Below the pieces are notes generated by a model. That model worked only from the letters and a program-made list of their open reading frames with translations. It was not told the DNA's origin and searched no databases. Source: an uncultured delta proteobacterium (GTDB lineage Bacteria; Desulfobacterota; Desulfobacteria; Desulfobacterales; JAHEIW01). From it: 64,000 nt of DNA. The stretch spans positions 256,001 to 320,000 of the forward strand of contig CAVPNL010000003.1 in the NCBI GenBank assembly GCA_963706575.1. Reading direction: 5' to 3'. Below, piece after piece: positions 1 through 64,000 of this stretch (positions are counted from its first letter, which is position 1; every line of letters begins with the position of its first letter). Position numbers and translations under genes: made by a program.

Positions 1-196
1 CAGATGTCGCCTTTGGTTTACTGCCGTATCGACGCTCGGAAATCCGGTTTAAAGTTGCCGAAAAATTCTCGCTTGGGTCTGATGATTCCCCAGGCGCGTT
101 GGATTTAAATGCAGCTGGACCTTTGGCAGCGGTTCCATTTAAACCGGAGGCCGGTATCTGGGGTAAAGCAGGCAGTATGAACGCATCAGACGACAT
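1..196 (-). CDS. N-terminal part of probable flagellar hook-length control protein FliK (runs off window)
   Basis: ATG at 196 with AAGGA RBS; open frame MSSDAFILPALPQIPASGLNGTAAK...; low-complexity N-terminus; lies downstream of fliJ with its own sigma54 promoter. Identity rests on position only. Confidence 0.45.
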   Translation of the reverse strand, partial: MSSDAFILPALPQIPASGLNGTAAKGPAAFKSNAPGESSDPSENFSATLNRISERRYGSKPKATS

Positions 197-259
197 AATT
201 TTCCTTTCTTGCTTTTTCCGCTATAAATGGCTTTGAAAAACGATGCCGGGCTAAGGTTG

Positions 260-275
260 TGCATCAAGCGTGCCA
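260..275 (-). promoter_or_regulatory. sigma54 -24/-12 promoter
   Basis: Minus strand TGGCACGCTTGATGCA, ~65 nt upstream of ATG 196. Confidence 0.8.
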
Positions 276-570
276 ACCTTTAATAAAGATAGGCGTTGCA
301 TAAAAGATACTTTTTTGCCAATTCATAAAACTTGTTATCTATTTGAAATAAAATAGAATAATAATATTTCGACCTCCAGCTAAAAGAAATGCCGCTGCCC
401 ATTTTATCAATGGCTTCAACCCGCGTAAGGCAGATTTTTTGAGGCAATTTTTTCCTGAACTGGTAATCTTTACCTTCAACACATAGCCCGTGCTCAAGGG
501 AATGAAGAATGAGAATGAAACGCTTTAATCGGCAGGGTGTCGGCGGATGGTTTAGCGGGTGAAACAGGCG

Positions 571-1008
571 TTAGGGTTTCCGGTTAAATTGATGACCGGC
601 AACTTCGTCCATAAAGCTGCGCTCCTTTTTTAACTGTTCCTGCTCATAGGCTTGCAGGCCCTTTTCTTTTAATCGGTCCAGTATTTTCCGTTTTTTCATG
701 CCGGCAACCAGATCCAGACGCTTTAGGCTGAAATTGCGTTCAGCTTCCAGGACCTTCTGTCTTTGAGCTTCCATTTCTTTAGAAAGCTGTTCGACAAAAT
801 CAACATACAGTTTAATTTCCGATGCCGGGCGTCCGTCGGTTTGTTTTTCTTGAAGCTGCAACACGGTTTTACGTTTTTTTTGCCTGAGGACCCATAATTT
901 ATCCTTTTCGGCGTCAAGACGTATTTTTAAGTCGGCGAGCTCTTTTTGCAGAACCTCTACCAGGTAACGGCGATGATTTAAAAGCGGTTCAAGGTTGAAT
1001 TGATACAT
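571..1008 (-). CDS. fliJ: flagellar export protein FliJ
   Basis: YQFNLEPLLNHR N-terminus, coiled coil, 145 aa, directly after fliI. Confidence 0.9.
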   Translation of the reverse strand: MYQFNLEPLLNHRRYLVEVLQKELADLKIRLDAEKDKLWVLRQKKRKTVLQLQEKQTDGRPASEIKLYVDFVEQLSKEMEAQRQKVLEAERNFSLKRLDLVAGMKKRKILDRLKEKGLQAYEQEQLKKERSFMDEVAGHQFNRKP

Positions 1009-2330
1009 CAGGATTCAAATAGCTGGGTCAGCTGGGAAATACTTTCATTAAAAGGGGTTGTTTCGTCGATATCCTGTTTCAAATAGCGATTAATTTTTTC
1101 AATCATTTCAATGGCAAAATCGATTTTTGGATTGCTCCCGGCAACATAGGCACCAATGTTGATCAGGTCCTCCGCTTTGCGATAAATGGCCAGGGTTTCC
1201 TTTAACTGATTGGCATACCGGCGCTGTTCAGGATTGATGATGTCATCCATCACACGGCTGATGCTGCTGAGGACATCGATGGCCGGGTAGTGATTCTGGG
1301 TGGCCAGGTCCCGCGTGAGGTTGATATGGCCATCGAGAATGGCGCGCAGGGCATCCGCTATCGGTTCGTTGGTGTCATCGCCTTCCACCAGCACGGTATA
1401 CAGCCCGGTAATTGTGCCCCGGTTGGCGGAAGTCCCGGCTCTTTCACATAATTTGGGCAACAGCGTAAACACGGACGGGGTATAGCCTTTGGTTGTCGGC
1501 GGTTCACCCAGGGCCAGTCCGATCTCCCGTTGCGCCATGGCAAAACGGGTAACCGAATCCATCATTAAATTGACATGACGGCCCTGATCGCGAAAAAATT
1601 CAGCGATGGATGTGGCAATAAATGCACCCCGCATGCGAATCAGCGGCAGATGATCGGATGTTGCCACCACTATGACCGAACGTTCAAGGCCTTCTTTACC
1701 GAGTTCTTTTTCGATAAATTCATTGACTTCGCGGCCGCGCTCTCCGATCAGGGCAATCACGTTAACATCGGCGGATGTTTTACGCGCAATCATTCCCAAT
1801 AAGACGCTTTTGCCCACGCCGGATCCGGCAAAAATACCCAGCCGCTGCCCGCACCCCACGGATAACAAACCATTAATGGCCCGGATACCTAAATCCAGCG
1901 GCTTTGAAATCCGTTTGCGACTCAACGGATTGATGGGAGTTCCGTAGATAGGGTATTCGCGTTCAGCCGCAATCGGTCCTTTGTTATCAATGGGGTTGCC
2001 GAGTCCGTCGATGACCCGTCCCAGAAGCCCCGGACCGACCGGAATAACGGCCCGCTGCTGTCTGGCAACGATGGGGCATCCGGGGCCAATGCCCCGAATT
2101 TCCGCCAAGGGCATCATCAGGACCTTATTGTCCTTAAATCCCAGCACCTCGGCGCTAATTTTGTGAGAATCACCTTTGGTGTAAATATCACATATCGTTC
2201 CGAGTCTGGACACCGGGCCCTGGGCTTCGATCACCAAACCGACGATATTGGTCACCTTACCGTTGGCCTGGAGGGTACACGCTGTATCCACGCAGCGCTG
2301 ATATTTGGCCAGACTGAAAGTCGTTGCCAT
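1008..2330 (-). CDS. fliI: flagellum-specific ATPase FliI
   Basis: Walker A GSGVGKS, ALIGERGREV, DSVTRFAMAQREIGL, GEPPTTKGYTPS. Confidence 0.97.
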   Translation of the reverse strand: MATTFSLAKYQRCVDTACTLQANGKVTNIVGLVIEAQGPVSRLGTICDIYTKGDSHKISAEVLGFKDNKVLMMPLAEIRGIGPGCPIVARQQRAVIPVGPGLLGRVIDGLGNPIDNKGPIAAEREYPIYGTPINPLSRKRISKPLDLGIRAINGLLSVGCGQRLGIFAGSGVGKSVLLGMIARKTSADVNVIALIGERGREVNEFIEKELGKEGLERSVIVVATSDHLPLIRMRGAFIATSIAEFFRDQGRHVNLMMDSVTRFAMAQREIGLALGEPPTTKGYTPSVFTLLPKLCERAGTSANRGTITGLYTVLVEGDDTNEPIADALRAILDGHINLTRDLATQNHYPAIDVLSSISRVMDDIINPEQRRYANQLKETLAIYRKAEDLINIGAYVAGSNPKIDFAIEMIEKINRYLKQDIDETTPFNESISQLTQLFES

Positions 2331-2336
2331 GTTCGG

Positions 2337-3111
2337 CTATTCACTTTCCTGCTGTGGCGGTTCAAACTGGGTTTGGAATGATTCTTCAATCGCCTGAAAT
2401 TGCTTTTCAATGCGGGCGTCAATGTCGCCCCTGTCCGTTTCCACCAGACAGCCCCCGCTTTGAATGGACTCCTCGGCCTCAAAACGAATATTATCGACAT
2501 TGCGTAAAAAGCGGGAAAACTGGAATTGGGTGTCTTTAATAAATTGGAGATCGTCAGGGTTTAGTTTGATTTTAATCTTTGCGGGATTATTCAACTCGGC
2601 TCAGGGCCTCCCGGGCGACGCAAGTGACGGTTTCCTGAGTGGTTTTGACCTCGTGACACACAATTTTTCTGGCAATCGACAATGCCAGCTGAGCCACTTC
2701 TTTTTCAATCTCCTGATAGATTTCCTGCCGAATATTTTCCAGGTGTCCCAGGATCTGGTTAAGACTGTCGACGACCGAATCCGCCTTTTTCGACCCGGAC
2801 TCAAAACCGACCCTTTTACCTTCAAGAAAACCCTTTTGAAACGCAGCTTCTTTGATCTCATCGACCGAAGGCGCATTGTCTTCTTTGTCTTCTTTATCTT
2901 GCGCGGGAGTTTTCGGTACTTCAGCAGCCAAACCATCTTCCGTGCAGACCGGATCCATATCCATATTTTTAAAAAGCGACCGCTGAAAATCAGCGTTGCT
3001 TGTTCGGCTGACGCAAGGATTCGCTGGCTCATCCACCGGAATATTCGGGAAATAATGCAGACGAAAGTCATCCTGCAGCACTTGAGATCCTTTTTTGGCT
3101 TCATCAGGCAA
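2337..3111 (-). CDS. fliH: flagellar assembly protein FliH (1-nt frameshift near 2590, probably sequencing error)
   Basis: AxxxGxxxGxxxG repeats, LALSIARKIV; C-terminal GGCLVETDRGDIDA in adjacent frame (2337-2594). Confidence 0.88.
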
Positions 3112-4078
3112 TGATTGTATCTCCTCTGCGGCCGGCGATAATTAACTCCCCTTTGGTTTCCATCTCCTGGATGATATTGGTAATATTCTGCTGGGAATCT
3201 TCCACTTCTTTCATGCGAACCGGTCCCATATCCTCTATCTCTTCTTTCAGCATCTCCCCGGCGCGCTCAGACATGTTTTTGAAAACCTTTTCCTTGACCT
3301 CCTCGGAGGCCGCTTTGAGCGCGATGGCCAGTTCCATGGTTTCAACCTTGCGCAACAGTTTTTGGACACCGCGGTCGTCGACCAGGATGATATCTTCGAA
3401 AACAAACATGCGTTGTTTGATCTGGGCCGCCATTTCCATGTCGGCCTCTTCCATCTCATTTAATATCAATTCACTTGAAATTTCATCCGTCTGGTTCAAT
3501 ATTTCTGCCAGACGATCAACCCCACCGGTGACCTTGGAAATGGTATTTCGCTTGGTTTTTAAAATGTCTTTTAAAATCTCATTGACCTCATCGACAATCG
3601 CGGCTGTGACTTTATCCAGGTTCACGATACGCATCGAAACTTCCGTTTTAATTTCGTCCGGCAGTCTGGCGATCACATCACTGGCAACGCGGGTATTAAG
3701 GTGCACCAAAATAATGGCAATCGTCTGCGGCTGTTCATTTCGAATGAGGTCATATATTTCTTCAGCGCTTAAGGTGCTGATCGCTTTGAGGCCGCTGCCT
3801 TCGGCGTTTAAATCACCGCTACCGTTTTCTGCCTGAATGCCTTTAGCAGATGCGGATCGGTTCAGCTTTGATTTATACCGCTGGGCGATAAGGGCAAATT
3901 CTTTTGCGACCTGCCCGACGACCTCGGGTGATATGGTCCGGATTTGAGACAGATGGTTGTTGATGATTTCTTTTTCCGATTCACTCAGCCGCTTCAGCAG
4001 TATATCTGCCAACGGTCTACCCAGGGCATGAATCAGGATGGCCGCCTTTACCGGGCCTGCTATTCTTTTAGGATCCAT
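3104..4078 (-). CDS. fliG: flagellar motor switch protein FliG
   Basis: KAAILI, EQPQTIAIIL, GGVDRLAEILN, MFVFEDI, NMSERA motifs. Confidence 0.96.
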   Translation of the reverse strand: MDPKRIAGPVKAAILIHALGRPLADILLKRLSESEKEIINNHLSQIRTISPEVVGQVAKEFALIAQRYKSKLNRSASAKGIQAENGSGDLNAEGSGLKAISTLSAEEIYDLIRNEQPQTIAIILVHLNTRVASDVIARLPDEIKTEVSMRIVNLDKVTAAIVDEVNEILKDILKTKRNTISKVTGGVDRLAEILNQTDEISSELILNEMEEADMEMAAQIKQRMFVFEDIILVDDRGVQKLLRKVETMELAIALKAASEEVKEKVFKNMSERAGEMLKEEIEDMGPVRMKEVEDSQQNITNIIQEMETKGELIIAGRRGDTIIA

Positions 4079-4129
4079 ATATGTTTACTTTGCGAATCGA
4101 GCAAAAAAGGTTCAATTGGGCTCGAGTGG

Positions 4130-5737
4130 TTATTCCTTATTCTCTTTCAGCCAGTCACGTACAACCCCGACTGACGCATCGTTGTCCTGGGTTATTAACT
4201 GAGACACCTGATCTTTATATGCCGGTAATTTCGCATCGGTGCCGTACTCGTTTTCAAGTTCGCCGACGGTCCTGGGAAGCTGGTGCAACATTTCAGCTTC
4301 ACCAACGGTATGGGTCGTCAGCCATCTGATCAAAGGTTGAACGACAAAGAAAAACGTTAAGATTAAAAACAAACTCAAAAACGTATATTTAAAATAGGGC
4401 TTGTAATTTTCCAGGCGCGTCAGCCAGGTTTCAACCAACGAATCGTCTTCGGCCGTGGTCATCTGGTTGGTTTCAAAGGGTATATTGACGACCTCTACCT
4501 TATCGCCCCGATCTGCAATAAAATTGACCGCACTTTTGACAAGGTTTTCGATTTTGGTCAGTTCATCGGATGATCGCGGTATGTAGGTCCATTCCAGCTC
4601 CCCATTTTCATTTGGATTGGATTGGTAGGTCCCGTCGACCAGAACGGCAACCGAGACCCGGTCTATGCCACCAACCGGATCCAGGGTGCGGCTGGTCAAT
4701 TTACCAATTTCATAATTAACCGTGCGGTCTTGCTTAGCAAAAGTGGTTTTTTCACTCTCGGTTGTCTGGTTTTGGGCCGGACTGCTCTCGGGCAAATTGG
4801 ATTGAATACCGGGAATCCCCTGGGGAATCGGATCGGCATCCCGCGCAGTTTCATTGAACAGCTGTTCGCTGCGAACAACCTGATTTTCAGGGAGAAAGCG
4901 CTCTTCGGTCATCTCATAACGCTTAAAATTCAGGTCACAGGATACACGCACAATGGCCCGGTTGGCGCCCAGTGCTTTTTCCAGCATGGTCAGCACTCGG
5001 TTTTCCAGTTTGTGTTCGACCTTGGCCTGGTAATCGAGTTGATCCGAGCTCAGTGTGGCAATACCGGTATTATCTTTGGAGCCGGTTAGCAATCGCCCGT
5101 TGCTGTCAACCACGGTGACATTTTCAGGGCCCATTCGAGATACACTGGAAGACACCAGATGCACGATGCCTTGAACCTGTTGTTGCGTCAGCCATTTGCC
5201 GTGGCGCAGTTTCACCACCACCGAAGCCGACGCCGATTCTTCGTCTTTGAGAAAGAGCGATTTTTCCGACATCACAATATGCACCCGGCAGCTGTCAACT
5301 TCTTCGAATCCGCTGATGCTTCGAACCAGTTCTCCCTGAAGCGCTCTTTGATAGTTTACATTTTGGGCAAATTCGGTCATGCCGAGTTTGGTGTTGTCAA
5401 AAAGCTCAAAGCCGATGCTGCCTCCCTGGGGCAGACCTTCTGAGGCCAATTCCATGCGGGTTTCATAAATTTTTTCCTGCGGAACAAGAATAGTGCTCCC
5501 GTTGGCAGAAAGTCGATAGGGAATTTTTTGATCTTTCAACCGGTTGAGGATGATTCCGGCATCGTTGGCATCCAGGTTTGTGTAGAGGGGGTGAAACTCC
5601 GGGTTCCCGGCCCAGTTCATTAAAAAAACAAACCCGGCCGCGAAGCCCACTGCAAGGATCAAAAGGGCAATCCGTTTGCCGATGCTGAGGCTTTTAAACA
5701 GATTTTGAAGCTGCAATAATATTTCACGAATGGGCAT
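4130..5737 (-). CDS. fliF: flagellar M-ring protein FliF
   Basis: GFELFD, YQRALQGEL, RVHIVM, SASVVVKL; two TM helices. Confidence 0.96.
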   Translation of the reverse strand: MPIREILLQLQNLFKSLSIGKRIALLILAVGFAAGFVFLMNWAGNPEFHPLYTNLDANDAGIILNRLKDQKIPYRLSANGSTILVPQEKIYETRMELASEGLPQGGSIGFELFDNTKLGMTEFAQNVNYQRALQGELVRSISGFEEVDSCRVHIVMSEKSLFLKDEESASASVVVKLRHGKWLTQQQVQGIVHLVSSSVSRMGPENVTVVDSNGRLLTGSKDNTGIATLSSDQLDYQAKVEHKLENRVLTMLEKALGANRAIVRVSCDLNFKRYEMTEERFLPENQVVRSEQLFNETARDADPIPQGIPGIQSNLPESSPAQNQTTESEKTTFAKQDRTVNYEIGKLTSRTLDPVGGIDRVSVAVLVDGTYQSNPNENGELEWTYIPRSSDELTKIENLVKSAVNFIADRGDKVEVVNIPFETNQMTTAEDDSLVETWLTRLENYKPYFKYTFLSLFLILTFFFVVQPLIRWLTTHTVGEAEMLHQLPRTVGELENEYGTDAKLPAYKDQVSQLITQDNDASVGVVRDWLKENKE

Positions 5738-5752
5738 TATCTATCTCCGAAG

Positions 5753-6061
5753 TTAGGCCTGCATGCGCATGACCGTTTCGTAGGCCGAAATGATTTTATT
5801 GCGGACCTGCATCAAGAGTTGAAAAGCAACATCCGCTTTTTCCAAAGCAATCATGGTTGCATGAATATCTTTTTGTTTACCCGCGGCTAAATTATCCACC
5901 GCTTCATCGGCTTCCAGTTTAAGCCGGTTGGCATCATTTAGCGAACGGGCCAGCATATTGCCGAATGACTCCGGGTTCTGTGCTTTCTTGGTTTTGGCAA
6001 CGGTATCCAGACCGTTCCCGTTCAGCGATTCCAATCCTTTGGTGAAGGTAATTTCATTCAT
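5753..6061 (-). CDS. fliE: flagellar hook-basal body protein FliE
   Basis: QVRNKIISAYETVMRMQ C-terminus. Confidence 0.95.
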   Translation of the reverse strand: MNEITFTKGLESLNGNGLDTVAKTKKAQNPESFGNMLARSLNDANRLKLEADEAVDNLAAGKQKDIHATMIALEKADVAFQLLMQVRNKIISAYETVMRMQA

Positions 6062-6063
6062 GA

Positions 6064-6507
6064 TTACTGTCCGATCTCAAGCGCTTTGAGCGCCATATCT
6101 TTGGCGGATTTAATGGCAGTCACGCTGGCCTCATAACTTCGGGTCGCCGAAATCATGTTTACCATTTCTTCCATCAAGTTGATGTTGGGCATCGAAACAT
6201 AGCCATTTACATCGGCGTCCGGATGCATGGGGTCATACTTTTTTATCGGCGGACGCGAATCTTCAACAATTTCAACAACAGCGACTTCTTTTAACAGCTC
6301 ATTCCGCCGGTTAGTCAACATTTCACGAAATGATGTCTTATGGGCCGGAACCCGGGCCGCAAAAACAGGATCTTTTCTTCGATACGGCCCGCCCTCTTGG
6401 GTGCGGGTCGTATTGATGTTGGCCAAATTAGCCGAAATCAAGTTCATACGCAGCCGTTGGGCCGACAGACCCGAGGAACTAATATGCAATGCATCAAAGA
6501 AATCCAT
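6064..6507 (-). CDS. flgC: flagellar basal-body rod protein FlgC
   Basis: SGLSAQRLRMNLISANLANINTT, YDPMHPDAD, EMVNMISATRSYEA. Confidence 0.97.
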   Translation of the reverse strand: MDFFDALHISSSGLSAQRLRMNLISANLANINTTRTQEGGPYRRKDPVFAARVPAHKTSFREMLTNRRNELLKEVAVVEIVEDSRPPIKKYDPMHPDADVNGYVSMPNINLMEEMVNMISATRSYEASVTAIKSAKDMALKALEIGQ

Positions 6508-6509
6508 GT

Positions 6510-6929
6510 TTATTTACTCCCTCCCTGAATGGCATTTTTAAGCCCTTGAAATTTCTTTTTAATAATCTGGGCGGCGGTCCGATACATCAGCGTGTTTTCA
6601 GCTAATCTCCCCATGGCCCTGTCGAGATCGACGGTATTACCGTCTGCCCTGAAATTGTTTCCAGACGAATCAACGGTTTTAATTTCTATCGGGTTTGATG
6701 ACGAATGACGCCCGGAAAGATGCCTGGGCTGGGTGCGCACCATTTCGATGGGCCGTTTAGCATGGGCGTTGGGTTTGCGGGCATCTTCCATAACCACCTC
6801 AAAAGCTTTGTAATTCGGTGTATCGATGTTGGCGATATTGGATGTCAGGACCTTATGACGCAGGGAACCGGTGTTGAGGCTTTTCTGAAGCGTTGCCATG
6901 GTCTCGTCAAATAGCGATTGTATTGGCAC
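6510..6929 (-). CDS. flgB: flagellar basal-body rod protein FlgB
   Basis: SNIANIDTPNYK, RADGNTVDLD. Confidence 0.95.
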   Translation of the reverse strand: MPIQSLFDETMATLQKSLNTGSLRHKVLTSNIANIDTPNYKAFEVVMEDARKPNAHAKRPIEMVRTQPRHLSGRHSSSNPIEIKTVDSSGNNFRADGNTVDLDRAMGRLAENTLMYRTAAQIIKKKFQGLKNAIQGGSK

Positions 6930-7009
6930 GACTTAAATTCTCCTAAATTTATCAGTTACTTAGTTAGAAAATTGTTACTTTTTGTTCTAATGCCATTAAT
7001 GTTTATCCG

Positions 7010-7096
7010 CACGCAAAGCCGCTAAGCTCGCAAAGGAAAATACTTTTAAATTAATTAAAGAATCTTTGCGTCTTTGCGTGCTTGTCTTTTTGCGTG
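7010..7096. repeat. imperfect palindrome of CGCAAAG / CTTTGCG units in flgB leader
   Basis: cacgcaaag..cgctaag..cgcaaag, AT spacer, then ctttgcg ctttgcgtg ..ttttgcgtg. Confidence 0.65.
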
Positions 7097-7147
7097 AGGC
7101 CTTTTCGGGTCCGTTTCACCCACTCCAGGCGGTTTAACTTAAAATCG

Positions 7148-7163
7148 AGCAAAATTCATACCA
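7148..7163 (-). promoter_or_regulatory. sigma54 promoter of flgB operon
   Basis: Minus strand TGGTATGAATTTTGCT. Confidence 0.8.
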
Positions 7164-7331
7164 GGTGGCATCAGTTCGGTCCGTCAGATGATTGTTAAAA
7201 TATGCTATATCATTTCAAATAGTTTAACCGATTATCCTAAAAGCTATCTGTTCAACCTATAGGCAAAATCTACCGTTTGCAGGCACGCACCGCGCGTTGG
7301 CGGTTTTGCTATTCTGATTTGATTTTATGAT

Positions 7332-8726
7332 CTAACCCCTCTGAGCCGCCGCTTCGGCCTGAGATTCCTCAAGCTCTTGTTGGTATTCTTTTAATTTATT
7401 TCGCAGCGTCCGTATGCTAATGCCGAGAAGCTCGGCGGCATGGGTGCGATTATCATTAACCTCTTCCAGGGTTTTCGTAATCAACTGTCTCTCCATCTCC
7501 TTAACGGTCATGCCAGCCTGCATCGAAATCGCCGAATGGGACCGGCTAGCGGCGCCCGCTGTATCTAAAAAGAGGTGCTCAGGCAGCAACTCAGGACCGC
7601 CGCTAATAAGCACAGCCCGCTCAATTGAATTTTCCAGTTCTCTGATATTGCCCTTCCACTCGTTATTTACGAGCTGTGTCAGCGCTGTATCGGAGATTTT
7701 TTTCTTGTCCTGGTTGTTTAAGTGACAGTATTTTTCCAGAAAATGCTCAACCAGTAGTGGAATATCCCCCTGGCGCTCCCTTAACGGCGGTATGGTAAAG
7801 GGAACCACATTGATGCGGTAATACAGATCTTCGCGAAATTTATTCTCAGATACCGCTTTTTTCAGATCGATATTACTGATGGCCACCACACGGGCATGCA
7901 TCGGAACCGATCGGCTGCCACCCACCCGATCAACTTCCCGTTCCTGCAACACCCGCAGCAGCTTGGCCTGCAGCGGTGGGCTCATTTCACTGATCTCATC
8001 CAGTACCACCGTACCGTGCTTTGCCAGTTCGAATTTGCCCATTTTGCGGCTAACCGCCCCGGTGAATGCGCCTTTTTCATGACCAAAAAGCTCACTTTCA
8101 GCCAGCGTATCAGGCAGCGCCGCACAATTGACCGCCACATAGGGTTCGTCCTTAAAGCCGCTGTGCTCATGGATATAGGCTGCCAGCAACTCTTTGCCGG
8201 TACCGCTTTGGCCCTGAATCAGAACCGTCGAGCGGCTGGTGGCAACACTCTTGGCCAACTTTAAAATATCCAATAACTTGGGGTCCTGGGTGACCAGGGT
8301 TTTGATCGTCGGTTGAGCCGTTGCGTTCTGTTTTGAATGACGATGATCACCGTTGCCGTCAATGCTTCCAAGCACTCTCTTTACTGTGGATCCCAGGGTT
8401 TCAAATGAAAACGGCTTCAAAAGATAATCTGCAGCGCCGGCCTGCATGGCCTCGACAGCATTGTGAATCGACCCATAGGCCGTAATCACAATAACCGGAA
8501 TCTCAGGTGCTATTTTTTTTACGGCCCCTAATACTTCCATACCCGACATTTCCGGCATCTTTAAATCCGTTATCACCAGGCTGACCGGCTCTTTTTTAAT
8601 TTTTAAAAGCGCTTTGGTGCCATTGGCAGCACTTTCAACGGCAAAGCCGTCTCTAGTTAACGCATGCGAAAGCGCGCTTCGCATCTCGGATTCGTCATCA
8701 ACGACCAATATCGGCGCAAGGCCCAT
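7332..8726 (-). CDS. sigma54-dependent response regulator, FleR/FlrC-like (REC-AAA-HTH)
   Basis: VVDDE/DLKMP receiver, GTGKE, ESELFGHEKGAFTGA, Fis HTH; paired with PAS kinase upstream of flgB. Confidence 0.9.
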   Translation of the reverse strand: MGLAPILVVDDESEMRSALSHALTRDGFAVESAANGTKALLKIKKEPVSLVITDLKMPEMSGMEVLGAVKKIAPEIPVIVITAYGSIHNAVEAMQAGAADYLLKPFSFETLGSTVKRVLGSIDGNGDHRHSKQNATAQPTIKTLVTQDPKLLDILKLAKSVATSRSTVLIQGQSGTGKELLAAYIHEHSGFKDEPYVAVNCAALPDTLAESELFGHEKGAFTGAVSRKMGKFELAKHGTVVLDEISEMSPPLQAKLLRVLQEREVDRVGGSRSVPMHARVVAISNIDLKKAVSENKFREDLYYRINVVPFTIPPLRERQGDIPLLVEHFLEKYCHLNNQDKKKISDTALTQLVNNEWKGNIRELENSIERAVLISGGPELLPEHLFLDTAGAASRSHSAISMQAGMTVKEMERQLITKTLEEVNDNRTHAAELLGISIRTLRNKLKEYQQELEESQAEAAAQRG

Positions 8727-8778
8727 TTCAAATAACCCCGTCTAAAATTTGAAATCGCGTGTTCGCGTATTCATGTAT

Positions 8779-9903
8779 TCATCCTTGCGGATGTCCTTCC
8801 CACAACGGCAGGGATACGATACATTGGGTGCCTTCGGCCGTACGACTGTTAATATCAATACTGCCGCCATGCATTTTGATGATATTATGCGCGATGGTCA
8901 GACCCAGGCCGGTACCTTTTTTACGGGTGGTAAAGAAAGGATCAAAAATTTTTTGAAGATCCATTCGCGCAATCCCGCATCCGGTATCGGAAAGATGCAC
9001 CTCAGCCCAATCCGTACCCTGTTGGCCATTTATTTTGTGGCTTGAAATACGCAGTTGCCCGCCGGCGGACATAGCCTGAATGGCGTTTAATATCAGATTT
9101 AAAAACACCTGTTTGAGCAGCTCCAGATCTCCCTGGACAAAAAGATTTTCATCGGACATATCGGTGACCACTTCAATGCCGTCATGGGCATCAAATATAT
9201 GCCCGGCAAAAAACAAGGAATCTTTCAACGCTTCGTGAATATCGAGCACCTGTTGGTCCAGTTGCTGGTCAGGCCGCACAAAGAGCAGCAGATTGGAAAC
9301 GATATTGTTAATGCTTTTCACCCCCGAGGAAATGTGTTCCGCCAGAGCCTTCAGGTCCTCATATTCTTTCAGATCATCCATTAGCATGGTTGCAAAAAGC
9401 TCGATGCTGCCCAGTGGATTTCGAATCTCATGGGCGATTCTGACGGCCATCTCGCCCATGGCCGTCAGGCGCCCGGTGCGATTCGCCTGGATCTCCAAAT
9501 TTTGCATCCGGGTGACATCATTCAAGGATAGAACGGTTCCAATTTTTCCTTCCGCCCGGGTCGTCACAGGGGAAATCGCAATGTTCAGGTGCAAATTGCT
9601 CCTTTGGTTGTGAGACAACATTGTATTAATTTCAGTTGTTTTTTCGATTCTAAGGATATCTTTGAAATTATTTCCCGAATTTTGAAAATAATCCGGTTTA
9701 AAGACCCCGTCGAAGGTCTCGCCCAGGACCCGTTCTGCCATAAAACCGGTGATCCGCTCGGCGGTCCGGTTAAAGATGACAATCCGGCCTTGATTATCGA
9801 GCGCAATGATACCCGATGGGATGCTTTCAAGAATATGAGGAAGATAGCTATTTAGGGCCGCTGCGTTCGCTGAATCTGTATTCAATTGGGAAACCGTTGC
9901 CAT
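8779..9903 (-). CDS. PAS histidine kinase, FleS/FlrB-like
   Basis: PAS domain, AHEIRNPLGSIEL H-box, NLILNAIQA, GTGLGL. Confidence 0.88.
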   Translation of the reverse strand: MATVSQLNTDSANAAALNSYLPHILESIPSGIIALDNQGRIVIFNRTAERITGFMAERVLGETFDGVFKPDYFQNSGNNFKDILRIEKTTEINTMLSHNQRSNLHLNIAISPVTTRAEGKIGTVLSLNDVTRMQNLEIQANRTGRLTAMGEMAVRIAHEIRNPLGSIELFATMLMDDLKEYEDLKALAEHISSGVKSINNIVSNLLLFVRPDQQLDQQVLDIHEALKDSLFFAGHIFDAHDGIEVVTDMSDENLFVQGDLELLKQVFLNLILNAIQAMSAGGQLRISSHKINGQQGTDWAEVHLSDTGCGIARMDLQKIFDPFFTTRKKGTGLGLTIAHNIIKMHGGSIDINSRTAEGTQCIVSLPLWEGHPQG

Positions 9904-10012
9904 ACCTATAAAGACGTAATTTTATATTTAACAGTTTGTTATTGTTTAATATTTTAACTTTCATGGCCCGAGCTGTTTTTGGTCTGAAAGATGGTTTTAC
10001 GCGCATGAATTG

Positions 10013-10028
10013 AGCAAATATCATGCCA
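10013..10028 (-). promoter_or_regulatory. sigma54 promoter of fleSR-like operon
   Basis: Minus strand TGGCATGATATTTGCT. Confidence 0.82.
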
Positions 10029-10499
10029 CTGGAACTCGGTCACCCGATCACCATGGAGTGCAGGGGAAGCGAATTTGTTCGCTGGAATCATTTTCATTTT
10101 TATCCTGGGTTTTCCGGGTGATGAAACAAGGTGTAACCATATGAAATGATGTTTAAATCTTAGTTATTTGCCACTCTTTCACGGTAAAAAATGCTGTCAA
10201 CTCAAGCTGGTCTGAATTCTAAAAAAATAAAATTTTATCTAATTTCAGCTACTTCGAGAACAGGCTGGTTTTAAATTCTGTCAATTTTTCAAAGTTTCCA
10301 TGTCACTGCTTTGACGCTGTGAAACCGGTAATAATTGAAGTTGAAAAATCGCTGGTAGGATCAAATCGGCAGAGCCGGAAAAAAAAGAAATGATTCGTAC
10401 ATTAAAATAGCTGGCGTTCTCAGGGGGAGCCTGCAGGTTCGGCGATCATTTTTATCGAAAAAGAGACGATTTTGCGAAAGACCGTGTTAGCGCGATCGA

Positions 10500-10546
10500 T
10501 TAGAAGTGGTTTCAAAACCTGATCTGAGTCTTTGAAGCCACTTCAA
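10500..10546. mobile_element. internally deleted copy of the 149-bp MITE-like element at 13570
   Basis: ttagaagtggtttcaaaa identical to 13570-13587, joined to cctgatctg..tttgaagccacttcaa matching the element's right end. Confidence 0.75.
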
Positions 10547-10568
10547 GTAAAAGTGGGAACCGACATCT

Positions 10569-11630
10569 TCAGGCAGAGCATTGCTGAATCCGATGCCGTT
10601 TGATTTTTTCCACCAGGGTCGTTCGATTTAATTGAAGCAGCTTGGCAGCCTTATTTTTTACCCATTTGGTCTTTTCCAGTGACTGAAGAATCAAATCTTT
10701 TTCAAACTCGGTAACAGCACTGTTCAAGCAAATACCATCATCTGAAATTTCAATTGATTGGGTTGCGGTATAGCCATTGGCTGCCTTTAGCTCTTTAGGC
10801 AGATCATTGGCAGAAATTTTGCCGGAACCGATGAGAACCACCAGTCTCTCGACAACATTGCGCAGCTCCCTGACATTTCCGGGCCAGGAGTAGCTGAGCA
10901 TGACCTGCAACGCGCCCTCGGAGATGCCCTCGATCCGTCTATTATTATTATGATTCGACATTTGCATGAAATAAGATGTCAGATAAGGGATGTCTGATTT
11001 GCGATCCCGCAAGGCGGGAAGCCCAATGGGAATGACGTACAGGCGATAAAACAGATCTTCCCGAAAATTGCCATTTTTGACCTCTTCTGGCAGATCACGA
11101 TGGGTTGCGGCAATGACTCTCACATCAACTTTGATCGTCTTGGCTCCTCCAACCTGTTCAAACTCGCCCTCTTCCAATACTTTTAGGACTTTGACCTGCA
11201 GATCAGGGCTCATGTCGCCGATTTCATCTAAAAATATGGTTCCCCCGTGGGCCAGTTCGAATTTGCCCGATTTAGAAACCGTGGCACCGGTAAAGGCTCC
11301 CCGAACATGCCCGAACAATTCACTTTCGAGCAAATTTTCAGGAATTGCCCCGCAATTAATTGAAATAAAAGGTTTACTCTTTCGGTTGGAGTATTGGTGA
11401 ATCGCCTTGGCCACCAAACCTTTACCGGTGCCGGTTTCACCTGTGATCAGGATGGTGGTGTCGCAGTCGGCCACTTTTTCGACCAGATTGAAAACCTCTT
11501 GCATTTTTGGACTGCGGCCGATGATGGCATTGGCTTGTTTTTCATTGTTCAGATTTGCCAGAACAAGAGAATTTTGCGTAAATAGATCGGAATCTTTCGT
11601 TAAGGTTTTACTGACGGCCAAATTTTGCAC
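10569..11630 (-). CDS. sigma54 enhancer-binding protein, FleQ/FlrA-like, lacking N-terminal receiver
   Basis: [36 protein letters not shown] typical of FleQ; only ~35 aa before the AAA domain. Confidence 0.85.
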
Positions 11631-11751
11631 CTTCTCCTCCTTATCGCGAATTGAAAAAGCAATTCATAACTTTATCGGGAATGTTGCGTATGGTATCAGG
11701 CATTTGAGTAGATAGCTCGTTAGAGAAGCGAAAACGGACGAAGTATCTTTT

Positions 11752-11767
11752 AGCAATATCCATGCCG
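11752..11767 (-). promoter_or_regulatory. sigma54 promoter upstream of fleQ-like gene
   Basis: Minus strand CGGCATGGATATTGCT; IHF-like AATCAATTATTTA at 11967-11979 (minus). Confidence 0.7.
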
Positions 11768-12262
11768 TCATCATTGGGGGATCCACCTTCAGGAGAACTG
11801 CTGAATTTCAATCTCAAGCGGTCAGAAAATCATTGTCAATATGAGGTAATGTGAAAATTATGTGGCACTATATTTTGTGGAGATGGCCCGCACGGATAAA
11901 TTTGAGGGACAGCAAAAAATTAGTAGAGAATCATCATACGGTGAATTTTACGGTCTAAGATTATATTAAATAATTGATTTTTTATTGCAATTTGCAAAAA
12001 AACCATGGTTGCGGTTTGCTAAATCGAATAAAAGAGAAGTTTCCACTTTGCTTCACCCGAACCGGGTACTCGATCGGTTGCTAAGGGGTCTGCTGAGGTG
12101 ATAACCGAAAATTTAATAATATGAATAATATCATATTATTGAACAAAATTCCGGCATTAAGATCCCGGCTGCAGGACGGGTTTGATGAACCGCAACCTCG
12201 GCAGAATTAAAACTCAAATTTTTGCAATTTGCAAAATTATGACACGATGGGATTATAAGGAT

Positions 12263-13120
12263 TTACGGCGTATAGGTGATAAAAAGGCTGATTTCATCAA
12301 ATTCCCGGCTTATCTCCGCCAGTATCGACTCCATCGCCTCGGGTTTAACCCGCAAACTGTCCCAGGCTGCTTTATCCAGTGCGGGCATTTTATTATCGCC
12401 GCCGTAGCCGAAATTTAGCGATCGACAGAGGATATCAGCCAGGTGAACAATCGCGGCTTCAAGCGCGAATCGCCCCGCTTCGCTGGGTTGGTGATGATGC
12501 AAGATGACACTGACCAGCTTCGGGGGCAGATTCCATTTTTCAGCCAGCAATTTACCCACCAGCGGGTGACTGTATCCCAGAATTTTTTCCTCGGCTGCTA
12601 TCATCAAAATATTTTGGTCTTTGACCAGATGATTAATTTCCTTAAATGCCTGCTGCAGAAAAATCATTTCCACTATTTTGCCGATATCATGTAAAAGACC
12701 GGATACAAACAGCTCTTCAACCTTGTCATAACGCAGGTAATTACCGATGACTTTGGCTCCCACGGCACAACCCAGGGAATGGTCCCAGAATTGTTCCTGT
12801 CTGATCAGGCTGGTTTTCCTGCGATTTGAAAACAGGTCAAACACCGAAGTGGTTAAAAGCAGGTTGCGGATGGCGTCAAAGCCCAGCAGCACGATAGCAC
12901 CGGTGATGGTTGAGATTCGCTGGGGAAACCCATAAAAAGATGAATTGACCAGCTTCAGAAGTCTGGCAGCCAGTACCTGGTCATCGGTGATCACCCGGGC
13001 CAGATCACGGGCGGAGGACTTGGGGTCGTTTACGAGCTCCGTAATCCTTAATACCGTTCTTGGAAGCGTCGGCAGATCATCTACCCGGGATATGATTCGG
13101 TCTAAATCAGATGGGTTCAT
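12263..13120 (-). CDS. HDOD domain protein
   Basis: LPTLP, DQVLAARLLKLVNSSFYG, FWDHS, GLLHDIGK, HHQP. Confidence 0.92.
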   Translation of the reverse strand: MNPSDLDRIISRVDDLPTLPRTVLRITELVNDPKSSARDLARVITDDQVLAARLLKLVNSSFYGFPQRISTITGAIVLLGFDAIRNLLLTTSVFDLFSNRRKTSLIRQEQFWDHSLGCAVGAKVIGNYLRYDKVEELFVSGLLHDIGKIVEMIFLQQAFKEINHLVKDQNILMIAAEEKILGYSHPLVGKLLAEKWNLPPKLVSVILHHHQPSEAGRFALEAAIVHLADILCRSLNFGYGGDNKMPALDKAAWDSLRVKPEAMESILAEISREFDEISLFITYTP

Positions 13121-13457
13121 TTTCCTGTTTCGGGTCGCTTAATCTTTTGTGCAGCTGCCGGCCGGCCGCTTTCATAATCTCCTGCATGATGGGGTCCTCA
13201 ATGACATCTGCAAATTTGGCTTTCAATTCCTTTTCGATGGTATCTTTGTTCTCTAATTCGGCCTCGAAATCGGTTCGGTTATCTTCTAGCGGTTTGCCCT
13301 TGATGCTGACCTGATCGATTCCCCAGGTCTTGATCATCCAGATTCGCTTTTTTGTTAGAGCGCTATCCTTCTCCAGCAACAGTAAATCCTGCTGATTGTA
13401 CACCGATCGGGCCAAAATCATGCCCGGCTTTAATTCATCTATTTTTAAACGAATCAT
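13107..13457 (-). CDS. small protein resembling the N-terminal domain of HD-GYP proteins
   Basis: MIRLKIDELKPGMILARSVY..LLLEKDSALT..IKTWGIDQVSI; start trimmed because the longer ORF runs through a MITE. Confidence 0.7.
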   Translation of the reverse strand: MIRLKIDELKPGMILARSVYNQQDLLLLEKDSALTKKRIWMIKTWGIDQVSIKGKPLEDNRTDFEAELENKDTIEKELKAKFADVIEDPIMQEIMKAAGRQLHKRLSDPKQENEPI

Positions 13458-13569
13458 AAAATCTTCAGTCCAGCTTAATATGCAAATCTTAATAAAGGTA
13501 GTTGCATACACCACCACACCGCCAATTACAATGTTCTCGAAAACCGAATGCGACTGTACGGTGTTTTTA

Positions 13570-13718
13570 TTAGAAGTGGTTTCAAAACCCCATCTAAGGC
13601 CCAAGGCCTGCGTTGCAAGCCTCCGATAAATGCTCACATACCCATGTATGCTGCGCTTTCTCGATGGGCTTGACGCCTTGTCCTTGAACCTGATCTGGAA
13701 TTTTGAAACCACTTCTAA
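13570..13718. mobile_element. 149-bp MITE-like palindromic element
   Basis: Perfect 18-bp terminal inverted repeats TTAGAAGTGGTTTCAAAA / TTTTGAAACCACTTCTAA; central CATAC-N4-GTATG hairpin; relatives at 10500, 48280 and 41115. Confidence 0.8.
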
Positions 13719-13814
13719 AAAATAATTTTAATTCAATTGTTTATGACTTTCAAGTCGATAATTTCAAATGATTCTTTTCATGAATGTAACGATTTTCCAA
13801 TCATTTAAAAATAC

Positions 13815-13841
13815 TAAAGAAAAAAGCACAACCGCCGATAA
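13815..13841 (+). promoter_or_regulatory. sigma28 (FliA) promoter 1 of flagellin
   Basis: TAAA-N15-GCCGATAA, perfect consensus. Confidence 0.88.
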
Positions 13842-13926
13842 CAGCGTACAATCACGAAAAACCACCTGGAATTAACGATCATAAATCAAGGGCGCCCCGG
13901 TTGGAGCGCCGCAATGCAGAAAACAC

Positions 13927-13953
13927 TAAAGTATTTTGGAATAATTCCGATAA
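13927..13953 (+). promoter_or_regulatory. sigma28 (FliA) promoter 2 of flagellin
   Basis: TAAA-N15-TCCGATAA. Confidence 0.75.
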
Positions 13954-14106
13954 CAACATCGTAGCCGAAAAAAATATGGTCTGAAAGGAGGCGGGGTGAG
14001 TACTTCGAGACCAGATACGGCAACCACGAACGAAGAATTTAGCGGTATTTTAATAACCCGATTGGCAGAAACGCCAAAATAAACACCTAGGAAAGGAAAC
14101 CTTATC

Positions 14107-14959
14107 ATGGCACTAAGTACAATAAGCTTAACTCCCGGCATGCGGGCCAATCTATTCAGCCTGCAGCAAACGTCCAAGGATTTTGAGATTGTCCAGAAAC
14201 GTTTATCCACCGGCCTGAGAATCAACAGCGCCCTGGATGATCCCATCAACTTTTTCACCGCTCAGGAACACCGGTTGCGGGCAAGTGACCTGGCGGCACG
14301 CAAAGACGGCATGTCTGAAGCCATTCAGACAATCAAAGCCGGCAACGTCGGTGTTGAAAACATCAACAGCCTGATTGCCCAGGCCAAATCGCTGGCTCAA
14401 TCGGCCCTGTCCGCCACATCAACGGATGCCATAACTTTTCGCAGTCAGTATAATACGGTTCTGAACCAGATCAGCCAGATGGCGGCGGATTCCGGTTACA
14501 AGGGCATCAACCTGCTTCAAAGTGCCGAACTAACAATCGAGTTCGCATCAGAAGCTGGCAAATCGACTTTGAAGCTGACCGGTTTCGGAGACACATCTAC
14601 AACTTTCAATATTAATGGTTTGGATACTGAAATGAGCGCTATGGGTTCTGCTTGGATTTCCGGTACGACAATTGATGCGACCGAATATTCAAAATTCCAT
14701 CGACAATCTTGAAACAGCGCGGGGCGAGCTCAGAGTTAGAAGTAAAACGCTGTCCAGCAGTCTGTCAATCATTACGGCGCGCGAAGAGTTCACTGCGCAG
14801 ATGATTAATACGCTGGGCGACGGTGCCTCCAAGCTGACGGAAGCCGATATGAATGAGGAAGGCGCCAACATGCTGATGCTGCAAACGCGTCAGGCACTGG
14901 GTACAACCTCATTAAGTCTGGCCTCTCAGGCAGCTCAAGGGGTTTTGAGACTGTTCTAA
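14107..14959 (+). CDS. flagellin (~283 aa; 1-nt frameshift near 14683), alphaproteobacterial-like N-terminus
   Basis: RLSTGLRINSALDDPINFFTA, DSGYKGINLL; C-terminal LTEADMNEEGANMLMLQTRQALGTTSLSLASQAAQGVLRLF in ORF 14672-14959. Confidence 0.92.
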
Positions 14960-14970
14960 GCGAAATGGAT

Positions 14971-14998
14971 TCAGGAGGGGGAGCAATCCCCCTCCTGA
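14971..14998 (+). terminator. strong hairpin after flagellin (no U-tract)
   Basis: tcaggaggggga-GCAA-tccccctcctga, 12-bp stem. Confidence 0.7.
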
Positions 14999-15131
14999 TC
15001 TGACTGACCTGATATCCGAATCTTTATATTCTACAAATGATTCAGCCTGATTTGATACCAGCACAAAGATTCGCTCATGATTGATCAACCAGCGGTTTGA
15101 AAGCGGTGCTGATTAGCGGGTGGCAAAAAAA

Positions 15132-15554
15132 ATGGCCCTAAAAATCACATTAAAACCAAATGAAAAAATGATCGTCAGCGGCGCCGTGGTTACCAACGGT
15201 AATACCAAAAACACCGATTTGATCATTGAAAACAATGTGCCGGTTCTACGCCAGAAAGATATTTTGAGTGAAGCGGATGCGACATCGCCCTGCAGCCGAA
15301 TCTATTTTATCATTCAACTCATGTACATCGATGAAGATAATCTAACTGATCACCAACCCATCTATTGGAAATTGGTTCGCGATTTGCTGGATGCAGCCCC
15401 CAGGTTAGCCGGACACATCAATCAGATTAACGAAAATATCCTGGGGGGCAACTTCTACCGGGCCTTAAAACTCGCCGGCGAATTAATCGATTATGAACAG
15501 GAGGTTCTTAAACATGTACGCGAATACACAGACCCAATCGCTCAAAACATATGA
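15132..15554 (+). CDS. flbT: flagellar biosynthesis repressor FlbT
   Basis: MALKITLKPNEKMIVSGAVVTNG, LRQKDIL, SPCSRIYFIIQLMY, FYRALK..LIDYE. Confidence 0.92.
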   Translation: MALKITLKPNEKMIVSGAVVTNGNTKNTDLIIENNVPVLRQKDILSEADATSPCSRIYFIIQLMYIDEDNLTDHQPIYWKLVRDLLDAAPRLAGHINQINENILGGNFYRALKLAGELIDYEQEVLKHVREYTDPIAQNI

Positions 15555-15900
15555 AAGCGTCGACAAAGCCACCCAGTCCGGCCGCGAAATCGAAGCGGCT
15601 GTGCTTACCAAAGCAGCCGTTAAGCTCAAAGAATGCCAGGACGGCTGGGATGCGCCGGATCGGGATAACAGATTAGAGGAAGCGCTGAAATACAACCAGC
15701 GGATCTGGAGTATCTTTCAAAGTGAACTGTCGCGCGAGGATCACGAGCTGCCCAAGAAATTACGTCTGGACATTCTGCGATTGGCGGCATTTATCGATCG
15801 GCGAATTTTCGAAACCATGGCATCACCGGCACCGGACAAACTCAATATCGTCATCGATATAAATAACAATCTGGCCTCCGGCTTGAGAGGTTCACCCTGA
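15514..15900 (+). CDS. flaF: flagellar biosynthesis regulator FlaF
   Basis: REIEAAVL, ALKYNQRIWSIF, LPKKLR, DINNNLASGL; RBS AGGAGG upstream of ATG 15514. Confidence 0.9.
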   Translation: MYANTQTQSLKTYESVDKATQSGREIEAAVLTKAAVKLKECQDGWDAPDRDNRLEEALKYNQRIWSIFQSELSREDHELPKKLRLDILRLAAFIDRRIFETMASPAPDKLNIVIDINNNLASGLRGSP

Positions 15901-15976
15901 GACGTCTCGGGTGGCATCATCTTAAAAAATTGCCTGTCGGCTTGCCTCCGCATGACCAAAACTCGATATAATAATA

Positions 15977-16006
15977 AAAAAAGGTCTCGATTAGAGAGAC
16001 CTTTTT
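15977..16006. terminator. bidirectional intrinsic terminator between flaF and the GT41 gene
   Basis: aaaaaaggtctc-loop-gagaccttttt between convergent genes. Confidence 0.75.
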
Positions 16007-16050
16007 CATTTTAGATTTAAGCGTTAATGTCTTTAGCGCAATCTGCGTGT

Positions 16051-18507
16051 TTAAACTTCAAACACTTCGATCTGCGTCGGCGCCCTGCCCTCCAAAAATA
16101 TCCGCCACATCTCGCTGTAACCGAGCTCCAGGTTCCTTACAAAACGAGCTGTATCGAAAAGCGGCTTTTTCAGGTGATTGATGTGGAGCTTTTGCCGAAC
16201 GGCATTTAGCTCGGATGGATGTGATGCCAGCTGAACCGCCAGTTTCTCATATTCTTCAAGACAATCAGCGACCAATTCCGGTAGTCCGACGGCACGCAAT
16301 AAACTGGATGACACCCGCGACGCAAAATGACTGCCCTCTATGGTAATCACCGGCACACCGGCCCACAATGAATCGCTGGTGGTCGTGTGGCCGTTGACAA
16401 TCCGGGTGTCCAGAGCCAGATCCGCCCATTTCAGACGTGACAGATGTTGCGCTTTTTCTATCTTCTGTGCAAACACCAGTCGATCAGGGTCGACGCCTCT
16501 ATTGGCGGCCTCCCGGCGCAGATTGCGCCTGGCATTCCGGTTCTCATCAAAAAGCCATAATACGCTGCCGGGAACCTGCTGCAATATCCGCATCCAGCTG
16601 TCAAACAAGACAGGATCAATTTTGTAAGGGAGATTGAACGAGCTGAACACAAAACCTTTATCCGGCAAACCCAGTGCTTTCCGAGTCCAATCCCGAGCTG
16701 CAATTTCCTGTTGATCGTCATTGACCTGATAACAGTGGGGCAAAAAGACCAGTTTTTCATTGTAATAAGGCGCATGGTCCTCAGGGGTAACAATCCTGTC
16801 GGTGATCATATAATCAATGAAATCGGCACCGGTGGTGCCCGGATAACCCAGGTAGTGGACTTGAATGGGAGCCGGGCGACAGGCCAAAATGCCCAGCCTG
16901 GCACCTTTGGTGTGCCCTTTGAGGTCAACTAAAATGTCGACCTCTTCCTCGTAAATGCGTTTGGCCGTATCAATATGAGAGCGTTCACGAATGTCAAAGA
17001 ATTGGTCGCTTTCTTCTATAATCTGATTTCGATAGTGACTGTTATCTTTCGGGCCATAAGAGTAACAATGAACTTCGAATTTTTCCCGGTTATGGAGGCC
17101 GAAAAGACTCCGCATCAAATGAGCAGTGGCATGATCATGAAAATCGCAGGAAAGATAGCCGATTGTAAGCTTAGGCTTTTTTTGTCGTCTGGTTTCAAAT
17201 GCAAAAGGCAGTTTTACGTTTTGTAGTGGTTGTTCAATTTTGCGGCTCCATGTTTTTGCTACGGTCAAATTCATTGCCGGGTCGGAATTTGTTGCCATGC
17301 AAATAAACGGCGGTTGGATGATGGATTGCCCATTATCCGTTGCACGCCGAATCAAAAGATCCAGTTTTTCTGAAAAGCAAGACATTAGGTGCCAGTCGCA
17401 AGTGTGCTGTACCTGATGAATGAGATAACTGTATGCTTCAGCGTAATCGGGGTTGATCGCAATGGCTTTTTGAAAGCAGTCAATTGCTTCATCGCGCCGG
17501 CCCTCTTCGGCTAATACGACGCCCATATAGTTGTATGCCTCGGCAAACTGCGGATTTAGCTGAGTGGCTTTTTGAAAACATCCGATCGCTCCAGCCGTAT
17601 GCTCGGCTTCAGCATAGGTGACTCCTAAATTTAAATACGCTGTGGCGTTTGCAGGGCGGATTTGCAAAGCCTTCTGATAGCAGTCAATTGCCTTACTGAA
17701 ATCACCCTGGTCTTTAAATGTGTTACCCAGGTTAATATGGGCTTCATCGAGCTCTGGTTTTAGTTGAATGGCCTTTTGGCAGTAGAAAATCGCATCGTCT
17801 ATGAAACCCAGCTGTTTTGACAAATTGCCCAGGTTATTGTGGGCTTCGGCCCAGTCCGGTTTGAATTGAATGCAGTGCTTCAAGCAGGTAATGGCTTCGT
17901 CAAAGCGGTCTTTCTTTTCCAAAATATTGGCCTGGTTGTAAAACGCTTCAACCAGCATGGGGTTTAAAGAGGTTGCCTGCCGGTAGCAGGAAACGGCCTC
18001 ATCGAAAAGTCGCTGTTCTTTGAGGGTATTCCCTAAATTATAGTATGCTTCAGCGCTGTTCGGTTTAAGCGCAATCGCTTTTTGATAGGCAGAAGCGGCC
18101 CGGTCAAGGTCGGCCAATTGATGATAGGCAATGCCCATATTGATATAAGTTTCAACGAGATCGGGTTTGATTTGAAGCGCTTTTTGATAGCAGGCAATGG
18201 CCTGCTCGCAGCGGTCGCTATCGCGGTAGGCATTGCCCAGGTTGTTGTGGAAAATGGGTTGATCGGGGACGATTTGAATGGCCCGGCTGATTAAATCAAT
18301 AGCCGCTAAGTTGTCTTGCATCTGATTTAAAAGCACGCCCAATAGATGCAAGGCGTTCGCATTCTCGGGCATAACATCCAGTATCTCTCTGTAATTCTTT
18401 TCGGCCAGTTCCAAATCACCTTGCTGGTGATAATGTAACCCGCGTTCCAGAATTGAGGTCAGATGTGTGGCTGAAGCTTTTTTTGAATGATCCGATCTAA
18501 AATTCAC
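16051..18507 (-). CDS. TPR-containing GT41 glycosyltransferase (OGT/SPINDLY-like)
   Basis: About ten TPRs, then IGYLSCDFHDHAT, DILVDLKGHT, RPAPIQVHYLGYPGTTG, FNLPYKID, NGHTTTSDSLWAGVPV, FASRVSSSLL. Confidence 0.92.
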   Translation of the reverse strand: MNFRSDHSKKASATHLTSILERGLHYHQQGDLELAEKNYREILDVMPENANALHLLGVLLNQMQDNLAAIDLISRAIQIVPDQPIFHNNLGNAYRDSDRCEQAIACYQKALQIKPDLVETYINMGIAYHQLADLDRAASAYQKAIALKPNSAEAYYNLGNTLKEQRLFDEAVSCYRQATSLNPMLVEAFYNQANILEKKDRFDEAITCLKHCIQFKPDWAEAHNNLGNLSKQLGFIDDAIFYCQKAIQLKPELDEAHINLGNTFKDQGDFSKAIDCYQKALQIRPANATAYLNLGVTYAEAEHTAGAIGCFQKATQLNPQFAEAYNYMGVVLAEEGRRDEAIDCFQKAIAINPDYAEAYSYLIHQVQHTCDWHLMSCFSEKLDLLIRRATDNGQSIIQPPFICMATNSDPAMNLTVAKTWSRKIEQPLQNVKLPFAFETRRQKKPKLTIGYLSCDFHDHATAHLMRSLFGLHNREKFEVHCYSYGPKDNSHYRNQIIEESDQFFDIRERSHIDTAKRIYEEEVDILVDLKGHTKGARLGILACRPAPIQVHYLGYPGTTGADFIDYMITDRIVTPEDHAPYYNEKLVFLPHCYQVNDDQQEIAARDWTRKALGLPDKGFVFSSFNLPYKIDPVLFDSWMRILQQVPGSVLWLFDENRNARRNLRREAANRGVDPDRLVFAQKIEKAQHLSRLKWADLALDTRIVNGHTTTSDSLWAGVPVITIEGSHFASRVSSSLLRAVGLPELVADCLEEYEKLAVQLASHPSELNAVRQKLHINHLKKPLFDTARFVRNLELGYSEMWRIFLEGRAPTQIEVFEV

Positions 18508-18564
18508 TTTTCATGATTTTCACGGACACGAGACAATCGTGACCGAACTTTTATCTGAAAATAT

Positions 18565-21500
18565 CTATTGGGGTAAATTTTCAAATTTAATCGGCTGTCG
18601 ATCCGTTAGCCCTGTTGGCGGGATTTCCGATAATTGTTGGGCCATGTCGTTCATTTGAATGCATTCGGTGAATAAGTCCAAAATCCCTTTATTAATGATA
18701 TCGCATTCAATCGCAGCCCCGAGCACCCGCATGGCATATTCCACTTTTTTAGCCGCCAGGAGGCTCTGTGCGAGTTCAAGGCACGGAATTTCAAGGTGAG
18801 AGCCCAAAGGAGTATTTTTTAATTTTCGGATGCCATCAAGTCCCTTTTCTTTCGGACCTGCACAGCAGTATGCAGCCGATAGAATAAACTGAGCCGGCGG
18901 GTAATCTGGAAAACTGTTCAACAGGCCCTCGAGAATGCTGATGGTTTTGGGTGCATCGCCGCACTGCAACTCAGCCAGTGCTTGGTTGTATTGCGCTTCT
19001 TTCAGATCCGGGTCGTACTCCACGGCCTTTTTGCCTGCATTAAGGGCGTCTTCAAATATACCAAGCCGATTATAAATGTTTCCCATATTCACATAGGCAT
19101 TTGCAGCCAGCTTCGGATTTGGATTAAGGGCAAGCAGTCTTTGCCACAACTCAAGAGCTTGCTCGTTTTTCTCCAGAACGGTTGCTTGTATCGCCAATTC
19201 CCATAGGGCACGAATATCCTCACCCATCTCGGATAACTTTTTCAGGCCGATATCAAAATAGGTTTCCCCTTTGCGCCCCAGTTTTTCTTGATCCAGCCGG
19301 CCGTAATGGTGTACCGGAATACGGCATTTTTTGGTTTCGATACCATTTCTTTTCAAAAGCGGATCGACCATCTCATGCACCGCCCCTTCAAACCGGATCT
19401 GATCCTTGCCGTAAAACAGCCTTACTTTTTCACTGGGCAGCCACCCGAAAGTCGCTTCTTCATCAGGATATTGTCCATCATTGGGCACCCACCCTACAAT
19501 ATTGGGCACTTTGCTATAGTTTCGGGTGGTAATGGAGTATGCGATCGGCGCCCGGGGTATCTTTTTCACAAGTCTATTAAAATCCGCATGGTCCAGGTGA
19601 GAAATCACCTCATCGCCGTCCAGAATTAAAATCCACTCAGCGGATGCTTTTGATATCGAATAGTTGCGCGCTGCGGCAAAATCATCTCTCCACTCATAAT
19701 CATAGACTTGGGCCCCAAAAGTAATGGCAATATCTTTGGATCGATCCGTGGAACCGGTATCAACGACAATCATTTCATCAACAATCGGCTTTACACTGGC
19801 CAGACATCTGGCGAGATACGTTTCTTCATCTTTAATAATCATGCACAAAGAGACAGGCGCCTTCTTCGAGGATTTGTTAAGGGTCATTGCCCCCAGTTTC
19901 TCTCTGACCTTCAGCGCGGCGCCCAGGATGCCATCCGCAATACCGAATTTGATAATTGCATCTTCAATTTCAAGCATCGCCACCTCATATTTGCCCTGCC
20001 GGATGAGAGAATCGATCAGTATATATTTTATTTTCTGGTTGTTCGGGTACAGCTGCGCCGCCTGACGTGCAACGTCTTCAGTCTTTTCAAAATCACCGAG
20101 CCCTTCGATAAAAGCATGATAATTGGTTGCAATATCTAAATCCGTCGGTGACAGGATGAAACCTTTTTCAAAAAACTTTAGGGCCTCTTCAGGTTGCTTT
20201 GTCTCCAGCTGTAACATGCCTAAATTTGTGTAAGGCTCTCCATACCCCCGATCAGACGTGATTGCTCGTTTGAAGTATTTTTCAGCAGAATCGTGGTCAT
20301 TGTTGCGGTAGGCCAGAATGCCTTTGAGGTTCAAGCCCCGCGCATGGGCGGGATCCATTGCAAGCACCTGTTCAACGCTGGCCCTTGCCGCCTCATAATT
20401 TTCCAGACCTTCTTCCGTATATCCTGAAAGTAAAACTTTTTTTATTTCCGGGTTGCCGTTTTCCGAGGGCATCTCATTTAAAACATCCTTTGCATCCTGA
20501 AATCTTTTTGCAGCCACTAAGATCTCTGCAAGCTCAAGGTAAAGACGCTTTTCTTCAGGTTGAACCCTTATTGCATTCAACAATATCTCTACCGCCTGAT
20601 CAATTTGGCCTTTCTGACTTAATTCATTTGCGTTCGATATATATTGTACGGTCTGTAATGCTTTGGCTTCCGGGTTTTGAGTGCCATTCCATGTTTCATT
20701 ATATTTCTTTCGGTCTTCGCCGGCCGATTTTTCCGTTGAAGCGTTCTTTTTGACTTTGTGCCGATCGTAATGAAAAACATATGTATCAGCGGCAATCAAA
20801 TTCTGATAGCCCCCTGCGACCGACCGGTTGCAAAAGTCTTCGACAATCATTTCTTCTGAAGCAAACTGTTCATCAAAATATCCGATTGTATCGGGTAAAT
20901 CTCGCCGGAAAGCCAGACAAAAACCGGCGAGTTTTCGGGTTGCCACCCGTCTATATTGGTTTTGTTCACGAAACGCTTCTGCAGTGGATTCGAACTCAAG
21001 CCGATCGGAATCGTCAGGATGCATCAGTTGCTGAATGCCTGCTGCCCGATTGGACATGGGGCCCACGACACCGATATTCGGCTCAAGTTTGAAACACATT
21101 TTAAACGCTTTAAGCCAACCTTCCGGTACCGCCACATCATTGTGCATCAAAACAATAATCTCGCCGGCGGCTTTCTGGATCGCCTGATTGAGAGATTCAG
21201 CCCGGCCCTCCGGTCCGGCACACTCAATAATGTGGTAACGGTCGTTATCATTTATAAGTTGTTGCGCCCATTTGAGCATGCCTTTCGTTGACCCGCGATC
21301 GATAAGCAACAACTCGTAAGGATCTGCCGTGTGCGCCTGAATGCTTTTTACGCATTCTTTTACGCGATTTTGGATCCCGTCGAGGCTGATTACAATTGAT
21401 GCGGTTGTTTTGCGGTCAATATCCTGGTTTTCAGATTCTCCTGAATTGATATCCGTTGATTCAATTTTCGCACTTGAAACGCTCACATCGATTAAAGAAT

Positions 21501-24500
21501 CTACGCTCGCTGATGGCGGCTCAATTTGCCGGCTATTCAGGGCCTGAAGATTTTTGCCGGCATCTTCATTGTCCGGCGCCAACGATAGAACCCGTTCATA
21601 AAAACCTTTAGCATCGTCAAACTTTTTGAGCGCCACGCATATGTGACCGGTAATCAGCAGCGTCTCTACATCATCGGGGTGTGTTGCCAGGATGTTCACA
21701 TAAATTTGAAGGGCCTCTTCTACCTTTCCCTGTTCTACGAACAAAAAGTCCGCCTGGTTTTTTTGAAAGTTAATATTATCGGGCATTAATTCAACGGCAC
21801 GTCCATAATGATGCCGGGCTTTTTCTTTGTCACCCGTATGATAATGAAGCACGCCCAGATCATTGTGCGCCAGAGCAAAGCCCGGATAGGTTTGCAGCAA
21901 TTCTTCTAATAGTGAGATCGCTTTGTGCGGATCTCCGTTATTTAATAACGGCTGAATCTCCCGATACAGTTCTTCGGGCGATTTAAGTTCTGGTGTAATC
22001 GGGTTCATTTTGTCCAATTTATTCAGATTGCTTTGGGCAGCTTCATTCTGCGGTTCAAGCTCCAATATGCGTTGATAAAACACTTTGGCATCCTCAAACT
22101 GATGCAATGCCAACGCAAATATGACCGGTGATCAGCAACGTTTCGACATCCTGTGGATCGAGTTCCAAAATTTTAACATAGATTTGCAGGGCCTCTTCGA
22201 CCCTGCCCATTTCAACAACGTAAAAATCGGCCAGATTCTTTTGAAACACCATGTTCTCTGGATCCAGTTGAACGGCTTTTTCATAAAATTGCTGCGCTTT
22301 TTCTTTGTTGCCGGCTTGATAGTGCAAAACGCCCAAATCGTTGTGCGCCAGCGCAAATTGAGGGTAAGATTCTGCCAGCATTTCAAGCTCATTGATCAAT
22401 TGCTCGGGTGTCTTATTTTGCATTGATTGCTGGATCGCTTGATAGATCTCCTGCGGTGTTTTCATGGCTTGAGCCGCCTGACTGTCTGATGGATCGGCAA
22501 ACCGGCGCAGCGGTCTGTCTTTTAAGGTTGTTAAACGCTGCAAAATAAGATCTGTTGACATTTCCCAATCCACTTTTGTCTTAATTTGATTCGCTGCAAT
22601 CAGGCCCCTGTGTTTTGCTTGCTCGGGACGTTCATATACCTGCTTTAATAATTGGATCAAATGAGCCTTGTCGGGCTCCAATAACCAACCGGGTGCTCTT
22701 AAAACATGTCCGTTCAGTTGAACTGATCTTTTGGTGCTGTCGATAAAAAATGCGGTTTCTTCAGAGCAGAAATCGTCACAGGCCCCGCCTTTGGTGACAA
22801 TAACCGGCAACCCGCAGGCCATGGCCTCGGCCACCGGCAGTCCAAACCCCTCCCCGCGATAAGGGTGCACCAGACAATCACAGGCCGTGTATAGGCCGGC
22901 AATTTCCTCATGTTTAAGTGTTTCGGTCAGGTATAAAATTTCCGGCGCGGCCGGATCCTTCTGGATATCTTCAATCATCTGCGCGGCATTTTGTCCCTTG
23001 TAAAAGGACTCCCCCCCCATGTCCTTGATCACAAGGCAAACATCATCTTCGCTGGTAAAGGCCTCTGCATAGGCGCTCAGCAAAATATCTATGCCTTTGC
23101 GCATGATGGTGCCGCCGACAAATAAAAATTTGAACTTTTTATTTGTAGTAACTGGGAGTTTTGCTATTTCCGGATGGAATTGGTTATAATTTACACCGTT
23201 AGGAACAACGAATACCTTATCCGATGATATTCCACTGTTTATGTAAACATCACGAACATAATTGCTCGGCACCCAGAGTTCATCGACCAGGGTTTCCATG
23301 GGCTCTACCCAATCCTTTGGCAGAGCACCGAATTCCCAGGGTTGAATGATAATCCAGTGACCCTCGGGCGGGGGGGTGAAATTGGGCGGCCACTGGTGCC
23401 GCACACAAAAATCAGCCGCACCTGATAGCGGTTTTCGCAGTCGCTCTTCGATCAGGCCGAATCGTTCGGGATCTTCTTCCGGGCCAAACTCATGCGGTTC
23501 ATAGGGAATAAGGGAAAGTTCAATGTCATGACGTCCGGCCAGTTGGACACACAGCTCTCTATTTACCAGAGCCAGACTGTGATTGACGAACTGAGAGCCC
23601 TCCCATTTAACCACTATTTTTTTATTTTTGGCCTTATCGATAAATCTTCCACTATCATCGAAATAATCGCCCCAGCGAGCGAAAAAGGTTTGCAAATTTT
23701 CTTTTACATGATCGAATCGACCCTCTGTTCTTCCTTCATAGTGATATAAGGTACTTTTGGGGTTATAAATAACCTTAAAGCCTTTTGATCTGACTTTCAG
23801 ACACAGATCAATATCTTCGACTCCGTTTTTGTATTGCTCGTCAAAACCGGCACATTCGAAAAACAAATCCCTTTTAATTAACAGGCATGCGCCGGTCACC
23901 ATGTCCAGTTCTTTAAGTTCATTGGCCTCAGGATGGTCGCCCGGTAAATTTCTAAAGGGATGATCCGGTATACCGTTTATAAAACCAATTCCTGCGTGTT
24001 GTATTGTATCGTCAGGATAAAGTAGCTTGCTTCCAACGATCCCCACATCGTCATCGGAATCTGCGGAACCGACCATTTCTTCGAGCCAGCCTTCCTGCGG
24101 CAAGGTATCATTATTCAAAAAAACAAGGTGATGCCCACGACCAAGTCTGGCTCCCTGGTTACAGGCCTTGGCAAATCCCAGATTCTCTTTGTTTGTTATC
24201 ACTTTAACCTTTTCGGGGATGCCGGATAGATATTCCCTGGTTCCATCTGTGGAATTATTATCTATAACGATAACTTCAAAAGAGGAGTTTGTTGAATTCT
24301 TATATAGGGCTTCAATACATCGCTTGGTGTAATCTAGCTGGTTAAAGACCGGGATAATTATCGAACACAACTTGGTTTGTTTGGTATTGATTTTTGAATA
24401 GCGTTTTTGATAATTCGATTGTATATGCAGGACTTCTAAATCCGGTAAAATGCCTTTTCTGCTGATGGCATCATCCGTTATCCATTGAAGGCCTGTAAAT

Positions 24501-26482
24501 TCAGTAATATGTTCTATATTGAATTTTTCACCAATACGTAACCAAAATTCTTGATCCCCATCGGCGATGTAGCGTTCGTCAAAAAATCCAATTTGCGGAT
24601 GCAGTTGTTTTCGCCACATGGGATGGGGTCCCACTAGACAAGTATTCAAGTGGTTTTGAAAGGAGTACGGTGGCCATCTATAGGCGTCAGTATGGGTATT
24701 GTTTTCAAAACTTTCATGCGGTGTTTTTGTAAGATAGGTATCACCGTATACAAGCATGCAGTCAGGATTTTCGTCTAGATATCGGGCTAAAATCTCACAC
24801 GCTTCCTGGTTGAGGATATCATTCGTACTTGCGCTTATGCAGTACCTTCCAGAAGCCTCCCTTATAGCGATATTCCAGGCCGTATATATCCCAATACGAC
24901 CCTTTGTTTTGATGTAAGTAATATTTGAGTATCGCTTCTGAAATTCTTGAACAATTGTTTCTTCATTCTGAGGAGAATGGGCGTCAACAACTACGATTTC
25001 CAAATTTTTACTGATCGTCTGGGACTCTAAGTTCTCCAAACATTCGCGAATAAATTCTTCGGAATTATAGGTAGATACAATAGCGGAAACAATATAGTCT
25101 TTTTTCTCGGCTTTGACTTTTTTGATAATTTGCTTGTCTTTTTCAGTATCTTGCAATTTTTCCCAGTTTTTCGTTATTTGATCATCTTCAGGATTTCGCA
25201 TAAGGTAATAAAGATATATTTCCCTGGCTTTATTGACCTCTCCTGATAATTCAATTTTTTCTCCAAGTTTCAAAAATACATCTCTTACATCGATGTTTTT
25301 AGGGGCAATTTCCAGTGCTTTTTGGCAAAAAATAATGGCGTCATCAATTTTTTCTAAATCCATTGAAATAAGGCCCAGAACCAAAAGAGCTTCCAAATCT
25401 TCAGGATTTTTTCTTATTATATTAAGATATTTTTCAAGTATTTGTTCACGTTTATCAGGTTTATCATAATACGCTGCAAGGTCTTTTCGAAAGTTATGGC
25501 CTTTAGTATAAAGACCTTCCCCTTCTTTGTCTGGAGCCTTGTTCTTTTCAAAATCGATTTGCTTGTTGTTGCCTAATCTTCTCTGTGAATCCAATTTTTG
25601 CTTTAGCTCTTGAAAATCGTATCCCATTTTTGAGACAATATCTGGACCTAATGTCTCTAGATACTGATCGGCAAATCCAACAAGCTCTGGAGACGAAATG
25701 TTTTTTAACCACTTGTCGATATTGTGGGTTACTGGCCGGCTATGTTGATAAATACCAACCGGGTCACCAAATCTCCCTATTGGTTTTGGTTTATCGCCAT
25801 AAGTCAGCATTTCTGGTCGAAAGGAAATTCCAAGTTTGTTGCAAATTGCTCTTACAGAATTTTCTGAATACTCAACCAATTCCTCATATTTTACAACAAT
25901 GGCATCTCTTGCCAATAGTTGCATTCCCTTGACTAAGTTGGACGGACCCTGGAGGATATCTAAATAATTTGGACTTTTTTTGAGGGTTTCTGGATTGTTT
26001 TGAAACCATGTTTTTAAGGTAGATGAAAGTACAGCCAGCGGATTTCTTAAAAGAAAAATGAATTTGGCTTCAGGAAAAACCTTTTTGAGTTCAGGAATGA
26101 TCAAATGATACCTTGGGGTTTTATCCAAGAATAATCGTTTACCCGATACCTCAAGTGCACGGTTATACAGGGTCGAGCCCATATGTCTCAAAGCCTTATA
26201 ATACAGTTCCTGACCTTCGGGCACCTGTGAAAGAAAATCTTCTAATCCTTGCCTGGCTAGATTGGAATCGAATTCTGCTAGTAAACCGTTATTTTTTAAT
26301 GCATAAATCGGATAAAGCATAATCCAAGGTTCTGCAATGGTGTGAATGTCCGAGTGCCCACTTAATATTCGCTGCAAAAGGGTGGAACCGGCTCGCGGTT
26401 GTGAAATCAGAAAAATAAGGTTTTGGCCAAACATATCCATCTCCGATGTATTTTCCTGCTTTGAAGGGTTAACGTTTTGCAT
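18565..26482 (-). CDS. giant multidomain protein (~2,640 aa): sulfotransferase-TPR-GT2-GT2-GT4-TPR-GT2-TPR-GT2-TPR; split by a 1-nt frameshift at ~22112
   Basis: ORFs 22094-26482 and 18565-22113 join inside a TPR module (GHICV|ALHQFEDAK, cf. intact copy GHICVALKKFDDAK). Motifs: PRAGSTLL/DKTP; SAIVSTYN; SIIIPVFN..FLNND; HPYRGEGFGLPVAEAMACG; LMHND; SLCMIIKDE..LDGDE. Confidence 0.85.
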
Positions 26483-26565
26483 AACTTGGTGAATTCGATC
26501 GAATTTGCCTGAATTTATAGTTGGACTTGACTATTCTATCATCCAACTCTACATCACCATTAATC

Positions 26566-27345
26566 TCAAACTCGGATCTTGTCCCATAAATCCACGTCGA
26601 ACTTGTTGGTTTGAACACAGTGTATTCCGCTACCATCATGACCAATATTCTTTACTAATGACTTTCTTGGGTAGATAGTATATTTTTCATTCAAAAACTG
26701 ATAGTAGAAAATCTTTACATCAAGTGCATCCATTTTGCCGGCTGCATCCAACAAAATCATATTTAGTAAATCTTCACCATATTTTGATAATTCTTCAACT
26801 TCTTTATTATTTGAGAATCTTTTCAGAACTTCAGCATTATCTAAATAAGAAATCTTCTTAAATCGGTCATGCCAGATACCCATGCCCCAGGCACAAGCTC
26901 TTCGCAGTAAATAAATTTCAGGAATATAGTCAGCAGGAATACTTATTGGTGGAGAGTATCCGGAAATGCTAAATATTTTCTCATCTTTCTCATAAAAATT
27001 TAACGATTCATTCATGAATTTGAGAAAACCGGGGGCTGTAACAATGTCTTCTTCCAAGTATATGCACTTCCCATAATTTTCAAGAAGTTCAAAAATTCCA
27101 TCCCGATTATTTCGTATTCTACTATTTTGCGTCTTTTTAAAGACATGCACATTTTTGAAACCATTGATTGTATCTACATACTTCCTGATTGCATCTACCT
27201 TTTTTTCGTCGCCTGGTTTTGCTCCATCTGAAAATATATATAAATCACTTTCTTTCGCCAATGTATTAGCTTTTAGAGCTTTTATGGTTTGTTTTAGGTG
27301 TAGCAATCTTGAATATGTTGATAATCCTATTGGGGCTAAGCTCAA
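26566..27345 (-). CDS. glycosyltransferase (GT-A/GT2-like sugar transferase); C-terminus possibly frameshifted
   Basis: LAPIGLSTYSR, DLYIFSDG, IYLEEDI, SISGY, AWGMGIW, NIGHDGSG. Confidence 0.8.
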   Translation of the reverse strand: MSLAPIGLSTYSRLLHLKQTIKALKANTLAKESDLYIFSDGAKPGDEKKVDAIRKYVDTINGFKNVHVFKKTQNSRIRNNRDGIFELLENYGKCIYLEEDIVTAPGFLKFMNESLNFYEKDEKIFSISGYSPPISIPADYIPEIYLLRRACAWGMGIWHDRFKKISYLDNAEVLKRFSNNKEVEELSKYGEDLLNMILLDAAGKMDALDVKIFYYQFLNEKYTIYPRKSLVKNIGHDGSGIHCVQTNKFDVDLWDKIRV

Positions 27346-27491
27346 AATGCTCTCCTTCTAAAAGTTAAAAATGGATGCATAACTTGACCGATCCGTAGAT
27401 TAAATTTTTCTAAAAGTCATTTGATTTCCCGCCCAATTACTTGATCAAGAACGGCTTAAAAATAAAACGCGGACTTCGCTTGTTACAATCT

Positions 27492-28483
27492 CTATGATGT
27501 TTGTATGCATGACAACGCCTTCTTTGCTTCGGCTTCGTTGAATTCATCATCAAAATTCAAGCTTGGCTTAAAATAAGTTGGGCCGGTATATGCCTTATTT
27601 GTGTTGTACCCAAGCAATTGTAATCGGGAGAGTATCTCGTGGTACTGTCGTTGCAGGATCTTTACAGAATTTTTCATATGATATAACGATGCTGTGTTCG
27701 GGCTGAATTCTATGAAGCGTTTTTTCGATATGTTTGTTGGTGTAATAGACTTGACCTGCTAGTTGCATATAAACATTTTTGGTTTTCAATGTTTCGTATT
27801 CAGGTGGTTTGAACGAATACCATTTACTAAGATCATTAAAAAATATTTTGCGCGTTTTAAATAACGATGCCATATTGTGTACAGCGTTTCTTTTGATCAA
27901 TAGGAACAAAGGCTTTTGCAATATATGATTTAAATAATCAATATTCCAATTCATAATAAGTGCTTTGAGTAATAGCGGTTTTTCAAAACAACTTTCTATC
28001 GCGGCTAATTCTTTAAGGAACAATTCATGATTAACTTCTGCCAGTTTCGCTTTGCTCAGCGACTGGATTTTGCCGAAATGGAAGAATCTACGCCAAAAAT
28101 ACCAAAATTCGTGAGGTGAGTGAGCACCCTTTGTTTTGCCCAGCCGGGACGTGAAGTCAAACTGCTTGTTACCGTACAGTTCTCCGTGCTTATCAAAATC
28201 AACGAATATTTTGTGGAGCAATCCCCCGATATACGGGGCATTGTAAAAGCGAGACATAATATTGCTGGGATATGCAAACAAGCCTGTAGCAGCTAACCAT
28301 TGATATAGCAAGTGTTGTTCCGCTACGGGGGTTTCCAACAATAAACACAGCAGGTAGTTTGGGCTGGGTCAGGTTAGAAACCTCATGGAGCTCTGGCTCT
28401 TCAAACAAGCAGTTGACTTTGTCGAGCAGATCTTCTAAAGCTTTCGCACGTTTATGCGTGTCCGTTCGCAAGTCGTTATCCAT
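27492..28483 (-). CDS. sulfotransferase family protein (two frameshifts)
   Basis: VFIVGNPRSGTTL PAPS-binding loop (ORF 28199-28543) continues as LYQWLA..PHEFWYFW..ISYEKFCKDP (27595-28341), with tail in 27492-27677. Confidence 0.78.
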
Positions 28484-29455
28484 TACATTCCTTAATAACA
28501 GAAACAATACGATGCATATCGCGTCGACCATACCGTTGGTCAATGGGAAGCGGTATCAAGTGTTCTACCAGATACGATTCAAAAACGTTCGAACCATTAC
28601 CCATTTCAGATATTTGTGGCCAATATGTGGGGGTAAAAATATTATTTTCTTGCAAGCGTTCTCTGAGGTGTTTATTATCGCAGAGATATGGATACATCAT
28701 GGGACCAGTGATTGTGCCGCCATCAATCATAGGGGAAAGTTGGTTGAACTTATGCAGAGCCTTGTGTAGCTCATTGAAATTTTTATTTCTCTTGCTGCGG
28801 ACCCATTCATAATCAATGTTTAATAATATTTTCTTTGTTAAGCGTGACATGCCGGCCATAGATCGATTGTCGAATTCTTGCTCATGGGATCTGAAGTCAG
28901 AAAAACCTTCCGAGGCTCCAAGTTCAATTCTTTTTAACAGATGCAAGCATCGCTCATAAGAAGCCTGGTCTTGTGGCAGGGATAGAGTCGAGTCCTCTGT
29001 TTGCATAAGCAAAACCACCATCAGGGACGCCAAAAAATTTTCTCGGCGAATAAAAGGTTGGTGCGTGGCTGCAGGGTAAATTAAAAAAGGCCTGGGCATT
29101 GTCTATAATAGTATTGGTATATTTCTGTGCCAACTTCTTAGCCGTTTCATTTTTAAGGCCAAAATAATTAATATACAATATATACTCATCACTACCGACC
29201 GTGAAGTTTTGATCCGGTTCAAGATCCTCATTGATAGAATAAAAATGCATAGTCTATCTGTAGTTTTTGAAGCGGCTGAAGCATTACGGGACATATATAC
29301 AATGGTATGTATACCTTTTTCACCGCAAGGCTTTCTAAGATATATGCGAACGCATTTCTCCCGCTATTAAGAGCTGCGGCGTTGTCATGAAAAAGGCTAT
29401 CGTATTGACGCAACTCTAACTCAAAATAACCACCTATTGGCTGTGTGCTGCTCAT
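28476..29455 (-). CDS. DegT/PLP-transferase-like protein (two frameshifts)
   Basis: IGGYFELE, NSGRNA, YINYFG, IIDNAQAF, FYSPRKFFGVPDGG, LPIDQRY across three ORF fragments. Confidence 0.72.
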
Positions 29456-29462
29456 GGATTAC

Positions 29463-30609
29463 TCAACTAAAATTAAAAGTAAGCTTCAGAGAAACTTCCT
29501 TTAGAGAACCTTCTTCTAACGAAACCTCAAAACTGTCATCATCGTAAAGAGTGGGACGGTTGAGTTTGTGAACTAATTTGTTTTTTTCAAGAAAGGATAT
29601 AATAATTTTTATAACGATCTTTGTAAGTTTTTTTGAAGTTGGAGAAATCAACTTCGTCAAATATCTGCCCAATTGACTTTTTTTGTATATCCTCAATTGA
29701 AACTGTCGGGATATTGTAAAAATCAGCTATTTCCATCATTCGCAAATCGCGCGGCACAAGTACTGCCGGAACTCCCTGGATTAGTGCAGCAATGCATCCA
29801 TGCAGTCGCGCGCCAATCACAAAGTCATGTGCTCCTATAATGTCAAACCACAATTTGTACCGGTTCGGGAAAATTCCGTTTCTATTAATTGTCGTCAAAA
29901 CAGTTTTGTAATCGTAAAATTGTAGATACTGAGACATCTCCTGCTTGTGCAGCAAATCATCATTGTTGCGATTATTGGTAAATATAACCTCATCCAAAAA
30001 ATCCTGACCGAGAATTGTTGCCGATTTCATAGCCTCAAGAGCATATGCGGACATTGTCCGGTGATAGGCAATCAGTGGTTTAGTCATCGACTTATTTTTG
30101 TGTATGTGAATATTGTCCTTGAGTTGCCATTGTAATGAAGGACATCCGACGGGGATAATATTGTCAAAACCATGTTTTTGCAGTATTGATGCGGTGTGCG
30201 GACCCCGTACGCCTATTGCTTCTGAACGTTCTGAAACAAGATGTAGCAATCTGATTACTGAAGGATGCAATTCCACGATATCATTTGCTGCTGCAATATA
30301 ATCCTCCATACCGAGGGACAGGGCTATTGTTTTCATGTCCAGTTTTTCAACAACATCTGCTAGATAGGAAATATCCCGTTTTCTGTGGATGTGCGTTGAA
30401 AGCGCAAGCACGCACACATCGTATTTATTTCGCAAGGAAGATATGTCAGAAAAATCATCAATGTAGTCCGCATCAAACTGACGCAACAATGCTTGGCAAA
30501 TAAAAGATGCACCATGATTGCTTGCGTAATACGTATTATTTGACTTCCATTTTTCGAATGAGCCCGGATAGTTGTATTCAGGGCTTAGCCCAATAATCAT
30601 TGTTTTCAT
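29463..30609 (-). CDS. polysaccharide pyruvyl transferase family protein (frameshift near 29590)
   Basis: IGVRGPHT, VGCPS, DFVIGARLHGCIAALIQGVP. Confidence 0.8.
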
Positions 30610-30622
30610 GGTCGGAATTCCT

Positions 30623-31318
30623 CTAATTTAATTCATAGATATTAAGCAGTTCTTTTATTCTTTCCTTTGAATTAAACATCATAACATCAATGATGGAAAG
30701 GTTAGGTATAAACGGATCTTTAAATTGACTGTACGTAATGTCAGATATGCGATGGAATGATAATTCGATGCCTGACTTTGCGAATGAGCTTTTATCATAC
30801 AAGGTTTGCCCGCCAATCGGGTTTATGTACTCATCTGCATTAAGAGCAGTGCACAAGGCGATGACTTTTTCCTGTGCTTTGAGCGAATGGTTAATGCTTA
30901 TCGAAGAAGAAATAATAAATTTAGTTTGTATTTCAAGATAGGCACACAGACTTTTAGTAACGCTTAAAAGGTAGTCAAAAAGGTGATGATTTACCGGCGG
31001 GATGATGTCCTTTAGTAATTGGAAGGTATCATTGAAGTATGGAGAACGTTCATACGCGCCTTTAATGACTCGCAATATTTTTTTATAATCATATGTTTCT
31101 GCTATTTCCAAATCACACACGTGAGAATAATCAGACGCTTTCTTTAACGGAACAACAATATAGCGGTCGCGGTCAAAATTTAAAATTCTGTTGCGGCGTA
31201 TCCAGCCGGTTTTTGTGAATTCGATGTTGTCATATATGACAAATGTATCGACACAGTTAATAAGCTGAAAATAACCCAAGTATGGGAAGAAATATGGCTG
31301 CATAATTGCCAGTTTCAC
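30623..31318 (-). CDS. WbqC family protein
   Basis: AIMQPYFFPYLGYFQLI, WIRRNRI, YINPIGG, NLSIIDVMM. Confidence 0.93.
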   Translation of the reverse strand: MKLAIMQPYFFPYLGYFQLINCVDTFVIYDNIEFTKTGWIRRNRILNFDRDRYIVVPLKKASDYSHVCDLEIAETYDYKKILRVIKGAYERSPYFNDTFQLLKDIIPPVNHHLFDYLLSVTKSLCAYLEIQTKFIISSSISINHSLKAQEKVIALCTALNADEYINPIGGQTLYDKSSFAKSGIELSFHRISDITYSQFKDPFIPNLSIIDVMMFNSKERIKELLNIYELN

Positions 31319-31406
31319 ACCGAATACCTTTGATGTATGTTGTTATTTACTGTCAAGAGATGGTGTTTCATAGTAATTGCATAAGAGGTATAAGTCGCCG
31401 GCTATT

Positions 31407-32589
31407 TTAATGTGAAAAACAAGCTGAACGTATATTGAAATCCCACGTATTTCTTTTGGCGTGTAATGCTATGACGTCGCTGATTTTATGGATATCTTCT
31501 TCCCTCAGGGAACCATAGAGCGGTAGTGTTAAAATTGATTTTGATATCTTTTCCGCAACAGGCAGGTTTTCCGGAGCGGAGGATGGATAGTTGCTGTAGC
31601 ATTGAAATTGGCTGCACAGCGGATAAAAATATCTGCGGGTGAAGATATTGTATTTTTTCAGTTCATTGTAGAGCTCATCTCGACTGATACCAAACTTGTT
31701 TTGGTCGACAGTAGTAACAAAATTGTAATAGTTGTGTTTGACTTTCGGCATCTCGGTTCTGAAGTTAATTCCAGGAATTTCACTTAGCCTATCACGATAG
31801 ATCATTGTTAGATGTTTTCGTTTCTCGATTTCTTCTCCAACTAAATCAAGCATTAATAAACCGATAGCTGCCTGAAATTCATTCATCTTGGCATTAATTC
31901 CTGGAACAACAATATTTTCTTCATTCTTAAAGCCAAAATTTTTTGCAAACTCGAGACGTTCCCTGAGGCTTTCGTCCTTAAAAGTTAAAGCACCGCCCTC
32001 GAAGGTGTGATAAATTTTTGTTGCATGGAAACTAAACATCGATAAATCTCCGAAATTACCAATTTTTTCCCCGTTTACCTCCACCCCGAATGAGTGAGCT
32101 GCATCATAAATTACTCGCAAACCATACCGGTCTGCTATTTGTTGAATTCCTTGACGGTATCACATGGATAACCGAAATACGTGGACCGGCAAAATTGCAG
32201 TGGTATTCGGTGTAATCATGCTTTCAATGCGCGTAGGGTCTAAATTATACGTATATGGGTCAATGTCACAAAATACAGGAGTGATTCGATTCCAGTATAA
32301 AACATGAGGCGTGGCAGCAAATGTAAAAGGAGTAGTGATTACTTCCCCTGACAATCGCAACGCTTGACATGCTAATTGCAAGGCCAGTGTTCCATTGCAG
32401 AAAAGGCTGATGTTGGGAACATCCAGGTACTTCTTGAGCTCTGCTTCAAATTCCAGGTGCTGAGGATCCCACGTTTGTCAGCCACTGAGAATCCCAGATT
32501 TCATCAATTTTTCTGTAAACGGCTGCCCGATCTGGTAATGGCGGTCTTGAAATGTAGATTGGTTCTTCGAACGGCGTAATTTGAGCCAT
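31407..32589 (-). CDS. DegT/DnrJ/EryC1/StrS sugar aminotransferase, VioA-like (several frameshifts)
   Basis: MAQITPFEEPIYISRP start; GEVITTPFTFAAT; YDAAHSFG; SFHATK; GINAKMNE; RRYFYP. Confidence 0.85.
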
Positions 32590-32768
32590 AATTATGGATG
32601 ACATCCCATGGAATAGATTATAATTTCTCCGGGCAAACGTACTTATAGCTATGCAAGCCTAGTCTTACGCTAACATTCCGGTTGCTATTAAAGTCAGTTA
32701 GATGCCCGGAGTTGCTAAAATTTGCTGTAAAAATATTTTGTTAAGGCTGAACACGGCATTTAGAAAAC

Positions 32769-32784
32769 AGCAATATATATGCCA
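32769..32784 (-). promoter_or_regulatory. sigma54 promoter of glycan-modification operon
   Basis: Minus strand TGGCATATATATTGCT; GTCAATTTTGTGAC box at 32858-32871. Confidence 0.8.
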
Positions 32785-32980
32785 CCTTTAGGTGAGTTGA
32801 AATTTCGTGTTATATTAGAGATATAGGATCCTGCAAGAGATCAGAGATAGCTTTTAGGTCAATTTTGTGACACCCGAACAGAAAATTTTGCCTATTGCAT
32901 CTGCAAACTAGAACGATATCATAGTGAATTGGGATAAAAATGAATTGGTCTGGATAAGGAGGATTATTAACGAATAAAAC

Positions 32981-33721
32981 CTATTCCGCATACCCCATTT
33001 GCTGTAAATAATGGCCAAAATACTGATTGCACAGGGCTAAGTTTTCTGGGGTCATTTGGTGTTTAAATCTGCCCGACACACCTTGGTTATAATGCAAAAA
33101 TCCTTGCATCTTTTTATTGTTTAAAATTCGATTTTGCGAATAACTCTCAATTATCTCTTCGAGCTGTGAAGATGCTAATTTTAAATCTAAAAAGTCCATC
33201 AATTTGATCATCTCTCTTTTTGGGTTGGAAACTAAATCTTCATACCTGCAAATTAATATTTGATTTAATTGGCGATATTGATTCCAAACACCCAATACGT
33301 CGTGGGCAAACATGATAGCGTTTTCCAGATTATTCAATTTGGCAAATGTGTCCGTCCTTCGCTTAGAGCGCAAATCATTGCCATGTTCGAAAGCTGAGAT
33401 AGCAACATCTCTAGGATCACGGTAGATATAGGTAATCTTAAAAATCCCCTTTCGAACAAGTTCCTTTAAGGCAGCGGTGGGACCCGAGTGGGTCTTTACT
33501 GCGAACGTGAAGCCTGCATGGTGCAAAACCTCAAGACGCCTTAAATTGAAAGGGCTCAGCACCTCAATATTGCAGTTGTGGTACAACAGCATATCGTTAA
33601 GCTCAAATTTATCTCTAATGAATCTCACATCTTGATGCCCTGCACGTATCAGAAGATCATTTGTTAAATTAAAATACCAGCCAGTTCCTGCCTTTTGCAT
33701 TCCTGCTGAGATGACAATCAT
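32981..33721 (-). CDS. sulfotransferase domain protein
   Basis: SAGMQKAGTGW P-loop, VKTH, YIYRDPRDVAIS, RYEDL, GVSGRFK. Confidence 0.85.
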   Translation of the reverse strand: MIVISAGMQKAGTGWYFNLTNDLLIRAGHQDVRFIRDKFELNDMLLYHNCNIEVLSPFNLRRLEVLHHAGFTFAVKTHSGPTAALKELVRKGIFKITYIYRDPRDVAISAFEHGNDLRSKRRTDTFAKLNNLENAIMFAHDVLGVWNQYRQLNQILICRYEDLVSNPKREMIKLMDFLDLKLASSQLEEIIESYSQNRILNNKKMQGFLHYNQGVSGRFKHQMTPENLALCNQYFGHYLQQMGYAE

Positions 33722-33797
33722 ACTAGAATTTTCCTGGTTTGGATATTTCGCTATTTTAATTAAAATGTTGAGGGCACTAATTCAGTAATGGATATCG

Positions 33798-33813
33798 TGC
33801 AAATAATATACCA
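33798..33813 (-). promoter_or_regulatory. sigma54 promoter of sulfotransferase gene
   Basis: Minus strand TGGTATATTATTTGCA; GTCAATTATATGAC box at 33884-33897. Confidence 0.75.
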
Positions 33814-33945
33814 ATTTCGATAAAAAAAAGAACAATAATTTAAGATAATTATAACAATCCTAAATATTAAGCTCATCTGCGAAGTCAATTATATGACGAA
33901 CAGGAAACGGCCAAATGTTTATATGCATACTTAAGTATAAACCTC

Positions 33946-33973
33946 TAAAGTAATTTTTATCTATTACCGATAT
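33946..33973 (+). promoter_or_regulatory. sigma28-like promoter of TPR gene
   Basis: TAAAG...ACCGATAT with 16-nt spacer, ~40 nt before ATG 34015. Confidence 0.55.
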
Positions 33974-34014
33974 TTATATCATGTGATATTAACTTTTTTA
34001 ATGGATTGAAATAA

Positions 34015-35202
34015 ATGGAATTTTTAAGTGTTGGAAATACCGACATATTCTCAGCGACAATCCAGCAGCCCGCTCAGCTGGAATCGTTGGCCAATAATGC
34101 GCTTTCAAAGGGGATCGATCTTTACCGGCGACAGGACTATGAAGGCGCCATCAGAGAATTCCGCCGCTCGATCGGTCTGGGGCCAAACTCAACGCATTCA
34201 TCCGATGCCTCCAGCTATATGGCCAACGCCTATATAGCCCTGGGCGATACGGAAGGTGCGATCAAAGCCTATGAGGGCGCCATCCGCCGAAGCCCCGATC
34301 GGGATGATATTTACATCAGTTTGGGCAACCTCTACTTTTCCGAAGGCAGGTATGACGAAGCCGCTGAAGTCTATAAAAAAGCGGTCAAGATTTGGTCGAG
34401 CGCCGATAATCATTACGCCCTGGGGCAGGCGTATTTGAATGCCGGACGGCATTCAGAGGCAGATCGGGAATTTAATACGGTTTTGCGCATGGAACCCGAC
34501 AAACCCGGCGGGTATTATGGCCTGGGCCTGAATTTCAGCAAACAGGGCCGCTATGAAGACGCCATTTTACAGTTTAAGGAAGCCATTCGAGTCGATCCCA
34601 AATTCTATGATGGTTACGCAGAGGTGGGATATGCCTATGCGGATCTGGGTGAAATGGATGAGGCCCAGCGGATAGTGGACATCCTCGAGCCGATGGCACC
34701 GGAGCTGGCAGATACCCTCAGCCGCCACATGTACAAGGTGGATCCCCCCAAATTTATGTTTTCCTTTGCCGATGCAAGCTTTAATTACATGCTGCCCTGG
34801 AAAACCCCTCTGTCGGCTCTGGACGCGTATCTGGCAACGCCAAATGCGGAAAAAACGTTCACGATGAAGTTTCAGTTTGACAAAGAAATGGACCGCGAGT
34901 CCGTCGAAAATGTGCTCAACTGGAATATCGGCCATTCGACCCAGAGCGGGCCCGGCCAGGCATACAATTTCGGCTTTCCGGTTCCGGATACTGAAGTTGC
35001 CTTGTCCCCTATTCCCAAAAGCGTCTATTACGATGAAGATAATTTAACCGCTATCGTTTATTTTGATGTCCGACAGAACTCCGCCGGAGACGGCACCATC
35101 GATCCGACCCACATTGAATTTAAATTCACCGGAGAAGACGCCTACGGAAACAAAATGAATCCCAAATACGATCAATTCATGGGATTTTCCGGAGTAGCAT
35201 AA
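34015..35202 (+). CDS. TPR protein with unknown beta-rich C-terminal domain
   Basis: About six TPRs in aa ~25-225; C-terminal FTMKFQFDKEMDRESV..; no signal peptide apparent. Confidence 0.8.
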   Translation: MEFLSVGNTDIFSATIQQPAQLESLANNALSKGIDLYRRQDYEGAIREFRRSIGLGPNSTHSSDASSYMANAYIALGDTEGAIKAYEGAIRRSPDRDDIYISLGNLYFSEGRYDEAAEVYKKAVKIWSSADNHYALGQAYLNAGRHSEADREFNTVLRMEPDKPGGYYGLGLNFSKQGRYEDAILQFKEAIRVDPKFYDGYAEVGYAYADLGEMDEAQRIVDILEPMAPELADTLSRHMYKVDPPKFMFSFADASFNYMLPWKTPLSALDAYLATPNAEKTFTMKFQFDKEMDRESVENVLNWNIGHSTQSGPGQAYNFGFPVPDTEVALSPIPKSVYYDEDNLTAIVYFDVRQNSAGDGTIDPTHIEFKFTGEDAYGNKMNPKYDQFMGFSGVA

Positions 35203-35361
35203 GCAAGGCATAGCGTAAATTTCTTCATAACCGCTGATTTCCGGTCAATTTTATCAAGCCTCCTCTATCTTCCTTAATTTTGTTCACCTCTTTTATCTTC
35301 AAATCTTCCAACCTTTAAATTTGAAAAATAAATGGAAATTTTAGGCGCTAAAACAAAGACT

Positions 35362-35388
35362 TAAGTTTTTACGCAGAACGGCCGATAT
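35362..35388 (+). promoter_or_regulatory. sigma28-like promoter of hybrid kinase
   Basis: TAAGTTTT-N11-GCCGATAT. Confidence 0.6.
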
Positions 35389-35482
35389 AACTATATAATC
35401 ACATATAAAGCCGATGGACTATTTTTAAAGAATTATGACCTAAAAGATAACAGACCCCATCAAATAGATATGAATCAAAGTT

Positions 35483-37064
35483 ATGGCCGTCAAAAATAAA
35501 AAAAATTGCACCTGTAAAAAAAATGAACTGGAACTGTCACTGATCGAAAGCGAAGAAAAATTTCGACTGCTGATGGAACTGGCCACCGATGGAGTGCTGG
35601 TGGTCCAGGACGGTAAAATCAAAGAGGTCAATTATTATCTGGCCAAGATGTGCGGTTACACCATTGACGAAGTACTCGATACCGACCTCGCCAGCTTTTT
35701 TCATGCAAACGACATCGAAACCATTGAGACCATCTACGAGAAACCGTTAATAGACGACAACGCACTGGCGGTTCATGATTTAACCCTGATGTGCAAAAAT
35801 GGGCACCGGGTCGAAGTGGAAGTCATCGCGGGCCGATTCATTTTTCAAAGCAAACCTTCGAACCTTCTGGTGGTGCGCAATATTTCAGACCACAGCAAAT
35901 CAGACCACGAGCTGGAGCGCACCCGCCAGCTGGAATCCATTGCCGCGTTGTCCGGGGGTATTGCTCACGACTATAATAATTTGTTAACCGCAATCATCGG
36001 CAATATCTCCCTGGCCCAGACCTATCTGGATCCTGATGATAAAGTATTCCTGCTGCTCAGCCAGGCCCTGACAGCCTCCAAAACTGCCAAGGACTTGACC
36101 CAAAAGCTGATCACGTTTTCCAAGGGCGGATCACCGGATAAAAAGGTTGCCGCAGTCGCCAATTTAGTTAAAAACGCCACTGAATTCACCTTGAGCGGTT
36201 CCACTCTTAAAGCTGACTTTAATTTTACGGACAACCTCTGGCCGGTGGAAGTGGACAGAAGTCAGATCGGGCAGGCGATTCACAACGTGATCATGAATGC
36301 CCGCGAGGCGATGCCGCAAGGCGGTCTACTTGAAATCAGCGCCCAAAATGTCACCAGCGATGATGATTTGTCCAATTTGAGAAATGGCAAATATGTAAAG
36401 ATATCCATTACCGACTGCGGCAAAGGTATCGCCTCAAAAAAATCTGGATAAAATTTTTAATCCCTATTTTTCAACTAAAAAAATGGGCAATAAAAAGGGT
36501 ACCGGGCTGGGGTTATCCATCTGCCACTCGATTATTCGAAAGCACGGCGGCAACGTGACAGTGGAGTCCAAATACCGCCGGGGCACTACGTTTCACATCT
36601 ATTTGCCCAGTGCCAACGGAAAATCACCCGATCAAATAACTGCTGATACCATCGAACAGGAAATTCCGATTTTTGGGGAAGGCCGTATCCTGGTAATGGA
36701 TGATGAAGCGATGATACGCAAACTCGCCGGTGAGCTATTGAGCTATCTGGGCTATGAAGTTGACTTTGCACTGGACGGTGCCGAAGCCATCAACCGCTAC
36801 AAAGAGGCGATGAACGCAAAAAAACCGTTTGATGCCGTCATATTGGATTTGACCGTTAAGGGTGGCATGGGCGGCAAAGAAACCATCAAGAAACTGACCA
36901 AAATTGATCCGCATGTGGTTGCTATCGTGTCCAGCGGCTACTGCAATGATCCCGGCATTACCGACTTCGGTCAATACGGGTTTAGCGGAGTGGTAACGAA
37001 ACCGTATACGATGAGCGAGTTGGGTGAAAAATTAAATCAGGTTGTTTCCAACCGACAAAATTAA
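35483..37064 (+). CDS. PAS hybrid sensor histidine kinase/response regulator (frameshift in A-run ~36440)
   Basis: [24 protein letters not shown], receiver VMDDE..DLT..KPY. Confidence 0.88.
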
Positions 37065-37214
37065 CGTCTTGCCAAATTGAAGTTCTTAGAATGCATTTCT
37101 AAAATCCTTGCCTATTGCTATCCTTTTGACCTAAAATGAACGCATAAAAATCCCCAAAGTTATGCAATTATTTTTTAAGGAATCCTACCCGTCGAGAGCC
37201 TCGGGGTCTAACGG

Positions 37215-39177
37215 ATGAATATTCGCTTAAATAAGAACAAAATAATTATTTTCATCGTATTAATTTTCGGTGTGATCTGCGGTAGCCTGACGGGCGCCTT
37301 TTTTGCGCTCACCCACGATCTGCCCCAGATCCGCTCGCTGGAAAATTTCGAGCCCGATGCGGTTACCCGCATTTATTCCGCCGACAAAATCTTGCTGACC
37401 GAACTATTCATTGAGAAACGCGAACCCGTGCCCCTGAAAACCATCCCCCGGCTGTTAAGGGCAGCGCTGGTGGCAACCGAAGACCGCAAATTTTATAAAC
37501 ACAGCGGTGTCGACCTGAGGGGCATCACCCGGGCAATCCTCAAGGATATTAAGGCCGGCGAATTCGTTGAAGGCGCAAGCACCATTACCCAGCAGCTGTC
37601 GAAAACGCTTTTTCTAACGCCTCGAAAAACGCTGGTACGCAAAATAAAAGAGGCCATTTTGGCATTTCAACTCGAGCGCCGTTACACCAAAGATGAAATA
37701 TTGGAATTGTACCTCAACCAGGTTTACTTCGGTAGCGGCGCCTACGGCGTGGAATCTGCAGCCAAAATATTTTTTGGTAAATCCGTAAAGGATTTAAGCC
37801 TGGCGCAATGTGCACTGGTAGCCGGTATGCCCAAATCGCCTTCACGCTATTCTCCTCTGGTAAATCCGGATCTGGCCATCAAAAGGCGAAATACCGTACT
37901 AAGACAAATGCGTGACACGGATATTATTTCCGATGCGGCCTATCAACAGGCAGTTAATGAAGCGCTTTATACCGATGACCGTCGATTCAATCAGTCAAAA
38001 GCACCTTATTTTGTCGAATATATTAAACGTTCTCTTGAAGATGAACTGGGATCAACCCGACTGTATAAAGGCGGTTTATCCGTTTATACAACCCTTGATT
38101 ACAGCCTGCAATCAGCGGCCGAAAAGGCAGTGACTGACGGACTCTCAGCGCTGACCCAGCGGATGAAACAGGCGCAAATAGCGGAACCGGATCCCCAGGC
38201 CGCCCTGATATCGATCGATTTAACTTCCGGCGGCATTTTGGCCATGGTGGGCGGCAAAAATTTTAATGACAGCCGTTTTAACCGTGCCTCCATGGCTCTC
38301 CGGCAGCCCGGATCGGCCTTCAAGCCGTTTGTGTATGCCTATGCTATCGAGCAGGGTTTCGCCCAAAATAAAATAATTCTGGATGCACCGGTGGTATATC
38401 GAGGCGCGCAGGACGGCAATGACTGGAAACCTCAAAATTTTTCTTTGGGATATAAAGGCGAAATGACATTGCGCCGTGCACTGACAGTCTCCCAGAATAT
38501 CCCGGCGGTTCGATTGCTGCAAATGCCTAGGACCTGACTCGGTGGCCCAGTTCGCCCATCAACTCGGCATCAAATCACACCTGGCCGGTAATTTGTCACT
38601 GGCCTTGGGCACGTCGGAGATCACTCTCATGGATTTGACATCTGCATATTCTGTATTTCCGAATAAGGGCGAAAAGATTAGACCGTTTGGCGTCCTGGAG
38701 ATTGTCGATCGACAGGGTCGCGTGATCTGGCGGGCCAAATCCCAGAGGAGGCTGGTGATGTCGCGTGCCGGTGCAGCCATTGTGACCAATATGCTGGAAG
38801 GTGTGATCAAGGAAGGTACCGGCAGGCGCGCTCGTATTCTTGGCAGAGCTGTCGCAGGAAAAACCGGAACGACAAATGACTATAAAGATGCTTTGTTCAT
38901 CGGCTTTTCACCGCGTGTGATTGCCGGCGTCTGGGTAGGCCGGGACGCCGGCGGCAGCCTGGGGGGGAAAGAAACCGGGGCCAGAGCCGCTTTACCCATA
39001 TGGATTGACTATATGAAAGTGTCCCTTCCAAATGAGCCGAATCAATACTTCGACATTCCCGACGATGTCAGCCAGATTCGCATGGACCCCATCACCGGTC
39101 TAGCGCAGCCCGTCGATTCAAAGCGATCCGTTGTTGCCTTGTTTAAAAAAGGCACCGAGCCCTCAGATCGTCGATAG
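37215..39177 (+). CDS. mrcA: penicillin-binding protein 1A (frameshift ~38527)
   Basis: EDRKFYKHSG, GASTITQQL, RKIKE, RQPGSAFKP, SQN, KTGT. Confidence 0.9.
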
Positions 39178-39262
39178 CGTCATGCCGCACGCCGCTTTTT
39201 CCTTTTGTTTACGATCAATTAGGGTTTAATTAAAGAGCAAACAATGATATGAAAGCCGCATT

Positions 39263-39718
39263 ATGATACGAAAAGCAAACATCAAAGACGTAAAGTCGAT
39301 TCACGGGCTCTTACAAGAATATGGCAAAAAAGAAGAACTTCTGGCACGTCCGTTAAGTGAACTATATGATCATGTCAGGGATTTTTCTGTGTATATGGAT
39401 GAGAGCAATAAACAGATGATCGGCTGTTGCGCCATGCAGTTCTGCTGGGAAGATCTTGCCGAAATTCGATCGCTGGCTGTCCTTCCTGAACACCTGGGTA
39501 AAAATATCGGGACAAAGCTTGTGGAAACGGTTTTACAGGAGGCTGAATCGTTTAACGTCAAAAAAGTGTTCACCCTCACCTACAAACCGGACTTTTTCAA
39601 ACAATTCGGATTCATTCAAATCGAGCGCTCCGATTTACCGTTGAAAATCTGGGCGGATTGCATCATCTGTATTAAATTCCCGGACTGCGATGAAATCGCT
39701 ATGATGAAAGAGTTTTAA
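39263..39718 (+). CDS. GNAT amino-acid N-acetyltransferase (short ArgA-like)
   Basis: LAEIRSLAV, VFTLTYKPDFF, LPLKIWADCIICIKFPDCDE. Confidence 0.82.
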   Translation: MIRKANIKDVKSIHGLLQEYGKKEELLARPLSELYDHVRDFSVYMDESNKQMIGCCAMQFCWEDLAEIRSLAVLPEHLGKNIGTKLVETVLQEAESFNVKKVFTLTYKPDFFKQFGFIQIERSDLPLKIWADCIICIKFPDCDEIAMMKEF

Positions 39719-39720
39719 AA

Positions 39721-39855
39721 AAAAGTGCCTAAAGTGACTAAAATGAGCTAAAGTGCCTAAAATTTTGGTGTCGCTACGCTCCATCTTTTTTATAAAAATG
39801 ATAGAATGCCTTAACTTTAGGCACTTTAGATCACTTTAGGCATTTTAGGCATTTC
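39721..39855. repeat. palindromic element made of tandem ~9-10-nt AAAGTGCCT-like units
   Basis: aaagtgcct aaagtgact aaaatgagct aaagtgcct / core / tttaggcac tttagatcac tttaggca ttttaggca; second copy at 41170. Confidence 0.85.
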
Positions 39856-39904
39856 TGGAAATAGACTGGATCGGGTATTACGCACCAAATTGAATACTCT
39901 CAGG

Positions 39905-40966
39905 TTATGTATAGATCACATTAAGCGGAATTGGAGGATATTTCGATACCCCCGGCTTCGGAAGGATGTGCTGCTCGCCGACTGTTAGCCAGTGCAGGTC
40001 TGGTTTAATTTCTCGCAACTTGCCGTCTTCAGGTTCACGGGCATGGTATGTTCGGGTATAGCTTGCCTGAAAAATGCAAACCCCGCATCTTTTCTCCCGC
40101 GCCACGACATAATTCTTTTTGAAAGCCCGGAGTGATAGGCCCTGGGCTCCAGCGATTTCCTCCAGTTCCTTAAGGGAGCGTTTTATCAAAATCGCTTTGG
40201 ATTCACCCCGCTCGGAGAGACGAATCAATGCCCTGGATTCACTGCTGCCCACATATACAGTAGAGATCCCCGGAATCCGTTTAAGATACTGGGCAGCGAC
40301 GATGGCAGCCGTTCGTCTTCCACCCACCATCACCGGTAGTCCATAATACTCAAAAAACTTCTTTTGGATATCTTCAGCATATTTATCGCCTTTTTCGAAG
40401 ATATCCTTAGATATATATCTCAAGCTTCGGGCCATGTCTTCTGCTGCTTCGGTTATCGGCCAATCAATCCGTACATGAAAATGGGTAAGCCCATATCGAT
40501 TCTTCGCCAGTCTGGCTGAATCTCCCTGTATCAGCAGGGCATAATCCACCGGCAGCAATATTTTTAAAAAATTTCTAAAATAGATGGATTCCAGATATTT
40601 CCAGTTGCGGTCAAACTTATCTGATAGGGGTAGTGTTTTTGAGCGCAAAAGATTCTTCTTGGTGGTTTTATTGAGATCGAAAAACCGGATGTACTTTTTA
40701 TGCTCCGGCAGCACCGAATCTTCGACAAAGATGACAAGAAAGGTGTTCTGGGATTCGTATTCCTGATCTGGAATGCGCCCGCGAGGTTTTAACTCCCGCT
40801 TTTCAACAAATGGGAAGCGGTTTTGGCGAGAAATAAAATTATGATATGAATCAATCAGTGCATATTGCAGTAAAAATTGATCCAGTTCATCCCTTAGCAG
40901 TTCGTAATATGAGCGCCTTAGCTTTTCAACCTGACTAAGTTCTTCCCTATATTTCCAGTGAGCCAA
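39905..40966 (-). CDS. hypothetical protein (353 aa)
   Basis: Long ORF with AGGAG RBS before a TTG start; no recognised motif. Confidence 0.75.
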   Translation of the reverse strand: MAHWKYREELSQVEKLRRSYYELLRDELDQFLLQYALIDSYHNFISRQNRFPFVEKRELKPRGRIPDQEYESQNTFLVIFVEDSVLPEHKKYIRFFDLNKTTKKNLLRSKTLPLSDKFDRNWKYLESIYFRNFLKILLPVDYALLIQGDSARLAKNRYGLTHFHVRIDWPITEAAEDMARSLRYISKDIFEKGDKYAEDIQKKFFEYYGLPVMVGGRRTAAIVAAQYLKRIPGISTVYVGSSESRALIRLSERGESKAILIKRSLKELEEIAGAQGLSLRAFKKNYVVAREKRCGVCIFQASYTRTYHAREPEDGKLREIKPDLHWLTVGEQHILPKPGVSKYPPIPLNVIYT

Positions 40967-41114
40967 AATTTTCTCCTAATCTAAATATGTGAATCCCTGC
41001 TTTTCATTCATTTTCATGCAAGATTCAGGCATTATGTTATCATGAATTATTATAGAGTTAAAGCAGGAAAATCTTCCGGCTGGTCTGTTGAATGGGATAG
41101 TAGGACTTAATAAT

Positions 41115-41420
41115 TAGAACCCATCTCAAAGATATATATAACGCCCAACGCTACAGTTTTAAATCTATAAAAAGTGCTTACAACACAAAATGAGCTAAAA
41201 TTAAAAATGATCTAAAATGTCTAAAATTATGGTCGAGCTAGCGCAGCACAGGCGTTTGCGCCATGTGGCGCTCCATCTTTTATTATAAAGATGACAGAAT
41301 TCCTCAACTTTAGGCATTTTAGCTCATTTTAGTCATTTTAGGCACTTGTAACTTTCCAGCACCTTTGGAACTTTTTTCTCTGTCTTCCAAGATGAACTGC
41401 TAATTTTGAGATAGCTTTTA
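41115..41420. mobile_element. MITE-like TIR pair enclosing a second AAAGTGCCT-type palindromic element (41170-41350)
   Basis: tagaacccatctcaaa (identical to 48281) ... tttgagatagctttta; the inner element shares the core cgctccatcttt..atga.agaat..ct.aactttaggca with 39721. Confidence 0.65.
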
Positions 41421-41421
41421 G

Positions 41422-42129
41422 TTATTTATTTTCTATCTTTTCGATCCAAAGATATATTTTTTCACGATAGCCATAGCACAGTAATGCTAAAATCAGGCAG
41501 GCCGCAATCACAACCCCGAGCAGAACATAATTTTGTTCATATAGGAATCCACCCTGCAGGCTTAAGGCAAATGTACCCGGCATTCTGCCAATACCGGCCA
41601 GCAAAATAAAAATCTTCATCGGCAAGGTGCTTACACCAAGCGCCAGGCACAGGTAGTCTTTGGGAAACCCCGGAAATAAAAACAGGATAAACAATACAAT
41701 GATCCCCTGGCGTTTGACCAGTCCATCAATTTTTTGAAACTGGTGCGCCGGAATCCGTTTCCGCACATACCGCTCACCCACAAAACGACCAATCACAAAA
41801 TTCAACCAGGAACCCACTGTCAGACCGATACTGGAATAGATAAAACCCGCCAGCGTCCCAAACAAATAACCGCCAATAAATCCCGTCGCTTCGCCCGGCA
41901 CGGGCGCGAAAATGACCTGAAGAATCTGAATCATCATGAAAACCGGCGGCGCGCTGGTTCCAAAGGAGGAAATAAGGAGTCTGATTTTTTCCCTATCGGA
42001 AAACAATCGGTATAAATCGGTGATCTTTTCCCAGATCGGAATCCGAAACCAGAACACCACAAATCCAATTACAATCAGCGCCAAAATAATGAGGATCTTA
42101 AATTTATTTGCAGTGGCTTTTGGGGGCAT
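41422..42129 (-). CDS. TVP38/TMEM64 (DedA/SNARE-associated) membrane protein
   Basis: LQVIFAPVPGE, FLFPGFPKD, GRMPG. Confidence 0.9.
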   Translation of the reverse strand: MPPKATANKFKILIILALIVIGFVVFWFRIPIWEKITDLYRLFSDREKIRLLISSFGTSAPPVFMMIQILQVIFAPVPGEATGFIGGYLFGTLAGFIYSSIGLTVGSWLNFVIGRFVGERYVRKRIPAHQFQKIDGLVKRQGIIVLFILFLFPGFPKDYLCLALGVSTLPMKIFILLAGIGRMPGTFALSLQGGFLYEQNYVLLGVVIAACLILALLCYGYREKIYLWIEKIENK

Positions 42130-42204
42130 AATTTGATGGAACTGGACAAGCGGATAACAGATAGCGATCGCAAGTTACCTTTATTCTGGCCTTATCTTCT
42201 TTTT

Positions 42205-42480
42205 TTACTTTTTTTCACCATTTCGTTTTTTTCGGGTTAGCGCTTTTTTTCGAGACCACCTTTCAAAAAAACTGATCGTGCCGGAATTATAGGCCCGCTT
42301 TACCCGCTCTTCATGAACCTGAATGCCCTCCGGTCCCTTGACGGCCTCCCTCAGGCACTCTGTTTTGCAGAAGCAGACCATACAACTCTCCGGGGTATGC
42401 CTTAAACCATCTTTTCCCAACGGAAAGACAGTGTCGAGTTTTCCGAAACAGTATGGATATTCTTTTTTTCTTTGTGTCAT
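42205..42480 (-). CDS. small Cys-rich hypothetical protein
   Basis: CFGKLDTVFP..CMVCFCKTEC; co-oriented between radC and the TVP38 gene. Confidence 0.7.
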   Translation of the reverse strand: MTQRKKEYPYCFGKLDTVFPLGKDGLRHTPESCMVCFCKTECLREAVKGPEGIQVHEERVKRAYNSGTISFFERWSRKKALTRKKRNGEKK

Positions 42481-42540
42481 TGCCTAATAGTGTTGATCCA
42501 ATACACCTATTGTCAAAAGTTAATTTCAATTCGGAAGCAG

Positions 42541-43281
42541 CTAAGTCCCCTGCTCCGTCAGCTTTTCGAACTCCCGGTTCATACGCGTGATATAGCCCCG
42601 GTCCGCAAAGCTGAAATATCGATTGTCTCCGATGATCAGATGTTCGTGAACAACCATTCCCATCACCTTGCCGGCAAAAACCAGTTGACGGGTAACGGCA
42701 ACATCTTCCGAGGAGGGTTTCGGGTCGCCCGAAGGGTGATTGTGCGCAAAAATAAGGGCAGCAGCATCATGGCTGAGGGCGGCTTGGATGACTTCGCGGG
42801 GATATACGCTGCTCGCGGTCAACGTTCCTTCAGAAATAGTCCTGGCAGCAATCACCTGGTTTTTGGAGTTCAAAAATATGACTTTGAAAATTTCTCGCTT
42901 TTTATCGCCAATGCTATGGTACAGGTAATCGAAAAGCATCTTTGAATCATTTATTGCATCTTTATGAATGAGTTTCTTTTCAAGATACCTGTCGGCAACG
43001 GCTTTGATCAGTTTAATGCCGAAAATGTTTTTGGGGCCGATGCCGTTGATTTTGCTCAGCTCCAGGGTGGTGGCCTCGAGCACCCCCTGCAGCGTTTTAA
43101 ATCTCTTCAAGGCCTCTTTAGCCGCACCTTTGCAATCTTTGCGCGGCATGGCCAGTGTGAGCAAAAGTTCGATGACCTCATAGTCGTGAAAACCATCAAG
43201 GCCGCCGGCCAGGAATCGCTCGCGCAGTCTTTGTCTGTGACCCTCGCCTTTAGGCGATTTTTTGGCTCCATCTTTGGGCAT
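42541..43281 (-). CDS. radC: RadC family JAB-domain protein
   Basis: GHRQRLRERF, HhH GIGPK, VYPREV, AHNHPSGDPKPSSED. Confidence 0.95.
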   Translation of the reverse strand: MPKDGAKKSPKGEGHRQRLRERFLAGGLDGFHDYEVIELLLTLAMPRKDCKGAAKEALKRFKTLQGVLEATTLELSKINGIGPKNIFGIKLIKAVADRYLEKKLIHKDAINDSKMLFDYLYHSIGDKKREIFKVIFLNSKNQVIAARTISEGTLTASSVYPREVIQAALSHDAAALIFAHNHPSGDPKPSSEDVAVTRQLVFAGKVMGMVVHEHLIIGDNRYFSFADRGYITRMNREFEKLTEQGT

Positions 43282-43332
43282 AGAACTGTTCGCGGTTCTA
43301 AGTTATTTTGGTGGCAATTGCTTATTGGTTTC

Positions 43333-43419
43333 AGGTTTCGGGTGTCAGGTGTCAGAATGGATCGAGCTGAAAATCTATCGGATCAGATGCTATACACTAA
43401 AACCTGACACCTGAAACCT
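43333..43419. repeat. heptamer-repeat palindrome (GGTGTCA / TGACACC)
   Basis: aggtttcgggtgtcaggt ... acctgacacctgaaacct (17/18 complementary). Confidence 0.75.
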
Positions 43420-43453
43420 TTATTTCAACGAAACGCTTAAAGCGCAACCCGCC

Positions 43454-44494
43454 TTAATCCTCATCCAACTCCTGCTTAAGTGTTCGCGTCATTAACCGGT
43501 AGACAGCCTCTTTCGGCGCCAGATCTTCATAAAGAATGTGATAAATCTCGCGGCATATCGGCATTTCAACGCCGAGCTTGCGGGAATAATTATAAACGGA
43601 TTTTGCGGTTTTGACCCCCTCTGCCACCATGTGCATTTCATCCAGTATTTGCTGAAGCTTTTTGCCTTTACCTAGTTGTATGCCAACCGAATAGTTTCGG
43701 CTGAGATTACCCGTACATGTTAAAACCAGATCACCAAATCCGGCAAGACCGGTAAAGGTTCTTGGATTGGCTCCCAGATGAAGTCCCAGGCGACGGACCT
43801 CGGTCATTCCTCTTGTAATAAGCGCTGCCCGGGTATTCAAACCCATTCCGAGTCCATCCAGGATGCCGGATGCAATCGCAATTACATTTTTAACAGAGCC
43901 ACCCAGTTCAACACCGACAATGTCTTCACTGGTATAAACCCTGAAATACGGTGCTGCAAATACGTGCTGTATCCTGGCGGCAATCTCAGGATTCCGGCAC
44001 GCCACGGTTACGGTAGTGGGCATTTTTTGGGCGACTTCTTTGGCAAAACTGGGTCCGGAAATCACCGCCAGCCGGTCCGCCTCGACTTCGGGAATATTCT
44101 CTTTGATCACACCTGACATGGTTAGATGGGTTTTTTGCTCAATCCCTTTGGAAGCAGAAGTAATGATCGTGCCCGCAGACAAATGCCCGGCCATTTGCCG
44201 GGTCACATCCCGCATAACATGCGAAGGCACCACAATGATAATTAGATGCTTATGCGACACGACGTCGACCAGATCATTTGAAACCGATAGATTGGGTGAC
44301 AGTTGATGGTCCGGAAGATAAAGCTTATTTTCGTGAAATTGCTCAATGTGGTCTTTGACCTCTTTTTCAAAGACCCAGAGATCAGTCTGAAATCCTTTGC
44401 AGGCCAACAGATCGGCAATGGCCGTGCCCCAGCTCCCCGCGCCCACGACACCAATTCGATAGGTGTTCGGATCTATTTCGCTGTTAATTTCCAT
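43454..44494 (-). CDS. gpsA: NAD(P)H-dependent glycerol-3-phosphate dehydrogenase
   Basis: GAGSWGTA, SGPSFAKE, KNVIAIA, GDLVLTC, SRN. Confidence 0.96.
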   Translation of the reverse strand: MEINSEIDPNTYRIGVVGAGSWGTAIADLLACKGFQTDLWVFEKEVKDHIEQFHENKLYLPDHQLSPNLSVSNDLVDVVSHKHLIIIVVPSHVMRDVTRQMAGHLSAGTIITSASKGIEQKTHLTMSGVIKENIPEVEADRLAVISGPSFAKEVAQKMPTTVTVACRNPEIAARIQHVFAAPYFRVYTSEDIVGVELGGSVKNVIAIASGILDGLGMGLNTRAALITRGMTEVRRLGLHLGANPRTFTGLAGFGDLVLTCTGNLSRNYSVGIQLGKGKKLQQILDEMHMVAEGVKTAKSVYNYSRKLGVEMPICREIYHILYEDLAPKEAVYRLMTRTLKQELDED

Positions 44495-44499
44495 AATCT

Positions 44500-46929
44500 C
44501 TATTCTTCTTTTTCTGCCAATCTGGCGGCACCGACAACCCGTTCCTCGGCATCCATACCCATCAGTTTCACGCCCTGGGTATTGCGGCTAATTACCGATA
44601 TCGAGTTGACCTGCATTCGAATTACCTTGCCGATATTGGTCATCAGCATCAAATCATCATCTTCTGATACCAATAGTATCCCTATGACCAGCCCGTTGCG
44701 TTCAGTGGTTTTTATCGAAATGACACCCTTGCCACCGCGTTTCTGGACCGGGTATTCATCAATCGAGGTCCGCTTGCCGTACCCGTTTTCGGTTAGTGCA
44801 AACAAGGTTTGGCCGTGGCTCAGGACTTCCGCCCCAACAATTTGATCTCCTTTGGCCAGGCGCATTCCCCGAACCCCGGTCGCAACCCGCCCTGATGGCC
44901 GGACATCGGATTCGTGAAAGCGGATGGCTTTCCCCATGCGGGACCCCAGGAACACATTCAGCGTGCCATCGGTAATACGCGCTGCAATCAATTCATCGCC
45001 CTTAAGAAGATTCAGCGCAATGATACCGCCGGAACGGGGGCGGCTGAATGCCATTAAATCCGTCTTCTTAATCACGCCATATTTAGTCGCCATTAGAACA
45101 TGATAGCCCGGCTCAAATTCCGGTACTGCCAATACGGTGGTCAGCCTTTCATCTTTTCCGAAATTCAGCAGATTCACAATCGCCTTGCCAAGGCTCATAC
45201 GACCGGCCTGGGGCATATCGTAGACCTTACGCCAGTAAACTCGGCCCTGATTGGTAAAAAAAAGAAACGTGTGGTGGGTAGAAGCGACAAACAAATGTTC
45301 GACAAAATCATCTTCTTTGGTCCCCATCGCTGTTTTGCCTTTACCGCCCCGGCGTTGGTTCCTGTATAGTGTGATCGGATTGCGTTTTATATAGCCGCGT
45401 TTGGAAATTGTAACGACCATATCCTCTTCAACAATCATATCCTCTATGGTAATTTCTTTGGTCTCTTCAATAATTTCGGTATAACGATCATCACCAAACT
45501 GCTCCTGTATCTCTGTAAGCTCCTCTTTTATAATATTGAGGACCAGTCGCTCACTGGCAAGAATTTCTTTAAACCGGGCGATGTCTTTAAGGATATTTTT
45601 ATAATCCTTCTGGATCTTTTCACGTTCAAGGCCGGTCAGTCGCTGCAATCGCATATCTAAAATCGCCTGGGCCTGCTTTTCGCTCAAACTAAATTTTTTG
45701 ATCAGCTGGTCTTTGGCCTCGGCCGGTGATTTGGATGCGCGAATCAAGGCCACCACATCATCCAGATTATCCAGCGCGATCTTTAAACCTTCAAGTATAT
45801 GCGCCTGGTCTTCGGCCCTTTTCAAGTCATAGCGGGTGCGCCGTATGACGATTTCTTTGCGATGCAGAACGAAATATTGCAGAATCTCTTTAAGATTCAA
45901 AATTTCAGGCCGTCCATTGACAACCGCCAGAAAAATGATTCCGAAACTGGTTTCCAGACGAGTATGTTTATAAAGTTGATTGATGATCACTCCGGCGATC
46001 TGGTCTTTTTTTAGTCCCAGCGCGATTCGCATTCCTTCGCGGTCCGATTCATCCCTGACAAATCTTATGCCTTCGATGTTCTTATCTCTTATCAGTTCAG
46101 CAATCTTTTCAATCAGCTTGGCTTTATTTACCTGGTAGGGCAGCTCTGTGATGACCAGGGTCTCCCGCTGGGTGCGTTTGTCTTTTTCAACCAGAAGCCT
46201 GGCCCTGATACGGACCGCACCCCGTCCGGTTTGATAGGCAGATCTTATACCCTCAGTTCCATAGATCATGCCACCTGTGGGAAAATCAGGGCCCGGCACA
46301 AGTTCAATAAGCTCAGCGGCTGAAATCTGCGGGTTATCGATAAGGGCTTTTAGGGCTTCAATAACTTCAGACAGATTGTGGGGCGGAATATTGGTGGCCA
46401 TTCCCACAGCGATACCGGCCGACCCGTTGATCAGCAAACTGGGAATCTTGGCCGGCAATACGACCGGTTCAAATAAGGACTCATCATAGTTGGGAGCAAA
46501 ATCAACCGTCTCTTTTTCTAAATCTTCCAGCAATTCATGGGCCAATCGCTTCATCCGGATTTCGGTGTAGCGCATAGCTGCCGGTGGGTCCCCATCAACG
46601 GAGCCAAAGTTGCCCTGACCATCAACCAGGGGATAGCGCATGGAAAAATCCTGGGCCAACCGCACGATCGTATCATACACAGCCGCATCACCATGGGGAT
46701 GAAATTTACCGATAACATCACCGACGATGCGGGCCGATTTTTTATACGGCTTGTTCCAGTCGTTTTTTAGCTCGCGCATGGCAAAAAGAACCCGGCGGTG
46801 GACCGGCTTGAGCCCATCGCGGACGTCCGGCAAGGCCCGGCCAATGATGACGCTCATGGCGTAATCCAGATACGATTTTTTCATTTCTTTTTCGATGCTG
46901 ATTTCAGCATGATTTTCGCTTTGGTACAT
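44500..46929 (-). CDS. gyrA: DNA gyrase subunit A
   Basis: [21 protein letters not shown], GyrA box QRRGGKG. Confidence 0.97.
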
Positions 46930-46947
46930 CTTTACTCCAGAACTAAA

Positions 46948-47146
46948 AGTTATTCGTTATTGGTTATTGGTCATTATGTAAACGACTCATGTTTCATATG
47001 TCACGTGTCAGAGGACAGAAGACAGATGATTAAAACTGGAAAATGAAGCATTCTATCCGACTTCTGTTTTCTGTTCTCAGTCATCTGTTTACTGACACCT
47101 GACATCTGAAACCTGACACCTCCCACTAGCTTACACCTGACACCTA
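46948..47146. repeat. composite heptamer-repeat region upstream of gyrA
   Basis: gttattc gttattg gttattg; agaggac agaagac agat / ctgttttctg..catctg; ctgacac ctgacat ctgaaac ctgacac. Confidence 0.7.
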
Positions 47147-47158
47147 AAATCACTTTGC

Positions 47159-48232
47159 TTACCGACCCTGTTCGATCATCTGTTGATAACTTGCCTGGTA
47201 GATTTCAGCCAGGGTTAAAAACGCGGTCACCACCAGAGGGCCGTAAATTATACCCAGGATACCGAACAGTTTCAATCCGCCAATTATGGAAAGAAACACA
47301 ATTAAGGTATGCATCCGCACCCGTTGACCGACCAGCTTGGGTTTGAAAAAATATTCGATAAAGCTTGAAAGGACGATATAAAAAATCAGGAAAAAGATAC
47401 CGGCGCCGATGCGCCCCTGCAGAAACAACAACATTGCGGCCGGCACAAATACGCCGCCGATGCCCAGGATCGGCAAAAAGGCCAGCAGCCCCATGATGAC
47501 CCCCCACAGAAATGGTGATTTTAACCCAAAGAGGGCAAACACAATTCCGCCCAGGGTACCCTGTATCAGTCCGCCCAACCCATTGCCTAAAAGTATGGCC
47601 GCGGCAATATCTTTGAATTTTTGAATCAATTTTTGGTCCTGATCCTCAGGCAAGGGAGATAGTTTGACGATAAAAGACATCAGACGCCCGCTGTCAAGTA
47701 ACAGATAAAAGGTAATCAGCAGCATAAAAAAGAAATTGATGATAAATTTGAACACATTGGTCGTAATGGACCGTGCTTGCTCATACAAAAAGAGCCCCAC
47801 CACCCTGCCCACTTCGGCAATTGCTCGATTGAGTTGCTCAGCGGTGATCTGGATTTTAAATTTTGCAAGAAACTGATTGATCGTTCCAAATAAATCGCTT
47901 TTTTCAAGCAGTTCCATGATGGGCTTGCTTTGCAGGGCTGCTTTGGCGGTTAAATATAAATCCCAGGCTTCATTGGCTAAAACCCCGATGAAAAACGAAA
48001 GCGGTAAAAAAAGAACCAAAAATATCAGAAAACACGTCAAAACCGAGGCAAAAGTCGAGTTTAGTTTCTGATTCAAAAAATTATAAACCGGAGAAAAAAC
48101 ACCGCTAACCACGATAGCCAGAATGATGACCGACAAAAATGGCCAGAGAAGCCACCCCATCAATAAACAAGATACAATAAATACAGCCAGAAAAAACCAT
48201 AGAATCATATCCCGGGAGCCTTGATTGCTCAC
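47159..48232 (-). CDS. AI-2E family transporter (PerM/YhhT)
   Basis: Multi-TM; LIQGTLGG, FLPILG, KPKLVG, GGLKLFGILGIIYGP; GTG start with GGAGG RBS. Confidence 0.9.
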   Translation of the reverse strand: MSNQGSRDMILWFFLAVFIVSCLLMGWLLWPFLSVIILAIVVSGVFSPVYNFLNQKLNSTFASVLTCFLIFLVLFLPLSFFIGVLANEAWDLYLTAKAALQSKPIMELLEKSDLFGTINQFLAKFKIQITAEQLNRAIAEVGRVVGLFLYEQARSITTNVFKFIINFFFMLLITFYLLLDSGRLMSFIVKLSPLPEDQDQKLIQKFKDIAAAILLGNGLGGLIQGTLGGIVFALFGLKSPFLWGVIMGLLAFLPILGIGGVFVPAAMLLFLQGRIGAGIFFLIFYIVLSSFIEYFFKPKLVGQRVRMHTLIVFLSIIGGLKLFGILGIIYGPLVVTAFLTLAEIYQASYQQMIEQGR

Positions 48233-48279
48233 ATTACCTCCAACTATAAAAAGTTTAACGCCATCCGTCATGACGGCCT

Positions 48280-48427
48280 TTAGAACCCATCTCAAAAATG
48301 CCTTTTGGCCCAATATCTTTGTTGGTGCCTCGTTTAAAATCCTCAACATACAATAGTATGCCTCCGGTTTTAAACTCGGCCCCGCCGCGATCTTGAACCA
48401 AAATCCTATTTTTGAGATTGGTTCTAA
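48280..48427. mobile_element. 148-bp MITE-like palindromic element (family of 13570)
   Basis: TIR TTAGAACCCATCTCAAAAAT (19/20 match); shares GGCCCAA, CATAC-N4-GTATG and CTTGAACC internal motifs with the 13570 element. Confidence 0.8.
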
Positions 48428-48614
48428 TTAAACGGGTATCCTTTGAATCAGGATACACAAGGTATAACCTAAACTGATCGTTTCAAATTTTATAAATGGG
48501 GATGCACGCTCATTCAAACGCGCCTCAACACAAAGCTGTTGCCCGTATCACACGGCTGGCCATTGCAATGATGATACACAAGAAGGGCTCTTGTAAGATT
48601 TTAGGACAGGCTTT

Positions 48615-48770
48615 TTATCTGGCGACAAACCCTCCGGCTGCAAAAATAAGAAGGGTTTCATAAATAAAAACAGGGGTCCAGCTGTCAAATATGGCATAAA
48701 CAATCCCGCCACCAATGATTGCCGGCACGGCACAAAAAACCAAAATACCTAACTTTCGGCTGATGTCCAT
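48615..48770 (-). CDS. small 51-aa two-TM membrane protein (not in ORF track)
   Basis: GGAGG RBS; MDISRKLGILVFCAVPAIIGGGIVYAIFDSWTPVFIYETLLIFAAGGFVAR*. Confidence 0.7.
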   Translation of the reverse strand: MDISRKLGILVFCAVPAIIGGGIVYAIFDSWTPVFIYETLLIFAAGGFVAR

Positions 48771-48937
48771 TCGTGTTGAACCTCCTTTTCAACTAAAAAG
48801 CCTTTGGAGATAACGCCGCTCCAAACCGATGGCTTATGGGGCAAAAAAATCCAATATTTTCAAAGGGATTGACAACTCAGAATTCAACTAACTATTAGCA
48901 ATTATTAGAAAAAAAGTAAAGAAAAAAATTATAAAAA

Positions 48938-49045
48938 AGGGTTCAAGGTTCAACGTTCAGGGTTAAAGGTTAAAGAATCCGATATTGTTATAAAATCTAA
49001 CCGCTGAACCCAGAACCGCGTTATCCAGAACCTCTGAACCCTTGA
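48938..49045. repeat. heptamer-repeat palindrome downstream of thiolase
   Basis: ggttcaa ggttcaa cgttcag ggttaaa ggtta / taaccgc tgaaccc agaaccg..agaacctc tgaaccc. Confidence 0.75.
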
Positions 49046-49053
49046 CTGCTGCT

Positions 49054-50353
<1,300 letters not shown>

Positions 50354-50423
50354 TTAATTTGCTTAACAAATACGAAAAAAGGATTTATAACACGGATAAG
50401 AAGCCAAGGTCAACGGAGATAAC

Positions 50424-51200
50424 ATGTGTTTAATTCTTTTTTCATACAAGTTGCACCCCGATTACCGCTTGATACTGGCGGCCAACCGGGATGAATTTTA
50501 TAACCGCCCGACCGCTTCCCTGGATTACTGGTCAGACCATCCCGACGTGCTGGCCGGACGCGATTTAAAAGGCAACGGCACCTGGCTCGGGATCACCCGA
50601 TCCGGGCGCCTAGCGGCCATAACCAACTACCGGGAGCCGGCCCGCACATGGAAAATGCCCCTTCACGCGGTATTCTCATCCGCGATTTTCTCACCGGAAA
50701 CGCATCCCCGGAGCATTATCTTAAAGCCGTCAGCAAAAAAAGTGAGCGCCTACAATGGATTTAATTTAATCACCGGCGACCCGTCCGGACTCTATTACTA
50801 TTCGAATCGTGCCACCCGCGTCCGGCAATTGCAACCCGGGCTTTACGGTATCAGCAACCATCTAATAGACACTGCCTGGCCGAAGATTCAAAGAGGCAAA
50901 GGCCTGCTGAAGGGCCAGCTGAGCGGCCGGGAAAAAATCGATATTAAAAAAATCTGGGAAATTCTTGCCGACCGATCGCTGCCGGCGGATGAGGACTTAC
51001 CGGACACCGGTGTGGGGTTGCAATGGGAACGGATTTTAGCGCCGCTGTTCATCAGCAGCCCGGATTACGGGACACGCTCCTCATCGATTGTTCTGATGGA
51101 ATATTCCGGTCAGATAACCTTTATGGAACGCACATTTTTAAATGCCGACAATGCTGCAGGGGACGGAGAAACCGTAACGTACAGTTTTAAGGTAAAATAA
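50424..51200 (+). CDS. NRDE (TANGO2) family protein; middle segment appears transiently frameshifted
   Basis: MCLI, ANRDE, GTWLG, YNGFNL, YGTRSS. Confidence 0.9.
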   Translation: MCLILFSYKLHPDYRLILAANRDEFYNRPTASLDYWSDHPDVLAGRDLKGNGTWLGITRSGRLAAITNYREPARTWKMPLHAVFSSAIFSPETHPRSIILKPSAKKVSAYNGFNLITGDPSGLYYYSNRATRVRQLQPGLYGISNHLIDTAWPKIQRGKGLLKGQLSGREKIDIKKIWEILADRSLPADEDLPDTGVGLQWERILAPLFISSPDYGTRSSSIVLMEYSGQITFMERTFLNADNAAGDGETVTYSFKVK

Positions 51201-51247
51201 TAATCCAGGGGTCGGGGAGTTTTGTCATTCCCGGCCTGTCACTTAAT

Positions 51248-52612
51248 CTACTTTATCTTTTTGGCCTTTGAATTCCGTATCAGCTGCCGCCACTTATCAA
51301 GTCTTTCTTTAATGGTCTTTTCAAAGCCCCTGCTGGTTGGGGCGTAAAAGTGCTGCCCTTTGAGCTTATCCGGCAAATATTCCTGGGCCACAACGGCATC
51401 CTGGTAGTTGTGGGCATATTTATAATTTTTGCCGTAGCCAAGATCTTTCATCAGCCGGGTGGGTGCATTGCGGATATGAAACGGTACCGGAAGGGAACCT
51501 GTTTTTTTGACAACGCTGTTGACCTGGCTAAAAGCCGAATAAATGCTGTTGCTTTTTGGCGCTGTCGCCAGATAGACGGCCGCCTGGGCAAGGGCCAGTT
51601 CACCTTCCGGATGCCCCAGGAATTTAAAAGCCTCCATGGCGCTCAGCGTAATGCCGAGTGCATCGGGGTCGGCGTTGCCGATATCTTCTGAGGCAAAGCG
51701 CACCATTCGGCGAGCGATGTAAAACGGATCTTCTCCGGCCGCCAGCATGCGCGCCAACCAATAAAGGGCCGCATCCGGATCGCTGCCCCTCAGGCTTTTG
51801 TGAAGTGCTGAGATGATATTGTAATGTTCCTCGCCGGCTTTGTCATAGACCAGCGCCTTTTTCTGGATGGCGGTTTCTAAATCCTTTAAGGTAATGTTGC
51901 CGCCGGTTGTCGAACTCTCGGGTTTTTGTTTTGACAGCACCAGCGAAGCCGCAACCTCCAGGCTGTTTAACGCTACCCGTCCATCGCCATCTGCTATTCG
52001 TATGATGTAATCGCATGCTTGCGGATCGAGTTGGAGGTTTCGGCCCCCCAGGCCGCGTGATTCGTCATTTAATGCCAGTTCAATGATAGCGGAAATGTCT
52101 TCCTCGGTGAGCCGGTTCAAGGTGATCACCCGGCAGCGGGACAATAACGGGGCGATAACTTCAAAGGAGGGATTTTCGGTGGTGGCTCCGATCAGTGTAA
52201 TCAAGCCGCTTTCCACATGATGCAGAAATGCATCTTGCTGGGCTTTGTTAAATCGATGGATTTCATCGACAAACAGAATCGTTCGTTTGCGGTGAATTTG
52301 CTGTTGATTTCGGGCTTCTGCAATAACCGCGCGTATTTCTTTGACGCCCGAAAGCACAGCCGAAAAATGAACAAAATAGGACCGGGTTTCCCCGGCGATA
52401 ATGCGGGCCAGCGTTGTTTTGCCGCAACCCGGAGGCCCCCAGAATAACATGGAAAAAATTCGATCTTCTTCAATCGCGTGCCGGATCAGAGACCCCGCGC
52501 CCACGACATGATCCTGGCCGACAAACTCGCTGATATTGCGCGGCCGCATTCGCTCCGCCAGCGGCCTGATTGCTTCAGCCGCTTTTTGGGCGTGATAATC
52601 GAAGATGTCCAT
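51248..52612 (-). CDS. rarA: replication-associated recombination protein A (MgsA/RarA)
   Basis: PLAERMRP, GPPGCGKTT, DEIHRFNKAQQD, SALHKSLRGSD, EDIGNADP. Confidence 0.95.
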   Translation of the reverse strand: MDIFDYHAQKAAEAIRPLAERMRPRNISEFVGQDHVVGAGSLIRHAIEEDRIFSMLFWGPPGCGKTTLARIIAGETRSYFVHFSAVLSGVKEIRAVIAEARNQQQIHRKRTILFVDEIHRFNKAQQDAFLHHVESGLITLIGATTENPSFEVIAPLLSRCRVITLNRLTEEDISAIIELALNDESRGLGGRNLQLDPQACDYIIRIADGDGRVALNSLEVAASLVLSKQKPESSTTGGNITLKDLETAIQKKALVYDKAGEEHYNIISALHKSLRGSDPDAALYWLARMLAAGEDPFYIARRMVRFASEDIGNADPDALGITLSAMEAFKFLGHPEGELALAQAAVYLATAPKSNSIYSAFSQVNSVVKKTGSLPVPFHIRNAPTRLMKDLGYGKNYKYAHNYQDAVVAQEYLPDKLKGQHFYAPTSRGFEKTIKERLDKWRQLIRNSKAKKIK

Positions 52613-52657
52613 TAAAAATACCCTTGGTATTTTTGTTATTGGTTAATTCCCTTGGAA

Positions 52658-54001
52658 TTATTTCCGCGCCCTGCCCTTTGGTTTACGATTTTCGCGCGGC
52701 CGGAACAGAATTCGAATGGGGGTCTTGTCCAGACCCGCCTGTGCACGGATCTGATTGATTAAAAAGCGTTTATAGGAAAAATGGACCGCTGCCGGATAGT
52801 TGACAAAGCAAACAATGGTGGGCGGCCCGGTGGTCACCTGGGTGATGTAATAAAATTTGATCGGTTTCCCGCGATGGAGCGGCGGGGGATTTTTGGCCAT
52901 TGATGTTTCCAGAATCCGATTCAGCTGTCCGGTGCCAATTCGTTGCGCGTACTGCTCGTAGACATCGTCAACCAATTTAAAGATTTTTGTCACCCGCTGG
53001 CCCGTCAGGGCCGATATGGTCATGGCGGGCGCAAAGCTTAAAAATTTGGCCTGCATCCTCAATTCATCCATGTATTTTTTTACGGTATGGGTGTCTTTTT
53101 CCAAAAGATCCCACTTGTTCAGTAAAAAGATACAACCACACCCGCGCTCAAATGCATACCCGGCAATACTGATATCCTGCTCGGTAATGCCCTCGCTGGC
53201 ATCCAGCACAATAAGCGCCACATCACAGCGATCCAGGCTCCGCAGCGCTTTGATGATGGAAAATTTTTCAATTTTCTGGTTGACTTTTCCCTTGCGGCGA
53301 ATACCGGCCGTGTCCATCAGCAGGTAGGCTTTGCCGTCCACCTGGCAGAGGGAGTCAATCGCATCCCGGGTGGTTCCCGGTCGATCGCTGACCAGATGCC
53401 GTTCCTGGCCTAATATGCGATTGATCAAAGAAGATTTGCCCACATTGGGCCGTCCAACCACCGCCAGGCCGATAGTGCCTTCAGCCGCCTCCCGGCCCCG
53501 TCCTTTATCAATTGCAGCAAGCCCGGCAACCAGGGCATCGAGAAAATCGGTTATCCCGTAACGATGCTCAGCCGATATCGGAAACAGCGGTTCAATACCC
53601 AGGCTGTAAAAATCCGACACCTGGGTTTCCTGTTCGGCGCCATCTATTTTGTTCACGGCGTAAAAGACCGGCTTGTCGGTGATGCGCAGGAGCTCGATAA
53701 TATCCCGGTCAAACGGGGAAATACCCCCTTTGCCGTCCAGCAGCAAAATGATCACATCGGCATCTTCAATGGCCTGGAGAACCTGGAAGCGAATTCCGTC
53801 AGAAAACGCGTCTCCTTCGGTAAAGCCACCGGTATCCACGAGGGTGAATTCAACTTCGTTCCAGGTTGCGTCTCCGTAATGACGGTCACGGGTAACCCCG
53901 GGAAAATCATCCACCAATGCATCTCTGGTGTGGGTGACCCGATTGAAAAGAGTGGATTTACCGACATTGGGACGGCCGACAATAGCAACAATGGGTTTCA
54001 T
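52658..54001 (-). CDS. der: ribosome biogenesis GTPase Der
   Basis: Two GRPNVGKS G domains, DTGG/DTAG, KH-like tail. Confidence 0.97.
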
Positions 54002-54030
54002 AATAAACTCTATTGAAATAAAAATTAAAA

Positions 54031-54230
54031 TGAGCGTTTCAAATTTTAAAAAATGGGGAAACCTTCTTATTTTTAAGAAATTCTATCGTTTTTACTTTTA
54101 AAATTTGAAACCCTGCGGGATTGTCGATCTTATCGCATCTACGGCGTCAGATGCCGTCCGCCGTCTTGCATAGTTAACTATAGCGGAACGACATCTTCCT
54201 TGTAGCTGCGGCAACCTCGACAATCGCTCA
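54031..54230. mobile_element. nested palindromic element (second MITE-like family)
   Basis: Outer tgagcg..cgctca; perfect 16-bp IR 54036-54051/54096-54111; IR gattgtcga/tcgacaatc; left end repeated at 48476-48502. Confidence 0.65.
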
Positions 54231-54823
54231 ATTTAGTTAAGATTTATTTTCTTTTTGATTCGTTAACGAAAACAACGCCAATGGGCTACATTTATGGCTT
54301 ATTGCACTAAATTGCAAGAATTTCATATGGGGAATAAAAGGACCGTTTTATAAACAGGTAATAATGATGTTTTGAAATTGTCAGATTATCGCTGATTCTG
54401 TAAAGCGGTGTTAAAAGGGATAGGGGGCATTCGTTTATAGCAGTGAGCACAAAAATCAGCTTTGTGCATATCGCTTATCAGATATCACGGTATTTTAGTC
54501 AGGGCTGATTTCAAATCTCTGTTGGCGTAATCTGCAATTTTGAGACTTGAAAATATTTGGGATTACCTGAAGATATATGTAATAAATTGCGGTTGTCTCT
54601 TTATAGCCGCAATATATAATTTTAAGAATTTGTGAATATCGTTTACAAATCTTAACCCTTTTATTTTTAATATTTAAAGTTTCCCGAAGGAATCAGTTCG
54701 GGGATAATTTGCGCAGAAATTGTTTCTTCCCACTTAATTAAGATTACACCATCTCTATCTATGTAATATGTAACATCATGCTTTTTCCCATCAGAGCCGG
54801 GTATTGAATCTTAATAAATAGCT

Positions 54824-55330
54824 TTATTTTTCCTTTAGATTGTTAACCTCCAGTAGTTTATTAACTTCCATCAATCTATGTGCTTTCTCTCTCTTAAGTT
54901 CAATATTGACTCTATCAGTATTAATATATCTCAGAGCCTCAGTAGGGCATATCCTTACGCATGTTGGATCACCATCACATTGATTACAAACTACTGCTTT
55001 TCCTAGCTTACGATCTACAAAACAAGCACCAAATGGACATGCGTAGCTACAAGCACTACAACCTATACATTTTCGATCATCAATTGCCAAGGAACCAGTT
55101 TCAGAATTCCTTTGGATAGCCTGATTTGGACAAACATGCATACACATTGCGGTTTCGCATTGCATACATGTCGATGGTACAACGTTAATTCGTCCATCTT
55201 TTTCCTTAATAATCGCCCTGATTCGAGAACGCTCGGGGTTACATTCACTTGAATTTCGTAATGAGCATGCAACTTCACACATTCGACAAGCAGTACATTT
55301 TGAGCTATCTATAATTACTACAAACCCCAT
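54824..55330 (-). CDS. 4Fe-4S dicluster electron-transfer subunit
   Basis: CTACRMCEVAC, CMQCETAMCMHVCP, CIGCSACSYACP, CNQC..CVRICP. Confidence 0.93.
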   Translation of the reverse strand: MGFVVIIDSSKCTACRMCEVACSLRNSSECNPERSRIRAIIKEKDGRINVVPSTCMQCETAMCMHVCPNQAIQRNSETGSLAIDDRKCIGCSACSYACPFGACFVDRKLGKAVVCNQCDGDPTCVRICPTEALRYINTDRVNIELKREKAHRLMEVNKLLEVNNLKEK

Positions 55331-55489
55331 GATCGTCTCCTTTTCACTTTTAAAATAGCACTGTCATATTCTTCAGGCATAGTAAAAAATAGCGAATTTT
55401 GAATCTTCATATGAAATTAGATTAAATCATATTCTATATCTTTGTAATTTGAAATTTTCGGCATAGGTTTGGCTGCACATGATATATAA

Positions 55490-57466
55490 TCACTTATTGT
55501 TAGAAAAGGGGGTAATCTTTTCTAAATCCATTGCGACATCGCCAAGATTTAGTTTTTGCAGTGTTTTAATAGTTGGAAATCCTGTTCGAATATCCCAGCC
55601 CATGCCTTTATAATAATCATCCTTCATCTTTTCAAATTTATTAATATCCAATTCATCATCCGGCCAGGTTCCGGGTAACTTTCTATTAAACAAGCGTTTT
55701 GGCAATGTATCATGATCCCTGCTGATGCCCTCTCTAATAACAAAAGCCCTTTCTTGGGCTGCTACTCTCGAAGAAGCTTCTAAAAGATCATCAATGCTTA
55801 TTTTACATCCTTGGCCCGCGGAAATTACTTCTGACTGAAATTCAATACCTAATCCCATATTTAACATGATTGTATTCCATCTGCATTGTCCCAACATATC
55901 ACTAACGGCACTCAATTTATGTGCTAATGCAGCCAAGCCTCCTCTTCCAGTATAATCGAATTGTCCAATTGAGATATTTTCTAAAAAATTCTCGGCTTCT
56001 TTTACCGCTTCTTTTACTATGGACATAGCCTTTTTGCCTTCCCAACTGTTCGGGTTGGCTAAACTGGTCATACCTGAACCTTTGTTTATACCTAACTTAT
56101 CGAATGATGCATAACGACTTCGAAATTCATCCCCGCCTCTAGGATTAACTGCAGAACCGATAGCTCTTGATCGCCAATTAATGACATTCGTGCCGCCCAT
56201 AGTTAATCCTTTTATATTCAGAGCTTCCTTAGGATTACCACCCACCTTATCTTTAGCTTCTTGAACAGAAGAGCCCAAAATTTCGCCGAATCCCTCCTTC
56301 TTACAAATTTTATCCATCATTATATTTATTGCGGTTCCATCACCCCAATTAAGTTCAATTCCGTCTAAATCCCGCTTTGTAATTTTCCCATTCTCATAAA
56401 GTTCCATTGCCCATGCCAGCATTCTTGCTGCAGTGATTACATCAAGTCCCATTTTCTGGCACTTTAGAGAAAATTCGTACCATGACCTAAAATTTGAGTC
56501 TTTTAACACCCACATGGTGGCCTGGTAAAAGTTACAGTTTGCCATTAACGGACCAAAATCAGGAATGTCATAATGATCAACACATCTGACCTGGCAGTTG
56601 AAACAACCAATTTTCCCGTCACCAACGCTGCTCTTATGCTTTTGCCAGAATGGCTCATGTCCATTCTTTAATTCTTTCTGCTTTTCCCATTCACTTGACT
56701 CATAATTTCCTAAAACATTTGCCCATGCTCCACCTTCGTTTTCTACTACCGGCTTTGTCTCGGCTCCAGATATCAGCGGTTTCTGTTTTTCTAAAGCTTG
56801 AAGGCACAGTTCTAAGAATCTACTGGAATCAAAAATAGAAATCCCTTTCGTTCCTCTAACTGCTAAAGCCTTAAGATTTTTTGATCCCATGACAGCCCCC
56901 ATTCCGGTTCTGCCGGCAGAATTTCCTAATCTACTTTGAATCGTTGCATAAACAACTTGGTTCTCACCAGCAGGGCCAATGCAAGCCACTTGTATATCAG
57001 GATCGGATAATGAATTTCTAATGGCTCCAGGAGTTTGGTAGCAATCCATGCCCCATAAATCTTGGGCGCTTCTTATTTGTATATCATCATTATCAATAGC
57101 AATATATACTGGCTCCTTTGATTTTCCCTCAACGACTAAACTATCAAAGCCCGCGTACTTAAGTTCTGGTCCCCAAAATCCTCCCATACTCGACATTCCG
57201 AGTAGCCCATTAGCAGGCGACTTAGCAGCAATTTCGGTACGACCTGACCCAGGTACCATAGTTCCTGTCAAAGGGCCAACGCTGAAAATTAGTTTGTTTT
57301 CAGGATCTAATGGTTTTATGTCGGGTGTTAGTTCCTTATACATAATACGTGAATTAAAACCTCGACCACCGATCCATTGCGAAACATATTTTGAGCTTGG
57401 CTCCATAGTTATCTTTTTTGATGTCAAGTTGACCCTAAGAATATTTCCGCCACGCAAATAACTCAT
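55490..57466 (-). CDS. aldehyde:ferredoxin oxidoreductase family (tungstopterin) protein
   Basis: GGFWGPELKYAGFD, IGPAGEN, GAVMGSKNLKA, CFNCQVRC, DxxGLD-like QKMGLD, YYKGMGWD. Confidence 0.92.
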   Translation of the reverse strand: MSYLRGGNILRVNLTSKKITMEPSSKYVSQWIGGRGFNSRIMYKELTPDIKPLDPENKLIFSVGPLTGTMVPGSGRTEIAAKSPANGLLGMSSMGGFWGPELKYAGFDSLVVEGKSKEPVYIAIDNDDIQIRSAQDLWGMDCYQTPGAIRNSLSDPDIQVACIGPAGENQVVYATIQSRLGNSAGRTGMGAVMGSKNLKALAVRGTKGISIFDSSRFLELCLQALEKQKPLISGAETKPVVENEGGAWANVLGNYESSEWEKQKELKNGHEPFWQKHKSSVGDGKIGCFNCQVRCVDHYDIPDFGPLMANCNFYQATMWVLKDSNFRSWYEFSLKCQKMGLDVITAARMLAWAMELYENGKITKRDLDGIELNWGDGTAINIMMDKICKKEGFGEILGSSVQEAKDKVGGNPKEALNIKGLTMGGTNVINWRSRAIGSAVNPRGGDEFRSRYASFDKLGINKGSGMTSLANPNSWEGKKAMSIVKEAVKEAENFLENISIGQFDYTGRGGLAALAHKLSAVSDMLGQCRWNTIMLNMGLGIEFQSEVISAGQGCKISIDDLLEASSRVAAQERAFVIREGISRDHDTLPKRLFNRKLPGTWPDDELDINKFEKMKDDYYKGMGWDIRTGFPTIKTLQKLNLGDVAMDLEKITPFSNNK

Positions 57467-58224
57467 TGTAATTTCCTCTCTTCGTCCAAAATTAATCGAG
57501 CAATTTTCAGCAAAGATAATTCATTGAACCTCAACTTTTCATTAATCATAATAAATTTAGGAGTCGGAAAATTTTTTATTTTTTGACAAGTAATGAATTG
57601 ATGCATTTGTACCGTTAATGAGAATATTTCATCACTATTCCATATTCATCTTGGGATGCAATACACAGGCCTCTTCAGAGCTCCAGACTACTTGCCATAG
57701 TCCTCAAAACGTCCGATTGTATTATCCATATGCAAATTATCACAGTTTTGCAAGATGTCAAAATGCAGGATGCGTGCATGAAGCTAATTTTATGAAGTGT
57801 TCGAATAATTTGAGATTAGAGTAAGGAAGGTGAATTTTTACAAAAGGTTAGATGTATAGCCGTTATATAAAATCGAACATATTTTTATATTATATTTTGT
57901 TTTATTAATTGCTCTAAAAAAGCCAAATAGCTTTTCCAAGTAAAAATTACCGATTAACAGAAAGAAAAAACACTAATTTACCTCAATAAAGCGCCGAAAT
58001 GGTTTTGGCTTAACATCACTGCCCTTATGGGGAAACAGCTATAAGGATTGGGGCTTTGCAAATAGGTTGGATATCTGCTACATATTGAATCTGTCATTAT
58101 CAGTAATTTCACAAGTCCTTTACTTCTTGGGATATTCCTTTTATCTTACTTTACCTCCAGGGATCATTGACAAAATTATCCAAATTTTTCCTAAGTAATC
58201 GTACGAAGTTGATGAGGACCAACT

Positions 58225-60246
58225 ATGTGGAAACGCGCTGTTTGCACTAAGGATTGTCCGGACACATGCGGTCTGTTGGCCGAGGTCAAGGACGGGCGGA
58301 TCGTAACCGTCAAGGGTGACCCGGATCACCCGTTCACTGACGGCTTTATCTGCAAGAAAGCCAGCCACTTTCCCGAACACGTCCACTCGCCAAAACGCAT
58401 CACCACCCCGCTCAGGCGGACCGGCCCCAAAGGTGCCGGCAAATTCGAACCGATCGATTGGGGCAAGGCCTTGGATGAAGTGGCCTCCTGGATCAAGTCC
58501 GTCTCCTCTGAATTCGGCCCTGAGGCCATCCTGCCATACTCCTATGGTGGACACATGGGCTTAGTCCACCGCAACGCTGGTCACGCCTTTTTCAATCGAT
58601 TGGGAGCCAGCTGCCTGAAGTACACCATCTGCAGTCCGGCGGCCACGGCCGGATACGAAGCCAGTCTGGGTAGTGGACCCAGCACCGAAATCCAATCGGT
58701 TTCCCAGTCAGATTACATAATTATTTGGGGCAGTAACACCCTGACCACCAACGTTCATGCCTGGCCCCATTTTAACATGGCCCGGAAGACCGGGGCTAAG
58801 CTAGTGGTCATCGATCCCTACCGCAATCGGACGGCCAAACGGGCCGATGTGCACCTGATGGTCAAACCTGGCACCGATGCCGCCCTGGCCCTTGCCATGA
58901 TACAGGTGCTGATTGACCGTGATCTGATCGATCGCGATTTCATCGCCCACAAAACAGTGGGCTTTGAGGAATTGAAGGTCAGGGCTGCAAAGTACACCCC
59001 GGCCCGGGCGGCCGATATCTGTGGTTTGTCCGAGGAGATGATAACCCGATTGGCCGAGGATTATGGACGGGCCAGGGCACCTTACATCCGAACCGGATGG
59101 GGGCCGGCCCGCCAGCTAAAAGGGGCCATGGCGATGCGGACCATCGCCCTGTTGCCCGCCCTGGTTGGAGCTTTTGATAAGCCGGGTGGAGGGATCACCC
59201 GCATGTTGGGTGGTGCGCCCAGCGACCTGAGGCGTTTGACACGATCGGATTTGCGTCCGCCCAGCACGCGGACTGTCAACATGGTTGAACTGGGGAACGC
59301 TCTGACCAGACTGGATGATCCGCCAATCAAACTGCTTTACGTCTATCTGTCCAACCCGGCCGTGGTGGCTCCGCAGTCCCGCGAGGTATTGACCGGATTG
59401 GCTCGTGAAGACCTGTTCGTAGTTGTTCAGGAGATGTTCCCAACCGACACTACCAGCTACGCCGATATCGTTCTGCCTGGGGCCAGTTTTCTAGAGGCCA
59501 CTGATCTTTACCGGGCCTATGGCCACAATTATATCCAAATGGCACAACCGGTCATTCCACCAGTGGGACAGAGCCGCTCCACCCTGACCATCTTCCAAGA
59601 TCTGGCGGCTCGTATCGGTTTTAAAGACGACGTCTTTTCCCTTCACGAGATGGACTTCATTGAAGGTTTTTTAAGTGAAGAGTCTCCCTATCTGGAGGGG
59701 GTCGATTTTGAGGCTTTAAAGTCCGGCCGGCCGGTGAGGCTAAACATACCGTCCAACCCTTATGCCGATGGATTCTCCACACCGTCAGGCAAAGTGGAAT
59801 TCTACTCGCAGGCGATGGCCGATCAGGGTCTCGATCCCCTTCCCGACGGTCAGCCGTTAAGGGATCCAAATGGCGGGGGTAGCTACAGCCTGGAATTCAT
59901 AACCCCACCCCACCATTTCTTCCTCAACTCGGCCTTCAACGAGATAGACAGACTAAGGGAAAGAGCTGGTCGGGCCCGGGTGATGATCCATCCCGAAACC
60001 GCCCGAATCAGGGGTATAGCCGACGGCGATCCAGTGAGGGTGTTCAATAACCGTGGAGAGTGCAGCTTTCTGGCCCAGGTGACCGATGACACCCAGGCCG
60101 GGCTTTTAGTGGCCGAGGGCCTGCACTGGCCCAGCCTTTCGCCCGGCGGCGGCGCTAACCAACTGACCAGTCAGCGGCTCACCGACATGGGTGAGACCTG
60201 TGCCTTCCATTGCAACTTGGTTGAAGTTCAACCACAGGGTAATTAA
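58225..60246 (+). CDS. molybdopterin (bis-MGD) oxidoreductase, uncharacterised subfamily
   Basis: CTKDCPDTC..C FeS motif, TICS, IDP, PGTD, TDTTSYADIVLP, TPSGKVEF; no Tat signal seen. Confidence 0.9.
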   Translation: MWKRAVCTKDCPDTCGLLAEVKDGRIVTVKGDPDHPFTDGFICKKASHFPEHVHSPKRITTPLRRTGPKGAGKFEPIDWGKALDEVASWIKSVSSEFGPEAILPYSYGGHMGLVHRNAGHAFFNRLGASCLKYTICSPAATAGYEASLGSGPSTEIQSVSQSDYIIIWGSNTLTTNVHAWPHFNMARKTGAKLVVIDPYRNRTAKRADVHLMVKPGTDAALALAMIQVLIDRDLIDRDFIAHKTVGFEELKVRAAKYTPARAADICGLSEEMITRLAEDYGRARAPYIRTGWGPARQLKGAMAMRTIALLPALVGAFDKPGGGITRMLGGAPSDLRRLTRSDLRPPSTRTVNMVELGNALTRLDDPPIKLLYVYLSNPAVVAPQSREVLTGLAREDLFVVVQEMFPTDTTSYADIVLPGASFLEATDLYRAYGHNYIQMAQPVIPPVGQSRSTLTIFQDLAARIGFKDDVFSLHEMDFIEGFLSEESPYLEGVDFEALKSGRPVRLNIPSNPYADGFSTPSGKVEFYSQAMADQGLDPLPDGQPLRDPNGGGSYSLEFITPPHHFFLNSAFNEIDRLRERAGRARVMIHPETARIRGIADGDPVRVFNNRGECSFLAQVTDDTQAGLLVAEGLHWPSLSPGGGANQLTSQRLTDMGETCAFHCNLVEVQPQGN

Positions 60247-60658
60247 GATACCAACAAATCAACCGGTATTCATAATTTTGGTCAGCTCAGACATCAACAG
60301 TGCACCCTAAGTGCCGGAGCACCAGACTGGATAATGCATTAGCTAAAGTAATCAATTACGGATAGAGATGTTGTATGGAGAATTTAGCACTTTGATATGA
60401 TAAAAATCACAATAATTGATTATTAGATCGGATTCTATAGATTAATCGGGACAAAACTAAGAGTGAAAAGCTTTTATTGGTTGAACTACTGGAATAGATG
60501 AAAAGAATATCAAAAAATATGGTGGTCTCATGTTGTATTAAGTCAATAATAAGGGAGCCTTCACAGCAGGTATCTGACCACCCTTTCCTTGGCAAGTGTC
60601 AAGACAAGTTCGTTTTCTCTCAATTTGTCAGTGTCTTATAATATTTGATTTTTTGCTA

Positions 60659-60868
60659 TTAATCCTGAACATGGGATGTATCATTCAATTTAAGCAATTT
60701 CTTCCTTGTTTTCTCTGGAAGATCATTTAATTCAATATAGGGCTGATCCCCCCAGCCAAGAACTTCAACGGATTTTCCATCAGTCTTGGCCCAAACAAGA
60801 CCTAAACTTGGGAGAGGAATTTTGGTGTATTCAGGGCTAAAGTCTCCAAATCGCTTCGGCTTAAACAT
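60659..60868 (-). CDS. hypothetical protein (69 aa)
   Basis: RBS-like AAGGGA, directly downstream of acs. Confidence 0.55.
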   Translation of the reverse strand: MFKPKRFGDFSPEYTKIPLPSLGLVWAKTDGKSVEVLGWGDQPYIELNDLPEKTRKKLLKLNDTSHVQD

Positions 60869-60892
60869 GGTATTCCCTTCTTAGTACGCTTA

Positions 60893-62929
60893 CTATTTGT
60901 CTGTGACCAAATGTTTGATATCATCAACAATGTCGGGATTTGCCAATGAGGTTACATCTCCAACGTCCCTTTTATTCGATAGGTCACCGAGAACCCGTCG
61001 CATAATCTTTCCGGACCTTGTCTTCGGCATATCTTTTACGATCCATATTTTTCTCGGTTTTGCGATTTTTCCGATTGCGTCACAGACGATATCCGAAATT
61101 CTGTTAGCTAATTCATCGCTGGCCTCGAATCCAGGTTTTAAAGCAACGTACAAATCCGGTACCTTTCCCTTGATTTCGTGAGCTACAGGCACCACCGCCG
61201 CTTCTGCTACCTCCGGGACAACCAGCGCGGCCGATTCGATTTCTTTGGTTCCAAGCCGGTGTCCGGAAACATTGATGACGTCGTCAACTCGTCCTAAGAT
61301 GCGATAATATCCATCTTCGGTCTCCACTGCAGCATCACCGGCAAAATACGGCCAATCGCGCCAATCCTTGCTTTTCATGTTTTTGCAGTATTTTTTATAA
61401 TATTGAGCTATATAGCGATGGCGGTCACCCCATATGGTCTGAAAAGCACCTGGCCACGGGTTTTGAATGCAAATATTCCCAGCCTTGCCGGATCCTCTCT
61501 CAACGATATTGCCCTCTTCATCATAGATGATCGGATGAATTCCTGGCATTCCCGGACCGGCACTGCCGGGTTTCATGGGGGTTACGGCCGGAATCGTGCT
61601 GCACAAGAAACCCCCGTTTTCCGTCTGCCACCAGGTATCGACGATGGCCGCCTTGCCCTTGCCTACGACCTCGTAGTACCATTTCCAAACTTCCGGTTCG
61701 ATAGGTTCGCCGACGGTGGTCATGTGCTTGAATTTATAATCATACTTGACGGGTTCATCCGGGCCGATTTTGCGCAGAGCCCGGATGGCGGTGGGAGCGG
61801 TGTGGAAAATGTTGACATCCAGGTTCCGGGCGATTCGCCAGGGGCGCCCCGGATCTGGAAAGTTGGGCACGCCTTCGTAGACGACCGATGACGCGCAAAG
61901 TGCCAGAGGACCGTAAACAATATATGAATGTCCGGTAATCCAACCGATGTCGGCCATACACCAGTATACGTCCTCCGGGTGGATGTCCTGCACGTATTTG
62001 GATGTGCCGGCAACATAAGCGAGGTAACCACCGGTGCCGTGCTGGCAGCCTTTCGGTTTACCGGTTGTACCGCTGGTGTACATCAAAAACAGCGGGGCTT
62101 CAGCGGGCATGGGAACCGGATCGATGCGTTGACCATAGTAGTTTTTTAGAACGTCGTTTACAAAATAATCTCGACCTTTCACCATGGGTGTCTCGCTTGA
62201 ACTTTTCCCCGGATAACGCTGCCAGACAAGCACCTTATCCACTTTCTGGCCGTCCTTCTCAGCCAGCTCAACAGCAATATCTGCGTTTTCTTTGTGATTC
62301 AGCAGATTCCCGGCTCTGTAATAGGCATCCGTTGTGATGAGGACGTTACTACCGGAATCAACGATTCGATCAGCACACGCCCTCCCGCTGAATCCACCGA
62401 ACACCTCAGAATGGATAACTCCGAGACGGGCGCAAGCCAGCATGGTGATGGGAAGCTCGGCGACCATCGGCATGTGGAGAGTTACTCGATCTCCGGCTTT
62501 TAACCCCGCAAAATCCCTTAACAATGCCGCAAACTCATTTACCCGGACATAAAGTTCCTGATAAGTGATATGTTCGACTTTTTCTTCTTCGGGTTCGGGA
62601 ACAAAATGGATAGCCGTCTTGTTTTTGTTCTTGGCCAAATGACGATCCACACAATTATAACTGGCGTTGATCTTGCCCCCGACAAACCATTTCCAGCAGG
62701 GTGCATCGCTGGTATCAAGGATAGTATGCCAGTACTCATACCAGTCGAGAAGATCCGCATACTCCTTGAAACAATTGGGAAAGTTGTCCAGGCTGAATCG
62801 TTCAAAGATCCCGGGATCGGTCATATTGGCCTGGGCAATAAATTCTGACGAAGGATAATAGTATTTCTCCTCTTGCCAGTGAACAGCGATTTGTGCTTCA
62901 GATGTTTCGACAACTTCTTTTTCTGCCAT
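60893..62929 (-). CDS. acs: acetate--CoA ligase (acetyl-CoA synthetase)
   Basis: NASYNCVDRH, YTSGTTGKPKG, DTWWQTE, GRVDDVINVSGHR, PKTRSGKIMRR; ATG 62929 with AAGGAG RBS. Confidence 0.96.
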   Translation of the reverse strand: MAEKEVVETSEAQIAVHWQEEKYYYPSSEFIAQANMTDPGIFERFSLDNFPNCFKEYADLLDWYEYWHTILDTSDAPCWKWFVGGKINASYNCVDRHLAKNKNKTAIHFVPEPEEEKVEHITYQELYVRVNEFAALLRDFAGLKAGDRVTLHMPMVAELPITMLACARLGVIHSEVFGGFSGRACADRIVDSGSNVLITTDAYYRAGNLLNHKENADIAVELAEKDGQKVDKVLVWQRYPGKSSSETPMVKGRDYFVNDVLKNYYGQRIDPVPMPAEAPLFLMYTSGTTGKPKGCQHGTGGYLAYVAGTSKYVQDIHPEDVYWCMADIGWITGHSYIVYGPLALCASSVVYEGVPNFPDPGRPWRIARNLDVNIFHTAPTAIRALRKIGPDEPVKYDYKFKHMTTVGEPIEPEVWKWYYEVVGKGKAAIVDTWWQTENGGFLCSTIPAVTPMKPGSAGPGMPGIHPIIYDEEGNIVERGSGKAGNICIQNPWPGAFQTIWGDRHRYIAQYYKKYCKNMKSKDWRDWPYFAGDAAVETEDGYYRILGRVDDVINVSGHRLGTKEIESAALVVPEVAEAAVVPVAHEIKGKVPDLYVALKPGFEASDELANRISDIVCDAIGKIAKPRKIWIVKDMPKTRSGKIMRRVLGDLSNKRDVGDVTSLANPDIVDDIKHLVTDK

Positions 62930-63121
62930 GAGTGCGCTCTCCTTGACTTGTAATCGCGTTGTTAATGAAGCCTGTAAAACCTTACTTTGTATTATAATTT
63001 TGACTCGAACCACATGCTAAAAAATAAATTAAGTGTCAATGCCGTTTCATTAAACGTTTTATAAGGCCAAAAACTTAGCAAACGAGTCAAGTTTCAATAT
63101 ATTGTGGTACAAAAAACAAAC

Positions 63122-63205
63122 AGATACTGGATCCCGGTTTCTGGATACTGGATAAAATAAGGAATGCTTTCTTCTTATCTACCCAGCATCGAGCATCCGG
63201 CATCG
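63122..63205. repeat. heptamer-repeat palindrome upstream of acs
   Basis: gatactg gatcccg gtttctg gatactg gata / ccagcat cgagcat ccggcat c. Confidence 0.7.
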
Positions 63206-63489
63206 CTTCGCCTCACCAACGGAATATGATTCTCAGCAACTCGTCGGTTTGAGGCGAAGCTTCGCTATCAAATGGGTTTGTAGACGGTAGGTATAGTGAA
63301 ATTGTTTTAGTTTTATTCTGTGCTTACGCTGATGTTTTCTTCCGGGGCGAACTCGTTCGGTGGTTTGAGCATATATTTTTTGCCATTTGTTCGGTGCTCA
63401 CCGGACAGCAGCAGTTGTTCATTACCAACCAGCATGCCACCAAGGAAGTGCGTGATATCCTGACAAAAGGCCCAAAGGAGCAAGCAACT

Positions 63490-63697
63490 GATAACAGCTT
63501 ATATAGCTGCGATGACGGATGAGGTATTTCTGGCTGATACCAAAACGTAATACGCCGTAATCCGTAATCTGAAAATCATCGGCGAGGCTACCAAAAACCT
63601 GTCCGCTGAATTGCGGGCCAAGTATCCCGACCTCCCCTGGAGAAGTATGGCAGCGGTCAGGGATAGGTTAATTCATAATTGCAGAAGGAGCGGCTAA
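63490..63697 (+). pseudogene. HepT/DUF86 RNase toxin remnant
   Basis: MTDEVFLADTKT*YAVIRNLKIIGEATKNLSAELRAKYPDLPWRSMAAVRDRLIH: RX4H motif, internal TAA, truncated ends, no MNT partner seen. Confidence 0.75.
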
Positions 63698-64000
63698 CTC
63701 TTCGCTGCACCGGATCTTGCTGTCGGGCCTGGAATCGGCGGTCGCAGGCCCTTTGAAGTGACGAAACAGGATAACATCGACTAGCAAGGTCATTGACCCC
63801 ATAGAAGATACGCCGTCCGTTTTGCCCGAAGATCCTTCCACCGGACCCTTGCCATCGTGGGGACTATGCTATCGGATCTTACGGTTCCGTGAGGCAACGA
63901 TAATAATGTTGCGAGGCCGGCGAGTTTGGCCCGAATTCAATTTTCTGTGACGACTATTTCAAAAATATTTGGACACAAATACGCTCCGCTAGAAAAGATG

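Follow-up and report, generated by a model that had tools for sequence, protein, structure and literature searches.

A giant modular protein encoded beside flagellin in an uncultured delta proteobacterium: a predicted flagellin O-glycosylation enzyme with an exchangeable front half

Known flagellin glycosylation relies on separate enzymes of one or two domains. The locus analyzed here, part of a 64,000-nucleotide stretch of DNA from an uncultured delta proteobacterium of sediment (hereafter, the window), raises the question of whether a whole chain-building pathway is fused in one polypeptide, as appears to be the case for a giant gene that faces flagellin, flbT and flaF. We favor, with a probability of about 0.72, the explanation that one cytoplasmic enzyme of 2,925 aa O-glycosylates the adjoining short flagellin before its export. 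The genes concerned are:

14107..14959, plus strand: short flagellin with a Ser/Thr-rich variable tip (283 aa in the relative L059; extra base at ~14683 in the window)
15120..15900, plus strand: flbT and flaF
16051..18507, minus strand: TPR and GT41 (OGT/SPINDLY-like) gene
18565..27345, minus strand: giant modular glycosyltransferase, ~2,925 aa when read, with the help of relatives, through three single-base insertions (~26580, 26500 and 22110)

We first delimited the giant gene. Two minus-strand ORFs, 22094-26482 (1,462 aa) and 18565-22113 (1,182 aa), span 7,918 nt (3n+1), and the frame changes within a TPR module whose intact paralogous module is 61% identical in amino acids and 72% in nucleotides. 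The ORF coordinates and this paralogue agree with the preliminary description, which had seen two ORFs meeting inside a TPR module and had joined them into a CDS of 7,917 nt (~2,640 aa). However, that N-terminus was placed too late. In three relatives, L138 (90.9% nucleotide identity to the window), L139 (86.8% over 13.2 kb) and L140, the bases at ~26578-26581 and 26500 are absent and the upstream ORF 26566-27345 is in frame with the sulfotransferase; protein P0023 carries the same fusion of the equivalent ORF with the sulfotransferase. Because these relatives and P0023 have the upstream ORF in frame, the gene very likely forms one frame from 27345 to 18565, encoding ~2,925 aa. Coverage of the whole gene was pieced together, since L139 ends in the middle TPR array and L059 covers the core. 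From N- to C-terminus, the domains are as follows (all on the minus strand):

26500..27345: GT-A domain with a GT13-like fold (POMGNT1/GnT-I) and an EED motif (fusion in L138, L139, L140 and P0023; model; Foldseek)
25583..26440: sulfotransferase PF13469 with QPRAGST and RNP motifs (Pfam 6e-28; motifs)
25175..25414: TPR block (domain scan)
24383..25096: GT2a, with STND replacing NTDD (motifs; six homologues)
23633..24376: GT2b, with canonical motifs DNNSTD, LNND, ED and YH
22508..23617: GT4 (GT-B), with the EX7E motif EGFGLPVAE
21529..22465: two tandem TPR modules of ~150 aa each, the first holding the insertion at 22110 and a swap boundary (~22423)
20674..21417: degenerate GT2, a predicted pseudoenzyme (motifs; low-confidence GT-A model)
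19879..20652: middle TPR array of the constant core (domain scan)
19222..19869: GmaR/SunS-like GT2 with motifs DTGSTD, DGDE, VHE and HYG, a predicted initiating protein O-glycosyltransferase
18604..19221: C-terminal TPR array (domain scan)

The domain order given by the preliminary description was correct for the part that it covered, but its count of five glycosyltransferases missed the N-terminal domain: there are six GT-type domains, five of which present intact or plausible motifs. The L139 copy of the N-terminal domain yielded a structure model with a pLDDT of 94.9, whose best Foldseek matches are GT13 folds (5ggf, E 6.6e-11; TM 0.51-0.58; 11-15% identity). Because it presented fold matches with no Pfam and no PDB sequence match, we describe this domain as like GT13 and claim no membership beyond the likeness of fold. 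The EX7E of GT4 is intact, as are the PAPS-binding motifs. The proposal of up to four extending transferases stands in part: the other GT motifs are intact or plausible, but one domain lacks the presumed catalytic base. Indeed, the degenerate GT2 has a hydrophobic residue in place of the presumed catalytic Asp (the NxD Asp and the His are kept), and 58 of 58 close copies likewise lack this base. The functions of catalytic residues in these GT2 domains are presumed from the general mechanism, and the structure model of the degenerate domain (mean pLDDT 58.6) supports a GT-A fold loosely, its active site not being readable from it; we predict that this domain is a pseudoenzyme. The STND of GT2a is a non-canonical motif, which we counted against our preferred explanation. 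A sequencing error was considered for this motif and dropped, as STND is shared by six homologues at 65-82% identity. No membrane segment was found in the giant protein by 19-residue hydropathy windows, none of which exceeded 1.8 (maximum 1.38-1.61).

The closest solved relative of the C-terminal GT2 is the GT domain of GmaR (PDB 22ao; E 4e-28), and SunS is also matched (6.5e-12), in line with the earlier view that this GT2 is of the protein-glycosyltransferase kind; its match to TIGR04195 (8e-16) is below the cut-off. DGDE, VHE and HYG are present in the giant protein and a TPR array follows on the C-terminal side; of 189 homologous copies, 183 keep the DxD, HE and H motifs intact. This is also the most conserved domain, 97% identical to that of L059 (81-95% for the other measured parts of the core), and no other catalytic domain comes after it in 119 of 120 long homologues, a set chosen by the presence of the GmaR-like region. 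The layout differs from that of GmaR proper (a single N-terminal GT and a MogR antirepressor in ~637 aa), the GT being C-terminal and followed by ~220 aa of TPRs up to the chain end. The initiator is not of the FlmG/Maf type either: the constant domain is GT-A and no Maf (PF01973) match was found in the giant protein. These results suggest that the GmaR-like GT2 likely attaches the first sugar to flagellin.

The N-terminal side of the gene was compared with L059, which is ~90% identical in the core. The features of this side are:

22423..34014, no strand: exchangeable block, made of the front half of the giant gene and the upstream sugar genes
27595..33721, minus strand: sugar and tailoring genes of low GC, upstream of the giant gene (Sulfotransfer_3 protein, unclassified 325-aa protein, pyruvyl-transferase-like, WbqC, DegT aminotransferase and Sulfotransfer_1 protein)

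The window matches L059 at 89.6% identity as far as 22423, loses the match upstream of this point and regains it, at 89%, from 34015. One boundary of the swap (~22423) lies inside a TPR repeat and the far end lies at ~34015. Within these limits L059 possesses another front half and other upstream sugar genes, its genome carrying a nonulosonic-acid-type block in place of the exchangeable one. The genes at 27595..33721 are split by +1 insertions in the window and intact in L139. On a core tree of 56 rows, built by a quick search, the core-adjacent module changes 16 times (the minimum being 3), and its label is also clustered by descent (shuffled mean of 23.9 changes; 0 of 200 as low as 16). Across relatives the C-terminal core is constant, and the front half is exchanged together with the upstream sugar-synthesis genes.

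Under the explanation that we favor, the TPR arrays would hold flagellin and the GmaR-like GT2 would start the glycan, probably with a HexNAc, on Ser/Thr residues in the exposed tip of flagellin. GT4, GT2b, GT2a and the GT13-like domain would then lengthen the chain, drawing on nucleotide sugars, among them an amino-dideoxyhexose that DegT and WbqC would make, and the sulfotransferase would put a PAPS-derived sulfate on an outer residue. The degenerate GT2 may serve as a non-catalytic binding or spacer unit, and recombination events that fall within the repeated TPR modules or close to them would alter the outer glycan and keep the linkage to flagellin. Donor sugars are not readable from sequence.

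We further asked whether domain order could mirror sugar order. Proteins of this family may be colinear glycan assembly lines similar to a PKS/NRPS: the domains, read from C to N, would list the sugars starting with the one on flagellin, and every module would take the product of its C-terminal neighbor, with tailoring at the far end and with recombination at TPR repeats reprogramming the outer glycan. Alternatively, fusion would merely co-locate and co-inherit the enzymes. This second account is compatible with our preferred explanation and opposed to the colinear one: a glycan would be built on flagellin, but its sugars would not follow the sequence of domains and might form branches or repeats, and the swapping of contiguous blocks would preserve the domain order. 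Module order was kept in 36 of 39 pairs across 33 architectures. None of the 33 architectures had a tailoring domain beside the core (shuffled mean 5.0; as low in 9 of 5,000 shuffles), and the mean relative position of the tailoring domains was 0.19 (0 of 5,000 as low); these shuffles overstate significance because the architectures are related. The core-adjacent slot accepts only 4 module types, against 13-16 further out, which, as with the position of the tailoring domains, speaks against simple co-location. Results were similar with and without 12 possibly truncated proteins. When sulfo- and methyltransferases were taken by themselves the effect was weaker (66 of 5,000 shuffles as low for a position next to the core, 261 of 5,000 for the first position). 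In favor of co-location, homologous exchange at shared modules would keep the order without any chemistry, methyl- and sulfotransferases are often internal (G003, G034 and the giant protein), and the separate upstream enzymes must act in trans. The order pattern fits a colinear assembly line and also inheritance in blocks. We give co-location somewhat less than even odds; the colinear account is tentative, at appreciably less than an even chance. If domain order does mirror sugar order, glycans would become predictable from gene sequence and could be built by domain shuffling, and the product of the giant protein would be a sulfated oligosaccharide on flagellin.

The assignment of flagellin as the target rests on neighborhood. 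The earlier expectation that homologues neighbor flagellin was borne out in the window itself, in 12 of 20 relatives with a core match (core on the flagellin contig) and in the wider set, where flagellar genes lie within 10 kb of 39 of 76 loci (28 of 39 when limited to loci of at least 15 kb). Of the relatives that gave a flagellin match, 16 of 19 have the core, versus 4 of 21 of those that gave none: G003, G011 and G020 (79-85% complete) and G012 (97% complete, with a core fragment only). A flagellin fragment, flbT and flaF adjoin the giant gene in G022, flagellin is on a different contig from the core in G040, and linkage cannot be judged in G001, G016 and G034. An unlikely alternative is that the enzyme acts on other surface proteins (such as pilin or hook) instead of flagellin or in addition to it, or that the adjacent GT41 initiates and the giant protein only extends. 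GmaR-like domains are also found in loci without flagellar genes (37 of 76, many of them short and some archaeal), and a cyanobacterial Ogt reportedly modifies pilin (10.1101/2021.07.06.449578). Against initiation by GT41, 9 of 12 flagellin-linked relatives have no GT41 gene between flaF and the giant gene, whereas the GmaR-like domain is constant. The adjoining GT41, as a possible initiator, was counted against our preferred explanation. No oligosaccharyltransferase or flippase Pfam family was detected among the cluster genes, no tRNA in the window and, with a strict pattern, no sigma-54-like motif upstream of flagellin.

The sulfotransferase presents the features of PAPS-dependent enzymes (QPRAGST as 5'-PSB and RNP as 3'-PB), and an APS kinase, as a source of PAPS, is encoded on contig C18 of the source genome. 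Its best PDB match is the CurM sulfotransferase (1.5e-13) and its best NCBIfam match, far below the cut-off, is NoeE (2.4e-24), which we take to be a sugar sulfotransferase. The sulfate had been proposed as a terminal cap, but the fusions in L138, L139, L140 and P0023 put the GT13-like domain before the sulfotransferase, which is second from the N-terminus; they likewise overturned our placement of it as the N-terminal domain. P0039, P0044 and P0084 are N-truncated proteins. Sulfation of the protein (Tyr, Ser or Thr) or of a non-sugar substituent, such as an aminoacyl group on an amino sugar, appears quite improbable. In its favor are weak matches to tyrosylprotein sulfotransferases (E ~1e-3), better ones to PKS sulfotransferases and the TPR block right after the domain; the match to NoeE and the GT2 that comes next after this sulfotransferase type in 6 of 6 architectures (five of GT2a type) oppose it. 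The Clostridioides difficile type B glycan, capped by a taurine-containing peptide according to the accessible text, also speaks for it (PMC5207245).

Finally, we examined the frame breaks. The preliminary description had proposed an extra base in the TPR module. All 4 of the runs considered, which come from 3 samples, lack a base at 22107-22113 (those with small word shares were set aside), each bridging Logan contig at ~22110 has one gap (7 of 7 among the matches listed), and L059, 89.6% identical over 6,375 bases, possesses an intact ORF of 2,626 aa without this base, the sole other indel there being an in-frame one of 3 nt. The extra base at ~22110 is very probably an assembly error, and the three breaks (~26580, 26500 and 22110) are probably sequencing errors. 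That the breaks are real, marking separate genes or a decaying locus in the source strain, is very improbable: they crowd more densely into the low-GC block (~1 per kb) than into the core, and the core is naturally split in the relatives G001 and G040, but where the frame of the window departs from that of L139 and L059 the cause is a single extra base in the window, with no premature stop substitution seen, every bridging contig listed lacks the base at 22110, single extra bases also strike flagellin, and other window genes shift frame relative to relatives (e.g., a kinase at 35483).

Multi-domain O-antigen enzymes of the WbbB kind also bring several GT domains together in a single chain, with a terminating enzyme at the N-terminus, but they use a lipid carrier and ABC export and are not known to have TPR arrays or a protein acceptor. 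The giant protein is predicted to be a variant of the cytoplasmic flagellin O-glycosylation of GmaR and of C. difficile type B. According to the accessible text of the sources, GmaR of Listeria monocytogenes, a flagellin O-GlcNAc transferase, transfers GlcNAc to flagellin and is a 637-aa protein in which a single GT is joined to a MogR antirepressor domain (PMC9638930). It shares with the giant protein the GT2 subfamily, the TPR array that follows, the flagellar context and the lack of a membrane segment; here, in contrast, GT2-TPR ends a much longer chain that carries five further GT-type domains and a sulfotransferase, and no antirepressor domain was identified. In C. difficile type B, sequential GT2-family enzymes beside fliC (GT1, GT2 with a methyltransferase domain, and GT3) likewise build a short O-glycan (PMC5207246), described as GlcNAc, two rhamnoses, an amino sugar and a sulfur-bearing cap, but the genes are separate, the cap is a taurine sulfonate peptide instead of PAPS-derived sulfate, and the accessible text does not mention intragenic cassette swapping (PMC5207246; PMC5207245). 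FlmG of Caulobacter crescentus, an organism with FlaF and FlbT, also joins a flagellin-binding TPR domain to a cytoplasmic O-glycosyltransferase; as far as the accessible text describes it, it has one GT-B domain, of another fold, and adds one pseudaminic acid without chain extension (PMC7591256). Flagellin glycosylation islands, e.g. in Geobacillus, carry variable GT2, GT4 and sugar-synthesis genes beside flagellin, and the term TPR is absent from the main text of that paper (PMC5109656). Here the island boundary cuts through a gene, the variable enzymes being fused to a constant initiator. A literature search that left out most subscription journals and all supplements found no description of such multi-domain flagellin enzymes. 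What appears new is a fixed predicted initiator whose front half swaps along with its sugar-supply genes. These findings point to sulfated filament glycans and to rapid surface variation in sediment sulfate reducers. The family comprises 731 proteins of 1,287-4,097 aa at E <= 1e-30, with source labels that include Desulfobacterales, Syntrophus and Nitrospirota; its cultured carriers, Desulfosarcina alkanivorans PL12 and four Geomonas strains, make the glycosylation model directly testable.

The giant gene of the window is assembled from three ORFs:
26566-27345, minus strand: N-terminal GT13-like domain
22094-26482, minus strand, 1,462 aa: sulfotransferase, TPR, GT2 (GT2a), GT2 (GT2b), GT4, TPR (Pfam)
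18565-22113, minus strand, 1,182 aa: TPR, GT2, TPR, GT2, TPR (Pfam)

The two longer ORFs meet within a TPR module whose downstream paralogue is intact. The preliminary description attributed this junction to one extra T and called for a read check at ~22112; the extra base is very probably an assembly error. Over the region compared (21950-22300), one base is missing at 22107-22113 in all four runs from three samples, and the seven bridging contigs among the matches listed (93 further records) each present a single gap there. The locus L059 comes from a Desulfobacterales MAG and is 89.6% identical to the window across 6,375 bases; the base at 22110 is absent from it, and its ORF of 2,626 aa is intact. 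The length of ~2,640 aa and the sulfotransferase N-terminus first proposed did not hold. The ORF at 26566-27345 shares 78% identity with the N-terminal part of the homologous protein P0023, where its counterpart continues in frame into the sulfotransferase, and the bases at ~26580 and ~26500 are missing from the matching loci L138 (90.9% nucleotide identity), L139 (86.8% over 13.2 kb) and L140. The gene therefore runs from 27345 to 18565 and encodes ~2,925 aa. In L139 a single open frame runs from the GT13-like domain into the middle TPR array, at which point the contig stops; the full gene is found in no single record, and L139 and L059 overlap across the C-terminal core.

Several genes of this genome (25 contigs, 5.67 Mb) shift frame relative to relatives within the window, including flagellin and a histidine kinase. 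Single extra bases split many genes of the window (flagellin at 14683, the kinase at 35483-37064, a gene at ~50007 and sugar island genes at 27595-32658), so gene lengths are underestimated by ORF calling in this assembly.

We propose, with a probability of about 0.7, that the giant protein glycosylates flagellin in the cytoplasm, through enzymatic steps that we infer throughout. Its TPRs would bind flagellin, the C-terminal GmaR-like domain would start the glycan, GT4, GT2b, GT2a and the GT13-like domain would extend the chain, and the sulfotransferase would decorate an outer residue. A strict C-to-N colinearity of the domains is a bolder reading, to which we give less than even odds. GmaR is a 637-aa GT-TPR-antirepressor protein adding GlcNAc to flagellin (PMC9638930), the TPR domain of FlmG is its flagellin-binding part (PMC7591256), separate GT1-GT3 in C. 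difficile type B build a tetrasaccharide capped by a taurine peptide (PMC5207246, PMC5207245), and Geobacillus has separate glycosyltransferases in variable islands (PMC5109656). The giant protein would work like these systems but is neither GmaR nor FlmG. Our literature search, limited largely to main texts in open-access journals, found no paper on such fused multi-domain flagellin enzymes.

A short flagellin gene, flbT and flaF lie opposite the giant gene and its TPR-GT41 neighbor, in facing orientation, with the fli/flg operon 8 kb beyond. The flagellin of L059 (283 aa) carries 18 Ser/Thr within a 60-residue variable tip. Among 40 relatives, which are kin and hence not independent, the core was matched in 20, flagellin in 19 and both in 16. 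The preliminary description asked whether homologs neighbor flagellin: core and flagellin share a contig in 12 of the 20 relatives with a core match (G008, G014, G018 and G024 with the C-terminal piece only, the G024 match being weak), and flagellar genes occur in 39 of 76 wider loci, or 28 of 39 when the loci are 15 kb or longer. The remaining genomes comprise G040, with flagellin on a different contig, G001, G016 and G034, whose contigs end too early to show linkage, and G003, G011, G012 and G020, in which no flagellin match was found. A target other than flagellin, or initiation by GT41, is unlikely; 9 of the 12 linked relatives lack, at this position, the GT41 gene that adjoins the giant gene in the window. 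Slightly less likely still is that the sulfotransferase modifies the protein or a non-sugar group. The sulfotransferase domain keeps both PAPS motifs, and the genome has an APS kinase gene at another locus. That the gene is truly split in this strain, as its ORFs read, is very improbable.

The glycosyltransferases of the preliminary description retain their catalytic motifs only in part. GT2b is canonical, GT4 has EX7E, and the C-terminal GT2, nearest to GmaR (4e-28) and SunS, keeps DxD, HE and H in 183 of 189 copies. GT2a carries STND instead of NTDD; because 6 of 59 other copies examined have it too, STND is a subfamily trait, and GT2a is a predicted transferase. In the GT2 flanked by TPR arrays, the ED motif has V, I, A or F at its second position, which we take to be that of the catalytic base, in every one of the 58 copies that reach 39% identity to the window's, and the NxD Asp is present in the same 58; the fully canonical copies (26/115) are all distant. 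The domain is kept in frame in L059 (81% identity) and is probably a pseudoenzyme. The N-terminal domain had no Pfam match and no PDB sequence match. The predicted model of its L139 copy (pLDDT 94.9) folds as GT-A, most like POMGNT1 and GnT-I, and the domain groups with glycosyltransferase clusters in Atlas.

Relatives share the core (TPR modules, degenerate GT2, TPR, GmaR-like GT2, TPR) and differ in their fronts:
L059 front: unknown domain, FkbM, GT4, GT2
L059 upstream: NeuB, cytidylyltransferase, formyltransferase and PseB/PseC-like genes (Pse labels as read from the sequences)
Window front and upstream block: sulfotransferases, WbqC, DegT, pyruvyl-transferase-like gene

Identity to L059 fades at ~22423, within the first TPR module; further along the same contig it resumes from 34015 (89%). 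The GC-content of the exchangeable block is 0.38, versus 0.46-0.48 in its flanks. The best GT2a matches (82%) sit in proteins whose cores are just 49-69% identical. In a quick IQ-TREE phylogeny of 56 cores, the core-adjacent module changed 16 times (minimum 3) against a shuffled mean of 23.9, indicating that descent also matters; P0070, sister of the window's core, has a different core-adjacent module. Directly downstream of nonulosonic-acid synthesis genes, an N-terminal domain without Pfam or NCBIfam match (L059:3425-4330) is a candidate new nonulosonate transferase. A split 325-aa island gene (28476-29458), intact in L139 and without Pfam match, lies between the pyruvyl-transferase-like and sulfotransferase genes.

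The core-region search returned 731 proteins (1,287-4,097 aa). From the 120 best matches and 15 proteins taken from loci, we kept 65 with a single-GmaR core and dropped 70 that had multiple GmaR copies, lacked the degenerate GT2 or were cut. These 65 form 33 distinct architectures, ignoring unnamed stretches. With the corrected protein, 39 module pairs occur two or more times, and 36 of them keep a single order (shuffles averaged 0.32 and never exceeded 0.59); all three exceptions stem from a single protein that has a tandem triplet. The slot adjoining the core holds 4 module types and the next slots 13-16. Tailoring domains have a mean position of 0.19 (0 = N-terminus; 0/5,000 shuffles as low) and adjoin the core in none of the 33 architectures. 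These results were little altered without 12 possibly truncated proteins. The order matches the prediction of a colinear assembly line, but this is suggestive only, because order would likewise be preserved by block inheritance, and the 33 architectures are related.

Among the homologues, P0095 contains a tandem repeat of a three-GT block, and P0001, P0024, P0082 and P0094 have as many as five GmaR-like domains, or more, per chain. Radical SAM, GT10, NTP-transferase, glycerophosphotransferase-like and Maf-like (PF01973) domains are fused in P0004-P0008, P0016, P0064, P0110 and P0116. The loci L031/L032 (G033:C438) and L033 (G037:C182) encode further giant ORFs rich in TPRs, of 3,077 aa and no fewer than 4,377 aa; both lack the GmaR-like core. 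Finally, the window contains two dispersed repeats: a REP- or MITE-like palindromic element at 13560-13725 (~90 genome matches, 60 of at least 80 bases), with very high depth in sediment metagenomes, and an inverted-repeat element at 39715-39880, with 186 matches in this genome and many in the L059 genome.
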